This document shows, piece by piece, positions 1 to 64,000 of a DNA stretch of 64,000 nucleotides (position 1 is its first letter; every line of letters begins with the position of its first letter). Under the pieces are notes generated by a model. The model was not told where the DNA came from and did no database searches. It worked only from the letters and a program-made list of their open reading frames with translations. Origin of the DNA: Macrostomum lignano. Lineage: Eukaryota. Where the stretch lies: the NCBI GenBank assembly GCA_002269645.1, contig NIVC01001020.1, positions 1-64,000 on the forward strand. Reading direction: 5' to 3'. The position numbers were made by a program, and so were the translations under genes.

Positions 1-31
1 GCTTTTAATAAATGTACCGATTTTTCAGTGT

Positions 32-715
32 TCTCTCATGACCGCTTTAATTTCTCTCATGACCGCTTTAATTTCTCTCATGACCGCTTTAATTTCTCTC
101 ATGACCGTTTGATTTCTCTCATGACCGCATCAATCTATTTCATAACCGCATCAATCTCTCTCATGACAGCATCAATCTCTCTCAGAACCGCATCAATCTA
201 TTTCATAACCGCATCAATCTCTCTAATGACAGCATCAATCTCTCTCAGAACCGCATCAATCTCTCTAATGGCTGCTGCATCAATCTCTCTCATGACAGCA
301 TCAATCTCTCTCATGACAGCATCAATCTCTCTCATGACAGCATCAATCTCTCTCATGACAGCATCAATCTCTCTCAGAACCGCATCAATCTCTCTCATGA
401 CAGCATCAATCTCTCTCATGACAGCATCAATCTCTCTCAGAACCGCATCAATCTCTCTCATGACAGCATCAATCTCTCTCAGAACCGCATCAATCTCTCT
501 CATGACAGCATCAATCTCTCTCATGACAGCATCAATCTCTTTCATGACAGCATCAATCTCTCTCATGACAGCATCAATCTCTCTCAGAACCGCATCAATC
601 TCTCTCATGACAGCATCAATCTCTCTCAGAACCGCATCAATCTCTCTCATGACAGCATCAATCTCTCTCATGACAGCATCAATCTCTCTCATAGACGCAT
701 CAGTCTCTCTCAGCA
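32..715. repeat. 21-bp minisatellite (ATCAATCTCTCTCATGACAGC and variants)
   Basis: Direct tandem periodicity of 21 nt; the ORFs 28..798 and 198..749 are 7-aa repeat translations of it. Confidence 0.95.
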
Positions 716-1686
716 CCACATCAAGCTCTCGATTTTGTAGCTCATTCAAACTCTCATCACAAGCATTTCCCTTTCTATATACCTTACAGGCTAGATAGAG
801 TACAGTAAATCTTATCTACTTAAAAATGAATAACTGTACTAATAGGCAAAATGAACTGTAGTTCTTACCAAGCTTGATGAATAGAATTAGCCACTAGCAA
901 CTCATTGTACAGCCTTTATACCCTCACTAGAGTCTCGCAAAATTGATAGTCAAATCAGATAAACCGGCTTAAAACTTTCTAAATAGATTAAAAAGGCGTT
1001 GTCAAAACACCAGGGTTTTATCCGCTGTGGAAAAAAGAGTTACGAAGTTCCACTTTGTAGGCAGTTGGCAATGTACGCAGCAATGTACGGCCGCGGGTGT
1101 AAATGTTCATAAGGGACAAGGGACAAACTGGAGCTGTAAATGCTTCTATTTATAGCTCCGCACGTTCTGCTTTTTGAGGCGCTCATTTAGCGAATAAAAA
1201 GTTGCAGTTGAAATTACGATAGTAAAATGTATAGCTCTGCTTGTGTACGTTCAGCTTGCAATGTGCATTCCAATGTTTACACTTAACTTACTAGTTCATC
1301 TTTCTGTACTTGCCAGTTCATCATTATAATTTGCGTTTAACCCATTTCCTGAAAATCTAACACTTTAACAGGAATCACTACAACTACTCGCACTTCGGTA
1401 ATCAGTCGAATCTTAGCTTATGACTCTGAATCAGCCGCGGAAGAAAATAAAATGACAAGTAGGACAGGACCGAAAACTAGAACGCGACACCTTGCAGGCG
1501 TGATTTATTAAGTGTTATTAGTATTGTTTTGTGCAAGTAAAATCATGAAAAGTACATCTCAGCACTGCTTGCGTGTCAACACTAACCCATTTCGAACGAC
1601 AGCAACGAATGAAATTCTGTACGTTTTATACCCATCAAAGAAAACTAGCTGGTTTTCCTTCAGTTCTCACCGTTATGCTCGGCGGT

Positions 1687-4513
1687 TCAGGGCTTCCGAC
1701 AGGCCTGGATTTTGGCGATCGCCCTGCCAATGCCAGGCGAGAGCCACACGTTGAGCAGCCTCTGACGGAACTCGCGCTCCGGCATGCCGGTCCTGATTCG
1801 CCTTCGCCGTAATAAAAACGTTTCGACGCCCCACGTAGTCAGGGCCACAATCCCGAAAACGATGAGAAAAATGAGGGTCACTGTGGCCCCGACCAGCGCT
1901 GCGTTATTCAATGTTCGCAGCACCTTTACCACAATTTCCCCGATTCCGTTAGGCAGCATGACGAGCTGCGATCCTCGCGTCATCAGCTGAAGTGAGGCTC
2001 GTCTGCCATAAATCAGGAAGTTTACAAAGTGCTCAGTTGTTGTTGAACAGATCGTAGCTCTCAAAACCTTGGAACTCTCTGAATCTTGAATCGATCTTCT
2101 CCCAGTCCGGCTCACAGTTGTGCACAACCTTCTCAATGCTGTTGGCTGTTGCAATTCTAAGAAATCCGCGGAACTCCTTGAACCCTTTGTCCTCGCGCTC
2201 AGCTCCGAACTCGTACGTCACGCCTTGTCTGCTACACTGAGCTGAATCCCAGTCGGTGATCACAAAGTGGACATCTTTCTCAACTCCATGCACTCGGCGC
2301 TTCAGCACGATGTGATCCCACCGTCTCAGGTCCGACTTCGTCACTCCGTCTTCGAACTGCAGACTCTCGCAGCTATCTTTGATTTTTGTTAATTCGGTCC
2401 CGAACAGACTCTGCACGCCACGTAGTCCTTCGCAAGACCAGACCATCTTCAGCCCGAAGCAGAAGTCCTTGTCAGTGACCTTGCTGCCTCCTTTGCCAAC
2501 TGAGCCTTTGAAGTCATCGTCCGAGTTAAGAAATGTGCAATCCTGAATCTCATCCAGACGAGACGCACTCGGCTCGACATCCAAGCTGGGGTGCTGCACT
2601 CTGCGGATGATATCTGTGCTGCTAAAGTCCAGAGGCTCCATCCGCACTTTCCGGTATGGAGCATTGTTCTCGTAGATCCGAACTCGCACGATGTCCGAAC
2701 AGCCCGAGACCTTTTGAATGTCTCTCAGAATGGCATCGTGCGTGTAAAATCTCGCAAACTTTTGATACTTGATGTGACATTTACCGAACTCCAGCAGCTG
2801 AGCGGCTGACTCGATAGGCACACAACACTGCTCCCTGTTGCTGGCGTGCCTGATGCTGCACCAACGAGCAAAGTCTCTCGAGCTGTTCCACTGTAGATCA
2901 AACTGCCGTTCACCGATCCGCGACTTTGCTCTGGCAACCACTTGGTCAGGAGAAAAGTGAATTTCAGCAGGCACTTTGTAATCGACTTCAAAGAGTTCAT
3001 CTTCTACTTTAAAGCTTACACTCCTTTCAATGATTTCGTGCGAGTTCTCGCACGGGTTTACTCTGAATTCAGTGTACTCATACATTGCTAAGTCTAATTC
3101 ATACTCGCCAGTAGCCTCTGAAATAACTTTTGGATTTTCTAGAATGGCTGCTCTGGTGTACATCCCGCTGTCTTTCTCTTTCTTGAAGCTGACTATGCTG
3201 CCTCTCTTAAGGCAGCTTGGCTTTTTCACCCTAGTGCGGGTATCAATTGGTCGTTTTGAACCGCCTCCGTAGAGAGAACAGTTCTCTTTGACGTCATTGT
3301 GAACTACAAGTTGTGCTTCAGATTCCCTGTTACCAATGACGTACTTGATCTCCCGGTGTTCACTGACATTCTCAGCGTCATCAATGCTGTACTGCAGAGT
3401 TTCCAGTTTAATCTGCTGAGAGGAGGAGCCCAGCTGCACTCTGAGAACAGCGCGATGTGTTTTTCCTGAGCAGATTATGTCACCAGGACGAAGGTCTCTC
3501 GCTTTTACCTGCTCAATTCGGTTGCTAGTTGGTGACGCTCTTCCATTGAGCAGACTCTGCAACCAATACGTCTCATCTTCTGATTGCGAGCATGAGACCA
3601 CAATCTGCGCAACGTCTTTGCTCGATTTTGGGGACCTGAACGCCAGGTCTTTAATCACGTTTGCCTTCTCAGCGAGTCTTGCCTGATAGGTTTGAGGCAG
3701 TTGGGATCTTCTGGTCTTCAGAGCTGTGTCAGCTTTGAGTTCTTCGCCCGACTTGTTAATGCTTTGGAATTTCGAATTTTTCCAGTCTTCCTCTGCGACA
3801 AGAACTGTGAGCAAGTGCCCGGTGTCATCCAGGTCCGTGACTTTCTTCACCTCTCCGTGAATCGTGCTCCAGCCGAATTTCAAATTCATGTGGTCATTCT
3901 CCTTCACCTGGTGAATCGGATGCTGATCAGACAGGTAGATCGGAACTAGAACTGTATCCAGATGAGTAGAGTTGATCGTCTTGCACCATCTCGCGAACTG
4001 TCCCGAGTTACTCGCCATTCTGCCATAGTTCCGGTCGTTCAGTCGGCTCTCGGCTCTCTGAAGCACCACCTCGGGTGGGTAGCAGCAGCTCTTGGAGAAC
4101 AGCAGGAGTCTGCAGTAGCGACGGCCTGACAGCAGAAATTCCTCTCTCACGACAGTCTTCACCGCTCTGTGCCACCCGTAGTGAAACGCAGTGGCAACAG
4201 TCTTGTCGGCTGTTGTTGTGACTCGTTCGATCAGGATTGTGCGGGGCATGCCGTTATACCTGATCTCCAGCACGTCCGCAGGCTTCAGTTGGTGTAGGTT
4301 GTACTCTGTGATGCTCACCCAGCCTCGCTTTATGGCTTCATCATCTACCACAACATCGGCGTCGGTAGCCAAAGAAATAAACTCATTTTCGTTCAAAAAA
4401 CCGTGGTTGCACAGCAGCGACTCGAGGTCGGTTCCGAGGTTGTGCAGAACAGGTAGGACATCGCTAGCATCGAAGGCTGCGCTAGTGTGAGAGGCTGGCA
4501 GTTTGTGCTGCAT
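1687..4513 (-). pseudogene. Multi-LRAT/HRASLS-domain gene, copy 1, frameshifted at the catalytic Cys codon (or an assembly indel)
   Basis: ORF 4513..2033 ends YDLFNNN*. A second frame (ORF 1687..2154) resumes EHFVNFLIYG plus the hydrophobic tail. Versus copy 2 (AAC TGT GAG) it reads AAC TGA G, a 2-nt deletion at ~2034. Restored length is ~942 aa. Confidence 0.75.
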
Positions 4514-5884
4514 CTGTTGAGTAATAATTTATGCCGGATTTCATGCATTCGTATGGACAAAGAAATATTATAAATCGATTTTTTAGATTTAAAGGGACTT
4601 ATTGAATCGTGAAAAGTAATTTTTTTAATCCATTCCAGGAACAGTTCTACATTAACTTTCGGCAGCAAGCTTGAAGCTAAAGCAAGGCTGGTGTGAGCAG
4701 CAGGGTATTCCACAATCTCAGGTGCATACATTTGGCTGCATCTAACTTTACTGACTAACCAAAGTGTTGAATTAGCAAATCAGCAAAACAAAATCTCAAA
4801 CACAATTGCTGACAGTGCTGCTTGATTCCACTCGTATCTGATCGTGAGGGGGACACAAATATTCAAATAATAGTATTCTCGATCATATTCACGTTTTGAC
4901 TATACTATGACTTTCGATTGCAGCTTAATATAGAGTAAATATACGAGCTAAGTTAAGACTTACTGATGACAAAAATATTTGCCAAATATCCGCGTTCAAA
5001 AAAGAAGAAAAGGTGTCTTCGCTTCCGAAATTTCAGCAGTCACTTTTCCTAATCATTTCAAATTGTTTTGAATATCGTTTTTATAGTCTTAGTGGAGATT
5101 AGCTTATCAAATTACGAAATAAAAACTCACTCTCAACTCCTTGAAAAAGAAGCCTTCTTGATTTTTTTTCGAAACACGACGTCATACGAGCGTATCCAAG
5201 TACAGAAGGCGGTTTCATTTTAATTTGCTACTATTTTATCTCAGAAACTATTGATTTAACGCACCTTTGGGCGTCCGCATGACATGCTTGATAGCTGGCT
5301 TGCGGCTGAATACTTTTGCATTTATCAGTTAGCTAGCGAGATTTTAATCTCTGGTTTTAGCAATTCGGTTTTCGTTACGGTAGATTGGGTACAGTTCTCT
5401 CCACAAATGCAAATGCAGATATGAAAACAAATTGAATGTGCTCGCACCCAAGGTGGATTGAAAGGCTATTCAATGAGTTAAAAATGATTGACTTACTCAA
5501 TAATTTCAGTTAGTCAACGAACACTAACCACTGAAAAGCAGCTAAGAGCAAGCAAAGTCACGATTCTTTACAAGTAACTGCATGGCCCATGCCATGTTGT
5601 TTTATTCTGTTCTCTTCTTAAGATCATATGCATTTTGTACAATTTTCCATAACCTAACTCATTTGCTCGTTTATATTTTCTAAATAATCAGAGTGCTCTT
5701 CAATTGGCAGAGTGACATTATCAGAGTTCTTCCAGAGAGACATCGTTAGAGTGCTTAATATAGCCTGAGGCAAGATTGAAGTAGGAGTTTTCACATTTGT
5801 GTGATAGCATTTAAATACTCCTAGGGAAATCTGAGAGTCATTTTCTAAGAAATATCAGAACGACACAAAAGAAAGTATTAGAGT

Positions 5885-6668
5885 GCTCCCAGAGTGACAT
5901 TGCGGTAGAATCAGATGCTTCTAGAGTAACATTGCAGTAGAATCAGATGCTCCCAGAGTGACATTGCAGTAGAATCAGATGCTCCCAGAGTGACATTGCA
6001 GTAGAATCAGATGCTCCCAGAGTGACATTGCAGTAGAATCAGATGCTCCCAGAGTGACATTGCAGTAGAATCAGATGCTCCCAGAGTGACATTGCAGTAG
6101 AATCAGATGCTTCTAGAGTGACATTGCAGTAGAATCAGATGCTCCCAGAGTGACATTGCAGTAGAATCAGATGCTTCTAGAGTGACATTGCAGTAGAATC
6201 AGATGCTCCCAGAGTGACATTGCAGTAGAATCAGATGCTCCCAGAGTGACATTGCAGTAGAATCAGATGCTCCGAGAGTGACATTGCAGTAGAATCAGAT
6301 GCTCCCAGAGTGACATTGCAGTAGAATCAGAGTGCTCCCAGAGTGACATTTTAGTAGAATCAGATGCTCCCAGAGTGACATTGCAGTAGAATCAGAGTGC
6401 TCCCAGAGTGACATTGCAGTAGAATCAGATGCTTCTATAGTGACATTGCAGTAGAATCAGATGCTCCCAGAGTGACATTGCAGTAGAATCAGATGCTCCC
6501 AGAGTGACATTGTAGTAGAATCAGATGCTCCCAGAGTGACATTGCAGTAGAATCAGATGCTCCCAGAGTGACATTGCAGTAGAATCAGATGCTCCCAGAG
6601 TGACATTGCAGTAGAATCAGATGCTCCCAGAGTGACATTGCAGTAGACTCAGATGCTCCCAGAGTGAC
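5885..6668. repeat. 32-bp minisatellite (CAGAGTGACATTGCAGTAGAATCAGATGCTCC), ~24 copies
   Basis: Near-identical units at period 32 with no spacers. Confidence 0.95.
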
Positions 6669-7596
6669 TTGAAATATGAATGCTAAACCTTAATAAAATT
6701 TGAAATTTAAATGAATTAAATAATAGAAGAGGAAGAGATGACACCAATGGTTTGATGCGGTGCTATGCTGAATAACAAAAGTTCCACAAAGAGCAACACT
6801 CTGAGTCGAGACGTTGATGGAACAGGAAGAGCAGACAGGCAGAGAAAGCCAAGCGGATGCGCACGCACAGCTCTGCATCGCTAAAGCCTATAATAGTTAA
6901 TAAGTCTTTCCGTTTTTGTGCTCTAGATCGCAGCACAGAATATAGCCTGGATATTGCTTCACTGAACAAATAAAGACCACTCCAGATTCTGGAAAGTGCC
7001 GCAAATAAATATAAAAAATTAGATTTTCAAAATTTATTCAAGTGCACCATTTGCCTGACTAAGCAATATTGTACAATTGAATAGCAAAGATAAAGTTTCA
7101 TGGGATAGCTAAGTAAGCAGCAGCGCAAAGCAGCAAGGTACCATAGGCAAAAATTTGAAACTTTATGACTCAAAAACATAATGACACAAAAACCGATTAC
7201 CAGAACACACCGAAAAACATACGAGCTAACTTGACAATGGATAAATACTGAAAATATTAAAAATGTAAAGAATAATATCGTAATTAAAGGAAGTGGGAAA
7301 TATCAATTAGCTGATTTTTTACTTTTACCCCTTCATTCTTTTAAACTTCTTTCAAAAGCCTGATATTTAGCCCAGTTTTGATTGTCTTGACCAAATGTGA
7401 CTGAGAAATCAGTACAGGTGACTGCATGTTTAAGTGTAATAAATCCTTAAATTTCGCCATTAGAAAGCAATACGTATTAGTGCTCAATAGATCCTGGCTA
7501 ATTCTTACCTGACCCCACTAAAATAGGAGTTTGCTTATTTTCTCCATGCAAAATTGGGTGAATATTTTCTACTATATGCTCTATATGCTCTACTAT

Positions 7597-7978
7597 AGTT
7601 AGCGGAACGGCCGGAGGGAGAGAGCAAAGGCAACGATTGGAGAGCACGAGCAAAACATCCTACCGCCCTGTATGGGCAACTTACGAGACACGAGTATTTT
7701 TTGGAAAGCATTCGAAAAACTATTTAGAAAGTAAAAGTTGAAACGAAGCGAAAGGAAAAAAGAAGTTGCAAAGATTGCGAGAAAGGGGGGCTAAAAGCAG
7801 AAAAAGAACGCACGCAAGCTGGCGAGGCGGGCACAACGCACGGGGCTAAAAAGGCCCCACAGACACCCACCCCCGCCCCGGCGGCGGCGCACCCACCCCC
7901 GGGCCAAGCACCCCAAACACGGGAGACGACAAGCCCCCCCCCGGCCCCGCTAACAGCGATTGGCCAGCCAATCTACAC
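7597..7978 (+). repeat. Dispersed ~380-bp repeat, copy 1 (inverse of 22986..23381)
   Basis: Long identical blocks such as GAGCACGAGCAAAACATCCTACCGCCCTGTATGGGCAACTTACGAGAC match the reverse complement of 22986..23381. Confidence 0.9.
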
Positions 7979-7997
7979 TTGGAGCCTAGAAAAGTCT

Positions 7998-8265
7998 GGG
8001 TTGCAGCCTAGTCGTCAGAGTTGGCGGACTCACGACTTGAAGGTCGGGGGTTCGATTCCCGATTCGACTCGGAACAGTTTGTGTTTTTGAGCAAGACACT
8101 TAACTCTGCATTGCTTCAGTTCCCCCCGTGGAAAAATGGGTACCAACATTAGCTGGGGGAATTGAGGGTGTGGCGACCCCCCCCCCCCAGTCCTTGGACT
8201 GAACAGCCGTATGCAGCCTTCAGATGCTGTCGGTTGCGCATATTTGGGCGGGTGTACTCAATAGT
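7998..8265 (+). mobile_element. tRNA-derived SINE with CORE-like central domain, family 1, copy 1
   Basis: A-box-like TGCAGCCTAGTCG, B-box GGTTCGATTCC, then GAGCAAGACACTTAACTCTGCATTGCTTCAGTT...AAAATGGG resembling the MIR/CORE motif, and a (TTA)-rich tail. A second copy lies at 22681. Confidence 0.75.
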
Positions 8266-8407
8266 AGTTATTATTATAGTGAATGCATTTAGTCCAAAAA
8301 CCAAGTCTTAATAAGCAAAGCATGATACGCTGGCAAAAGTCTGTCGCAGCAATAGAATCCAGTCTGCGACCAACCTATAGCATGTAAAATATTTCAGTTC
8401 AAACAAG

Positions 8408-11242
8408 TCAGGGATTTCGGCAAGCTTTAAGATAGGCTATCGCCATTCCGGGCACTGGCGTGAGCCAAGCGTTCAGGATTCGCTGTCGAAATTCATTAAC
8501 TGGCATGCCAGTTCTGATCCGCCTCCGGTGCAGTAAAACTGTTTCCACTCCGCTGGATATAACGGCCACAACAGAAGCTACCCAACTCACAACGAAAGTA
8601 ACCCTTCCAAGCTTTGAGCCCGCAGCAAGGACCCTAGAAAATACTTCCACGAATTCTATTACCCGAGATGATATCGAGCTGATTCCACTGGGTATTCTCA
8701 CGAGGATTGTGCCTCTCGACATCAGCTGAAGAGAAGTGCGTCTGCCATAAATCAGGAAGTTTACAAAGTGCTCACAGTTGTTGTTGAACAGATCGTAGCT
8801 CTCAACACCTTGGAACTCTCTGAATCTTGCATCGATCTTCTCCCAGTCCGGCTCACAGTTGTGAACAACCTTCTCAATGCTGTTGGCTGTTGCAATTCTA
8901 AGAAATCCGTTGAACTCCTTGAACCCTTTGTCCTCGCGCTCAGCTCCGAACTCGTACGTCACGCCTTGTCTGCTACACTGAGCTGGATCCCAGTCGGTGA
9001 TCACAAAGTGGACATCTTTCTCAACTCCATGCACTCGGCGCTTCAACACGATGTGATCCCACCGTCTCAGGTCCGACTTCGTCACTCCGTCTTCGAACTG
9101 CAGACTCTCGCAGCTATCTTTGATTTTTGTTAATTCGGTCCCGAACAGACTCTGCACGCCACGTAGTCCTTCGCGAGACCAGACCGTCCTCAGCCAGAAG
9201 CAGAAGTCCTTGTCAGTGACCTTGCTGCCTCCTTTGCCAACTGAGCCTTTGAAGTCATCGTCCGAGTTAAGAAACGTGCAGTCCTGAATCTCATCCAGAC
9301 GAGACGCACTCGGCTCGACATCCAAGCTGGGGTGCTGCACTCTGCGGATGATATCTGTGCTGCTAAAGTCCAGAGGCTCCATCCGCACTTTCCGGTATGG
9401 AGCATTGTTCTCGTAGATCCGAACTCGCACGATGTCCGAACAGCCGTCTGTCCTATGCGACTCCATCAATAAGACGTCATGAGTGTACACACCAAGCGAC
9501 TTTGTGAACTTGATGTGACCTTTACCGAAATCCAGCAGCTGAGCGGCTGACTCGATAGGCACGCAACACTGCTCCCTGTTGCTGGCGTGCCTGATGCTGC
9601 ACCAACGAGCAAAGTCTTTCGAGCTGTTCCACTGTAGATCAAACTGCCGTTCACCGATCCGCGACTTCGCCCTCGAAACCACTTGGTCAGGAGGAAAGTG
9701 ACGTTCAGCAGGCACCTTGTAACTGACTTCAAAGAGTTCATCTTCTACTTTAAAGCTTACACTCCTTCGAACGATTTCGTGCGAGGTTTTCCACGGGTTT
9801 ACTCTGAATTCAGTGTACTCATACATTGCTAAGTCTAATTCATACTCGCCAGTAGCCTCTGAAATAACTTTCGGATTTTCTAGAACGACTGCTCTGGTGT
9901 ACATCCCGCTGTCTTTCTTTTTCTTGAAGCTGACTATGCTGCCTCTCTTAAGGCAGCTTGGCTTTTTCACCCTAGTATAGATATCAAATGGTCGTTTTGA
10001 ACCGCCTCCGTAGAGAGAACAGTTCTCTTTGACGTCATTGTGAACTACAAGTTTGGCTTCAGATTCCCTGTTACCAATGATGTACTTGATCTCCCGGTGT
10101 TCACTGACATTCTCAGCGTCATCAATGCTGTACTGCAGAGTTTCCAGTTTAATCTGCTGAGAAGAGGAGCCCAGCTGCACTCTGAGAACAGCGCGATGTG
10201 TTTTTCCTGAGCAGATTATGTCACCAGGACGAAGGTCTCTCGCTTTTACCTGCTCAATTCGGTTGCTATTTGGTGATGCTCTTCCATTGAGCAGACTCTG
10301 CAACCAATACGTCTCATCTTCTGATTGCGAGCATGAGACCACAATCTGCGCAACGTCTTTGCTCGACTTTGGTGACCTGAACGCCAGGTCTTTAATCACG
10401 TTTGCCTTCTCAGCGAGTCTTGCCTGATAGGTTTGAGGCAGTTGGGATCTTCTGCTCTTCAGAACTGTGTCAGCATTGAATTCTTCGCCCGACTTGTTAA
10501 TGCTTTGGACTTTAGACTTTTTCCAGTCGTCCTCTGCGACAAGAACTGTGAGCAAGTTCCCGGTGTCACCTAGGTCCTTGACTTCTTTCACCTCTCCGTG
10601 AATCGTGCTCCAGCCGAATTTCAAATTCATGTGGTCATTCTCCTTCACCTGGTGAATCGGATGCTGATCAGACAGGTAGATCGGAACTAGAACTGTATCC
10701 AGATGAGTAGAGTCGATCGTCTTACACCATCTCGCGAACTGTCCCGAGTTGCTCTGCATTCTGTCATAGTTCCGGTCGTTCAGTCGGCTCTCGGCTCTCT
10801 GAAGCACCACCTCGGATGGGTAGCAGCAGCTCTTGGAGAACAGCAGGAGTCTGCAGTAGCGACGGCCTGACAGCAGAAATTCCTCTCTCACGACAGTCTT
10901 CACCGCTCTGTGCCACCCGTAGTGAAACGCAGTGGCAACAGTCTTGTCGGCTGTTGTTGTGACTCTTTCGATCAGGATTGTGTGGGGCATGCCGTTATAC
11001 CTGATCTCCAGCACATCCGCAGGCTTCAGTTGGTGCATATTGTCGTCATCTAGCCTTACCCAGCCTCGAATTTTATCTTCATCATTTAGTTCAATTTCGG
11101 TGTCGGTGCCAGCGCCAGCTGTTCTGTTCGAGTCGCTCTGGGGTAACAATTGGATTTCGCGCTCGTCCATGACCAGATCGTCCAGCGGCTCCTCGATGTA
11201 GGCGTCTTCGCCACCCCGTAGAGCTGCCAGTTCTTGTTCCAT
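8408..11242 (-). CDS. Multi-LRAT/HRASLS (permuted NlpC/P60) repeat protein, copy 2, intact, ~944 aa, with C-terminal hydrophobic segment
   Basis: Single ORF from the ATG at 11242 (the track start 11266 is TTG). Terminal module: LRRWDHIVL..VHFVI..YDLFNNNCEHFVNFLIYG. Upstream degenerate modules end RAESRLNDRNY..NSGQFARWC, SSKDVAQI, RAKSRIGERQFDLQWNSSKDFARWC and TDKDFCFW. Confidence 0.85.
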   Translation of the reverse strand: MEQELAALRGGEDAYIEEPLDDLVMDEREIQLLPQSDSNRTAGAGTDTEIELNDEDKIRGWVRLDDDNMHQLKPADVLEIRYNGMPHTILIERVTTTADKTVATAFHYGWHRAVKTVVREEFLLSGRRYCRLLLFSKSCCYPSEVVLQRAESRLNDRNYDRMQSNSGQFARWCKTIDSTHLDTVLVPIYLSDQHPIHQVKENDHMNLKFGWSTIHGEVKEVKDLGDTGNLLTVLVAEDDWKKSKVQSINKSGEEFNADTVLKSRRSQLPQTYQARLAEKANVIKDLAFRSPKSSKDVAQIVVSCSQSEDETYWLQSLLNGRASPNSNRIEQVKARDLRPGDIICSGKTHRAVLRVQLGSSSQQIKLETLQYSIDDAENVSEHREIKYIIGNRESEAKLVVHNDVKENCSLYGGGSKRPFDIYTRVKKPSCLKRGSIVSFKKKKDSGMYTRAVVLENPKVISEATGEYELDLAMYEYTEFRVNPWKTSHEIVRRSVSFKVEDELFEVSYKVPAERHFPPDQVVSRAKSRIGERQFDLQWNSSKDFARWCSIRHASNREQCCVPIESAAQLLDFGKGHIKFTKSLGVYTHDVLLMESHRTDGCSDIVRVRIYENNAPYRKVRMEPLDFSSTDIIRRVQHPSLDVEPSASRLDEIQDCTFLNSDDDFKGSVGKGGSKVTDKDFCFWLRTVWSREGLRGVQSLFGTELTKIKDSCESLQFEDGVTKSDLRRWDHIVLKRRVHGVEKDVHFVITDWDPAQCSRQGVTYEFGAEREDKGFKEFNGFLRIATANSIEKVVHNCEPDWEKIDARFREFQGVESYDLFNNNCEHFVNFLIYGRRTSLQLMSRGTILVRIPSGISSISSRVIEFVEVFSRVLAAGSKLGRVTFVVSWVASVVAVISSGVETVLLHRRRIRTGMPVNEFRQRILNAWLTPVPGMAIAYLKACRNP

Positions 11243-11736
11243 CTGTGTCGTCAAGGTAAAGTTCAAAAGTAGAATTCGCTTTCAAGAAGCATCAGAAATC
11301 TGTTTAAAATCATTGAGAACCCTAAAAGGCTGTACTTGCGTGACAATATGGTAGCCGGTGCTTCATCTACATGTAGCTGCTTTGTTGCATACGTGAGCTG
11401 CTTGAAAACGTGAGAAAAGCTTTTCCTTCTTTGGACAGGGCGACTTAGTGAATGAGAAAAGTTTAAATTTGCACAGTTTTTTAGTGCATAATTTATCTAC
11501 TAACAAAACAGTACCTCGACTGTCCGTTGCTTTGCATAACAAGTAGGAATTAAAGTTCCCTTGTTGGGAATAATAGCTTCGAAATATGCGTTTGCACAAT
11601 GCGGTGCTTCTCTTATGACACAAAAATATTTTAGTAGATCCGCTATCTGGGCTAGGAAAAATCAATAAGTGTTTTTCATCCAGATAGTATTTGTCATTTA
11701 CTATTCAATAGATGTGACCTTGGATTTCGGGAGGCA

Positions 11737-11985
11737 GGGCAGCTCGGTGGTTGATAAGTCGGACTCTCGTGCCCACGACCCCAGGTTCGATTCCGTTCGC
11801 GGCCACATCCATTGTGGATTCACACTCATGAGAGCCAACCCTTGCGCACACAGAGACTGTACATCCATGATAACAAGAAAGTCAGAGCCCTGAGTTAGCG
11901 TGTGCATGAGCACCCTTCTACTGCAGGCATAGTACAGTACAGTATTTGCGCACTTGTTTGTGCTCATGCTCAGGAATCAGTGGAC
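11737..11985 (+). mobile_element. tRNA-derived SINE, family 2, copy 1
   Basis: tRNA-like head GGCAGCTCGGTGG...GGTTCGATTCC. Body motifs ATTCACAC..ATGA.AGCCAACCC, AGAAAGTCAG and AGCGTGTGCATGAG are shared with minus-strand copies at ~24660 and ~30085. Confidence 0.65.
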
Positions 11986-12511
11986 TCCTGACGAATTCAG
12001 ATTTTCGATAACGCTAGGCATACAGAAAATTGCGTTACGAGTATGGGGGATATCAAGGCTGAGAGGCACTTCGAGCACTCACCGAATTAGCGAATACAGT
12101 CGAATTCAAAGCAGAATTTCTGAATCGAAAACTTCCTACCAGTTCAGCACTGGCAAAAGAAATAAAGTAGCTCGACTTAATATCCTTGAGGTGTGGGCAA
12201 AAATCCTTAAACTGCTTGCGCTTTTGTATTGGTTGGAGCAAAGCAGCTGGCTTTAGTTCCTTCTGAAAGGAATAATCATTTATGCGTCATATCTATTCAA
12301 GGAAAAAAATAAGGAACCTCTTAGTTCCTTATTTCAAAGATCTAAAACTTTTCTCACTTCCTGATACTAATATTACGATTAGCTAAGTAAACAAGAAAGT
12401 TCTCCTTAAGAGTGCTAATAATAAACCTCGATCGTATTTTGGAGCTGATGATAATACTATAAAATATTGAAGAAAATAACTACTTAAAGAAATTATGAGA
12501 ATCAAACAAAT

Positions 12512-12518
12512 AAAAAAA
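12512..12518 (-). terminator. Pol III terminator (T7) of tRNA-Asn
   Basis: Run of 7 T on the minus strand, 9 nt downstream of the tRNA 3' end. Confidence 0.7.
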
Positions 12519-12527
12519 CTATTACTT

Positions 12528-12544
12528 CGCCCCCGGGTGGGCTC

Positions 12545-12581
<37 letters not shown>

Positions 12582-12601
12582 GCCGATTGCGCCACGGAGG
12601 C
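12528..12601 (-). tRNA. tRNA-Asn(GTT): tRNA-Asn, anticodon GTT
   Basis: GCCTCCGTGGCGCAATCGGCTAGCGCGTTCGGCTGTTAACCGAAAGGTTGGTGGTTCGAGCCCACCCGGGGGCG, 74 nt, intact cloverleaf, nearly identical to canonical eukaryotic tRNA-Asn. Confidence 0.97.
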
Positions 12602-13785
12602 TCCCGAAGGGGGGTCGTTTGGTAATCAATTTTCCGTGTGTGCTCAAATTCTATGAGCTCATTTGAATGCGTACGTTCTGAGAAATTTACGCGTTTCAAC
12701 TTACAAAATTAAATAGTTACACTGCATTCTATTTTCTAGTCGAGATAAGGGGTGTATTTCACTGCAACCTACAGTGCACTGCCTGTCTCTGCATTGCTGC
12801 ACACTCCTAGCTCTCACCTATTGCTTCAGCCATGGTACTGTAGCACATTTTAAACCATATCCCATAGGACTCTTTTCGACGCCTCGTTATAGGATGCTTT
12901 TCCTGTCATTTTTTCCAGATTCCCATGAAAAAACTGCACCTGTTGAAGAAAACCCTGATAATAATTCAGATCTTGCCGGCAAGTGCACCGGTTTCACGGA
13001 CTCAAGCGGGACTAAGCACTGCTTGCTTGAGTTCCCATGGAAAAATGCATGAGAGCAAAATCCTCATTAGCTGCGGAATGCTTCCAGCAACTCAAGTTTC
13101 TGTCACAAAAATCTGACTTGTAAACGCTTAATTGCGCACCTGCTGCGCTGCTGTTCCTTTGTTTAACGAAGGCTCTTTTTACCTCTCTTACTTACCAATG
13201 CAAGCACGTTACCCCTGGAGACAGCCGCAACCCAAAAGCTCTAAGAATAGCTGAAGAAAACGAAGCACTAGAAATCTTATGGAATGCATCAATTATTAAC
13301 AATAGCTTTTCCTGCGGTCTAATCAAGCTTTGAGCCAGTTAGACTTGCCCTTCCACGAGAAAATACCTTCCCCCTTGCGTGACAGTACCTTCCCCTCGAT
13401 GAATAATCAATCAGACAATGATTCGATGCTATGCAGATGCCGAATCTCTTCTGAAGCTGAACTGACGTGGCAAAAATTTATTGTTTGCGTATTATAATAA
13501 AACCGAACACGCAGATTCGAGAAGAGGACAGGACAGTAGAGGGCTCAGAAGGCAAATAAAACCTGTCAGGACGTGACTTGATGGACGCTGAAGGCTTCAT
13601 AGAGTCTGCATTACTAAGTTAATTTGAACCGACTTCGTGTCTTTAAATTTTGCTCCCAGAAAGTAATTAGAAATATTGACTGGTGGTGTACTAATTATGC
13701 TTATTATTCCGACTATTTAGTAGTCACTTGTCTTTAAAAACGATGCAAATCGGTCATCATATTTTGCTCGTGCAGTTTCCATTAG

Positions 13786-15126
13786 TCAAGGGACGAGCGG
13801 CCTCAACAAAAACACACAAAAAATGGCTACGGTGATCAAGCAGCCGATGATAGCCATCAGTCGTTCCAAGGCGACCGCAGCGATCTGCCAGTCCGAGCGT
13901 CGCTCTCCGGAAGCCGCCGCGGGTACCTCATTGGCGTCGAATTTCCTGACCTCAGTGTCGCAGCTTTACGTCTCTTCCTGCTGCGGCTCCGTTCTGCCGT
14001 CCGATCGCCGACTGCAGAGCAGCAGACGTCCGAAGATTTTCACGAAGACAAAGTGTAGACACGACGGCATCGGCTGGGACTCCGGAGCGAAGTGGAATCG
14101 AATGACAACGGAGGTGAGCAGCAGAGACACAGTCGAAAGCACCATGGCCGCCGTGATGAAGGAGGCCACGGCCGGCATCGACTGCGACTTGGGCAGCAGG
14201 CCGTCCAGCAGCAGCAGAAACACAGTGTAGCTCAGCATGATGGAGATGCCGAAGCTCATCTTCTCGCCGGACTCCACAGGCACAAAGAACACCAGTACCT
14301 GGAGCAGCGTGAGCAGCAGCAGGGGAGTCACCACGTTCAGCATATAGTAGGTGGACACTCGCTCGATCTCCACACGCATCACATAGGTTGACAGAGGAAT
14401 TTTCGACTGGCCTTTGAAAACTTCATAGAGATGGTAGCTCGCAAAGGTGCTTATGTTTAGCAGATTCCATTCGTTATTCTCACCATAACCGGCAACTTCG
14501 TTGTACTCCATAGTTGGAGGCAGCAGAGGATGTCCCTTCTTCAGAGAAATGCTGTCCAGCGCGCGGCCTTGGTCGGAAGCGTACAGCTCCATGTCACAGA
14601 CGTGCCGATCAAACGGAAAGCGGCTCATGTCGAAGCGGCAGGTGAACTCAAGCTCCTTTATCCAGGCGACTGACATCAGGGACTTGCTGGGCGACACGGA
14701 TGTAATGTAGGACGGGCACTGAGGACTCAGCAGCATGTTGTCTCCCATGCCGTTGTAGACAAACAAGAGCGGATACCAGGTCTGGCCCATGTCCCAGTCC
14801 AACACGGTGACGTTGCCGAACTTCCCTGGCTCCCAGGTGAGTCGTTCTTCGAACCAATGTGCGTATACTGCAACAGAAACTCCAATGCTCTGCTTGGAGC
14901 TGTCCACGGACACTATCTGACCGAGCATTGTCACCAAAGACACATTCAATTTCTGTTTCGGATTCAGAATGGGTCTCAGTGACGGACTAAAGTTCGTGAT
15001 GTTGCTTTTCAGATACTGCAGCAATTCGAATTGGAAATCTCTGGCAGCATCTCCAGATTGAAATTCTGTACTCAGGATAGCGACTATCTCAACAAACAAG
15101 AATAGTATTTTTTGCTGAGACAACAT
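13786..15126 (-). CDS. Cys-loop ligand-gated ion channel subunit (nAChR/5-HT3-like, cation-type), with in-frame TAA at 13968..13966 before M4
   Basis: Signal peptide from the ATG at 15126; Cys-loop CRFDMSRFPFDRHVC; M1-M3 with the GEK motif before M2. After the TAA the same frame continues for 59 aa including DWQIAAVALERLMAIIGCLITVAIFCVFLL (MA helix/M4) to a TGA at 13786. Confidence 0.85.
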
Positions 15127-15381
15127 GCTATTTTCTGAATTTTTAACTGCCAACGGATTGAATAGGGTGGGAATTCATTGAGGAGGCATAAATGCTTTCG
15201 TTTATATGAGTTAACTCCGTCCCAGAATCGCTTCATCTCCTGTCCAATCAGCGGTGTCTAAAAAATAAGAATAGGATGGCTAACGTTTGAAAGCTACTGA
15301 CCGTCGATCCCGGTGCAAACTAGCTGCGCTGACGACAATATAATAAGTTTGAACGCGGAGAGTGGCTTTTTTGGAAGAGAT

Positions 15382-15394
15382 ACAACAACAACAA

Positions 15395-15442
<48 letters not shown>
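15382..15442. repeat. (CAA)n microsatellite
   Basis: Direct trinucleotide run. Confidence 0.95.
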
Positions 15443-16884
15443 AAGAGACTTGTAAGTCTAAGGAATATACGAGCTAACTAAATACTCAAATAGAATAAAT
15501 TCAAACCCGATGCGAAGTACTTACCGATATAGGAACATCGCCGACCTGGTGGAAGAGATTTGACAGCAGATCCTCTAATAAAACAGGGTCAAGGCATGAT
15601 GGGTTGACGAGGCTGCGGGATGATGGACTCGGACCAGGGTAGATTCATGTCTGAGACTGGAATTCCAGGCTAAAAGCAGATATTGCTTTTTGTATAAATT
15701 ACAATCAATTTTTTGTTTGTTTTCAGGCCTGCGCTTCCAACCATTCTGTGCCTCCAGTTCGCCCATGAATTCGGTCGGCCATACGAAGGGTTCAAAATTT
15801 TGGGAAAACGGTCATATCATTTTCTCAACGTAGCCTCCGACCTGCTGATCCATCAGCAGAGTCGCCACCGGACACAAATATAAAATTTGACCGAGGAGGA
15901 CCTTCTCGCTGGACTTCGAAATGAGTAGACTGAAAGAGTGGCCTCTTGAGCTGGTGAAATGGCCACTCTGACCTTAAGGGCTGGGAGCTGAAATCGACGC
16001 ATAACTGAGTTCAAAGATCCTTAGCGCAATATTTAATTAACACCGGAGTTTCTTGGAAGCCGGCATTTTCAGTTCTGACAGCTCAGCGCAATTGGACGAA
16101 AAAATCTCCTATGCAAAATCTTTCGTTTGTTGAGAGTCTCTCAGATCGGCCATGGCTAAACTACTCGTAGTTGAGGTCTTTGCTAAATCCTCGCCCGCAG
16201 CAGGCCGGGAGTCCCATTTGGTTAACTGTGATTTATTCAAGTGTTCTTCTGCTCAGATGACTGACTGGTGGTGGCTATGGCCTCTAACGTAATACCTTCA
16301 TACACAGTGGCGACTCTGTCAGACTCAAAGCTACGAGTACATATATATACAATGCGCGCACATAAAGGCATGCAGCTGTAGGGTTACTTGGAGATTACGT
16401 CATAATCATGTAACACCATTAATTGGCGCTCGGACTACCACTATACTACGATTCTTTTTCATTGCATGTACAATTAATTGTGCAACTGCAAGAGGCGTAA
16501 GCATAGCTATAGCACCCACTTGAAGCCAAAACGTGCCATTATAACATCAATCGGTGACACCATCGGCAGATAAATCTTCAATTAATAGGGAGACATATTG
16601 AAATCCTTTCTTGAAACTGTTTTTGGAATTGTTAATTTGAGTTTCAGACTCGCCTTTTCATCTTTTCTGATCCCTCCGCACGAGTAATAAAAGTACAACA
16701 TACTCTCTGCCGCGTGACTAATCTGCTCACCCAACCCCATCGCTTTCGACAAATCAAATTTACACATGTAATTAACACAGCGTGAAATTAAGAGGGCGTA
16801 ATTTTCATGTCTCCTAAAAGCAGCTTCTTTCACAACTCCGACAGTTATATCTCTGACAAGCTTAGGGCTAGGGTAAGATTTCTA

Positions 16885-18160
16885 ACTTGATTTGTCGGAG
16901 ATATGAGGTGTCGGAGATATTAGATGTCGGAGATATGAAGTGTCAAAGATGTAAAGAGTCAGAGATATGAGGTGTCGGAGATATGAAGTGTCAGAGATAT
17001 GACGTATCGGAGATATGAAGTGTCGGAGATATGAAGTGTCGGAGATATGAAGTGTCGCAGATATGAGATGTCAGAGATATGAGGTCTTGGAGATATGAAG
17101 TGTCAGAGATGTAAAGAGTCAGAGATATGAGGTGTCGGAGATATGAAGTGTCGGAGATATGAGGTGTCGGAGATATGAAGTGTCGGAGATATGAAGTGTC
17201 GGAGATATGAGGTGTCGGAGATATGAAGTGTCGGAGATATGAAGTGTCAGAGATATGAAGTGTCAGAGATATGACGTGTTGGAGATATGAAGTGTCAGAG
17301 ATGTAAAGAGTCAGAGATTTGAGGTGTCGGAGATATGAGGTGTCGGAGATATGAGGTGTCGGAGATATGAAGTGTCGGAGATATGAAGTGTCGGAGATAT
17401 GAAGTGTCGGAGATATGAAGTGTCGGAGATATGAAGTGTCGGAGATATGAAGTGTCGGAGATATGAAGTGTCGGAGATATGAAGTGTCAGAGATGTAAAG
17501 AGTCAGAGATTTGAGGTGTCGGAGATATGAGGTGTCGGAGATATGAAGTGTCGGAGATATGAAGTGTCAAAGATGTAAAGAGTCAGAGATATGAGGTGTC
17601 GGAGATATGAAGTGTCAAAGATGTAAAGAGTCAGAGATATGAGGTGTCGGAGATATGAAGTGTCGGAGATATGAGGTGTCGGAGATATGAGGTGTCAGAG
17701 TAATGACGTGTTGGAGATATGAAGTGTCGGAGATATGAAGTGTCAGAGATATGAGGTGTCAGAGATATGACGTGTTGGAGATATGAGGTGTCGGAGATAT
17801 GAAGTGTCGGAGATATGAGGTGTCAGAGATATGAAGTGTCGGAGATATGAAGTGTCGGAGATATGAGGTGTCGGAGATATGACGTGTTGGAGATATGAGG
17901 TGTCGGAGATATGAAGTGTCGGAGATATGAAGTGTCGGAGATATGAGGTGTCGGAGATATGAGGTGTCAGAGTAATGACGTGTTGGAGATATGAAGTGTC
18001 GGAGATATGAAGTGTCAGAGATATGAAGTGTCAGAGATATGAAGTGTCAGAGATATGAAGTGTCAGAGATATGAAGTGTCAGAGATATGAGGTGTCGGAG
18101 ATATGAGGTGTCGGAGATATGAGGTGTCAGAGATGTAAAGAGTCAGAGATATGAGGTGTC
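16885..18160. repeat. 16-bp minisatellite (GTGTCGGAGATATGAA) with recurring variant units
   Basis: Period 16 over ~1.3 kb. Confidence 0.95.
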
Positions 18161-18766
18161 GTGAGGTGTACCTTAACCGCTTGTACGCATTTCATCACGT
18201 GACTACTTTCCATCTCTATTTTCTATCCACCTCCCCCTTATCTTTGTATTAGAGCCTGAAATAAGTGTGGAGTGGATTTATGGCATGGCATCTGTGCTGG
18301 GAAAATGCACTCTGACTCTACCATAGGACTGCTACCAAACCAAAGCAGGGCTTTGTAATTTGTAAATTGTCGATTCTAACAGGAACATTTAGTCATGAAT
18401 GTACATTTTTTGAAGGCGGCTTCTTCGGCTGAACTCACCCAGTGTGTCAGTGTACACTGCCGGGGAGGGGTTTTGGGGTGGCGGGTGCGGGGGACCCCAA
18501 TGTGCGCCAGGCCCCCTGTGGAGGAAGGATAGAGAGGGGCGAAGTTCAACAAGCCGCTACAATAAACGCCTTACAAAGGAAGGCAGCAGGAAGGACAAGT
18601 TCAACCCAATGAGGTTGGTTGTGTATTATCAGGCCGTTAATAGTTAGGGCAGCAGGCTTTAGGCTCTGGCTTCGCTCTCAGCAAGACAGATACATAAACC
18701 TGCCCATACCTTGGCCAGTCAGAAATTCAGAAATTCAGAATTCAGAAATTTAGTTAGAGAAAAATA

Positions 18767-21700
18767 ATGCAAGCACTTTATCTCAGCTTAGTCATCGCTC
18801 CCCTGTTGTGGACCGGCTGCTCCGCTACCACACTGTACTACCGGCCACTGCCACAGAGCTACTACAAGCCAGCACGAGATGCCGCCTGCAACCTGTCTCT
18901 GGTAGAAAGCATACCCGAGAATCTCACCTATCCTAATTCTACAGCGCCGAAGCACTTGAGCACCTATGCCGCCTACCGATTCTTGGTTGGGAGTGCAGTT
19001 AATGAGCTCAAGGTCGCCTCGCTATACTGGAGCCTGAGGGGTCCGGATATTATGCAGAATCCGGGACATCTGGCTGCTGAGGTAATTTTCTATCTAGCAT
19101 ATAAACCGGAATTCAAAATCTAAGAAAGCATATGACTGGCATGACCCTTTGACCTCCTCTGGATGGCGGGGCAGTGTCCCGTCTCCATGTCATTTCCTCT
19201 GCCCCACGCTCCAATTTCAAAGTTTCACCCCCTCCCTCCCACTCCATAGTCGCTAATATTATTTAACCATGATAAGAAGTGACAGACATTCCTGCATCAC
19301 TAACTTAGTGGCTACAAATGCATTTCTGACAAAAATATCGATTTTTTCAACTTCTGCAGGGTGAGGAGCTCCTAGCAGCTCTGGTGAAGCGCAGCCAGCA
19401 GCTGCCAGTTCGCATTGTGAACAACATCGGCGGCCTGGCATTCAACCACAGCGACCTGCAGCTGCTGGCCCGCCAGCCCAAAGTCAGCATAGCGTGGCTG
19501 AATGTCACCGGCCTGCTGGGGAGCGGAGTGCAGCACGCCAAGCTGATGCTGGCTGATGGACAACACGGATACGTGGGCAGCTCAAACATTGACTGGAGAT
19601 CCTTGACTCAGGTGAGGCACAGCTCCAGCATTGACTGGAGGTCCTTGACTCAGGTGAGGCACAGCTCTAGTCCAGCATTGACTGGAGATCCTTGACTCAG
19701 GTGAGGCACAGCTCCAACATTGACTGGAGATCCTTGACTCAGGTGAGGCACAGCCCCAGCATTGACTGGAGGTCCTTGACTCAGGTGAGGCACAGCTCCA
19801 GCATTGACTGGAGGTCCTTGACTCAGGTGAGGCACAGCTCCAGCATTGACTGGAGGTCCTTTAGTCTTGTTTTCTATGATTCTAAGTTCCAAGAGTTTCA
19901 GCTATTCCCAATAATCTCTCAGGTCTCAGCAGTAATCCACCAGATCTTTCGAAATATCCCCACCAGAGTTCTTTAGCACATTAAGCCATTAGCACAAAAG
20001 GCCATTAAGCCCAACAGTGCACAAACGCTGATCCGCAGGTGAAGGAGCTGGGTCTGCTAATGACTGGCTGCCCCAGCCTGGTGCGCGAGCTGGACAAAAG
20101 CTTTGAGGCCTTTTGGCTGACTGCCATCGAGAACCAGGTGCCCCACAGCTGGCCGGAGAACCTCACGGCCAGCATCAATGCCAGCCACCCGCTTGTGACC
20201 TCGATCGGAGACTACAAGTATTCCATCTACCTAGGGGTGAGATTTCCATCTGCTCGGTTTGAAATTCAAAATCTACTCAAGTGACATTAATAATGTACTC
20301 AAGTGAAATTGAGAATGTACTCAAGTGAAATTGAGAATGTACTCAAATGAGATTAAGAATGTACTCAAATGAGATTAAGAATGTACTCAAGTGAGAATAA
20401 GAATGTACTCAAGTGATATTGAGAATGTACTCAAATGAGATTAAGAATGTACTGAAGTGGGATTCAGAATGTACTCAAATGAGATTGAGAATGTACTCAA
20501 ATGAGATTAAGAATGTACTGAAGTGAGATTCTCCCTCCCCCAGATATCCCCCGCCCCGCTGACGCCGCCGCGCTGGTCGCGCGACATCGACGCCATAGTG
20601 AGCGCCATTCTGTCAGCGCGCAGTTATGTCCACGTCGCTGTGATGGACTACGAAGCTGAGCTGTCGGACGGCCACTCGCACAGCTACTGGGGCAACATCG
20701 ACAACGCCCTGCGGACTGCCGCCTTCAATGGCGTGAAAGTGCGCTTCCTGTTGTCGTACTGGAAGCATTCAAACAAATTCAATGAGCTGTTCCTCAAATC
20801 TCTCACCGTCCTCAACACCAGCAGCACCTTTATTGAAGGGGTGAGTGGCGCTCGAGGCAGTTCTCAGGGCCTTCGTTTAATCCGAAGCCTTGGTTATGAT
20901 TATCCAAATCCTGATCCCGATTCCACATCCTGATCCCGATTCCACATCCTGATCCCGATTCCACATCCTGATCCCGATTCCACATCCTGATCCCGATTCC
21001 ACGCCCTGATCCCGATTCCACATCCTGATCCCGATTCCACATCCTGATCCCGATTCCACCTTATCCGAATTCTAAATCGCTATCCCAAAACTTCGATCCG
21101 GATGTCAGTTGTTTGTAAAAGCCAAAAGCCAAAACAAACTCCTTATTATTCCGTCATTTTCTCCGCAGAAATTTTTCAAAGTTCCGTTTTACACGAAGGA
21201 GCAGCGCAGCATTCCGTACGCCAGGGTGAACCACAACAAGTACATGGTCACCGAGGATACCGCCGTCATCTGTGAGTTCTGGACTTTTTGAGATGAGTTA
21301 AAATAGTTTCGGTAAAAAAAGCCTTCAACTCGCCCAGACGATGGGGCGATTTTGAAACCATCGAGAAGATTTCAGCGCTCACTCCAGAGAATCGCCCGTC
21401 AGCCACCCCAGAGAATCGCCACTCAGCCACCCCAGAGAATCGCCACTCAGCCACCCCAGAGAATCGGCCCCAGTCACCCCAGAGAATCGCCCCTCAGTAA
21501 CTCCAGAGAATCGCCCCTCATTCACCCCAGAGAATCGCCCCTCATTCACCCCAGAGAATCGCCCCCCAGTCACCTCAAAGAATCGCCCCTCAGTCACCCC
21601 AGAGAATTGCCCCCCAGTCACCTCAGAGAATCGCCCCCCAGTCACCTCAAAGAATCGCCCCTCAGTCACCCCAGAGAATTGCCCCTCATTCACCCCAGAG

Positions 21701-22128
21701 AATCGCCCCCAGTCACCTCAGAGAATCGCCCCCAGTCACCCCAGAGAATCGCCCCTCATTCACTCCAGAGAATCGCCCCTCATTCACCCCAGAGAATCGC
21801 CCCTCATTCACCCCAGAGAATCGCCCCTCAGTCACCCCAGAGAATCGCCCCTCAAAACTTCAAACAAGAAGACGACTAGCACGATTTCAGTTCCGACTCT
21901 TGAACGCTCTTGAAGTGCGCAACTCGTCCGCCCGCAGGCACATCCAATTGGCAGGGCTCATACTTCACGTACACCACCGGGGTGGCTGCCAGCATCACAG
22001 TGCTGTCCGAGTCTGTGAGCGGCTTCCAGCACCAGCAGCCGCAGCCGTCCATTGTCAAACAGGTGCAGGATGTGTTCTGGCGCGACTGGACCTCTGAGTA
22101 TGCTCACGACCGCGTGCCTAAAATGTGA
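18767..22128 (+). CDS. PLD3: PLD3/PLD4-like phospholipase D superfamily protein, 6 exons, ~451 aa
   Basis: Exons 18767-19081, 19360-19611, 20039-20236, 20544-20840, 21169-21271 and 21938-22128 all join in phase at GT-AG sites. Motifs: LVESIPENL, ASLYWSL, HKD1 HAKLMLAD+GSSNIDWRSLTQVKELG, HKD2 variant NHNKYMVTE, TSNW. AATAAA at ~22262. Confidence 0.92.
19580..19860 (+). repeat. 42-bp tandem repeat duplicating the PLD3 exon 2 end and its splice donor
   Basis: Unit CTCCAGCATTGACTGGAGGTCCTTGACTCAG|GTGAGGCACAG, six donors plus a partial copy. Confidence 0.92.
20275..20530. repeat. 22-bp minisatellite (AATGTACTCAARTGAGATTRAG) in PLD3 intron 3
   Basis: Direct periodicity. Confidence 0.9.
20905..21058. 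repeat. 19-bp minisatellite (TCCTGATCCCGATTCCACA) in PLD3 intron 4
   Basis: Direct periodicity. Confidence 0.9.
21385..21855. repeat. ~25-bp minisatellite (CAGAGAATCGCCCCTCAGTCACCCC) in PLD3 intron 5
   Basis: Direct periodicity. Confidence 0.9.
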
Positions 22129-22680
22129 GACGGCTGACTCCGAGCCAAGGGCAGGCATGAGACTTATTAATACTTATTATAACAGCATTACAATATCCGG
22201 TGCAATATTTTTGTCAAGTAATTTGTCTTATTTAACTGACAATAATTTGGCGTTACAAATCAATAAAATAAATTTATGGTCTACTTGAAAAGATACAGTA
22301 GCAGCTGTCTCCATGGTTATTCACCGTCACTCCAATTCAAGTCTTCCTGCTTCATACTTACCGTGAGCCTGCTTGTGAGACTGCTTGTGCATGTACGTAC
22401 TACTGCAAGTAGGCTGCACTGATTTAGGTCAGTAAAGACCCGCTCTAATGACATGTTATTATCAAATCGGACATGCAGGCCAGGTGCAAGCGGCAAAACA
22501 CGCATTATTGTTGCAGTGTACTAAGAGCACTAAAAGTACTACATGTACAAGTAAAATGTAGGCTTAATATGTTGAAGTGTACAGCTGAGCTGAACTCAAG
22601 CCGAAGTTGACAAAGCTGAAGACAGTAAAAGCATAAATGTGAACCGATCTTGTGGTATTTCATTCGTTTTCATTTAAGTG

Positions 22681-22965
22681 GGGGTTGCAGCCTAGTGAAA
22701 ACAGCCTTGGACAACGACTGATGAAAGGTCGGGGGTTCGAGGCTCGACCCACTCTGAATAATTTGTGTCCTTGAACAAGACACTTTTAACTCTGCATTGC
22801 TTCAGCTCACCCAGCCAGCATTAGCTGGGGTAATTGAGGGTGCGTGTGGCGACCCCCCAGTCCTTGGACTGAACAGCCGTACGCAGCCTTCAGATGCGCC
22901 GCGCAATAGCTGCGGCTGAGCTGTCGGTCGCACATCTGGCCTAATTGGGGCAGGTGAACTCAATT
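22681..22965 (+). mobile_element. tRNA-derived CORE-like SINE, family 1, copy 2
   Basis: Shares GGGTTGCAGCCTAGT, AAGGTCGGGGGTTCGA, GAACAAGACACTT..AACTCTGCATTGCTTCAG and CCCCAGTCCTTGGACTGAACAGCCGTA with 7998..8265. Confidence 0.75.
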
Positions 22966-22985
22966 ATTGTTAATACTGCTATTAT

Positions 22986-23381
22986 GTGTAGATTGGCTGG
23001 CCAATCGCTGTTAGCGGGGCCGGGGGGCTTGTCGTCGCCCGTGTTTGGGGGTGCTTGGTCCGGGGGTGGGTGCGCCGCCCCCGGGGCGGGGGTGGGTGTC
23101 TGTGGGGCCTTTTTAGCCCCGTGCGTTGTGCCCGCCTCAGCCTATCTCTCCTCGCCAGCTTGAGTGCGTTTTTTTTCTGCTTTTAGCCCCCCTTTCTCGC
23201 AATTCCTGCAACTTATTTTTTCCTTTCGCTTCGTTTACCTTTTACTCTTCCAAATAGTTTTTTTCGAATGCTTTCCAAATATACTCATGTCTCGTAAGTT
23301 GCCCATACAGGGCGGTAGGATGTTTTGCTCGTGCTCTCCAATCGTTGCCTTTGCTTTCTCCCTCCGGGCGTTCCGCTAATT
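22986..23381 (-). repeat. Dispersed ~390-bp repeat, copy 2 (inverse of 7597..7978)
   Basis: Reverse-complement match to 7597..7978, roughly 90% identical by eye. Confidence 0.9.
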
Positions 23382-24117
23382 ATTATTTAAGACAAAAAGT
23401 AGCTCGTATTTAACTTTAAAACCTGGTACTTTATTTAAGTTGGGCACCCACTAATGTGGCTGGCTTCAACCCTTTTTTAAATCATTTCTTTGCTACACTA
23501 CTGCAAAGATTGGTTTCCTAAGTAGGTGGGAACAAGAGAAGCCACAAGGAGTAGCACTGAATCCCGCCATGGTTAAAAGAAGGCACGCAGCAGAATAAAA
23601 AGCTAAGACGCGCGTTCTACGTTTCCATGACAAGGCTATTGAGGAAGCCAGCTGCTGCACTTCATCGCCTCACAGCCTCACCAGAGTCAGCTCTGGCTCG
23701 CTATATGGTAAAACGCTTCGGTTGTGTAACCTGCCAGCCCGTGCTGCCTGACAAGCGCTGAGCTTCACGCCCACCTGTTGAAGACTATTTTAAAGCTGGG
23801 TAGATGAGCTGAGCTGAGCCAAGAGGAGACGAGAAGAGAAGGAAAGACAAGCATGTCAGACCGGTGATGCTGAGTTAAATTGAAGCTGCAAAGCAAGACA
23901 AACAGTGGCTGAAAAAGGACTGCTTTTGCATACACGGCGCACAAAGTTTATCTATTGACTGTGATTTCGCTAGCCAGTGAGCAAACTCAAAAGCACCTGT
24001 TTGCAGTTAATAAGTCTGATTTAAGGTCGCAGACAGTGAAAACTATTTTTCTTTGCAAACTCAAATGTTGAGCTGATTTTCGCTCAAAGCGCACTGCTTA
24101 ACCACCAAAGAGCAGAG

Positions 24118-25732
24118 ATGAGCCAGGTGCGCCTGGCCCTGTCCGACCCCATCAGCAGCTCGGCCGCCCCAACTGTCCGAGAGCCGGCCACGAACCGGGA
24201 GAGGCTGGACCAGCTGCAGGCGACTGCGCAGCGGTACCGCAAAGCGTTCAATGCGCGACGGGTGGCCTACAAGTAAGCGCTAACAATAGTAATAAAAACT
24301 GTACTCAGCAACAGTCAAAAGTTCCACCCTCCAAGCCAGATGAATTTTCTTCACTTTTGCGAGTGACGCAACAAAATTACTACCCACGCGCAAAGCTTAA
24401 TCGCCACTTGGGGTGGTTTGGCTCCACTAGCTTAATGGTCCAAGATGACAACGCGCCGCCACACCGAGCCGATGCTGTTAGTCAACTGAAAGAACAGCTA
24501 CAGCCGCGCACTCTGCACATGAATCCCATCGAGCATGTTTGGGGACTTCCTAAAATTCTGCGTTCGAAACGAAAATCCACTAAAGCAGAATGCTGCGCTT
24601 GGCAGCAGCTTTTCCCAGGACTTTCTGCGGCCGCCTCATCCTGGGGATGCACCGCAGAGTCGCCGCACTTCTGCGTGAGAGGGGACAGCACAGAGGGTGT
24701 ACAGCGGTCCTGACTTTCTAATCGTCAGGCATGTACACTTTCTGCGCCTTGGGGTTGGCCTTCATTGGGTGTGAATTTTGAGCCCAGTTTTTGTGCAAGT
24801 TTGTGCGGCCACCTACAGAGTCGAGTCAGGGTCGCGGCACGAGTCAGACGCGCTTTGCCTCTGTGGGTGCTGGCTGAATGGTAAATACGAGGTGACAGTG
24901 AGTTCAGTAAGTCAGTCAGTGAGTTCTTCCAAAGGATTAAGCGACTACCCCAATCACAGGCGTCACGTGGATTGTGTCAGACACCCAAAAAGTACGCTTC
25001 CTGACAGCTAAAGAGAGGCTTCTGACACTAAACTGGAATTCTTGGCACTCAAGCTGGCATTTCAGATACCCATAAGCAAGCCCCTAAATATTGCAATATC
25101 GATGCATTTTGCCGAGAACTCAATCAGATTTGATTCTCAAAGATTCGTTTGAACCCAATCCCAGTTAACCCAATTTGATTTTCGTTTGCCCGAATTCGCG
25201 CAGAGACTGGCACTCCAACAAGTCCGCCTCCTTCCTAGAAGCCCTGAAGCGGCTCCAGTGCATCGCCAGCAGCTCCTCCGCGCCGTCCATCGCGTCCATC
25301 GCCGAGTTTCGCGAGCTCCGCGCCCAGGCGGCCGACCTGCGCCGCCTGCAGCCGCAGAAAGGCGCCGCCGCGGCGGAGCTGCAGCGTATCGACGAGTTTT
25401 TGAACCACTGGCGCGACTACCTGGCGCTGAAGGAGATCTTCGAGCGCGAGTTCGTCAGGCCGCTGGCCCGCCTGCTGGAGGCCACCGAGGCATTTCGCTA
25501 CCCGGCGATGCGGGCCGACTTGCTGAAGCTGATGGAGCGGCTGGATGCTGAATCTGACGAGCGGTTCGACTTCAGCGGCCTGCACAACACCACCGAAAAC
25601 CTGTTCACCTACAGGGTGCCGCTGCGGGACGAGCGGTTCCTGGGGCTGATGCAGATCCTGCCCAGACTCTTGCAGACGGGCTCGCAGGTGTGCTACTTCA
25701 CTGAGCAGCTGGTCAGCAACGACACCGAGTAG
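24118..25732 (+). CDS. Two-exon helical protein, ~227 aa, candidate SPACA9 (C9orf9)-like
   Basis: Exon 24118-24272 (ATG..TACAA|GTAAGC) joins 25204-25732 (GCAG|A GAC) in phase 2, with GC-rich codon bias. YKDWHSNKSASFLEALKRLQCIASSSSAPSIASIAEF and RFLGLMQILPRLL resemble, from memory, SPACA9 YKLFQQQQLTFTAALEHC..PISSIGQV and YGGVVSLIPLIL. Exon model is well supported; family call is tentative. Confidence 0.6.
24435..24546 (+). mobile_element. Tc1/mariner transposase catalytic-core relic, inside an intron
   Basis: QDDNAPPHRA...MNPIEHVW are the motifs around the second D and the E of DD34E; spacing is shortened to ~27 aa by loss of the WPxxSPDL segment. Confidence 0.7.
24660..24860 (-). mobile_element. 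SINE family 2, copy 2
   Basis: GGGTGTACAGCGGTCCTGACT.TCTAATCGTCAGGCATGTACAC is shared with ~30185; the reverse complement shares motifs with 11737..11985. Confidence 0.65.
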
Positions 25733-25857
25733 CCCGCGGCGAACAGCCGAGCCTCGCACGAAAATTGCTCTTCATCAAAAAACAAAAACGACAAGAGGTC
25801 CACTTTGAGACACCTAATCGGACCTACCTACCAGTTATCAGTTATACCTAACTATAT

Positions 25858-26775
25858 AGACAAACCCAAAGGACAAGGGCGCTATACCTAAAAGACAGGG
25901 GCGCCAAACCCAAAGGACAGGGGCGCTATACCTAAAAGGCAGGGGCGCCAAACCCAAAGGACAGGGGCGCTATACCTAAAAGACAGGGGCGCCAAACCCA
26001 AAGGACAGGGGCGCTATACCTAAAAGACAGGGGCGCCAAACCCAAAGGACAGGGGCGCCAAACCTAAAAGACAGGGTCGCCAAACCTAAAAGACAGGGGC
26101 GCCAAACCTAAAAGACAGGGGCGCCAAACCCAAAGGACAGGGGCGCCAAACCCAAGAGACAGGGGCTCCAAACCTAAAAGACAGGGGCGCCAAACCCAAG
26201 AGACAGAGGCGCCAAACCCAAGAGACAGGGGCGCCAAACCCAAGAGACAGGGGCGCCAAACCCAAGAGACAGGGGCGGCAAACCCAAGAGACAGGGGCGC
26301 CAAACCGAAAAGACAGAGGCGCCAAACCCAAGAGACAGAGGCGCCAAACCCAAGAGACAGGGGTGCCAAACCCAAGAGACAGGGGTGCCAAACCCAAGAG
26401 ACAGGGGCGCCAAACCCAAGAGACAGAGGCGCCAAACCCAAGAGACAGGGGTGCCAAAGCCAAGAGACAGAGGCGCCAAACCCAAGAGACAGGGGTGCCA
26501 AACCCAAGAGACAGAAGCGCCAAACATAAGAGACAGGGGCGCCAAACCCAAGAGACAGGGGTGCCAAACCCAAAGGACAAGGGCGCCAAACCCAAGAGAC
26601 AGGGGTGCCAAACCCAAGAGACAGAAGCGCCAAACATAAGAGACAGGAGGCCAAACTAGAGAGACAGGGGCGCCAAACCCAAGAGACAGGGGTGCCAAAC
26701 CCAAGAGACAGGGGTGCCAAACCCAAGCGACAGAGGCGCCAAACATAAGAGACAGGAGGCCAAACTAGAGAGACG
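25858..26775. repeat. 21-22-bp minisatellite (CCAAACCCAAGAGACAGGGGCG)
   Basis: Direct periodicity; overlapping ORFs on both strands are repeat translations. Confidence 0.95.
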
Positions 26776-27399
26776 GGGCCTTAGTGGTCCTTGCTAATGC
26801 ATTATCACCTTGGCAATAAATTCCAACACACATCATTGCTTTTTTGTTAATCATCTTCAGAAATACACAAAAATATTTTCCAATCATTTCACCCTGGCAA
26901 TAAGTCAAACATGTCCGGTTCTGGATTCATTCTGCATGCCGCAAGTTTGCGCTGGCATTTGCTTTCGGATTAGAAAGTCAGCGCTGGCGAAGATCCCCTG
27001 CTGAGTCCTCGAAATCCCCCGGAAAGCCTCGGGTGCTGAAGCGCTGAGGTGTCTAATCCGAGGCTCAGGCTTCCCTGTTTGGGATTTAATCCCCTCGCCC
27101 GGCCAAGGTGAAGATTTTCAACGCCAGCGGACAAGCCTCGGCCAGAAGCGGGACAAGTGCACTTGATCAGAGCCGGAGCGGAGGGCCTCAAGCGGTCTCG
27201 AGGCGAAGCGTTAATGGACCGCCTTTGTGCCGCGCCTCAAGCGGAAATTAACTTTCCCATGCCATATTAGCAGTTTCGTGTAAGGGCTAAATTAAACCCG
27301 TGTTGACTCTGCCACTGTTTTGATGATGAGTGAAAATGCAGCTTCACTTCAAAATTTGCAAGCCTGGGCTTCATCATTTCAGTTCTTTGGAGGACAGCC

Positions 27400-27858
27400 A
27401 TGTGAGTGAGTGTGAGAGTGAATGCAGATTCGAGAGTGAATGCAGGTGTGAGAGTGAATGCAGGTGTGAGAGTGAATGCAGGTGTGAGATTGAATGCAGG
27501 TGTGAGAGTGAATGCGGGTGTGAGAGTGAATGCGGGTGTGAGAGTGAATGCAGGTGTGAGAGTAAATGCAGATTCGAGAGTGAATGCGGGTGTGAGAGTG
27601 AATGCGGGTGTGAGAGTGAATGCGGGTGTGAGAGTGAATGCAGGTGTGAGAGTGAATGCGGGTGTGAGAGTGAATGCGGGTGTGAGAGTGAATGCGGGTG
27701 TGAGAGTGAATGCGGGTGTGAGAGTGAATGCGGGTGTGAGAGTGAATGCAGGTGTGAGAGTGAATGCAGGTGTGAGAGTGAATGCAGGTGTGAGAGTGAA
27801 TGCAGGTGTGAGAGTGAATGCGGGTGTGAGAGTGAACTCAAGTGTGAGAGTGAATGCA
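27400..27858. repeat. 18-bp minisatellite (GTGTGAGAGTGAATGCRG)
   Basis: Period 18; gives CESECG, VNAGVR and PAFTLT translations. Confidence 0.95.
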
Positions 27859-28165
27859 TAAAAACTATCTGCAGGTCCAGTGAACCGAAGCGGCACAGCA
27901 CTCAGGTTGGGGGCACTGAGAATATCAAGTCTCACTAACGCAAGGACAGCTGCTACGAAGTCGGCTCTACCCACGAATGCAGAAGCTCAATCGAATAGTC
28001 CTACTGCCGCTCGTGAATATTTCACGGATTCCTTGGGGTCGAGCTGTGGGTTACACAGTGCGGGCTTTTAATTATGGATGCAGCTGCGCCCGCGACTAGC
28101 ACTGGAACTGATATTCCCGGGAGTGACGTGCTTAGCACACAAGGGATGAGAAAGGAAGGTGAAAA

Positions 28166-28248
<83 letters not shown>
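28166..28248. repeat. (GATA)n microsatellite
   Basis: Direct tetranucleotide run. Confidence 0.95.
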
Positions 28249-30084
28249 CATGTACCAGTAGATAGATGAAAAGAGTTCAGCCAGTAATGCAAATATTTAC
28301 TTATCTCAGCAGCCTGCTGTCGAGGCTAACTGAGGTGAGAGGGCGTGACTGATTAATTTGTGGCCGGATGACGGATTGAACAAAGCAAGCCTGCAAAAAC
28401 TACAAGGCAATTCAGAGCTCTGTTTGCTGCCGCCAAAGCGATATCAGTTCCGTTTAATTAAAAGTTCCTACCTGACTAAAAGCACGGCAGCGCCACCAAT
28501 CCGGGCACCAATGCCATTTCAGATGCCTCGGCAGCCATACATGAGCAGCCAGAGTTTCCACTTGCACAGACTTGTCTGCCCCTGGCTTTTCCGGGATATA
28601 ACTATGAAAAAGATATGAAAACAGCTAAATAAGAAAATATTCCTATGGGACGTGAGGAACGGCCGCTCCGAGGCGGGCTGAACAGGGGAGAGCCGGGCGT
28701 GTTGACTCAGGGCGGGCCTGCAGCCTCCGTGCTGCGCAAGGCTGCAGGAATTTTCCATCTGCCGCAGAGTTTTCGCTTGGAAAGAAAACTGCAAAAAACA
28801 GAGGCCCGAGTTTCTTTTTTTGAGACTCCCGCGTCTCCTGAGCTCTCAGGGTAAACAGATGAGGAAATAGGCATTCACTTTCAGGTGCGCCGGGCGATGA
28901 GGCGAAAGAAATAATGAAGCTGGGGATCGATAATGCTCCCCATGGCCTTCCTTCTGCGAGGCTCTGGCGGATTGTCTTAGGAAATTTCTAAGAAAGAAGA
29001 GACTGGGAGGAGATGAGCTGTTTGCCCCGGCACCCCGGCACAGCCCAGGAGTGGAGAAGGAGAGGAACAGGTGGCTCTGGAGCTCACACCTGAATTCTGC
29101 CACTTTTGAATGACACGCCTGAGACCTTACGAGAATGTACTTTCCAGCCCTGCAGGATCGCTGGTAGTGAATCATTTTTGAGACGCTCTGAACCTGGGCT
29201 TGTACACGAAAATTAGCCGGGAGGTGTCGTGCAATTCACATGCATAAGATCCAAATCCGATGAGAAGCGATGAGAAGCGTCCGGTCAAAACTGGCGAGCA
29301 GGTATTACTGCTGACAGCGGCAGTCAAATCCTTGATCTCCGATGCTAATCACCTGCTGCGATGTAAGAAAATCTAAATGAAATCTGAAGCAATACCTGCG
29401 TTCTGCGTTTACACCTTGGCAAAGCCACTCGGGCTCATATTTTGAGCTTTACTTTCAAAAACCCCGGATGGCTTTGTGACGGCCTGCCTTCTGTAGCAGA
29501 AGCCTTCTCAAACAGTTCTCATTTTAAACTGAAAGTTGAGAACTGCACGAATCTACGGAATTAAAGACGTTCTGATAGCTTTTTGTTAATGATCAAGGAA
29601 GCTGCACGACTTATCAAGCTTTGACTTGTGCTGATTGAAAGGCGCTCCCGACTTGCTACAGGCAGTGCAGCGATCGGGGCGGGGCGATGCGGAGATGCTG
29701 AAAAATTTCCTGGATGTTCCTCACCGTAGAAAAGGGGGCTGAGCTGATGATGCGGGCTGATTACTGGATAAAATCTCTGCCGCAGATGACAGGAATGCGT
29801 GGGCGGGCGCAGGCCGTCCTGATTGCAGGCCGAGCGCGGGGGACTCTAAGATTGGATACTGTTGAGCAAATTTTTCTGCTTCAAAAAGAAGAGGCAACTC
29901 GTCATTTTGCTGTCATGAAAAATGTGCTTGTTTTCGAGGTCATTAACTAATGCTCACAATTTTCACCTTGCTGAATGGGGCAAAACAGCATGCGACTAAT
30001 GAAGAGAGTTTCGTTGAGTTCCAGTTGGTGAACTAGCTGATTGGCTTTATGACATCCGGTTGGGGAATAATAAAAGTTTTCGCT

Positions 30085-30285
30085 GCCTGCCTGGGGACAG
30101 AAATGCGGCCCATTCCTCTGCTCCTGAGCATACAATCGCGTCAACACTGTACTCAGGCACGCACTCATGCACACGCTCTCACAGGGTGTACAGCGGTCCT
30201 GACTGTCTAATCGTCAGGCATGTACACCCTCTGTGCCTTAGGATCGAACCAGGGTCTGCGGCGCGAGAGTCTGAGCTGCCCCGCC
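30085..30285 (-). mobile_element. SINE family 2, copy 3 (internally deleted)
   Basis: Reverse complement starts GGCAGCTCAGACTCTCGCGCCGCAGACCCTGGTTCGATCC, then shows body motifs shared with the other two copies. Confidence 0.65.
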
Positions 30286-30431
30286 CCATTCCAGTAAAGC
30301 AAAGATCTGCACACCGCAATTCCTATCTTGCCTTGCGACAGGTGTTACAATATATTTCACCTTCAATAACAAATTATCAACCAGATGCAGCAGTAGCTTT
30401 GGCTTCATCGCTTTCGGTCAGCTTCAGCTGT

Positions 30432-32514
30432 TCAGCTCTGCAAGCCACCAAAGCTGGAGGCGCAGCTGGCAGCTTCAACGTCGTATGGATGAGCGGCGCC
30501 GCGATCCACCGTCAGGAAATTCTCCGGGGTGGCGCCCGTCGACATCAAAGGCGCCACCGCCGCCGCCGCAGGTTCCGCAGCCGCCCCGCGTTCCTCGATC
30601 TCCTCCACGCTGGGGGAGCTGCCGGCCGGCCGCGAGTCCCGCCGCTCTTCAGTCTCCGATTCTCCCGACTGTCCGCCAGATGTCCGCAGTCGCCGAAGCG
30701 CCAGCCGGATGTCCGGGTGCAGCCGGAGGTACACCAGCGGCTTCAGCGCCAGCATGAACGCCAGGCCGACGCTGCCGATGTTGGCGGTGGTCAGGAGAGC
30801 CAAGCCGACTCGCTGCTGACTCGGCGGCGCCAGGAACCGCCCGGCCGTGGCCAGCGAGCTCGGCAGGCTGAGCGACTGCACAGCCAGCAGCCAGGCGGCC
30901 AGCCGCAGCTGCCGCCGCATGCGCGCCTTGCCCTGCTGCTCCACGGCCTCGGCGCTGAGCGCCAGCTGGGGGGCTGACGAGGAAGCTGCGTTTGCGGAGG
31001 CTGCGGCGGTGGCGGGGGCGCCAGCGGAGTCGGCTGAAGACTGGCGCGAGTTGGCGAAGTAAAATGCAGCCGCCACCGTGACTGGCAGCACCTGCGGGTT
31101 TGGATGTGTATAGTGAGCTGTGAGTTGAGATATAGTGAGCTGTGAGATGGGATATAGTGAGCTGTGAGATGGGATATAGTGAGCTGTGAGATGGGATATA
31201 GTGAGCTGTGAAATGGGATATAGTGAGCTGTGAGATGGGATATAGTGAGCTGTGAGATGGGATATAGTGAGCTGTGAAATGGGATATAGTGAGCTGTGAA
31301 ATGGGATATAGTGAGTTGTGAGATGGGATATAGTGAGCTGTGAGATGGGATATAGTGAGCTGTGAGATGGGATATAGTGAGCTGTGAAATGGGATATAGT
31401 GAGCTGTGAGATGGGATATAGTGAGCTGTGAGATGGGACATAGTGAGCTGTGAGATGGGATATAGTGAGCTGTGAGATGGGATATAGTGAGCTGTGAGAT
31501 GGGACATAGTGAGCTGTGAGATGGGACATAGTGAGCTGTGAGATGGGACATAGTGAGCTGTGAGATGGGATATAGTGAGCTGTGAGATGGGACATAGTGA
31601 GCTGTGAGATGGGACATAGTGAGCTGTGAGATGGGATATAGTGAGCTGTGAGATGAGCCTCCGCTGCTCACCTGCGTGAAGACGGACAGGCCGAAGAGGA
31701 ACCTGGCCACCGCGGGCTCATCGGACAGCAGCACTGGAAGGCTGCTCCACAGCCGCCTGTCGTAGCTGAAGGCGAGCTGGCGGCACTCGAACAGCACCAG
31801 ATACCAGATGTTGCCGCCTAGGCTGAAGAAGGCAACGAAGCTGGGGTAGATGAAGATGCCGCAGGGCGCGGCGCCGATCACCCTGTCGTAGTGGCGCGGC
31901 CGGGCGAAGCGCATGAGGCTGGCCAGGATGAGCAGGTCCATGGTGAGGCAGGACTGCGTGATGTACGCCCTGAACCGGCACGTCAGCGCCGACCAGATCG
32001 ACTCTACGAGGTCCATGGTGGACTCGGCCTCGGCTGTGGACAGCGCTGGTACCAGGAAGTCGCCGACAAGGCAGCTGACGGCCAGCACCAGGTCGGAGGC
32101 GGAGTTCATGCAGATGCTGATGACGCCGAAGTCCGACAGGCGAATCCTGCCGGCGTGCAGCAGCCAGAGCACCAGCAGGTTGAGCAGCAGGGAGGCGAGC
32201 AAGGCGCCGGCCGTGACGGCCATGGGGGCCAGGGTGTGCGGATTGGACACCCACTGCGACGGGCGCGGCAGGCTGCGGCAGCGGCCGAGAGGGTCCACGG
32301 CCTGGGACACCAGCCGGGTGAGCTGCCGCTGCTGCTGGCGAGCCTCTCCGCCCAGGTGGTGGCACTGCAGCAGCGGCATCAGAATCTGCGACCGGCTGTC
32401 CGGCAGCAGCTGCTCACGGGTTGAACTGTTGCTCCTTGCTGCTTCTAGAGGAGCAGCTGCTGCTGCTGCTGCTGCTGCCATGCCTGCGAAAATCACAAGC
32501 CAGACTGTTGCCAT
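30432..32514 (-). CDS. Class A (rhodopsin-like) orphan GPCR, 2 exons, ~500 aa
   Basis: Exons 32514-31672 (CAG|GTGAGC) and 31091-30432 join in phase 0. Signal-like N-terminus; TM1 LLLN, TM2 ASDL, TM3 CRF..LMRF, TM5 VLPVT..FY, TM6 LSLP, TM7 KPLVY, helix 8 PDIRLALRRL. Confidence 0.8.
31105..31655. repeat. 22-bp minisatellite (GGGATATAGTGAGCTGTGAGAT) filling the GPCR intron
   Basis: Direct periodicity between donor and acceptor. Confidence 0.95.
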
Positions 32515-33091
32515 GCTGATGGAGCTGCTCTGGAGGTGCTGAACTTGAGCAGCTCGATGTGGCCGCTTGATACTATAATAGACTCAGGGAAGAGAGCGAG
32601 AGAAGGCAGGAGATGGGAAGGGAGGCCTGCCCGGTTTTGATTGGCTGCTCTGTCAGTTCATTTGATTTTTAACTATAAACACTTCTGCAGACCTAAATTT
32701 AGCATTGAAGCTCTTGTAGCGGGAAAGGCCCTCGCGTTTCTTGGAGAATTTTTGAAGACTCAATTTTCCTTAAAAAGACATTTCATTTTTTAGAGACAGT
32801 GCTGGATTTGAAGGCTCATCGAATTAATCCTCTCTCGAATGTTAATCCCTTCTCAAAAGATTTTTCTAAAAAACAGAACGTCTAGTCTACCTGTCAGCAG
32901 TGGCCTTTGCGCTGTCTTAAAAAGTCTCAATAATATTGAAGCGTATTAGCAACAGAAATTAGTTGAATTCTCATGATAATCAAGCAGAGTGTTTCAATAC
33001 GTCAAAGTAGTCTGAAACGAACACAGACACGAACTCAATTTGTCCACTAGAAGCCAAGACATTTCTTGTCTCTTATAGTTATATTGATCTA

Positions 33092-33149
33092 TAGTCTGTC
33101 TGTCTATCTGTCTGTCTATCTGTCTGTCTGTCTGTCTGTCTGTCGTCTA

Positions 33150-33228
<79 letters not shown>

Positions 33229-33263
33229 GCCTGTCTGTCTGCCTGCCTGTCTGTCTGCCTGCC

Positions 33264-33306
<43 letters not shown>

Positions 33307-33307
33307 G

Positions 33308-33344
<37 letters not shown>

Positions 33345-33359
33345 TAGTGTCTGTCTTAG

Positions 33360-33436
<77 letters not shown>

Positions 33437-33471
33437 GCCTGTCTGTCTGCCTGCCTGTCTGTCTGCCTGCC

Positions 33472-33526
<55 letters not shown>

Positions 33527-33527
33527 G

Positions 33528-33568
<41 letters not shown>

Positions 33569-33583
33569 TAGTGTCTGTCTTAG

Positions 33584-33656
<73 letters not shown>

Positions 33657-33659
33657 TAG

Positions 33660-33726
<67 letters not shown>

Positions 33727-33782
33727 GTGTCTGTCTGTCTGTCTGTCTGTCTGTGTGTCTGTCTTGTCTGTCTGTGTGTCTC

Positions 33783-33815
<33 letters not shown>

Positions 33816-33932
33816 GTGTCTGTCTGTCTGTCTGTGTGTCTGTCTGTCTGTCTGCCTGCCTGTCTGTCTGTCTGTCTGTCTGTGTGTTTGTCTGTCTGCC
33901 TGTCTGTCTGTCTGCCTGTCTGTCTGTCTGCC
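33092..33932. repeat. (GTCT)n microsatellite
   Basis: Direct tetranucleotide run, ~840 bp. Confidence 0.97.
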
Positions 33933-33942
33933 TAGTTTAGTC

Positions 33943-34488
33943 TAGTTTAGGATGCAGTCTCAAGTTATAGTTTAGGATGCAGTCTCAAGTTATAGTTTAG
34001 GATGCAGTCTCAAGTTATAGTTTAGGATGCAGTCTCAAGTTATAGTTTAGGATGCAGTCTCAAGTTATAGTTTAGGATGCAGTCTCAAGTTATAGTTTAG
34101 GATGCAGTCTCAAGTTATAGTTTAGGATGCAGTCTCAAGTTATAGTTTAGGATGCAGTCTCAAGTTATAGTTTAGGATGCAGTCTCAAGTTATAGTTTAG
34201 GATGCAGTCTCAAGTTATAGTTTAGGATGCAGTCTCAAGTTATAGTTTAGGATGCAGTCTCAAGTTATAGTTTAGGATGCAGTCTCAAGTTATAGTTTAG
34301 GATGCAGTCTCAAGTTATAGTTTAGGATGCAGTCTCAAGTTATAGTTTAGGATGCAGTCTCAAGTTATAGTTTAGGATGCAGTCTCAAGTTATAGTTTAG
34401 GATGCAGTCTCAAGTTATAGTTTAGGATGCAGTCTCAAGTTATAGTTTAGGATGCAGTCTCAAGTTATAGTTTAGGATGCAGTCTCAA
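33943..34488. repeat. 25-bp perfect minisatellite (TAGTTTAGGATGCAGTCTCAAGTTA), ~22 copies
   Basis: Essentially invariant units at period 25. Confidence 0.97.
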
Positions 34489-35017
34489 GCTGACTGCAGC
34501 GCGCTGATTAGATCTGCTTCTGCTAATCTCAAAGGAGGAATCTTCTTTAACCTGGCGTGACCCAGCAGGCGAGCCCCTAAGGAATGTCGGGTGAAAAATG
34601 TCAGATCCTCGTTCTGCCCGCTTCATCTCAAAGGGATTTTGTATTAAAAATGCTTTTTCTTCATCCAGAGCTGCAGGCTGTTTCCCTTCTCCCTCGGCAG
34701 TGAGGGAGGCACGCGCAGCTGCACCCCCTGCTGCTTTGTCGCAATTGTCACCGAGGGAAGGCAACTAAAAAAGAGAATTATTAACAAAATAATCGCAGCA
34801 ATAACTCGGAGCAAAACGCTATTGTTATTTCCATATTTGGACAATCAAAGCTGCCATGTTTTCTCTTCTATTGTATCTTTTTTTGCCAGCCTTCTGGTAA
34901 ATATTTTTTCGAATAATGCCTTTTAATTAGCAGGTAAAAAACTCAAGTTATAATATGAAAAATCACTATTTACGAGCGTACAGGAGAATCTTTTTCAAAT
35001 ACACAAATTCAACATGT

Positions 35018-35205
35018 AACAGGTGAGACCCGTTTCTAACAGGTGAGACCTGTTTCTAACAGGTGAGACCTGTTTCTAACAGGTGAGACCTGTTTCTAAC
35101 AGGTGAGACCTGTTTCTAACAGGTAAACCTGTTTCTAACAGATGAGACCCGTTTCTAACAGGTGAGACATGTTTCTAACAGGTGAGCCATGTTTCTAACC
35201 GGTGG
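35018..35205. repeat. 20-bp minisatellite (AACAGGTGAGACCTGTTTCT) with internal palindrome
   Basis: Period 20; AACAGGT/ACCTGTT arms within each unit. Confidence 0.9.
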
Positions 35206-35234
35206 GATCCGTTTCTGGCAGGCGAGACCCGTCC

Positions 35235-35249
35235 GTCTTAGTGTTTTAG

Positions 35250-35310
<61 letters not shown>

Positions 35311-35313
35311 TAG

Positions 35314-35402
<89 letters not shown>

Positions 35403-35523
35403 GAATGTCTGTCTTAGTGTCTGTCTGTCTGTCTGTCTGTCAGTCTGTCTGAATGTCTGTCTTAGTGACTGTCTGTCTGTCTGTCTGTCTATCTGTCTGT
35501 CTGTCTGCCCGTCTGTCTGTCTG
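35235..35523. repeat. (GTCT)n microsatellite
   Basis: Direct run. Confidence 0.95.
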
Positions 35524-36049
35524 CAGTACCTATGGAATTTGATTGTAAACGAAAGGCATGAACAGAAACGATTGTGTTTGAGCCGAATTATTGCAATGAT
35601 GACTGATTTTTGTAACTTGCACTCTCAATCCATCACCACGTGTCAAAGTCGATCGCCTTAGATCAGTGCAGCTGCACTGCAAGCTGGAATCGAAAACAAA
35701 AATGAGCGCAAGATGAAGCGCAAACGGATTTAGCTGATGCAGGCTATTTGTGAACTTTTAGAGTGCAAGCAACACAGCTGGCGATGGCGATGCAAGCAAA
35801 ACACATTCCTGACATTCCTGACATTCCTGCTGCCGCAACCTGTCAGTCAGGCCAGCGCGCGCCTTTCAATGTGTGTTGATTCAGAAACCAGCATGCTGGG
35901 TATGAACTGAAAGCTGAGGTTAACTTATCTGGGTGCAATGCCGACAGAAACATACTGAGACCAAAGGTTAAAAGATGGACTGAGACAGATGCTGAGCTGA
36001 GTGAGAACGAAAAACAGACTGCGAAATAGACTGAAACACATTGAAAGAG

Positions 36050-37030
36050 TGTGGGACAGAGTGAGACAGAGTGAGACAGAGAGTGAGACGCACTAATACT
36101 GACTGAGACAGAGAGTGAGACAGACTGAGACAGATGAGACAAAGAGTGAGACAGACTGAGACAGATGAGACAGAGAGTGACAGACAGTGGGACAGTGAGT
36201 GAGACAGAGAGTGACAGACAGTGGGACAGTGAGTGAGACAGAGAGTGACAGACAGTAGGACAGTGAGTGAGACAGAGAGTGACAGACAGTGGGACAGTGA
36301 GTGAGACAGAGAGTGACAGACAGTAGGACAGTGAGTGAGACAGAGAGTGACAGACAGTGGGACAGTGAGTGAGACAGAGAGTGACAGACAGTAGGACAGT
36401 GAGTGAGACAGAGAGTGACAGACAGTAGGACAGTGAGTGAGACAGAGAGTGACAGACAGTGGGACAGTGAGTGAGACAGAGAGTGACAGACAGTCGGACA
36501 GTGAGTGAGACAGAGAGTGACAGACAGTCGGACAGTGAGTGAGACAGAGAGTGACAGACAGTCGGACAGTGAGTGAGACAGAGAGTGACAGACAGTAGGA
36601 CAGTGAGTGAGACAGAGAGTGACAGACAGTGGGACAGTGAGTGAGACAGAGAGTGACAGACAGTGGGACAGTGAGTGAGACAGAGAGTGACAGACAGTCG
36701 GACAGTGAGTGAGACAGAGAGTGACAGACAGTCGGACAGTGAGTGAGACAGAGAGTGACAGACAGTAGGACAGTGAGTGAGACAGAGAGTGACAGACAGT
36801 GGGACAGTGAGTGAGACAGAGAGTGACAGACAGTGAGACAGTGAGTGAGACAGAGAGTGACAGACAGTGGGACAGTGAGTGAGACAGAGAGTGACAGACA
36901 GTAGGACACATTTGAGACAGAGAGTGACAGACAGTGGGACAGTGAGTGAGACAGAGAGTGACAGACAGTCGGACAGTGAGTGAGACAGAGAGTGACAGAC
37001 AGTGGGACAATGAGTGAGACAGTGAGACCA
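36050..37030. repeat. 34-bp minisatellite (GAGACAGAGAGTGACAGACAGTGGGACAGTGAGT)
   Basis: Period 34. Confidence 0.95.
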
Positions 37031-37454
37031 TCTAACTGACAGACTGAACCGAACTGTACTTCGGTCGCCCGCTGCGAACTGGAGAGCGCAGAGTTCGCTC
37101 TGCAGTTCAGATGACAAAAAGCGATGCAAATCTGTGCAGAAACTGCCGCCCTTTGCCCCGACCGCCCCCCCCCCAGCAGCTCGGGCCAAAGATCAGCGAC
37201 CGCGCAATGGCGCCATGGGCGGTGCCAACCAGGTCGCTGCGATTAAACAATGTTTTAGCAGCTAGCCGACTTAATCCGGTCTCTGCATGCTGGGTCCCAC
37301 GGCTGCCAAAAATTTCTACAGCATTGCCACTAGTTGTGTTCAGTTTAATGCTTGGGGCCGAAAGCAGCCCTGGAAAGGATTGCGTAAGGAATTTAAGTGA
37401 CTGCGGATTGACTTCTGGATTCTGAGCTTCAGCGGCCTCGCTGGCTTGAGGTTA

Positions 37455-38505
37455 TGCTGTTTGAGATGATGCTGTTTGAGATGGTGCTGTTTGTGGTGGT
37501 GCTGTTTGAGATGATGCTGTTTGAGATGATGCTGTTTGAGGTGCTTCTGTTTGAGATGATGCTGTTTGAGGTGCTTCTGTTTGAGATGATGCTGTTTGAG
37601 ATGGGGCTGTTTGATATGGTGCTGTTTGAGTTGGTTCTGTTTGTGGTGGTGCTGTTTGAGATGATGCTGTTTGAGGTGGTGCTGTTTGAGTTGGTGCTGT
37701 TTGAGATGATGCTGTTTGAGATGGTGCTGTTTGAGATGATGCTGTTTGAGATGGTTCTGTGGTGGTGCTGTTTGAGATGATGCTGTTTGAGATGATGCTG
37801 TTTGAGTTGGTGCTGTTTGAGATGATGCTGTTTGAGATGGTGCTGTTTGAGATGGTGCTGTTTGAGATGATGCTGTTTGAGATGGTGCTGTTTGAGATGG
37901 TGCTGTTTGAGATGGTGCTGTTTGAGATGGTGCTGTTTGAGGTGGTTCTGTTTGAGATGGGGCTATTTGAGATGATGCTGTTTGAGATGATGCTGTTTGA
38001 GATGATGCTGTTTGAGATGATGCTGTTTGAGGTGGTTCTGTTTGAGATGGGGCTATTTGAGATGATGCTGTTTGAGATGATGCTGTTTGAGATGATGCTG
38101 TTTGAGGTGGTTCTGTTTGAGATGGTGCTATTTGAGATGGTGCTGTTTGAGGTGGTTCTGTTTGAGATGGTGCTGTTTGAGATGATGCTGTTTGAGATGA
38201 TGCTGTTTGAGATGATGCTGTTTGAGATGATGCTGTTTGAGATGATGCTGTTTGAGATGGTGCTGTTTGAGTTGGTGCTGTTTGAGATGGTGCTGTTTGA
38301 GATGGTGCTGTTTGAGGTGGTGCTGTTTGAGATGATGCTGTTTGAGATGATGCTGTTTGATATGGTGCTGTTTGAGTTGGTTCTGTTTGAGATGGTGCTG
38401 TTTGAGTTGGTGCTGTTTGAGATGATGCTGTTTGAGATGGTGCTGTTTGAGATGGTGCTGTTTGAGATGGTGCTGTTTGAGATGGTGCTGTTTGAGGTGG
38501 TGCTG
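37455..38505. repeat. 15-bp minisatellite (GATGRTGCTGTTTGA)
   Basis: Period 15; MLFEM, SNSII and SQTAP ORFs are translations of it. Confidence 0.95.
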
Positions 38506-39364
38506 CTAAGCGAGCAGTGACCTGCTACAGTCACCGGATGTAATAAAAGTCTGCCAGCACTTCAACTCTCAGTGTTGCATTTTTAGTAGGACTTTTTGCA
38601 TTTTTGTGTAAACAGGAAATCCAAAAGCCTTTGAAAAAGTTATTTTTTCGAAACTGTTTGAACAATCCTGAAGCGTTAGAAAACACCGCAATTTGTTAGA
38701 AGCAGTGACAATTTCTGCAGATCGTTTGAGTTTGATTGGGCATGACGCTGTTTGGTCGCGAGCCTCAGTGGCATCTGCACCGCAGTGACTTTATAGCCAA
38801 TCTAAATCTTATTCCCCCAATCCCCATGATTTGCACTTTTACCTCGCATTATGGCAATCGGGATGTGTTTTCGGCCTGGAATTTCTGCGAACTTCTTGGC
38901 ATTTTTTATGACCGCGCGGCCTACGGAAACATCGCTGGAATGCGCTGCCATGCGTCCCGGGAAACCGCAGCTTGCACTTTAACTGCAGTCACAGGCGTGT
39001 CAGTCACAAGAATCGAACCCTGGGATGCCCCCGATCAGCTGATTTAGAGGATCCGCATGGAGAGTTCTTAGAAAATTCGCTCCGTAGCGGCTGGCGCGAT
39101 ACCGAACTGCACCATTGGGCCCGGCGAACTCGCTGCGAACTTGCAGCAGCGCAGCGGGGGGGGGCAAACTGCGGCAAACATGCCGAGGAGGCGGGGTGGG
39201 CGGGCCGCACTCGGCGTCAACAGGTCGTTAAAAATTGTTATTTCATCGGGGAAGGGCGGGCGGAGCGGCGGACCTTTCGCTGGCCCGATAAAAACGCGAG
39301 GCAGCCCGCGCAGGGCCGGCATTTCCAAGATCGACCGCTGTCATCAATTCAGGCAACAGCGACG

Positions 39365-40368
39365 ATGAAGAAGCACCCGAGCCTTGGCGCAGTCTCCGCC
39401 TTCGCGGCGCTGCTGCTGCTGGTCTGCGCCAGCGTGTCACTGGCGAGCCGCTCCGAGCGCGACCTCAACAGCAGCGAGGCTGATCGGCGATTCTTTGAGC
39501 TGACGCCGCTGACTGCCGAGCAGCGGCTGCCGTCTGGCCGATCCGTCAGCCTGCGGGCGCACCGCCTGGTCCGCAGCGACCGCCGCCGGGTCTGGGCCAG
39601 CCTGGGCCGGCCGCGGCTCGTCCGCGGTGCCGACGGGAGGGTCTTCCGGCCGACAGCTGGCGGCGGCTTCACCGTCCGCCTGCTGCTGCGTCACCCGGCT
39701 GACGACGCGGCGCTGGTCTCGGCGGCCTCCTCGGCTGCGGAGTCGCCGGTGTCTGCCTGCCAGATCGTCCGGGTGTCGCCGACCCACCTGGCCTGCGCAG
39801 CCTCGCCCGAAGGCCGCGTCCAGCAGGTTCGCGGAGAAGTGGCCGCGGCGGACCTTCGGGCAGGCCGGGGGCGCCTGCCAGCCTCCGTCATGGTGCACTT
39901 CGGCGCCTTGGTCGGGCTCCGCAGCCCGCAAGCGCTGGAGGAGCTGCAGAGGCGGGGCAGGGTAACCTGCCGGCTGGCGGCGCTGCACCCAGCGGGATCC
40001 CGCGGGGCCGTCAAGAGGCTTGAAGTCCTGCTGGCCAGCACGGTCCAGCTGCGGGTGGAGGACGCGATCCAGCTGACCGGAGACCTCCTGCTGGCGGCCG
40101 TGGCGCCGACGCCGAGCTGCGGGCCGCACCTGCCGCGGATCGACCTGCTGGCGGTGTACAACTTCCGGTCGGGCCGGCGGGTGTCCAACCTGGCGCCAGG
40201 CGGTCGCGGCAGGTTCCAGGTGGTTGGCAGGGGCCGCGTGAGATTCACGGAAGAGGGCGCCGAGCTGCCCGGGGAGAGCTGGCTTCAGGTTGACACCGAG
40301 GGCGGAGCGCTGACAGGTTCGTGTCAGGGGATTTGGTCGGTTATGTAGTTAGTTAGTTAGTTAGTTAC

Positions 40369-40406
<38 letters not shown>

Positions 40407-40961
40407 CGTTAGTTAGTTAGTTACTTACTAATTTCGCCTCCTTCAGAGCACATGCGCTTCGGCAGCCGGTGGAGCGTGTTCTTCTTGTTCCGCACCAGCG
40501 GCAGCCACCGCAGGGCCAGCCTGTTCTCTCTGCATGCAAACAACAACCCGAAGGCCTGCTCAGCGCTGGCCTGGACCAGCGTCTCCAGAACGGGTCAGCA
40601 GGACTCGGTTTACACCCGGCTGCACAACCTGGCTGGCGGGTACGCCGTCGGCCAGGCCTCCCAGCCGCTGCTGGACCCGCGGCCCGGCGCCTGGAACCGC
40701 GTCGGCATCGCCACGGACTCCAGCGGCCACCAGACGGTGCACATCAACGGAGCCAGGGCGCCCGCTGCCGCGGTGTACCGATTCCGTGACAGACTGGCCA
40801 GCAGGCCGGAGCAGCGGGCGGCACTGCGGCACTCGCTGTCCATCGGGCTGGTGCGCGGCCCGGCGCAGGCGATGCAGGGCGCCTTCCGCTGCTTCGGCGT
40901 GGCCCGAGGGCAGCTCAGCGCCCGCCAGTTTCACGACGCGTTTGTCGCCTACTGTCAGTAG
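39365..40961 (+). CDS. Secreted protein with C-terminal LamG/concanavalin A-like jelly-roll domain, 2 exons, ~488 aa
   Basis: Signal peptide MKKHPSLGAVSAFAALLLLVCASVSLA. Exons 39365-40316 and 40447-40961 join in phase 1 (G|AG). LLAVYNF..RVSNLA..WLQV..WSVFFLFRT..WNRVGI..VHING..LSIG..MQGAFRCF follows the Laminin_G_3-type pattern. Confidence 0.72.
40345..40425. repeat. (TTAG)n microsatellite in the LamG-gene intron
   Basis: Direct run. Confidence 0.9.
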
Positions 40962-41669
40962 CGAGGATCGCTTGTTTGAACAAACCGATTTTAAGCAGCA
41001 CCATCTCAGGCCACTTGGTATCTGAGCGCCTGCACAGAGAGATGAAGTCATTTCGCACAAAACTCCATGGTTGCTACTTATCAGTAGGCGAACTACGAAA
41101 TTGAGCCTTATTGAGCGCTGCTATGGAGAGCCTTCAAGTTTGAGCATGCTTTTAATTAGATTTCCTGGTGAACTCATGATTCTGTATTATCAAATCCCTC
41201 TTTGCTTCATCTGCCTTAATTGCCATCGTTTTGTACGCACAACTGTACTGTAAAGGTGAAATAAAAAGCTGAAAATGAACCTTTTATGGTTATTGCCACA
41301 GGCATATAGAACCTATTTTTTTAAACGCATTCAATTTTTTAGCCCAGCTTGATCAAGAAAGCGGATTCGGCTGAAATCGGTATCTGAGTGTCTTAGTTGC
41401 CAGCTGTTTGCGGGTCGTTTTTCACATGACTCACTTCTAGCACCTGATCAACATGCAAGCACTCCTGGCTGGCAGACACTGGGAGTTCCAATGACTATCG
41501 ATAGTCAGGTGTCACGTGTAGCAGAGAGCCCTTAGCTTCATTTTTATTCTTAAGTAAAGCAAGGAGACAATTCTTATAAAGCAGATCGGTGTGGAAGAGG
41601 CACCTCGCCAATCTTGTCCATTTCTGGCAATCAGTTCGCGCAAGCGAAGAAATAACCATTTTGATAGAA

Positions 41670-42365
41670 TGGGAGTCATGGGGTCATGGGGTCATAGGGT
41701 CGTGGGGTCATAGGGTCATGGGGTCATGGGGTCATGGGGTCATGGGGTAATGGGGTCATGGGATCATAGGGTCATGGGGTCATAGGGTCATGGGGTCATA
41801 GGGTCATGGGGTAATGGGGTCATGGGGTCATGGGAACATGGGTGTCATAGGAGTGATGGGAGTCATGGGAGTCGGGGGGTCATAGGGGTCATGGGGTCAT
41901 GGGTGTCATTGAAGTCATGGGAGTAATGGGAGTCATGGGAGTCATAGAAGTCGGGAGGTCATAGGGTCATAAGAGTCATAGGAGTAATGGGAGTCATAGG
42001 AGTCGGGGAGGTCATAGGGGTCATGAGGTCATGGGGTCATGTGTCATGAGGTCATGAGGTCATGGGAGTCATGTGGTCATGAGGTCATGGGGTCATGGTG
42101 TTCATGGGAGTCACAGGAGTCGTGAAAGTCATGGGAGTCATTAGAGTCATGGGTCATGGGAGTCATTAGAGTCATGGGTCATGGGAGTTATGGGGGTCGT
42201 GGGAGTCTTGGGAGTCAGGGGGTCATAAGAGTAATGGGAGTCTTCGGAGTTGGGGAAGTCATAGGGGTCATGAGGGTCATGGAGGTCATGGGATTCGTGG
42301 AGGTCATAGCGGTCATTGGCGTTCTGGGTATATGGGGGGTCATGAGAGACAGGGAAGTCATGGGA
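41670..42365. repeat. Degenerate G-rich repeat (GGGGTCAT / GGGAGTCAT)
   Basis: 8-9-nt decaying periodicity. Confidence 0.85.
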
Positions 42366-42394
42366 GCTGCTGTGTTCAGCCTGTTTGATTAAGG

Positions 42395-42530
42395 TAAGAT
42401 TGGATTGGGGTGAGATAAGATTGGGGTGAGATTGGATTGGGGTGAGATTGGATTGGGGTGAGATTGGATTGGGGTGAGATTGGATTGGGTGGGATTAGAT
42501 TGGGATGAGATTTGATTGGGGTGAGATTAG
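42395..42530. repeat. (GGTGAGATTGGATTG)-type repeat, short version
   Basis: Followed by the same unique sequence (AGAGTTGCTCCCTGTTTTCC...) as the 45175..45848 array. Confidence 0.9.
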
Positions 42531-42812
42531 AGTTGCTCCCTGTTTTCCCAACTTTCGAATGCGATTCCGTGCAGAAGTTCTCTGGCAAAAAAGTAAAGCT
42601 CGGAGTCCATCGCGTCTGAATGCAGAGGGGATTTTGTTGTGTATTTTGATTATCAGTATCCAGCGCTTCATCTGACGGATTTCTTTGCGATGCAACAAAG
42701 TTATCGGTTTGAAAAATTTTTTAGGAAACCTCAAAGTTGTTTAGAAGCTGCTTGAGTGCTCGATTTTGCAAGTTGCAGCGGCGGCAACTTCCATGCCACA
42801 ACGCTGGTGCTG

Positions 42813-43837
42813 CTACAGAAGCAGCATCTCGATCTCCATCAATGAGTAGTAGTTGCCAAAAGGTAGCCTCCAAATGACTCCCTCTGCGTAGACACCTCCG
42901 ATAGCTTCAGATGAGTTCTTGTACTCTCCGTTCAGGTTGGAGCAGTGACAGTTGGTGAACCACCAGGCACCTATATAATCCGTTGCGCAGTTGCCAGTCC
43001 TGGTGTCGTGATCGGCGTCCTTCGTGGTGAACTGCATGCCGCTGTGACTTGTGAAGCAGTCGCCGATGCCGGCGCTGCCGGAGAAGCCGGACACGCTCAG
43101 CCGGTAGTTGTCCGACTCGGGACCCACGGAGAAGCTGGAGTACTCAGCCCAGTGCTCAGAGTCGTTCCACGCCTTCATCAGGATCCTCAGCTTCCGAGGA
43201 CCAGAAGCAGTGAGAGCGTGGAGAGAGTTCAGGCCTGGGAAGATGCGGACGTCATGGCGGTGTTTGTCATTGAAGTCCGAGTTGGAAAAGGAAGCGAATG
43301 GAGCAGATCTGGGATGCACTCACCGATCCAGTAGTTTCCGTCGGGTCCCTCGCCGAACTCGCTCTGGTACTGAGTCCAGTTGCGGTAAAAGTCCACTGAG
43401 CCGGACACCCTGTGCTGCACGGTGGTCCAGCAGTCACTGTGGGCTGTCTGGAAGGTGACACAGATGTGCTTACTCTGGGTTAAAGCGACCGTAACGCTGA
43501 CACATCTAACGGAGTGACTCACCCACACTCGCTGAGCTCCCTTGTTCGCATTGCGGCACTTCCTGCAGTGGCTCAGGCCCAGGCGACACCTGAAGAGAGT
43601 GCATAGGCTGGAGCTGGCGTTGAACGCCACCAGCTGCACAGCGGAGTCGCCGCTCGCTGAAATCGCGCAGTCGAACTCATTCCTAGCCGAACGCGACCTC
43701 ACGGCCTCGTAGTCGGAGAGGCTCTCGCGACTGGAATGCCACGTCTGCACGGAGGAGGCGGCTTCGGTCACGTGACGCGGGACTGCAGCGAGCAGCAGCA
43801 GCAGCAGAGCGACTTGACGAGCGGGTTGGAGCTGCAT
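42813..43837 (-). CDS. Fibrinogen-related protein (signal peptide, PAN/apple-like Cys segment, fibrinogen C domain), ~295 aa
   Basis: Exons 43837-43523, 43474-43324 and 43234-42813 are phase-consistent. Motifs QHRVSGSVDFYRNWTQYQSEFG..NYWIGLNSLH, AEYSSFSVG..NYRL, GMQFTTKDADHD, GAWWFTNCHCSNLNG. Confidence 0.9.
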
Positions 43838-45174
43838 TTGCTCAGAATGTGGAGTAGTGGCTGAAAGCCGTCACCTCACTGCGGATTTCCCCTGCTGATT
43901 TTCAGTTAAAATCGTTTTCGGAGGGAGACAGTGGATGTAGAGGTGCTCAACACTTAGCAACTATCTTGACTCTGCTGTGATATCTCGGATTTCGCAAAAT
44001 TCAGCCCACAGTCGCGGAGGCAGACGCTGCAAGCCAATATAAAAGCCCTGAGGCAGAAATCCTGCTTTTACTTCGGTCGCCATGGTAACCAGGCAGCTCT
44101 AACTTTCAACAGAGGGTGCCTCTCTCAGAGGCAGTGAGCCTTGAAACCGACTGCAGCTCATTGAACTCAGGCAGGCTGCATTCGAAGGCGCTGAGTCCGG
44201 CAGTTGGTTGCTGTTGTTTCACAGAGTTGCTGCATGCAGGCCCAACCCACCATGCAGGTCCAGCATGGATGGATGATGCAGAAGCATGGGACAATACAAG
44301 GCCAGAACAATCGAGCTTTATCCATATTCATTCATCCATGGGCCTCTCTCAAACAGCTGGCTCCAAACAGCCGCCCCCGGGGCAGCGTCTCGGTCCGGTG
44401 CACAGAGCAGTTGAAGCTGCCTGCGCTCCCGCAGGCTGCATGCAAAATCAAGGAAAAGTGAAAGCAGAGCCGGCAGCACCGCGTCTCCCCCCCCCCTCAT
44501 AGAACTCGCTTTATGCTTCAGTCCGCTGCTTAGAATTCTGCCAGTAGCCGTATCTGCCGCTGGGGAGGCAACAAAATGGAATAAAAAGTTCTGAATAAAA
44601 ACTTAACGAGTAAAAGCTGTGTTGTTGTTGTTGACATTGTGGCTGGCAGAAATTGTCGGTGAGGGATTCTCCATTTTAGAAAAATGAGTCATTTTTGTAG
44701 TCGTTGGTACATTTGGAGGGAGAGAGGAGATGGGAGCTAGTGGGAGAAGAGGGCGGTGCATAGGGTGGAGGCCCAGCTTATGCTCCGTGCTCAACAGACT
44801 GACCAGCTAAGTAGACTCTGTCGTTATCTCGCAGCATTCGAAACACTCAGTCCGCAGTCACAGCGGTCGCCATGGCAACCAGGCAGCTCTATCTCAGGCG
44901 CTGAGTCCGGCTTAGATAGCTGAGGCACAGCTGATGGCGGCAACCCACCGCAAAATCCTCCTCCCTCCCTGCAGAATGTTTATGCAGCCTGTGACACCGG
45001 GAGGCAGGGATAAAAACTAGAAACTGGATAAGAGGTCACCTTTTGGTTAGAAACCAAAGGTCTGCCCATATTGCGATGTCTTCCCCATCTTCCCTGTGTG
45101 ACCAGGCTCAGCAATTGAACAGATCAAGACTGCGCTTGCAAGCGTGCCCTAAACTCCCATTGGAAATTGGAAGA

Positions 45175-45848
45175 TTGGATTGGGGTGAAATTGGATTGGT
45201 GTGAGATTGGATTGGGTGAGATTGGATTGGGTAGGGATTGAATTGGTGTGAGATTGGATTGGGGTGAGATTGGATTTGGGTGAGATTGGATTGGGGTGAG
45301 ATTGGATTTGGGTGAGATTGGATTGGGTGAGATTGGATTGGGTGAGATTGGATTGGGTGAGATTGGATTGGGTGAGATTGGATTGGGTGAGATTGGATTG
45401 GGTGAGATTGGATTGGGTGAGATTGGATTGGGTGAGATTGGATTGGGTAGGGATTGGATTGGGTGAGATTGGATTGGGGGAGATTGGATTGGGTGAGATT
45501 GGATTGGGGTGAAATTGGATTGGGGTGAAATTGGATTGGGGTGAGATTGGATTGGTGTGATATTGGATTGGGATGAGATTGGATTGGGGTGGGATTGGAT
45601 TAGGTAGGGATTGGATTGGGTGAGATTGGATTGGGTGAGATTGGATTGGGTAGGGATTGAATTGGTGTGAGATCGGATTGGGGTGGGATTGGATTGGTGT
45701 GAGATTAGATTGGGATGAGATTGGATTGGGTGAGATTGGATTTGGGTGAAATTGGATTGGGGTGAGATTGGATTGATGTGAGATTGGATTTGGGTGAGAT
45801 TAGATTGGGATGAGATTGGATTGGGATGAGATTGGATTGGGTGAGATT
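45175..45848. repeat. (GGTGAGATTGGATTG)-type repeat, expanded version
   Basis: 14-15-nt periodicity; paralogous position to 42395..42530. Confidence 0.92.
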
Positions 45849-46060
45849 AGAGTTGCTCCCTGTTTTCCCAACTTTCGAATGCGATTCCGTGCAGAAGTTC
45901 TCTGGCAAAAAAGTAAAGCTCGGAGTCCATCGCGTCTGAATGCAGAGGGGATTTTATTGTGTATTCTCATCATCAGTATCGAGCGCGTCGTCTGTCGGAG
46001 TTCTTTGCGGTGCAACAAAATTATCAGTTTGGACAAATTTTTAGGAAGCGTCAAAGTTGT

Positions 46061-47543
46061 TTAGAAGCTGCTTGAGTGCTCGATTTTGCAAGTTGCATCG
46101 GTGGCAACTTCCATTCCACAACGCTGGTGCTGTAACAGAAGCAGCTTCTCGATCTCCTTCAGCGAGTAGTGGAAACCGAAACTGAAACTCCAAATAACTG
46201 CTTGTGCATGAGCACCTCCGATGGCATTAGATGAGTTCTTGTACTCTCCGTTCAGGTGGGCCGATTTCATAAAAAAACTACAAGTGACAAGTGACAAGTC
46301 GACAAATGACAAGTGACAAGTGCCAAGCGTCAACGATTTTGGTTTCATAAACATCACGCGTTACTAGTGTTAAAAATTAACTCGTTCTTTAAAAACTCTT
46401 TGTAAAGTGTAAAAACTAATAATTGTGCAAGAAAGTTAACGATAGTTCGCCTTGTTGCTGTTTTTGGTTGTAATAAACGTTCTAAACTAAATATAAATTA
46501 ACAGTAACAATTAAATAACTAATTAACGTAGTTACGTTACGATACTAGCTATACAGCTTCGGGTGTAGTGTTATTAGTGTTAAATTAGTTCATTGAAAGA
46601 ACTGAACCAGTCGGTGACGAGGGTCATTCTGCAGCAGTAGCAGATCCCCGTCGTTTCCGTCCCCAGGTTGATTCGTTCATTAAAAACTCTTTGCGCAGGT
46701 CCTAGAGCCACTAGGAGTTCTTCGTCTTCGCTATCGGACATGCAAAGATAAAACATTAGAAAACGATTTGATAAAAGCTACAAGTGTCACATGCAGCGAC
46801 TTGTCAAAAACACATGACAAGAGGAAGTATTTTTACACAGAAGCATCCAGCTTAGTGCATGTCTATGGACGAAACCCCCGAAGAAGCGCTTGTAATTTGT
46901 CAAATTTCGCTAGTCACTTGTCCCTTGTAACTTGTCGATTTGTCAAGTTGTAGCTTGTTTTTATGAACGCATTATTTTTTGGAATTGTCACTTGTCACCT
47001 GTAATTGTCCGACAAGTGCTTCATGAAATAGGCCCCTGGTAAACCACCAGGCACCTTTATGACTTGTTGCGCAGTTGCCAGTGCTGGTGTCGTGATGGCG
47101 TCCTTCGTGCTGAACTGCATACCGTTGTTTTGGTCGAGGCAGTCGCCGACCCACGGAGAAGCTGGAATACTCAGCCCAGTGCTCAGAGTCGTTCCACGCC
47201 TTCATCAGGATCCTCAGCTTCCGAGGACCAGAAGCAGTGAGAGCGTGGAGAGAGTTCAGGCCTGGGAAGATGCGGACGTCATGGCGGTGTTTGTCATTGA
47301 AGTCCGAGTTGGAAAGGAAGCGAATGGAGCAGATCTGGGATACACTCACCGATCCAGTAGTGAAAGCGCGCAGTCGAACTCATTCCGAGCCGAACGCGAC
47401 CTCACGGCCTCGCAGTCGGAGGCTCTCGCGACTGGAATGCCACGTCTGCACTGCACGGAGGAAGCGGCTTCGGTCACGTGATGCGGGACTGCAGCGAGCA
47501 GCAGCAGCAGCAGAGCGACTTGACGAGCGGGTTGGAGCTGCAT
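46061..47543 (-). pseudogene. Decayed duplicate of the fibrinogen-related gene
   Basis: Same start (MQLQPARQVALLLL). Has a 5-nt duplication and 2-nt deletion, loss of ~340 bp after FDCA, a deletion after FSVG, a ~780-bp insertion between WWFT and LNGEY, and loss of the original stop. Confidence 0.85.
46258..47035. mobile_element. Non-autonomous DNA transposon (MITE-like) with GGGCC(G/T)ATTTCAT terminal inverted repeats
   Basis: Left GGGCCGATTTCATAAA, right TTCATGAAATAGGCCC; oppositely oriented subterminal ACAAGTG/CACTTGT arrays; absent from the intact paralog; no ORF. Confidence 0.75.
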
Positions 47544-48867
47544 TTGCTCAGAATGTGGAGTAGTGGCTGAAAGCCGTCACCTCACTGCGGTTTTCCCCTG
47601 CTGGTTTTCAGTAAAAGAACTTCTTTCAGAGGGCGGAAGGCGATGGCGATGAAGAGGGCAGAGGGAGAGGGCGGCTGCAGATAGCGGAGGCCCAGCTCAT
47701 GCCCCGTGCTCAACAGACTCTGCCGTGGTATCTCCAGCATTTACAAAATTCAGTCCGCAGTCGCACAGCAGGCCAATATAATAAAAGTCCTGAGGCAGAA
47801 ATATGCCATGGTAACCAGACAGCTCAAGCTTTAACAGGGGATGCCTTAGTGGGGATGGCCCTGGAGCTGCAGCTCATTAAGTTCTGGGTTAGAAGGCGCA
47901 CAAGCCGGCTTGGATGGCGGAGGCGCAGCAGATGGCGGCAGAGCCGCTGCAGTTGCGGCTCAGCTCACTGCGGGCCCCACCTCCCTCCCTGCCGCACAGC
48001 GCATGCGGCCTGTGGGAGCCCCGATCTCATGTTGCAACTGCATTTGACTTTGGGGACTTCTATCACTCAAGAACGATCGATAAACTGCGGTGTCCCCCGC
48101 ATGCCACACACTGCGAGCGATAGCTGGGTATTTGCACGTGGGCCGCTCTGATAACGAACCAATTTGTTTTTATGTATTGTAATCTGCGAGTGTAAGGAAT
48201 TTTTCAGAATGTATGCAAGGATTTGGAATCAGTTCTGAGAGAGCTGCAGTTCTGCACCAGTTTACTGGGTCACTGGCGTAGGCTGCAATTCGAATCGGAG
48301 GGGCTAATATTGGTGATTGGTGGACGTCCCTGTCTCTTGGTGAGAATGAGGGTTCAGCTGTACTCCTCCCATTTTGTTTTATTTCTTTGTGCTTTTAGCT
48401 TCGTTTTAAATCCCCGACCATGTAGCCATCCTGCTTATTGTGTCTCGGCTCTTATCACTGACAGTGGATTGGTGTCCTGGGGAATGAGTTCCTCCTGAAT
48501 CGGGGAATACCGGCTGAGTCCGGTGTCCCTTTGTGCCCCTCACCAACCCCTTGGCCTGGCTTAATAGAGCCTTGAGGCTCGCAGCCCTATAGGTAGACGG
48601 TCTTCCTGCCTGATAGAAGACTCGCCTATATTGCAATAAGCTTCCAGACTCGCTCTAATAGTTTAGCCTTTTCCGTAGACCCTCGGGTCTTTCCGCTCTC
48701 GGACCGCTATTTTCGCGGGCACATTCGGGTTTTGTCGTTGGGAGTGGCTTGGGTGGACTCGGTCCTTGCACCGTCCCTGATTCCACTATGGGTTGGCGGT
48801 GGCTTAGTCCATAGGCTTGAGTTAGTAGCATCCAGTAAGGCTTCACCAGGCCGTGAGTCCAATCTCA

Positions 48868-49828
48868 CGTATGCATGCATGCTTGAATGTGCTCAGGAGC
48901 CAGCGGAGTGGCCAGAATATGTATGCATGCTTGTATGTGCGCAGGAGCCAGCGGAGTGGCCAGAATATGTATGCATGCTTGTATGTGCTCAGGAGCCAGC
49001 GGAGTGGGCAGAATATGTATGCATGCTTGTATGTGCGCAGGAGCCAGCGGAGTGGCCAGAATATGTATGCATGCTTGTATGTGCTCAGGAGCCAGCGGAG
49101 TGGCCAGAATATGTATGCATGCTTGTATGTGCGCAGGAGCCAGCGGAGTGGGCAGAATATGTATGCATGCTTTTTTGTGCGCAGGAGCCAGCGGAGTGGG
49201 CAGAATATGTATGCATGCTTGTATGTGCGCAGGAGCCAGCGGAGTGGCCAGAATATGTATGCATGCTTGTATGTGCGCAGGAGCCAGCGGAGTGGCCAGA
49301 ATATGTATGCATGCTTGTATGTGCGCAGGAGTCAGCGGAGTGGGCAGAATATGTATGCATGCTTGTATGTGCGCAGGAGTCAGCGGAGTGGGCAGAATAT
49401 GTATGCATGCTTGTATGTGCGCAGGAGTCAGCGGAGTGGCCAGAATATGTATGCATGCTTGTATGTGCGCAGGAGCCAGCGGAGTGGGCAGAATATGTAT
49501 GCATGCTTGTATGTGCGCAGGAGCCAGCGGAGTGGGCAGAATATGTATGCATGCTTGTATGTGCGCAGGAGCCAGCGGAGTGGGCAGAATATGTATGCAT
49601 GCTTGTATGTGCGCAGGAGCCAGCGGAGTGGGCAGAATATGTATGCATGCTTGTATGTGCGCAGGAGCCAGCGGAGTGGCCAGAATATGTATGCATGCTT
49701 GTATGTGCGCAGGAGCCAGCGGAGTGGGCAGAATATGTATGCATGCTTGTATGTGCGCAGGAGCCAGCGGAGTGGGCAGAATATGTATGCATGCTTGTAT
49801 GTGCGCAGGAGCCAGCGGAGTGGGCAGA
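48868..49828. repeat. 48-bp minisatellite, ~20 copies
   Basis: Unit GTATGCATGCTTGTATGTGCGCAGGAGCCAGCGGAGTGG(C/G)CAGAATAT with no unique spacers. Confidence 0.96.
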
Positions 49829-50904
49829 ATTGCAGTCAGCGCAGGATGTGGAACCATGTCGCCGAAGGCGATGAGCCGGGGTGCCCGCAGCTCACATGCC
49901 AGCACAGGAAATGAAGGCGGAACACAAGCAACAATCAGATTGTAATGAATTCAATTAATTAAAGTTTTGTTATAATTTCCAAAATCCTGGAGTAAGAAGC
50001 GCAATTATTTTCCGTTGGAGTCAGTTTAATAATAATAATAAATAATAGTATTAATTATAGTCACTTTGGTTCCGTCTTGAAGCTTCATATATAACGCATC
50101 GTTTTAATACAGAAAAATGTCACACAGTGAAAAGAGAAGTTAAGAGGACAAGGAACTGGGTACTGCTGGGTGCTTGTCTCTGTACAAGGTGCCGGTGATA
50201 TGCAAAGTTTAAGTCGGGTAATTAAACAGGTGAGAGGGGGCCAGACAGGTGGACTTCTAACGGGGCTTACCGAAGTAAATAAGAATAACTAGACAAAAAA
50301 GCAAAAAAAACGCGCCACCAAAAGTACAAAAAAGTTCAAAACAAGACTCGAAGCCGAAAGCAGAAGATTGCGAAGCATCTCAAGCGCAGACTGCACTAAT
50401 TACTGGGAGAGTACATTAAAGGTCAGGTGGGAGAACCACTGCAAGGTCAGCCAACACGAATCGCACAAGACGGCCGAAAGACAGGCAGAATAACAAAAAA
50501 ACTGTAATTTGTAATCAGTCAGGCACGCGTGTAATGTAATTAGACATAGTTTAGCATTTCATAGCTATTCACATCGCTAATAGTAATATGTTAGGATTCT
50601 TGCAAGTTCACGGTAAATTAGTAAGTAAGAAATATGAATTATTAAAAATTACAGAAAGACAAAATAGTTATAAATTTATTTACATTCAACTTTAAAACAT
50701 GCCTCAAACGCTTCAGCACAGACAGTGAGCTGTGTTTCACTGTAAAGCTGGTTAAAGTTCAAGCAATTTAAGCAGGTAAATATACCATATTCTTTTGCAT
50801 ATTCGGCACTTACTACTCACTAAGTAGGGCAGAAATAAAATTATCAAGACATTTTTTACAAATTTAAGTGTTAAATAGCGTCTGCTGAGATTTTGCGCTT
50901 CCAG

Positions 50905-52392
50905 TTATAACCAGGGTCTCATTGATCTTATCTCAGATATAACCAGGTTCTCATTGATCTAATCTCAGATATAACCTGATTCTCATTGATCTAATCTCAT
51001 ACATAACTAGGTTCTTATTGATCTAATCTCAGATATACCCAGGTTCTTATTGATCTGATCTCAGATGTAACCGGGTTCTCATTGATCTAATCTCAGACAT
51101 AACTAGGTTCTTATTGATCTAATCTCAGATATACCCAGGTTCTTATTGATCTGATCTCAGACATACCCAGGTTCTTATTGATCTGATCTCAGATGTAACC
51201 GGGTTCTCATTGATCTAATCTCAGACATAACTAGGTTCTTATTGATCTAATCTCAGATATACCCAGGTTCTCATTGATCTGATCTCAGATGTAACCAGGT
51301 TCTCATTGATCTAATCTCAGACAAAACCAGGTTCTCATTGATCTAATCTCAGACATAACTAGGTTCTTATTGATCTAATCTCAGATATACCCAGGTTCTC
51401 ATTGCTCTAATCTCAGACATAACTAGGTTCTTATTGATCTGATCTCAGATATACCCAGGTTCTTATTGATCTGATCTCAGATATACCCAGGTTCTTATTG
51501 ATCTGATCTCAGATGTAACCAGGTTCTCATTGATCTAATCTCAGACATAACTAGGTTCTTATTGATCTAATCTCAGATATACCCAGGTTCTTATTGATCT
51601 GATCTCAGATATACCCAGGTTCTTATTGATCTGATCTCAGATGTAACCGGGTTCTCATTGATCTAATCTCAGACATAACTAGGTTCTTATTGATCTAATC
51701 TCAGATATACCCAGGTTCTTATTGATCTGATCTCAGACATACCCAGGTTCTTATTGATCTGATCTCAGATATACCCAGGTTCTTATTGATCTGATCTCAG
51801 ATGTAACCAGGTTCTCATTGATCTAATCTCAGACAAAACCAGGTTCTCATTGATCTAATCTCAGACAAAACCAGGTTCTCATTGATCTGATCTCAGACAT
51901 ACCCAGGTTCTTATTGATCCGATCTCAGATGTAACCGGGTTCTCATTGATCTAATCTCAGACATAACTAGGTTCTTATTGATCTAATCTCAGATATACCC
52001 AGGTTCTTATTGATCTGATCTCAGATATACCCAGGTTCTTATTGATCTGATCTCAGATGTAACCAGGTTCTCATTGATCTAATCTCAGACATAACTAGGT
52101 TCTTATTGATCTAATCTCAGATATACCCAGGTTCTTATTGATTTGATCTCAGACATACCCAGGTTCTTATTGATCTGATCTCAGATGTAACCGGGTTCTC
52201 ATTGATCTAATCTTAGACAAAACCAGGTTCTCATTGATCTAATCTCAGACAAAACCAGGTTCTCATTGATCTAATCTCAGACAAAACCAGGTTCTCATTG
52301 ATCTACTCTTAGATGTAACCAGGTTCTCATTGATCTACTCTCAGATATAACCAGGTTCTCATTGATCTACTCTCAGATAAAACAGGTTCTCA
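50905..52392. repeat. 32-bp minisatellite (CCAGGTTCTYATTGATCTRATCTCAGAYATAM) with variant units
   Basis: Period 32 over ~1.5 kb, ending ~20 bp from the WDR26 stop codon. Confidence 0.95.
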
Positions 52393-52409
52393 CCAGCTTC
52401 CCCTCCTCC

Positions 52410-55109
52410 CTACAGCAGAGGCGGCGGCTGGTGCTTGCTCACCGTGCTGGAGCAGCAGCCGTTGGAGGAGAAGCCAGCGCCGCCGGGGCCGGTGCCATCG
52501 GCCGAAGCTGCCTGGGCGGCGGCGGCCAGGGAGGCGGGCAGCCAGATGCGCACCGTGCAGTCATCGCTAGCCGACGCCAGCATGCCGTGATGCCGGGGAT
52601 TCCAGCTGACGCAGCTGACGAGGCCGCCGTGGCCGGACAGTTTATCGGGGAGCAGGTGCTGCTGAGCGCCGTCACCGGCCTGACAGCCGCGGTGCCACAC
52701 GCAGACTCGGGCATCGTGGGAGCCGCTGGCCACGAAGTCCTGGTTGGGGCCGCCGATGCTGGCGTGCAGCAGGTAGGCGCCGTGAGTCAGGCCGTGCAGG
52801 CGGCGCCGGCACACGCGCAGCCGCAGGTCCCACAGGTGCACGCCGGCCGAGGCAACGCAGACAGCCAGCAGAGTCTCGTCCTGGCTGATGCTCATGGACA
52901 TCACGGGCCCGTCCTCCCTGAACAGAGTCTCGTCCTGCATGGTGTCGAAGCGGTACCGCCGGATTCGGGCGAATGTGTCCGCAGCCAGCACCGCCGTGCC
53001 GCCGTCGTCTTCGCGCCTGCCAGCGGTAACCATCGCACAGTATGGGGATTTGGGAAGCAGTCCAACCTGATAGTATCTCGGATTAAGCAGCCCTACCTGA
53101 GGGGATCTGGGAAGCGGCCTATTATAGCCCAGCCTGCTCACCTGGTTGCCAAGGCGACAACTCGAATGAAATCCCAGGCCTTCTCAAATCCCACATCCAC
53201 GGAGCAGAGGTAGAAGTGGCCGCGGTTGCCGCCCACAACAAAGTGATTGGAGTCCGGCAGCCAAGCTGCCGTGGTCAGGGAGTCCTCGTCCCTGTGCTTC
53301 AGCTTCTTGATGCAGTCGCCTGTCTCAGCCTCCCAGACGATCACTTCTGTGGCCTCCTCGGCCGCGCAGGCGAGCAGCAGGCGGCTGTCGGGCGACCAGG
53401 CCAGCCAGGCCACCCCGCCGCGCTCCTCGCCGATCCGCAGAGTCAGGTGGTGCCGCACCCGCGGCGCGCCGGGCGGATTCGCAGCCGCCTCCACCAGCCA
53501 GACGATCGCCACGCAGTCGCGACCGCCCGTGGCCAGGAAGCGGCCATTGGGGGAGAACTGGCACACGTGCACCTCGTCCTGGTGGGCGTCCAGCACCTGG
53601 CTGCAGACCGATGGCACGCTGGCCGCGGCCTGACAGCTGTGATCTGCCAGCAGGGTCAGCTGGTCTGGCGACAGGGACGTGTTGTGATGGCGGCAGCGGG
53701 ATACCTGGTTGAGATGGGGAGTTGGGGTTGTAAAAATGTTTTTACGAAATCAAACAGAATCCCAAACATACCCACCGATCTCAACCCGAATCCCAAATAT
53801 CCCCACCGTCAGCCACCGATCTCAACCCGAATCCCAAATATCCCCACCGTCGGCCACCGAGCTCAACCCGAATCCCAAATATCCCCACCGATCTCAACCC
53901 GAATCCCAAATATCCCCACCGTCGACCACCGAGCTCAACCCGAATCCCAAATATCCCCACCGATCTCAACCCGAATCCCAAATATCCCCACCGATCCCAA
54001 CCCGAATCCCAAATATCCCCACCGATCTCAACCCGAATCCCAAATATCCCCACCGTCGGCCACCGAGCTCAACCCGAATCCCAAATATCCCCACCGATCT
54101 CAACCCGAATCCCAAATATCCCCACCGATCCCAACCTGAATCCCAAATATCCCCATCGATATCAAACCAAATCCCAAATATCCCACACCGATCTAAACCC
54201 GAATCCCAAATATCCGCACCGATTTCAATCCGAATCCCAAACATACCCACCGATCTCATCCCAAATATCCTCAACGATCTCAACCCAAATCCTAAATACC
54301 CCCACCGATAGCAACCCGAATCCCAAATATCCCCACCGATCTTAAACCGAATTCTAAATATCCCCACCGATTTCAACCTGAATCCCAAATATCCCCACCG
54401 ATAGCAACCCGAATCCCAAATATTCCCACTAACGCAACTGAAATCCCAAATATCCCACTTGTCTCGGACCGAATCCCGCAGTGCTCACCTGAGCCCGCAC
54501 AGCCTGATCCAGCAGCACGCTCAGCCGCTTAGGCGGCAGCATAACGCTAGGCGGAAAGAACTGCTCAACCGAGTCCAGCAGAGCCTGCCGGGTGCCGCCA
54601 GCCGCGCCGGACCAGCCGCTGAGCTGGCGGAGCTCCTCAGGGCCTGAGCACATGATGAGGCCGCTCAGGCGGTGCAGGCGGTCCGGGCTTAACTGCAACG
54701 GGGTCAGCTTGCCCCGCAGTACGCACAGAGCGGCAATGTGAGCGCCAGACTCCAGCAGTTCCAAGTAGCGCTGCTCAGCCAGGCGGAAGGCAATCTCTGA
54801 CCAGCTGGACTCGCGCCACAGCGCCCGGCGCAGGCTGGCCAGGCTGGCCTCAGCGCCGTCCCAGTCGCCAAGGAGGACGCTGCTGCGGAACTGGGCGGCA
54901 GCGCCGCTCTCCAACGGGCAGCCGGCCTCCAGCACGAGGGCTTCGGCACTCCTGGCCAAGCCGAGCTCGCGCAGGTACTGCCCGATAACCCGGACAGCTT
55001 CGCGATTGCGCTCGGACAGCTGCACTGCTGGGCACTGCTGCTGCTGCTGCGCCTTCTCAGCGCTGTCGGCAGCGCCTGAGCCGTTGAGACAGCCGCTACC
55101 GTTCTCCAT
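52410..55109 (-). CDS. WDR26: WD repeat-containing protein 26 (CTLH/GID complex subunit), 3 exons, ~596 aa
   Basis: Exons 55109-54489, 53704-53142 and 53016-52410 are phase-consistent. LisH/CTLH (VIGQYLRELGLARSAEAL, FRSSVLLGDWDGA, MLPPKRLSVLLDQA), then WD40 repeats (HQDEVHVCQFSPNGRFLATG, FVASGSHDARVCVW, VSCVSWNP..LASASDDCTVRIW). Confidence 0.93.
53757..54470. repeat. ~31-bp minisatellite (ATCTCAACCCGAATCCCAAATATCCCCACCG) in WDR26 intron 1
   Basis: Direct periodicity with variable short insertions. Confidence 0.92.
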
Positions 55110-56289
55110 CAATTCAAGTAGCTGACTGATAGGACTTGATGATTAGCAGTGCTCAACTCTGATGCTTAATATTAGCGCCGGTGGTTGATAGCTGTGAGAT
55201 GCTGGCCAGGCATGAGGTGAGCAGGACAGCAGAGGGTATTTTCCACTCTAATATCAACTTGCCATTTGGCATCTGGAGTCTAAAATCAACATCTCTAACT
55301 CTACCACTTTACACAGCCAAGCCTCTCTGGCCTAACAGAAGATGCAGAAGCCTGCAGACTCCATGTTTACAGCATACTGTATACATATTTACTCAAAGTA
55401 GACAATTAATACAATGCCAACCCCATGGGAATCAAGAATCCCAATCAAGTATACAATTTCAATGTCTAAATTTAGGATGCCAATATAAAGTCAAACTATC
55501 ATGATATGCAGATTAAAGGCCTAACTCTAACATCTTTTAAGACTAACACAAACACTAAAGACTAAAGAAAGGTTAAATTTAAAAAGCTAGGACCTAAAAT
55601 GATACATATGTGTCAAGCTAAAAATTAGTAAGGCTTAGGCTTAACTTAAGTACTAAAGTAGTAAATAAAAAAGATAAATCAAATAACAAACAAACAAATA
55701 TGTAACAAGTTTCTAGCCAAGTCAAAAATGATCATAATATCCAATATTAAGCCTAGCCCTAAGCAAGGGCAAGGCAAGGCAAAATAAATTATAAAAATCA
55801 TTAAAATATAAAAAATTAAGATATATCTATCTTCTCAGCATTTGTCATAATTTGGATCATGTATTAGTATAGCCTATACCAGGAAAAAAGAACAAGACTT
55901 CATTTGTATACAAGGACTACTAAACAAATATTTTCACTATGTATACCAAAGTTATAGTATAGGCATATGCTTTTTATATTTGTAATTATATAATAAAAGC
56001 TGCTAAAATCTGTGGATTTTAAACCAGAGGAATTCTAATCCCCGGAACTATTTTTGCATGCATTCTGAAATCTGGGGCCATACTGGAACAAAAACTTGTT
56101 AATAGTTAGTAGGATAGAGTCAATATAAAAAAGAGTATGTTTGTGTAAAATTAGGATTTCAGGCAAACATTTGATATTGTTGGCTAGGGTACTGCGCAGA
56201 ATGTTAAGCAATGTCTGTCTGACACTAAAACATGCATTGGCAAACTCTGGCCTCTGCCTCTCCTACATCCCTTGGATCCTTTGAAACTT

Positions 56290-57190
56290 CTATATTCTCT
56301 TCTGTTTCCTCTCTTCTCTGTTGTCCCTTGTTTCTTCTCTCTTCTCTTTCTCCTCTCATCTCCTCTCTTTTCTTCCCTCCTCTCTCCCCTCTTTCTCTTG
56401 TATCTTTCCTCATCTCTCTTATCTTATCTCTTCTCTCTTCTTTTCTTTCTCCTCTCCTCTCTCCCGCTCTTTTCTTGTCTCTTCCTTCTCCTTTCCATTC
56501 TTTTCTCTCTTCTCTTAACTCTCTCCTCTACTCTTTCATCTCTCTTCTCTCTCTACTCTTTCATCTCTCTTCTCTCTTCTCTCTCTCCTCTCATCTCTCC
56601 TTTCCTCTCTACTCTCTCCCCTCTCCTCTACTCTTCTTTCTCTTGTCTGTTCACTCTTGTCTCTGCTCTGTCATCCCCCTTTTTATCTGACATCTTTACT
56701 GTCTTATATTGTATGTTCTCTCATCTCTCTCATCTGTACTCTTTTTTGCCCCTCTTTTGACTTTTGACTTTCCTTTCTCCTTTCTTTTATTTTTTTCTCT
56801 TCTCTTCTCTTCCCTCTTCTATACTCTCTCCCTCTCTTGTCTACTCTTCTCTCTCTCCACTCTCCTCCTTTAACTCTCATCTCTCCTTATACCTCTCTTA
56901 TCTCTACAAACTTAGAAATACAGGGATGGATCTTTATCTCTTCTCTCTTCCTTTTACTCTCTCATCTATCTTTTTACCTCTTTTTCTTTTTTTTCTCTAC
57001 TTGCTCCTTTTTACTTTCTCCTCTCTACTTTCTCCTTTCTTATCTCATCTCTTTAATCTTGCTTCTCCTCTCTCCCCTTTTCTCTCCCTCTTTCTCTCAT
57101 TGTCCTCAACCCCTCATCTCTCCCATTATCTTCTCTCTTTTTGAATCATCTATTCCTTCTTCTTTCTACTTTCATTTGCCCCTTAGCCAT
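56290..57190. repeat. CT-rich low-complexity tract
   Basis: Polypyrimidine sequence; the L/S/F-rich ORFs are compositional artefacts. Confidence 0.9.
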
Positions 57191-57576
57191 TAGCTAGATT
57201 CTTTACCTGGCCTTTGAAGTAAAAGTCCACCTATCCCTACTTTGAAAGCCAATTTTTGGGACATAGTACTCTTATGGCTATTCTCATGCTTTGATAATGT
57301 CATCTTTTTGCCCATTTATAGCTCTAAAAGGAATTTGTGTATCTTCAGCTCCATTGCAGTCTACATCAGTCTAATAATCAAGGAAATATGCACTTTTTAG
57401 GAGGCTATTGAAATTTTAAAGTTTTGAAGACTTTCAATTTTCATAATGTGACTAATTCAATAAGGTTGTATTGCATTACATTGCCTTTTCATAAACCTTT
57501 TGCTTCTACAAACCATGCTAGATTGCCTTGATTTACCAATTGCCATTGCCATCTACTATTAAACCATGCATGGGCA

Positions 57577-57723
57577 CAACCTTGGAAATCACTTGGCCAT
57601 TTCTATTGGCAACATATACAGGTAAGTTGCTATTGGACAGAATAGTAGTCACATGATTGCTCTTAGCCAATAGCAACTTACATGGGTGTGCCAATAGAAA
57701 TGGCCAAATGATTGCCAAGGTTG
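57577..57723. repeat. Imperfect palindrome (foldback / MITE-like)
   Basis: 57577-57611 vs 57689-57723 are 33/35 complementary; inner arms TAAGTTGCTATTGG / CCAATAGCAACTTA are perfect. Confidence 0.85.
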
Positions 57724-58604
57724 CATATGTATATATTAAACTGCTGCAGAATTTGCCAACATAAGTCATTGATCAGAATTTCTCACTAAAATATTATAGC
57801 AAATGTAGCATTTGTATTCTTGGGATGTAGAGAAGACTTAAAAAGTTATTCCAAAACACCGTACTTCACAATGTATATTTAGCCCTATTGCCTAACCCTT
57901 GGTCTAGCTCTAGGATAATGAGTGAGTGGCACAAACAATAGAAAAAGTATACAAACTTTATATGCTTATAATTTCTGTTAATTTAGTTACAGAGTTAAAA
58001 TGTTCCATTTAGACAGAGAATGAATCAACAAAGAATTATATCAAGTTTAAAGTCAACCACTTTATGTGGAGCAAACTTATGCTAAGTTATGGCAGCTGAA
58101 AGTTAGGCCTAGTCAATTTTGAAACCCCTTTAACACATTTGGACCTAGATTAAGAGAGGGAGGTGGGTGGAGATTGGGGTGGCTGTTTCACTGACTCATT
58201 GACAAAAAACAACTTAACTTTAAAAGTGCACAGCACCATTCAAGATTAACTTTGAGACTCAAAATTTTATACAATTGTGTCAAAATATTAGAAGATTGTC
58301 TATGTTAAATTTGAAGAAAATCAGTAGAAACAGAGCGGCGCTATGGTCATGGAGGATTTAGAAAATCACACATTTTGAGCAGTTCTTTGGGCTTTGAGAT
58401 AGAAAGATATGAGTTTAGGAAATTTTAAGGTAAGTCTAAGACATTCTTCATAGTGAGTTTAGGGTGGATGCAAAATTTGGTATAATTTGGTTAAGCAATT
58501 TGGGAGTACATGACTATAGGCCTAATGAACAAATTTGTACAGATATACAAACAATTTTTTCATTTTTATAAGTAGGCATAGGCCCTATAGATGTTTGAAA
58601 GCAC

Positions 58605-59092
58605 ATCATGTACATATGTATGTATCATATAGGCAATTGCAAGTTCCATTCATTAAATTATTTTGACTCTAGAAAAGTACTATACAAATTATTTAAGTAC
58701 AAATAGCTATTTTTAAGAGAGCTAGCCTAAGCTTTATCAGGCCCAAATTTTATGCTTCAAAACTTGTTATAGGGCCTAATGTATCTAACACTGAAAAGCT
58801 ATAATAGTCTATGGCCAAAACATAGATCATTGATGTTTAGACTTGACCATAGGCATAGACCTTTTTTCAAGTTGAAAATGTTTAAACATTCTGGCCATAG
58901 ACTATTGCATCTTTATATATAGTGTTAGATACATTATAACAAGTTTTGAAGCATAGAATTAGTACTTAATCAGGCTTAAGTCTCTAGTCTTAAAAGTATA
59001 TAATTGTACTTAAAATAGCCTAGTTCATACATTACTTTTTTAGAGTCAAAATAATTTAACAAACAAAACTTGACAATTGCTATCATGTACAC
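58605..59092. repeat. ~490-bp imperfect palindrome (foldback / MITE-like)
   Basis: Nested complementary arms: 58653-58671/59041-59059 (19 bp), 58751-58771/58935-58955 (21 bp), 58778-58792/58921-58935, 58803-58817/58892-58906. Confidence 0.85.
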
Positions 59093-61429
59093 CATAGGCC
59101 TATTCACTGAAAAATAGCAAGTACCATAGACCTTGCTGTTGTACACTAGGAGATCCTGGTATGGTATACATACATAGGCTATCTTCAAGTTTCGTTCGTT
59201 TAATTCCAACACCTACCCCCACCACCCTTGAATAGAGGGCGAAATAATTCCGGAAATAATTAAATGAACAAAACTTGAAGATTGCCCATACATAGGCCTA
59301 TATTGCCTTTCCAAACTATGGTCTAAAGAATATCTAGGGCCTAATATTATATAACAGGCCTAATTTATGCAAATATACATAATAGGCCTAGTCACAGACT
59401 TGCAGGCTAGTCTTAGATTACTTTTTAAAAACTATTTTACAAGTTAGTTACCCTCTACAAATTAAAATTAAACAAATTATACAACCAAGCTTTAAAAAGA
59501 TAGCCCCAGCCTAGCCTAGGTCTAATAAATGTATGAAAAAGTAGGCCTAGGGCTTAATGTAAGTCTTAGGGCATTGTTTGATATTTAATTTCTATTTTAT
59601 TTTTACATAGGCCTAATATATTAATAGTAATATAATCTATGCCGATATCAATAAAAGAATAGGCCTAAGTAGGCGCCCTAATGAATCTAGATAGAGAAAG
59701 AATGTTCAAACTTGTAATAAGATACTAATTAGGTCATTAATAAACTGATTAGAAACTGAGCAGTTTCTAATAAACTGAGCTCATAATTAACAACTATGAC
59801 TCCACTATTGTGAATTTGGGGGACCAGCTGGACGAAAGAATGAGATAGGCCTAAGCCTTTTTTACTAAAAAATTTTTCACTTTATATCTAGCATTTTGAC
59901 TTAGATTCAAAATATGCCTAAACCTACTTTATTCGAAAATGTTATGATAAACAGAAATAATTTACGGTTGTTTAAAATTATTGTTCATTTTTCAAATTTG
60001 ACGAGTTTACAACACGACATCGATTTTTACAGAGCGCCGGGGCGCAGGGCCGCCGTGTTGTCTTATCAATATCATCGCATCCCAATAAAAAATATTCAAT
60101 AAATGCAATCACTAGAAATTTCGCTGGTCGAACCGTCAATTAAATGAAAAATTGATCCAACATGTCAGAAAGATGCAAGGCCTGGCCTTGTAAAGTTGTA
60201 AATAGAATATAACGAAGGAAATCAGTGGATAGGCTCTAGGCTATAGCCTTAGCCTAGGCCTATAGCTATGTATGGTCTAAAGTGACGTCCAATTGATATG
60301 ATATTTATATTTAAAAGTATCCCATGACAGTCCGCCTATTGTCCTATGTTATGACTTATGAGCATGACGACCAGTATGACCTAAAGTTTTTTAAATAATA
60401 TACATTTTTTAGGTCAAGGCCTAATTTTTGAACAAAATATTAGTTATTTCGTACAAATTTATCACTTACAGTTATTTTTATAAATCTTGCAAAATTTTGA
60501 GTTAAAATTAGTGAGGCAATTCTTTCTTATCCTTCTAGGCCTAATTATCCTTTTCATAGCTAGACAAATTATGCCTTTTTTAAGGACAATAGTCTGATTA
60601 AGTAAGACAACTTTTGTTGAATTAGCTACCTAGGCAAGGCCTATACTATCTTGATATATTAGAAAAAAAGTGGCACCACTGAACATTTGATGTTTTGTTA
60701 CAATTAAATGTTTAGTTAGGGCTAGGCCTAGACTAGACTTATAAGCTTTAAGTTTTTAAAAATTAAGTTAAAACATACAAATAGCATAAAAATAGGCCTA
60801 GGTCATAATCTTAGTAAATTAGGCCTATTAGCAATCTAATGCAGTGCCTCCCTTTGGAGTGTCGAGTGTGTAATAAGCAAAGAGCAAAATTATTCATGGA
60901 AAACAATTAAAAAATCATATTTTCCTAAGAACCAATTTCTTCTTCAGTTTTTTAATCACCTTATCTGAGTAACTTGTAATGTTAATAGACAAATATGTTT
61001 GCTATGAAATATTCTTTTTTATAAGTAACAGAAAGACAATAAAATATAGTTTTTATTTTTACAAAGATAGCCTAATAGACATAACAGACATTCTTATCTA
61101 AATAAAACACATCTCCATAATAGCAAGCATCCTTCTAGATAGCAAGCATCCACTTAGATAGCAAATATCCTATAGATAGCAAGCATTTCCCAGATAGAAA
61201 GCACCCTTCTAAATACAATAATAAGTATCCACACCCCTAAATGCAATGACAAACATCTTCTAGATAGTAAGAAGCCACTGGATAGCAAGTAGTTAATGCA
61301 AATATTTTCTCTGCTAATGCAATAATCACTTTTTAGGTTGTGCAATAATCTATGTCTCTAGGTCTTAATTAGGCCTACTCTATTTCTAAGCTAGTAGAAT
61401 AATCTTTAGTTTATCAAGTATAGTAATCC

Positions 61430-61710
61430 TGGGTTTATCAAGTGCAGTGGTCCTTGGTTTATCAAGTGCAGTAATCCTTGGTTTATCAAGTGCAGTAATC
61501 CTTGGTTTATAAAGTGAAAAAATCCTTGGTTTATTAAATGCAGTGAATCCTTAGTTTATCAAGTGCAGTAATCCTTGGTTTATCAAGTGCAATAATGCTT
61601 GGTTTATCAAGCACAATAATCCTTGGTTTATCAAGTGCAAAATTGCTTGGTTTATCAAGTGCAGTAATCCTTGATTTATCAAGTATAATAATCATTGGCT
61701 TATCAAGTGC
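61430..61710. repeat. 24-bp minisatellite (GGTTTATCAAGTGCAGTAATCCTT)
   Basis: Period 24. Confidence 0.9.
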
Positions 61711-62659
61711 AATTATCTAGATCTTTTTAGTTAGTTCTATAATAAAAGCTTTCAATAAAAAATTGCACTATTTTTAAACTACTAAGATTTAAACCTAGGT
61801 TGCTGCATTAGCAATCTAGTCTTTTTACCTCTAGGCTAGCTCCTATCAAATTTGTAAATGAATTTGTAGCACTTATAATTCAACACTTATACTAAATCAG
61901 GTAGAATAAAAGTCACATGAAGCAATTGTCTTAATCAATTTATTAGGCAAGTCAGTACTAGTCTTTAATAAAGTTTAACAATATAAGTGTAGTTATGCAA
62001 TATAAATCAAGTATTGTGCTATGCTTCCATACTGTGTTTTTTAATACTGTAATACAATTTAATTCAGTGTCAAAATTTAGCTAGTACATGGACAATAAAT
62101 AAAAAGCCTATTGTGATACAGTCTATTTCAAAATAATGATTTAACTAGTCAGTTTTTTCTTTAGCATTCTTACAATGCATTTTAAGTCAAAAGAGCTGCT
62201 TGACCTTTGCAAAAAAGCATGTTTTTTTGAATATTTAATCCCTTTAGCATTGAGCAATTTCTCAGCCACACTGCATGTACTATCATGGAAAATCATAGAA
62301 ACATTTCTAATTGAACAGTGCAAGTTAGAAGAAAATTGGTTGAGACATTTTTTCTCTAATCGATCACATAGATACCTACCTACCAACAAACCATTTTTAG
62401 AAGAAAACCTATAGGCAAAAAAATGCTTCTTGTAGAATGGTCAATAATATATTTTCTAGTTCAACTAGAGAGACATTCAAAATAAACCAAATTCAACTAA
62501 TGTTTTTAAACAATGGTATATAAATTGGCATATAGCAAAAAGTTTTTTCTTTGAATTTTACTATATAGTGAAATAACTTATTTCAATCTATTTCTTTTAA
62601 CTTGTCTTGTCTGAGAATCCTTGTTAGAAATACCACTGCTTTTTTAGACCATGGTTTAA

Positions 62660-63725
62660 ATGTCTGCCTCCTTCCCACTCTGTCAATTGCCCTTTTCCCA
62701 TTGAGTCAACTGGCTCCCTCCCCATTCTGTCAATTGCTTCCTCCCTACTCTGTCAATTACTCTCCTCCGATTCTGTGTCAACTGCATCCTCCCCACTCTT
62801 TGTGAACTGCCCTCCCACTCTGTGTCAACTGCATCCTCCCCACTCTGTGTCAACTGCCCTCCTCCCCACTCTTTGTCAACTGCCCCACTCTGTGTCAACT
62901 GCCCTCCTCTCATTCTGTGTCAACTGGTTCCCTACCCACTTTGTCAACTGCCCTCCCATTCTGTGTCAACTGCCCTCCTCCGCACTCTTTGTCAACTGCC
63001 CTCCTCTCATTCTGTGTCAACTGCTTCCTTCCCCACTTTGTCAACTGCCCTCCCACTCTGTGTCAACTGCCCTCCGCCGCACTCTTTGTCAACTGCCCCC
63101 ACTCTGTGTAAACTGCCCTCCTCTCATTCTGTGTCAACTGGTTCCCTCCCCACTGTCAACTGCCCTCCCACTCTGTGTCAACTGCCCTCCGCCGCACTCT
63201 GTCAACTGCCCCCACTCTGTATAAACTGCCCTCCTCTCATTCTGTGTCAACTGGTTCCCTCCCCACTTTGTCAGCTGCCCTCCCATTCTGTGTCAACTGG
63301 CCCCAATTCTGTGTCAACTGGCCCCCATTCTGTGTCAACTGGCCCCTATTCTGTGTCAACTGGCCCCTATTCTGTATCAACTGGCCCCTATTCTGTATCA
63401 ACTGGCCCCCATTCTGTGTCAACTGGCCCCTATTCTGTATCAACTGGCCCCATTCTGTGTCAACTGGCCCCCATTCTGTGTCAACTGGCCCCTATTCTGT
63501 ATCAACTGGCCCCTATTCTGTATCAACTGGCCCCCATTCTGTGTCAACTGGCCCCCATTCTGTGTCAACTGGCCCCTATTCTGTATCAACTGGCCCCATT
63601 CTGTGTCAACTGGCCCCTATTCTGTATCAACTGGCCCCTATTCTGTATCAACTGGCCCCATTCTGTGTCAACTGACCCCCATTCTGTGTCAACTGACCCC
63701 TATTCTGTATCAACTGGCCCCATTC
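62660..63725. repeat. ~20-21-bp minisatellite (CTGTGTCAACTGGCCCCYATT), degenerate at left and homogeneous at right
   Basis: Recurrent GTCAACTG core; overlapping ORFs are repeat translations. Confidence 0.92.
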
Positions 63726-64000
63726 TGGGTCAACCGCCCCTCCTCATTCGTACATGTATATTATAGCATTTTTGAACTGGGAAGCTTTTACATGGCCAGT
63801 AATGAGGGCAGTTGTAATGAAGGCAGTGCCAAGGGTCAGTCCGCTGTCACGAATGCCTCTCAAATTCATGTCGAATTTTGTCAACACCAGCTGCGGGATT
63901 TTGCACTCGCCGCCAGGTGCGCCCAGTCAGCCTGTGCCACCGGCAGTCGAGTCCGTGGCGGGGTCAATGACCTCCACGCCGTCGGTAACTCCGCAGCAGC

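What the first reader, a model, noticed from the sequence alone, without database searches (positions are those of the whole stretch)
8408..11242. Polymeric LRAT/PLAAT protein: about five dead modules stacked on one active acyltransferase and a membrane anchor
Seen: the 944-aa ORF repeats the H-box start (LKPADVLEI, VKENDHMNL, LRPGDII, LKRGSIVSF, GKGHIKF, LRRWDHIVL) and the NC-box end (NSGQFARWC, SSKDVAQI, NSSKDFARWC, TDKDFCFW, NNCEHFVNF). Only the last module has Cys (TGT at 8776-8774), and a hydrophobic tail follows it. Established: LRAT/HRASLS (PLAAT) enzymes are permuted NlpC/P60 proteins, normally with one such domain plus a C-terminal membrane anchor; FAM84/LRATD proteins carry Cys-to-Ser and are considered inactive. 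Inference: an intronless, duplicated chain of pseudo-enzyme modules ending in one live phospholipase A/acyltransferase could be a lineage-specific sensor-effector (decoy/recognition array gating a membrane-remodelling enzyme). I know of no described family with this architecture.
Basis: partly seen in the sequence, partly recalled or inferred. Interest (0 to 1): 0.82.

Follow-up and report, generated by a model that had tools for sequence, protein, structure and literature searches.

The report
Flatworm protein with six LRAT modules
A flatworm (Macrostomum lignano) gene encodes a 944-residue membrane-anchored protein made of five degenerate copies of the LRAT/PLAAT lipid-enzyme domain followed by one copy that keeps the catalytic cysteine; the layout is real and absent from the papers I could search, but it is already in databases as an uncharacterised protein and has relatives in mussels and an acorn worm.

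Summary
Window 8408-11242 (-) is an intact 944-codon ORF on Macrostomum lignano contig NIVC01001020.1. It matches UniProt A0A1I8H137, "LRAT domain-containing protein", apart from one residue and 60 extra N-terminal residues that map to a spliced upstream exon. Only the last module has Cys at the NC-box position (C823, codon 8776-8774), and a hydrophobic helix follows it.

Support differs by module:
- **M1, M4, M6:** LRAT by Pfam and by profile-profile comparison (99% or more).
- **M5:** 92%, full length and in register.
- **M3:** a half module with only the beta part (HMM E 2.6e-9 to the N-half of a mussel LRAT module).
- **M2:** shown only for its H-box half (about 75%).

The protein looks like two copies of a three-module unit.

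Three caveats apply:
- The "live" module lacks the third triad histidine (Tyr763), so activity is inferred.
- The gene has a 5'UTR intron.
- The layout is not flatworm-specific. At least 11 M. lignano clusters share it. Bivalves carry one live plus up to 10 dead modules in the mirrored order, and an acorn worm has dead-dead-dead-live plus anchor.

The sensor/decoy idea is untested. I found no papers on any of these proteins. I rate it a new variant of a known kind, of moderate interest.

The parts
8408..11242 (-). Coding sequence, 944 codons plus TGA stop (8410-8408). Single coding exon.
   Evidence: Identical except G225D to residues 61-1004 of UniRef100_A0A1I8H137.
12083..12262 (-). Upstream non-coding exon (5'UTR) of the transcript-based model. 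It joins directly to the ATG at 11242.
   Evidence: tblastn of the extra 60 N-terminal residues of P0006/P0125. Sequence read.
11243..12082 (-). 5'UTR intron of 840 nt. GT donor at 12082-12081 and AG acceptor at 11244-11243.
11072..11242 (-). Acidic N-terminal region, aa 1-57. No signal peptide by eye. Poorly conserved (18% identity among paralogs) and modelled as disordered.
10688..11071 (-). Module M1 (aa 58-185): dead LRAT domain. Keeps both histidines (H87, H107). S166 sits at the Cys position (Ala, Gly or Pro in the more distant paralogs).
   Evidence: Pfam LRAT 21 bits. hhalign 99.2-99.9%. Columns.
10277..10687 (-). Module M2 (aa 186-322): the most divergent dead module. The H-box half (VKENDHMNL...IHGEV, H215) is LRAT-like. 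The NC-box half (SSKDVAQIV) is inferred only.
   Evidence: hhalign 74-76% over about 40 columns. 0/40 shuffles reach the score. 8/8 outside hits in register. AF2 secondary-structure pattern. No Pfam or PDB hit.
9983..10276 (-). Module M3 (aa 323-420): half module. It has the H-box and five beta strands up to the conserved 'VVHN...C.LYGGG' and no NC-box helices.
   Evidence: The M3 HMM hits the N-half of mussel LRAT module P0071 327-447 at E 2.6e-9. hhalign 84%. 20/20 hits in register.
9575..9982 (-). Module M4 (aa 421-556): dead LRAT domain. The H-box His is replaced by R450 in both window copies. S541 sits at the Cys position.
   Evidence: Pfam LRAT 24.1 bits. M1-M4 z = 14. hhalign 99.4-99.7%..
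9143..9574 (-). Module M5 (aa 557-700): dead LRAT domain. H588 is kept. D677 sits at the Cys position (Ser in most paralogs). Its last helix runs on into the linker.
   Evidence: hhalign 91.9%, E 6.9e-7, 116 columns in register. 0/40 shuffles. 9/9 in register.
8717..9100 (-). Module M6 (aa 715-842): the only module with the NCEHF box. H745 is codon 9010-9008, Y763 (third-triad position) is codon 8956-8954, and C823 is codon 8776-8774.
   Evidence: Pfam LRAT 29.6 bits against a cutoff of 24.3. The M6 family profile hits PLAAT2 (4dpz) at E 3.3e-7 with the Cys aligned. hhalign 99.8%.
8411..8716 (-). C-terminal tail (aa 843-944). Amphipathic helices, then one hydrophobic helix (aa ~879-903, nt 8534-8608), then HRRRIR. 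Paralogs carry one or two further hydrophobic segments that this copy lacks.
1687..4513 (-). Tandem paralog (copy B, P0001). It has the same six modules, but a 2-bp (TG) deletion in the Cys codon creates TGA at 2035-2033. The tail stays open in the shifted frame (1687-2046).

Best explanation
This is an expressed Macrostomum lignano gene for a membrane-anchored member of the LRAT/PLAAT (H-box/NC-domain, circularly permuted NlpC/P60) family. Its polypeptide is an array of six LRAT-derived modules.

Shown:
- Four full-length modules without the cysteine (M1, M2, M4, M5) and one half module (M3) precede a single module (M6). M6 keeps the H-box histidine (H745) and the NCEHF cysteine (C823).
- One hydrophobic helix follows M6.
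- The M1-M2-M3 triplet behaves as a duplication unit. It is duplicated once more in paralog P0002.
- The gene belongs to a tandemly arranged M. lignano family of at least 11 clusters at 90% identity. Every module is conserved across paralogs that are only 22-40% identical.
- More distant relatives with one live module and many dead ones exist in bivalves and a hemichordate.

Inferred:
- The array probably arose by duplication of a three-module unit, so that M1-M2-M3 corresponds to M4-M5-M6.
- The tail inserts into an organelle or plasma membrane with the modules in the cytosol, since there is no signal peptide.
- C823 and H745 would form an acyl-thioester with an acyl chain of a membrane glycerophospholipid, then pass it to water or to an acceptor. 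That is PLA1/2 or acyl-transfer chemistry as in PLAATs.
- The five Cys-less modules are non-catalytic. They most likely act as a binding, regulatory or spacer scaffold for the one catalytic domain, as tandem pseudoenzyme domains do elsewhere.
For: Organism and gene model:
- Contig NIVC01001020.1 of GCA_002269645.1.
- UniProt A0A1I8H137 has the same ORF plus a spliced 5'UTR exon.

LRAT identity:
- Pfam PF04970 at 62 bits for the whole protein; M1 21, M4 24.1 and M6 29.6 bits on their own.
- M6 profile against PLAAT2/PLAAT3 structures, E 3.3e-7 to 1.3e-5, with the Cys aligned.
- Profile-profile and shuffle tests for all six modules.
- Transitive, in-register HMM hits.

Structure:
- The AF2 model built with the family alignment has mean pLDDT 66.6. 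It repeats the pattern of five beta strands then two helices six times, with M3 lacking the helices.
- Foldseek against viral models finds a CHAP/C51 peptidase (prob 1.00) and a Catovirus LRAT (prob 0.99, E 0.068).

Other points:
- Catalytic columns.
- Triplet unit: P0002 aa 49-405 is colinear with query aa 58-410 at E 1.6e-33, and the M1/M2 junction matches the M4/M5 junction.
- Conservation per module among paralogs is 0.23-0.38, against 0.18-0.20 for the N-terminus and the tail.
- Hydrophobic helix.
- Relatives and module counts.
Against: - The third triad residue of M6 is Tyr763, not His or Asn. In PLAAT3, any triad substitution abolishes activity (PMC11989323).
- The NC-box helix of M6 is modelled at low confidence (pLDDT 40-60).
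- The whole-model Foldseek search against the PDB gave nothing below E 0.2. Its top hits were tandem Tudor domains, not PLAATs.
- M2, M3 and M5 give no Pfam or PDB sequence hit in any paralog.
- Short-term dN/dS is only moderately below 1. It is 0.5-0.66 between the two window copies and among three homeologs, from few substitutions.
- The neighbouring copy is broken exactly at the Cys codon.
- No expression pattern, localisation or activity data exist.
Confidence: 0.7

Rival explanations
1. The whole protein is a pseudoenzyme. M6 is also catalytically dead because the third triad residue is lost, and the protein acts as a non-enzymatic, membrane-tethered lipid- or protein-binding scaffold.
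For: - The third-triad position is Tyr or Phe in every family member.
- PLAAT3 loses activity when any triad residue is substituted (PMC11989323).
- The family tolerates members with no Cys at all: P0008, and the truncated P0001.
Against: - The NNCEHF box and H745 are kept in 10 of 12 aligned family members (9 of 10 for H745, since P0002 has Asp there) despite 22-40% overall identity.
- M6 is the best conserved module (0.38).
- LRAT mutagenesis, and the Phe at this position in PPPDE1, suggest the third residue can be dispensable (PMC3142127).
Confidence: 0.2
2. One reading: the dead modules form a recognition or decoy array that gates a membrane-disrupting effector, for example in innate immunity.
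For: Circumstantial only:
- A lineage-expanded, tandemly arrayed family with fast-diverging ends and broken copies.
- Parallel expansions in bivalves.
- From general knowledge, PLAAT3 is used by picornaviruses and some picornaviruses encode H-box/NC proteins.
Against: - No test here bears on it.
- The dead modules are fairly conserved rather than hypervariable.
- dN/dS is below 1 in every module.
- There are no known immune domains in the protein.
Confidence: 0.1
3. The locus is a decaying duplicate (pseudogene) in a repeat-rich contig end, and the long ORF is residual.
For: - The tandem copy has a frameshift at the catalytic codon.
- dN/dS is about 0.6.
- The window is full of satellites.
Against: - An intact 944-codon ORF.
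- A transcript-based database model with a spliced 5'UTR and the same ORF.
- All modules are conserved across distant paralogs, with invariant residues in each.
Confidence: 0.06
4. The N-terminal modules are Tudor/Agenet/SH3-like beta-barrel reader domains rather than LRAT derivatives.
For: - The top PDB Foldseek hits are tandem Tudor domains of UHRF1 and SETDB1.
- UniProt names the M1-only fragment 'Agenet-like domain-containing protein'.
Against: - Those Foldseek hits have E > 0.2 and TM-scores (TMt, normalised by the target) of at most 0.26 for the tandem-Tudor hits.
- M1 and M4 match Pfam LRAT, including the NC-box helix.
- M1, M4 and M5 align full length to LRAT profiles. All six modules start with the H-box in register.
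Confidence: 0.04

Closest known systems
PLAAT1-5 (HRASLS / H-rev107 family phospholipase A/acyltransferases)
   Same: - M6 has the H-box His and the NCEHF Cys in the permuted order.
- A hydrophobic C-terminal segment follows it, which is the PLAAT layout (PMC11989323).
- The M6 profile hits PLAAT2 and PLAAT3 structures at E 3e-7 to 1e-5.
   Different: - PLAATs are 162-279 aa with one domain. This protein is 944 aa with five extra Cys-less modules.
- The third triad residue is Tyr, not His or Asn.
- The His context is VHFVIT rather than HW[AG][LIV]Y.
- There is no proline-rich N-terminus.
- About 40 residues follow the hydrophobic helix.
LRATD1/2 (FAM84A/B), vertebrate LRAT-domain proteins with an NSE box
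   Same: An LRAT domain in which the nucleophile Cys is replaced (Ser in M1, M2 and M4 of this copy) and which is presumed non-catalytic (PMC3184775).
   Different: - FAM84 proteins have a single domain and no live partner domain or anchor.
- Here the residue at the Cys position is not fixed (Ser, Ala, Gly, Asp, Arg or Lys among paralogs).
- PMC3184775 places the FAM84 substitution after the amphioxus-vertebrate split, so the losses here are probably independent. Orthology was not tested.
Uncharacterised bivalve multi-LRAT proteins (e.g. Potamilus KAK3603616.1, Mytilus XP_076105740.1, Sinanodonta KAL3874825.1)
   Same: One live LRAT domain, hydrophobic segments and 3-10 Cys-less LRAT modules in one chain. 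Their dead modules are the best outside matches of M1, M3 and M4.
   Different: The order is mirrored: live domain first, then 2-3 hydrophobic segments, then the dead modules. Those dead modules are more uniform (NRSxHF) and keep both histidines. No M2- or M5-type divergent modules are recognised in them.
Ptychodera flava XP_070560329.1 (uncharacterised, 705 aa)
   Same: Three dead modules (NNDEHF, NDNEHF, NENRHF), then one live NNCEHF module, then a hydrophobic tail. This is the same order as here.
   Different: It is shorter and only distantly similar (27-36% in local stretches). Whether it shares ancestry with the flatworm arrangement or converged on it is unresolved.
LRAT (lecithin:retinol acyltransferase) and C. 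elegans EGL-26
   Same: The same Pfam family. Both are membrane-associated permuted NlpC/P60 domains acting on, or near, membrane lipids (PMC3142127, PMC3184775).
   Different: Both have a single domain. The LRAT-specific insertion and its HYGIY context are absent here. No retinoid link is implied.

Membership tests
LRAT-like family (Pfam PF04970; permuted NlpC/P60, H-box/NC domain) | Significant match to the family profile above the curated cutoff | tested here: met
   Whole protein 62 bits against a cutoff of 24.3. M6 alone 29.6 bits. M4 24.1 and M1 21.1 bits fall just under the cutoff on their own.
LRAT-like family (Pfam PF04970; permuted NlpC/P60, H-box/NC domain) | Permuted order: H-box histidine N-terminal to the NC-box cysteine at the start of a helix | tested here: met
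   M6 has H745 then C823. The Cys aligns with the catalytic Cys of PLAAT2 and PLAAT3. AF2 places C823 at the start of helix 823-832.
LRAT-like family (Pfam PF04970; permuted NlpC/P60, H-box/NC domain) | Complete Cys-His-His (or Cys-His-Asn) catalytic triad | tested here: not met
   The third position is Y763 (T762 in the hhalign register). It is Tyr or Phe in all 12 family members. The Cys-His pair is present in M6 only.
PLAAT/HRASLS subfamily | Small single-domain protein (162-279 aa in human) with a C-terminal hydrophobic domain | tested here: not met
   The hydrophobic helix is present. The protein is 944 aa with six modules.
PLAAT/HRASLS subfamily | HW[AG][LIV]Y context around the H-box histidine (PMC3184775) | tested here: not met
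   M6 reads VHFVIT.
PLAAT/HRASLS subfamily | Ca-independent PLA1/2 or N-/O-acyltransferase activity dependent on the Cys | not testable with these tools
   Needs an enzyme assay.
FAM84/LRATD pseudoenzymes | NSE box (Cys to Ser) in an otherwise conserved single LRAT domain | tested here: inconclusive
   M1 (NSGQF), M2 (SSKDV) and M4 (SSKDF) have Ser at the Cys position in this copy. The position varies among paralogs, and the following Glu and His are lost. Orthology to vertebrate LRATD was not tested.
Tudor/Agenet-like readers | Significant structural or profile match to Tudor/Agenet barrels | tested here: not met
   Foldseek hits have E > 0.2. There is no Pfam Tudor or Agenet hit at E up to 10.

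The most novel reading that the evidence does not exclude
Proteins with one live LRAT module and an array of dead ones may form a widespread but undescribed class of invertebrate membrane proteins, seen in flatworm, bivalves, hemichordate and possibly amphioxus. In this class the pseudo-LRAT modules would act as ligand- or damage-sensing (or decoy) units. They would gate a tethered PLAAT-like membrane-lysing or acyl-transferring domain, giving an innate-immune or organelle-clearance effector.
Probability: 0.1. Interest if true: 0.8.

Novelty: new variant of a known kind. Interest (0 to 1): 0.5.

Why it matters
PLAAT and LRAT enzymes are treated as small single-domain lipid enzymes, and FAM84/LRATD as isolated dead relatives. 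This locus and its relatives show something different. In several invertebrate phyla, one cysteine-bearing LRAT domain is repeatedly built into the same chain as 3-10 conserved Cys-less copies and a membrane anchor.

If the dead modules regulate or target the live one, this would be a natural system for studying how PLAAT-type membrane remodelling is controlled. It would also be a new case of pseudoenzyme domains in tandem with an enzyme. Macrostomum lignano is a transgenic, RNAi-amenable model, so the question can be tested. If M6 is inactive too, the family is simply an expanded set of lipid-domain-derived scaffolds of unknown role.

Tried and rejected
1. AF2 on the single sequence gave pLDDT 31.7 and was unusable.
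2. Whole-model Foldseek against the PDB gave no hit below E 0.2, with Tudor-like barrels on top. The viral library gave weak but sensible hits to CHAP and to a giant-virus LRAT.
3. The search for homologous proteins, with the protein and then with the family alignment, returned only the neighbouring paralog. The exhaustive phmmer search was what found the family.
4. Sequence profiles of M2, M3 and M5 against the PDB, and Pfam scans of every paralog's M2, M3 and M5, gave no LRAT hit.
5. Plain pairwise alignment of modules detects only M1-M4. hhalign between the shallow module profiles gave low probabilities except M1-M4 and M1-M3. Deeper target profiles built from the hits were needed.
6. hhalign could not confirm M3-M6 homology or the NC-box half of M2.
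7. dN/dS gave about 0.5-0.65, between the two window copies and among three homeologs. There were too few substitutions to separate modules. Gene conversion and a possibly dead copy also confound the window pair.
8. Literature searches for multi-LRAT proteins, the Mlig gene IDs, and Macrostomum plus LRAT found nothing.
Full report
**Origin and gene model.** The window is the first 64 kb of Macrostomum lignano contig NIVC01001020.1 (assembly GCA_002269645.1). The neighbouring paralog P0001 maps to record positions identical to window positions (taxonomy). The target ORF runs from ATG at 11242 to TGA at 8410-8408 on the minus strand, 944 codons without interruption.

UniRef100_A0A1I8H137 ("LRAT domain-containing protein", 1004 aa) equals this ORF with one substitution (G225D), preceded by 60 residues. 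Those residues map to window 12262-12083. They join the ATG across an 840-nt GT..AG intron. So the coding sequence is a single exon, but the gene has a spliced 5'UTR. An independent, apparently transcript-derived model carries the same reading frame, including the catalytic box and the tail.

**Checking the observation.** Pfam LRAT (PF04970) hits the whole protein at E 8.7e-17 in three stretches.

Scanned separately, the modules gave these Pfam results:

| Module | Pfam LRAT score |
|---|---|
| M1 (aa 58-185) | 21 bits |
| M4 (aa 421-556) | 24.1 bits |
| M6 (aa 715-842) | 29.6 bits |
| M2, M3, M5 | no hit |

Only M1 and M4 are similar by plain alignment (z = 14 against shuffles). Profiles of M2, M3 and M5 find no PLAAT or LRAT structure by sequence. 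No paralog's M2, M3 or M5 hits Pfam LRAT. On sequence-to-profile evidence alone, only three modules would stand.

**Finding relatives.** The word-indexed searches returned only the neighbour. The exhaustive phmmer search found 93 representatives.

- **Full-length relatives are all M. lignano.** P0002-P0005, P0007, P0008 and their cluster mates are 21-37% identical to the query (26-40% by the phmmer listing) and are named only "hypothetical" or "LRAT domain-containing protein". Further M. lignano clusters are P0011, P0021, P0023 and P0040.
- **More distant hits are invertebrate.** They come from Mytilus, Potamilus and Sinanodonta (bivalves), Ptychodera flava (hemichordate) and Branchiostoma.

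The 12-sequence family alignment has invariant residues in every module. Mean pairwise identity among seven non-redundant paralogs is 0.35, 0.23, 0.29, 0.33, 0.35 and 0.38 for M1 to M6. It is 0.18 for the N-terminus and 0.20 for the tail. The Cys-less modules are therefore conserved about as well as the live one, with M2 the least conserved.

**Are M2, M3 and M5 LRAT-derived?** From the outside hits I built an LRAT profile of 71 Cys-bearing domains and a second profile of 144 domains, mostly Cys-less.

hhalign results:

| Module | Probability | Coverage |
|---|---|---|
| M1 | 99.2-99.9% | full length |
| M4 | 99.4-99.7% | full length |
| M6 | 99.8% | full length |
| M5 | 91.9% (E 6.9e-7) | 116 columns; H-box on H-box, DKDFCFW on NCEHFxxW |
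| M3 | 84% | 66 columns: H-box to the fifth strand |
| M2 | 74-76% | about 40 columns: H-box region only |

- None of 40 column shuffles of M2, M3 or M5 scored above 18, against observed scores of 32-41.
- The M3 HMM hits residues 329-400 of P0071 at E 2.6e-9. P0071 is a Logan-assembled relative whose source organism I could not look up. That stretch is exactly the N-terminal part of a module the LRAT profiles cover at 327-447.
- Every weak outside hit of the M2 (8/8), M3 (20/20) and M5 (9/9) HMMs falls on an LRAT module in the expected register.
- The AF2 model made with the family alignment has mean pLDDT 66.6 and beta cores at about 75-89. It repeats one pattern six times: a short strand, three long strands, a short strand, then two helices. 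M3 lacks the helices.
- Whole-model Foldseek was not decisive. The PDB search gave nothing below E 0.2, with tandem Tudor domains and a CHAP endolysin on top. The viral library gave a C51/CHAP peptidase (prob 1.00) and a Catovirus "lecithin retinol acyltransferase" (prob 0.99, E 0.068).

My reading is as follows. M1, M4, M5 and M6 are full LRAT-type modules. M3 is a half module. M2 is LRAT-derived in its first half, and its second half is inferred from the secondary-structure pattern and from the paralogs' DFCLHLTN motif. That motif resembles M5's DFCxWLKT.

**Catalytic residues.**

| Module | H-box His | Second His position | Cys position |
|---|---|---|---|
| M6 | H745 | Y763 (Tyr/Phe family-wide) | C823 (codon 8776-8774) |
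| M1 | H87 | H107 | S166 (Ala/Gly/Pro in the more distant paralogs) |
| M2 | H215 | none | S294 |
| M3 | H349 (Tyr in most paralogs) | Y371 | no NC box |
| M4 | R450 (His in all other paralogs) | Y476 | S541 |
| M5 | H588 | Y610 | D677 (Ser in most paralogs) |

"Active" still needs a caveat. PLAATs use Cys-His-His, or Cys-His-Asn in PLAAT1, and substituting any triad residue kills PLAAT3 (PMC11989323). On the other hand, LRAT mutagenesis and the Phe at this position in PPPDE1 suggest the third residue can be dispensable in permuted NlpC/P60 enzymes (PMC3142127). The M6 family profile aligns C823 with the catalytic Cys of PLAAT2 (4dpz, E 3.3e-7) and PLAAT3.

**Membrane tail.** The only strongly hydrophobic stretch is aa ~879-903 (Kyte-Doolittle 2.07), followed by HRRRIR. 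AF2 models aa 834-942 as helices. Paralogs carry one or two extra hydrophobic segments that this copy lacks. The N-terminus is acidic, with no signal peptide by eye, so the modules are probably cytosolic. That topology is an inference.

**Origin of the array.** In paralog P0002, residues 49-405 are colinear with query residues 58-410 (M1-M2-M3, E 1.6e-33) and with P0002's own second M1-M3 block. The triplet has therefore duplicated as a unit. The M1/M2 junction, with its VPI motif, also matches the M4/M5 junction. M1 is clearly similar to M4. M2 and M5 give weak, reciprocal, in-register matches. M3 and M6 share the VVHN fifth strand, but hhalign does not support that pair. Two copies of a three-module unit is the simplest history. 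This is inferred, not proven.

**Wider distribution.** I counted modules with the combined HMMs in 97 representatives, using L for a live module and d for a dead one.

- The flatworm family is dddddL. P0002 is ddddddddL, and P0001 and P0008 have no live module.
- Bivalve proteins are L followed by 3-8 dead modules; the longest array, 10 dead modules, is in P0073, a Logan-assembled sequence of unknown source. The hydrophobic segments sit after the live domain.
- Ptychodera XP_070560329.1 is dddL plus a hydrophobic tail. Its dead boxes read NNDEHF, NDNEHF and NENRHF.
- In all, 32 of the 97 have one live and at least two dead modules.

So the principle of one live module, several dead ones and a membrane segment is not flatworm-specific, although the six-module version is. 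I found no paper on any of these proteins. An amphioxus survey describes a lineage-specific LRAT-like expansion and defines the NCE and NSE boxes (PMC3184775).

**The neighbouring copy.** Copy B (2033-4513, minus strand; P0001) is 89% identical in protein over aa 37-822. It has a 2-bp TG deletion in the Cys codon (AACTGTGAG to AACTGAG) that creates a stop. The tail remains open in the shifted frame but is only 53% identical.

High nucleotide identity (94.2%) is confined to 8712-11111 against 1973-4371. The ends are much more diverged, which suggests gene conversion or a chimeric duplication. Whether the deletion is real or an assembly error cannot be decided here.

**Selection.** dN/dS is about 0.5-0.66 in every module between the two window copies. 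It is similar among the homeologs P0096, P0095 and P0005, which differ by dS of about 0.02. That is modest constraint, measured with little power. The long-term conservation is the better argument that the dead modules are maintained.

**Mechanism.** I commit to the following, with the steps marked.

- **Shown:** a multi-module LRAT-derived protein with one Cys/His-bearing module next to a hydrophobic helix.
- **Inferred from family knowledge (PMC11989323, PMC3142127):** the helix tethers M6 to a membrane. There, C823 and H745 take an acyl chain from a glycerophospholipid as a thioester and release it to water or an acceptor.
- **Inferred by analogy only:** the five Cys-less modules are non-catalytic and act as a regulatory, binding or spacing scaffold.

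The main rival is that M6 is dead too (about 0.2).

**Verdict.** The protein is a new variant of a known kind. It is uncharacterised and I found no paper on it, but it is already catalogued automatically as an LRAT domain-containing protein, and it is one instance of a broader invertebrate pattern. Interest is moderate (0.5).

Noticed in passing
window 1687-4513 (-): The tandem paralog has a 2-bp TG deletion exactly in the catalytic Cys codon, giving TGA at 2035-2033. The downstream tail is still open in the shifted frame. It could be a soluble all-dead variant, a young pseudogene or an assembly error. NCBI annotates it as an 826-aa protein.
   Followed up: partly
window 8712-11111 vs 1973-4371: The two copies are 94.2% identical in nucleotides only inside this 2.4-kb block. 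The N-terminal coding part and the tail are far more diverged (tail 53% aa identity). This suggests gene conversion or a chimeric duplication.
   Followed up: partly
window 8411-8716 (-) compared with paralogs in alignment A1: This copy's tail lacks roughly 35 residues that paralogs have, including one or two further hydrophobic segments. It probably has one membrane helix where relatives have two or three.
   Followed up: no
window 9893-9895 (-), codon of R450: The H-box histidine of module M4 is Arg in both window copies but His in all ten other family members.
   Followed up: no
L003 (NIVC01001606.1) 8001-10714 and 15331-18714; also contig NIVC01004522.1 (L004 shows only PAA47238): Family members sit as same-strand tandem pairs elsewhere too (P0095 next to P0002; PAA47238 with PAA47239, the latter pair from accession and contig data only). 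The gene models for P0095 and P0005 do not translate colinearly near the 3' end, so an intron was probably called to bridge a frameshift before the membrane tail.
   Followed up: partly
window 12528-12601 (-), 11735-11805 and about 8050-8075: There is a tRNA-Asn(GTT) gene just upstream of the 5'UTR exon. tRNA-like T-arm sequences (GGTTCGATTCC) lie inside the 5'UTR intron and about 350 bases past the stop codon (3' flank). ARAGORN does not call them, so they may be tRNA-derived SINE fragments.
   Followed up: no
whole window, e.g. 32-730, 5884-6668, 16893-18161, 25861-26779, 36100-38505, 48870-49830, 50902-52390: The window is unusually dense in tandem repeats: Tandem Repeats Finder lists 40 rows (some describe the same array) with score of at least 200, periods 4-214. 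Many of the long 'ORFs' in it are just repeat translations.
   Followed up: no
window 13966-15153 (-): A 395-aa single-exon ORF with Neur_chan_LBD (E 1e-23) and Neur_chan_memb (E 1e-20) domains. It is a Cys-loop ligand-gated ion channel subunit next to the LRAT gene.
   Followed up: partly
window 20523-20933 (+): A 136-aa ORF matching the PLD-like domain PLDc_3 (E 3.8e-13). It is probably one exon of a phospholipase-D-family gene.
   Followed up: no
M1 region, window 10688-11071 (-): UniProt names the M1-only fragment (A0A1I8J5N1) 'Agenet-like domain-containing protein', and Foldseek's top (non-significant) PDB hits are tandem Tudor domains. The beta half of these LRAT modules seems to mimic Tudor/Agenet-type barrels closely enough to trigger automatic mis-naming.
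   Followed up: partly
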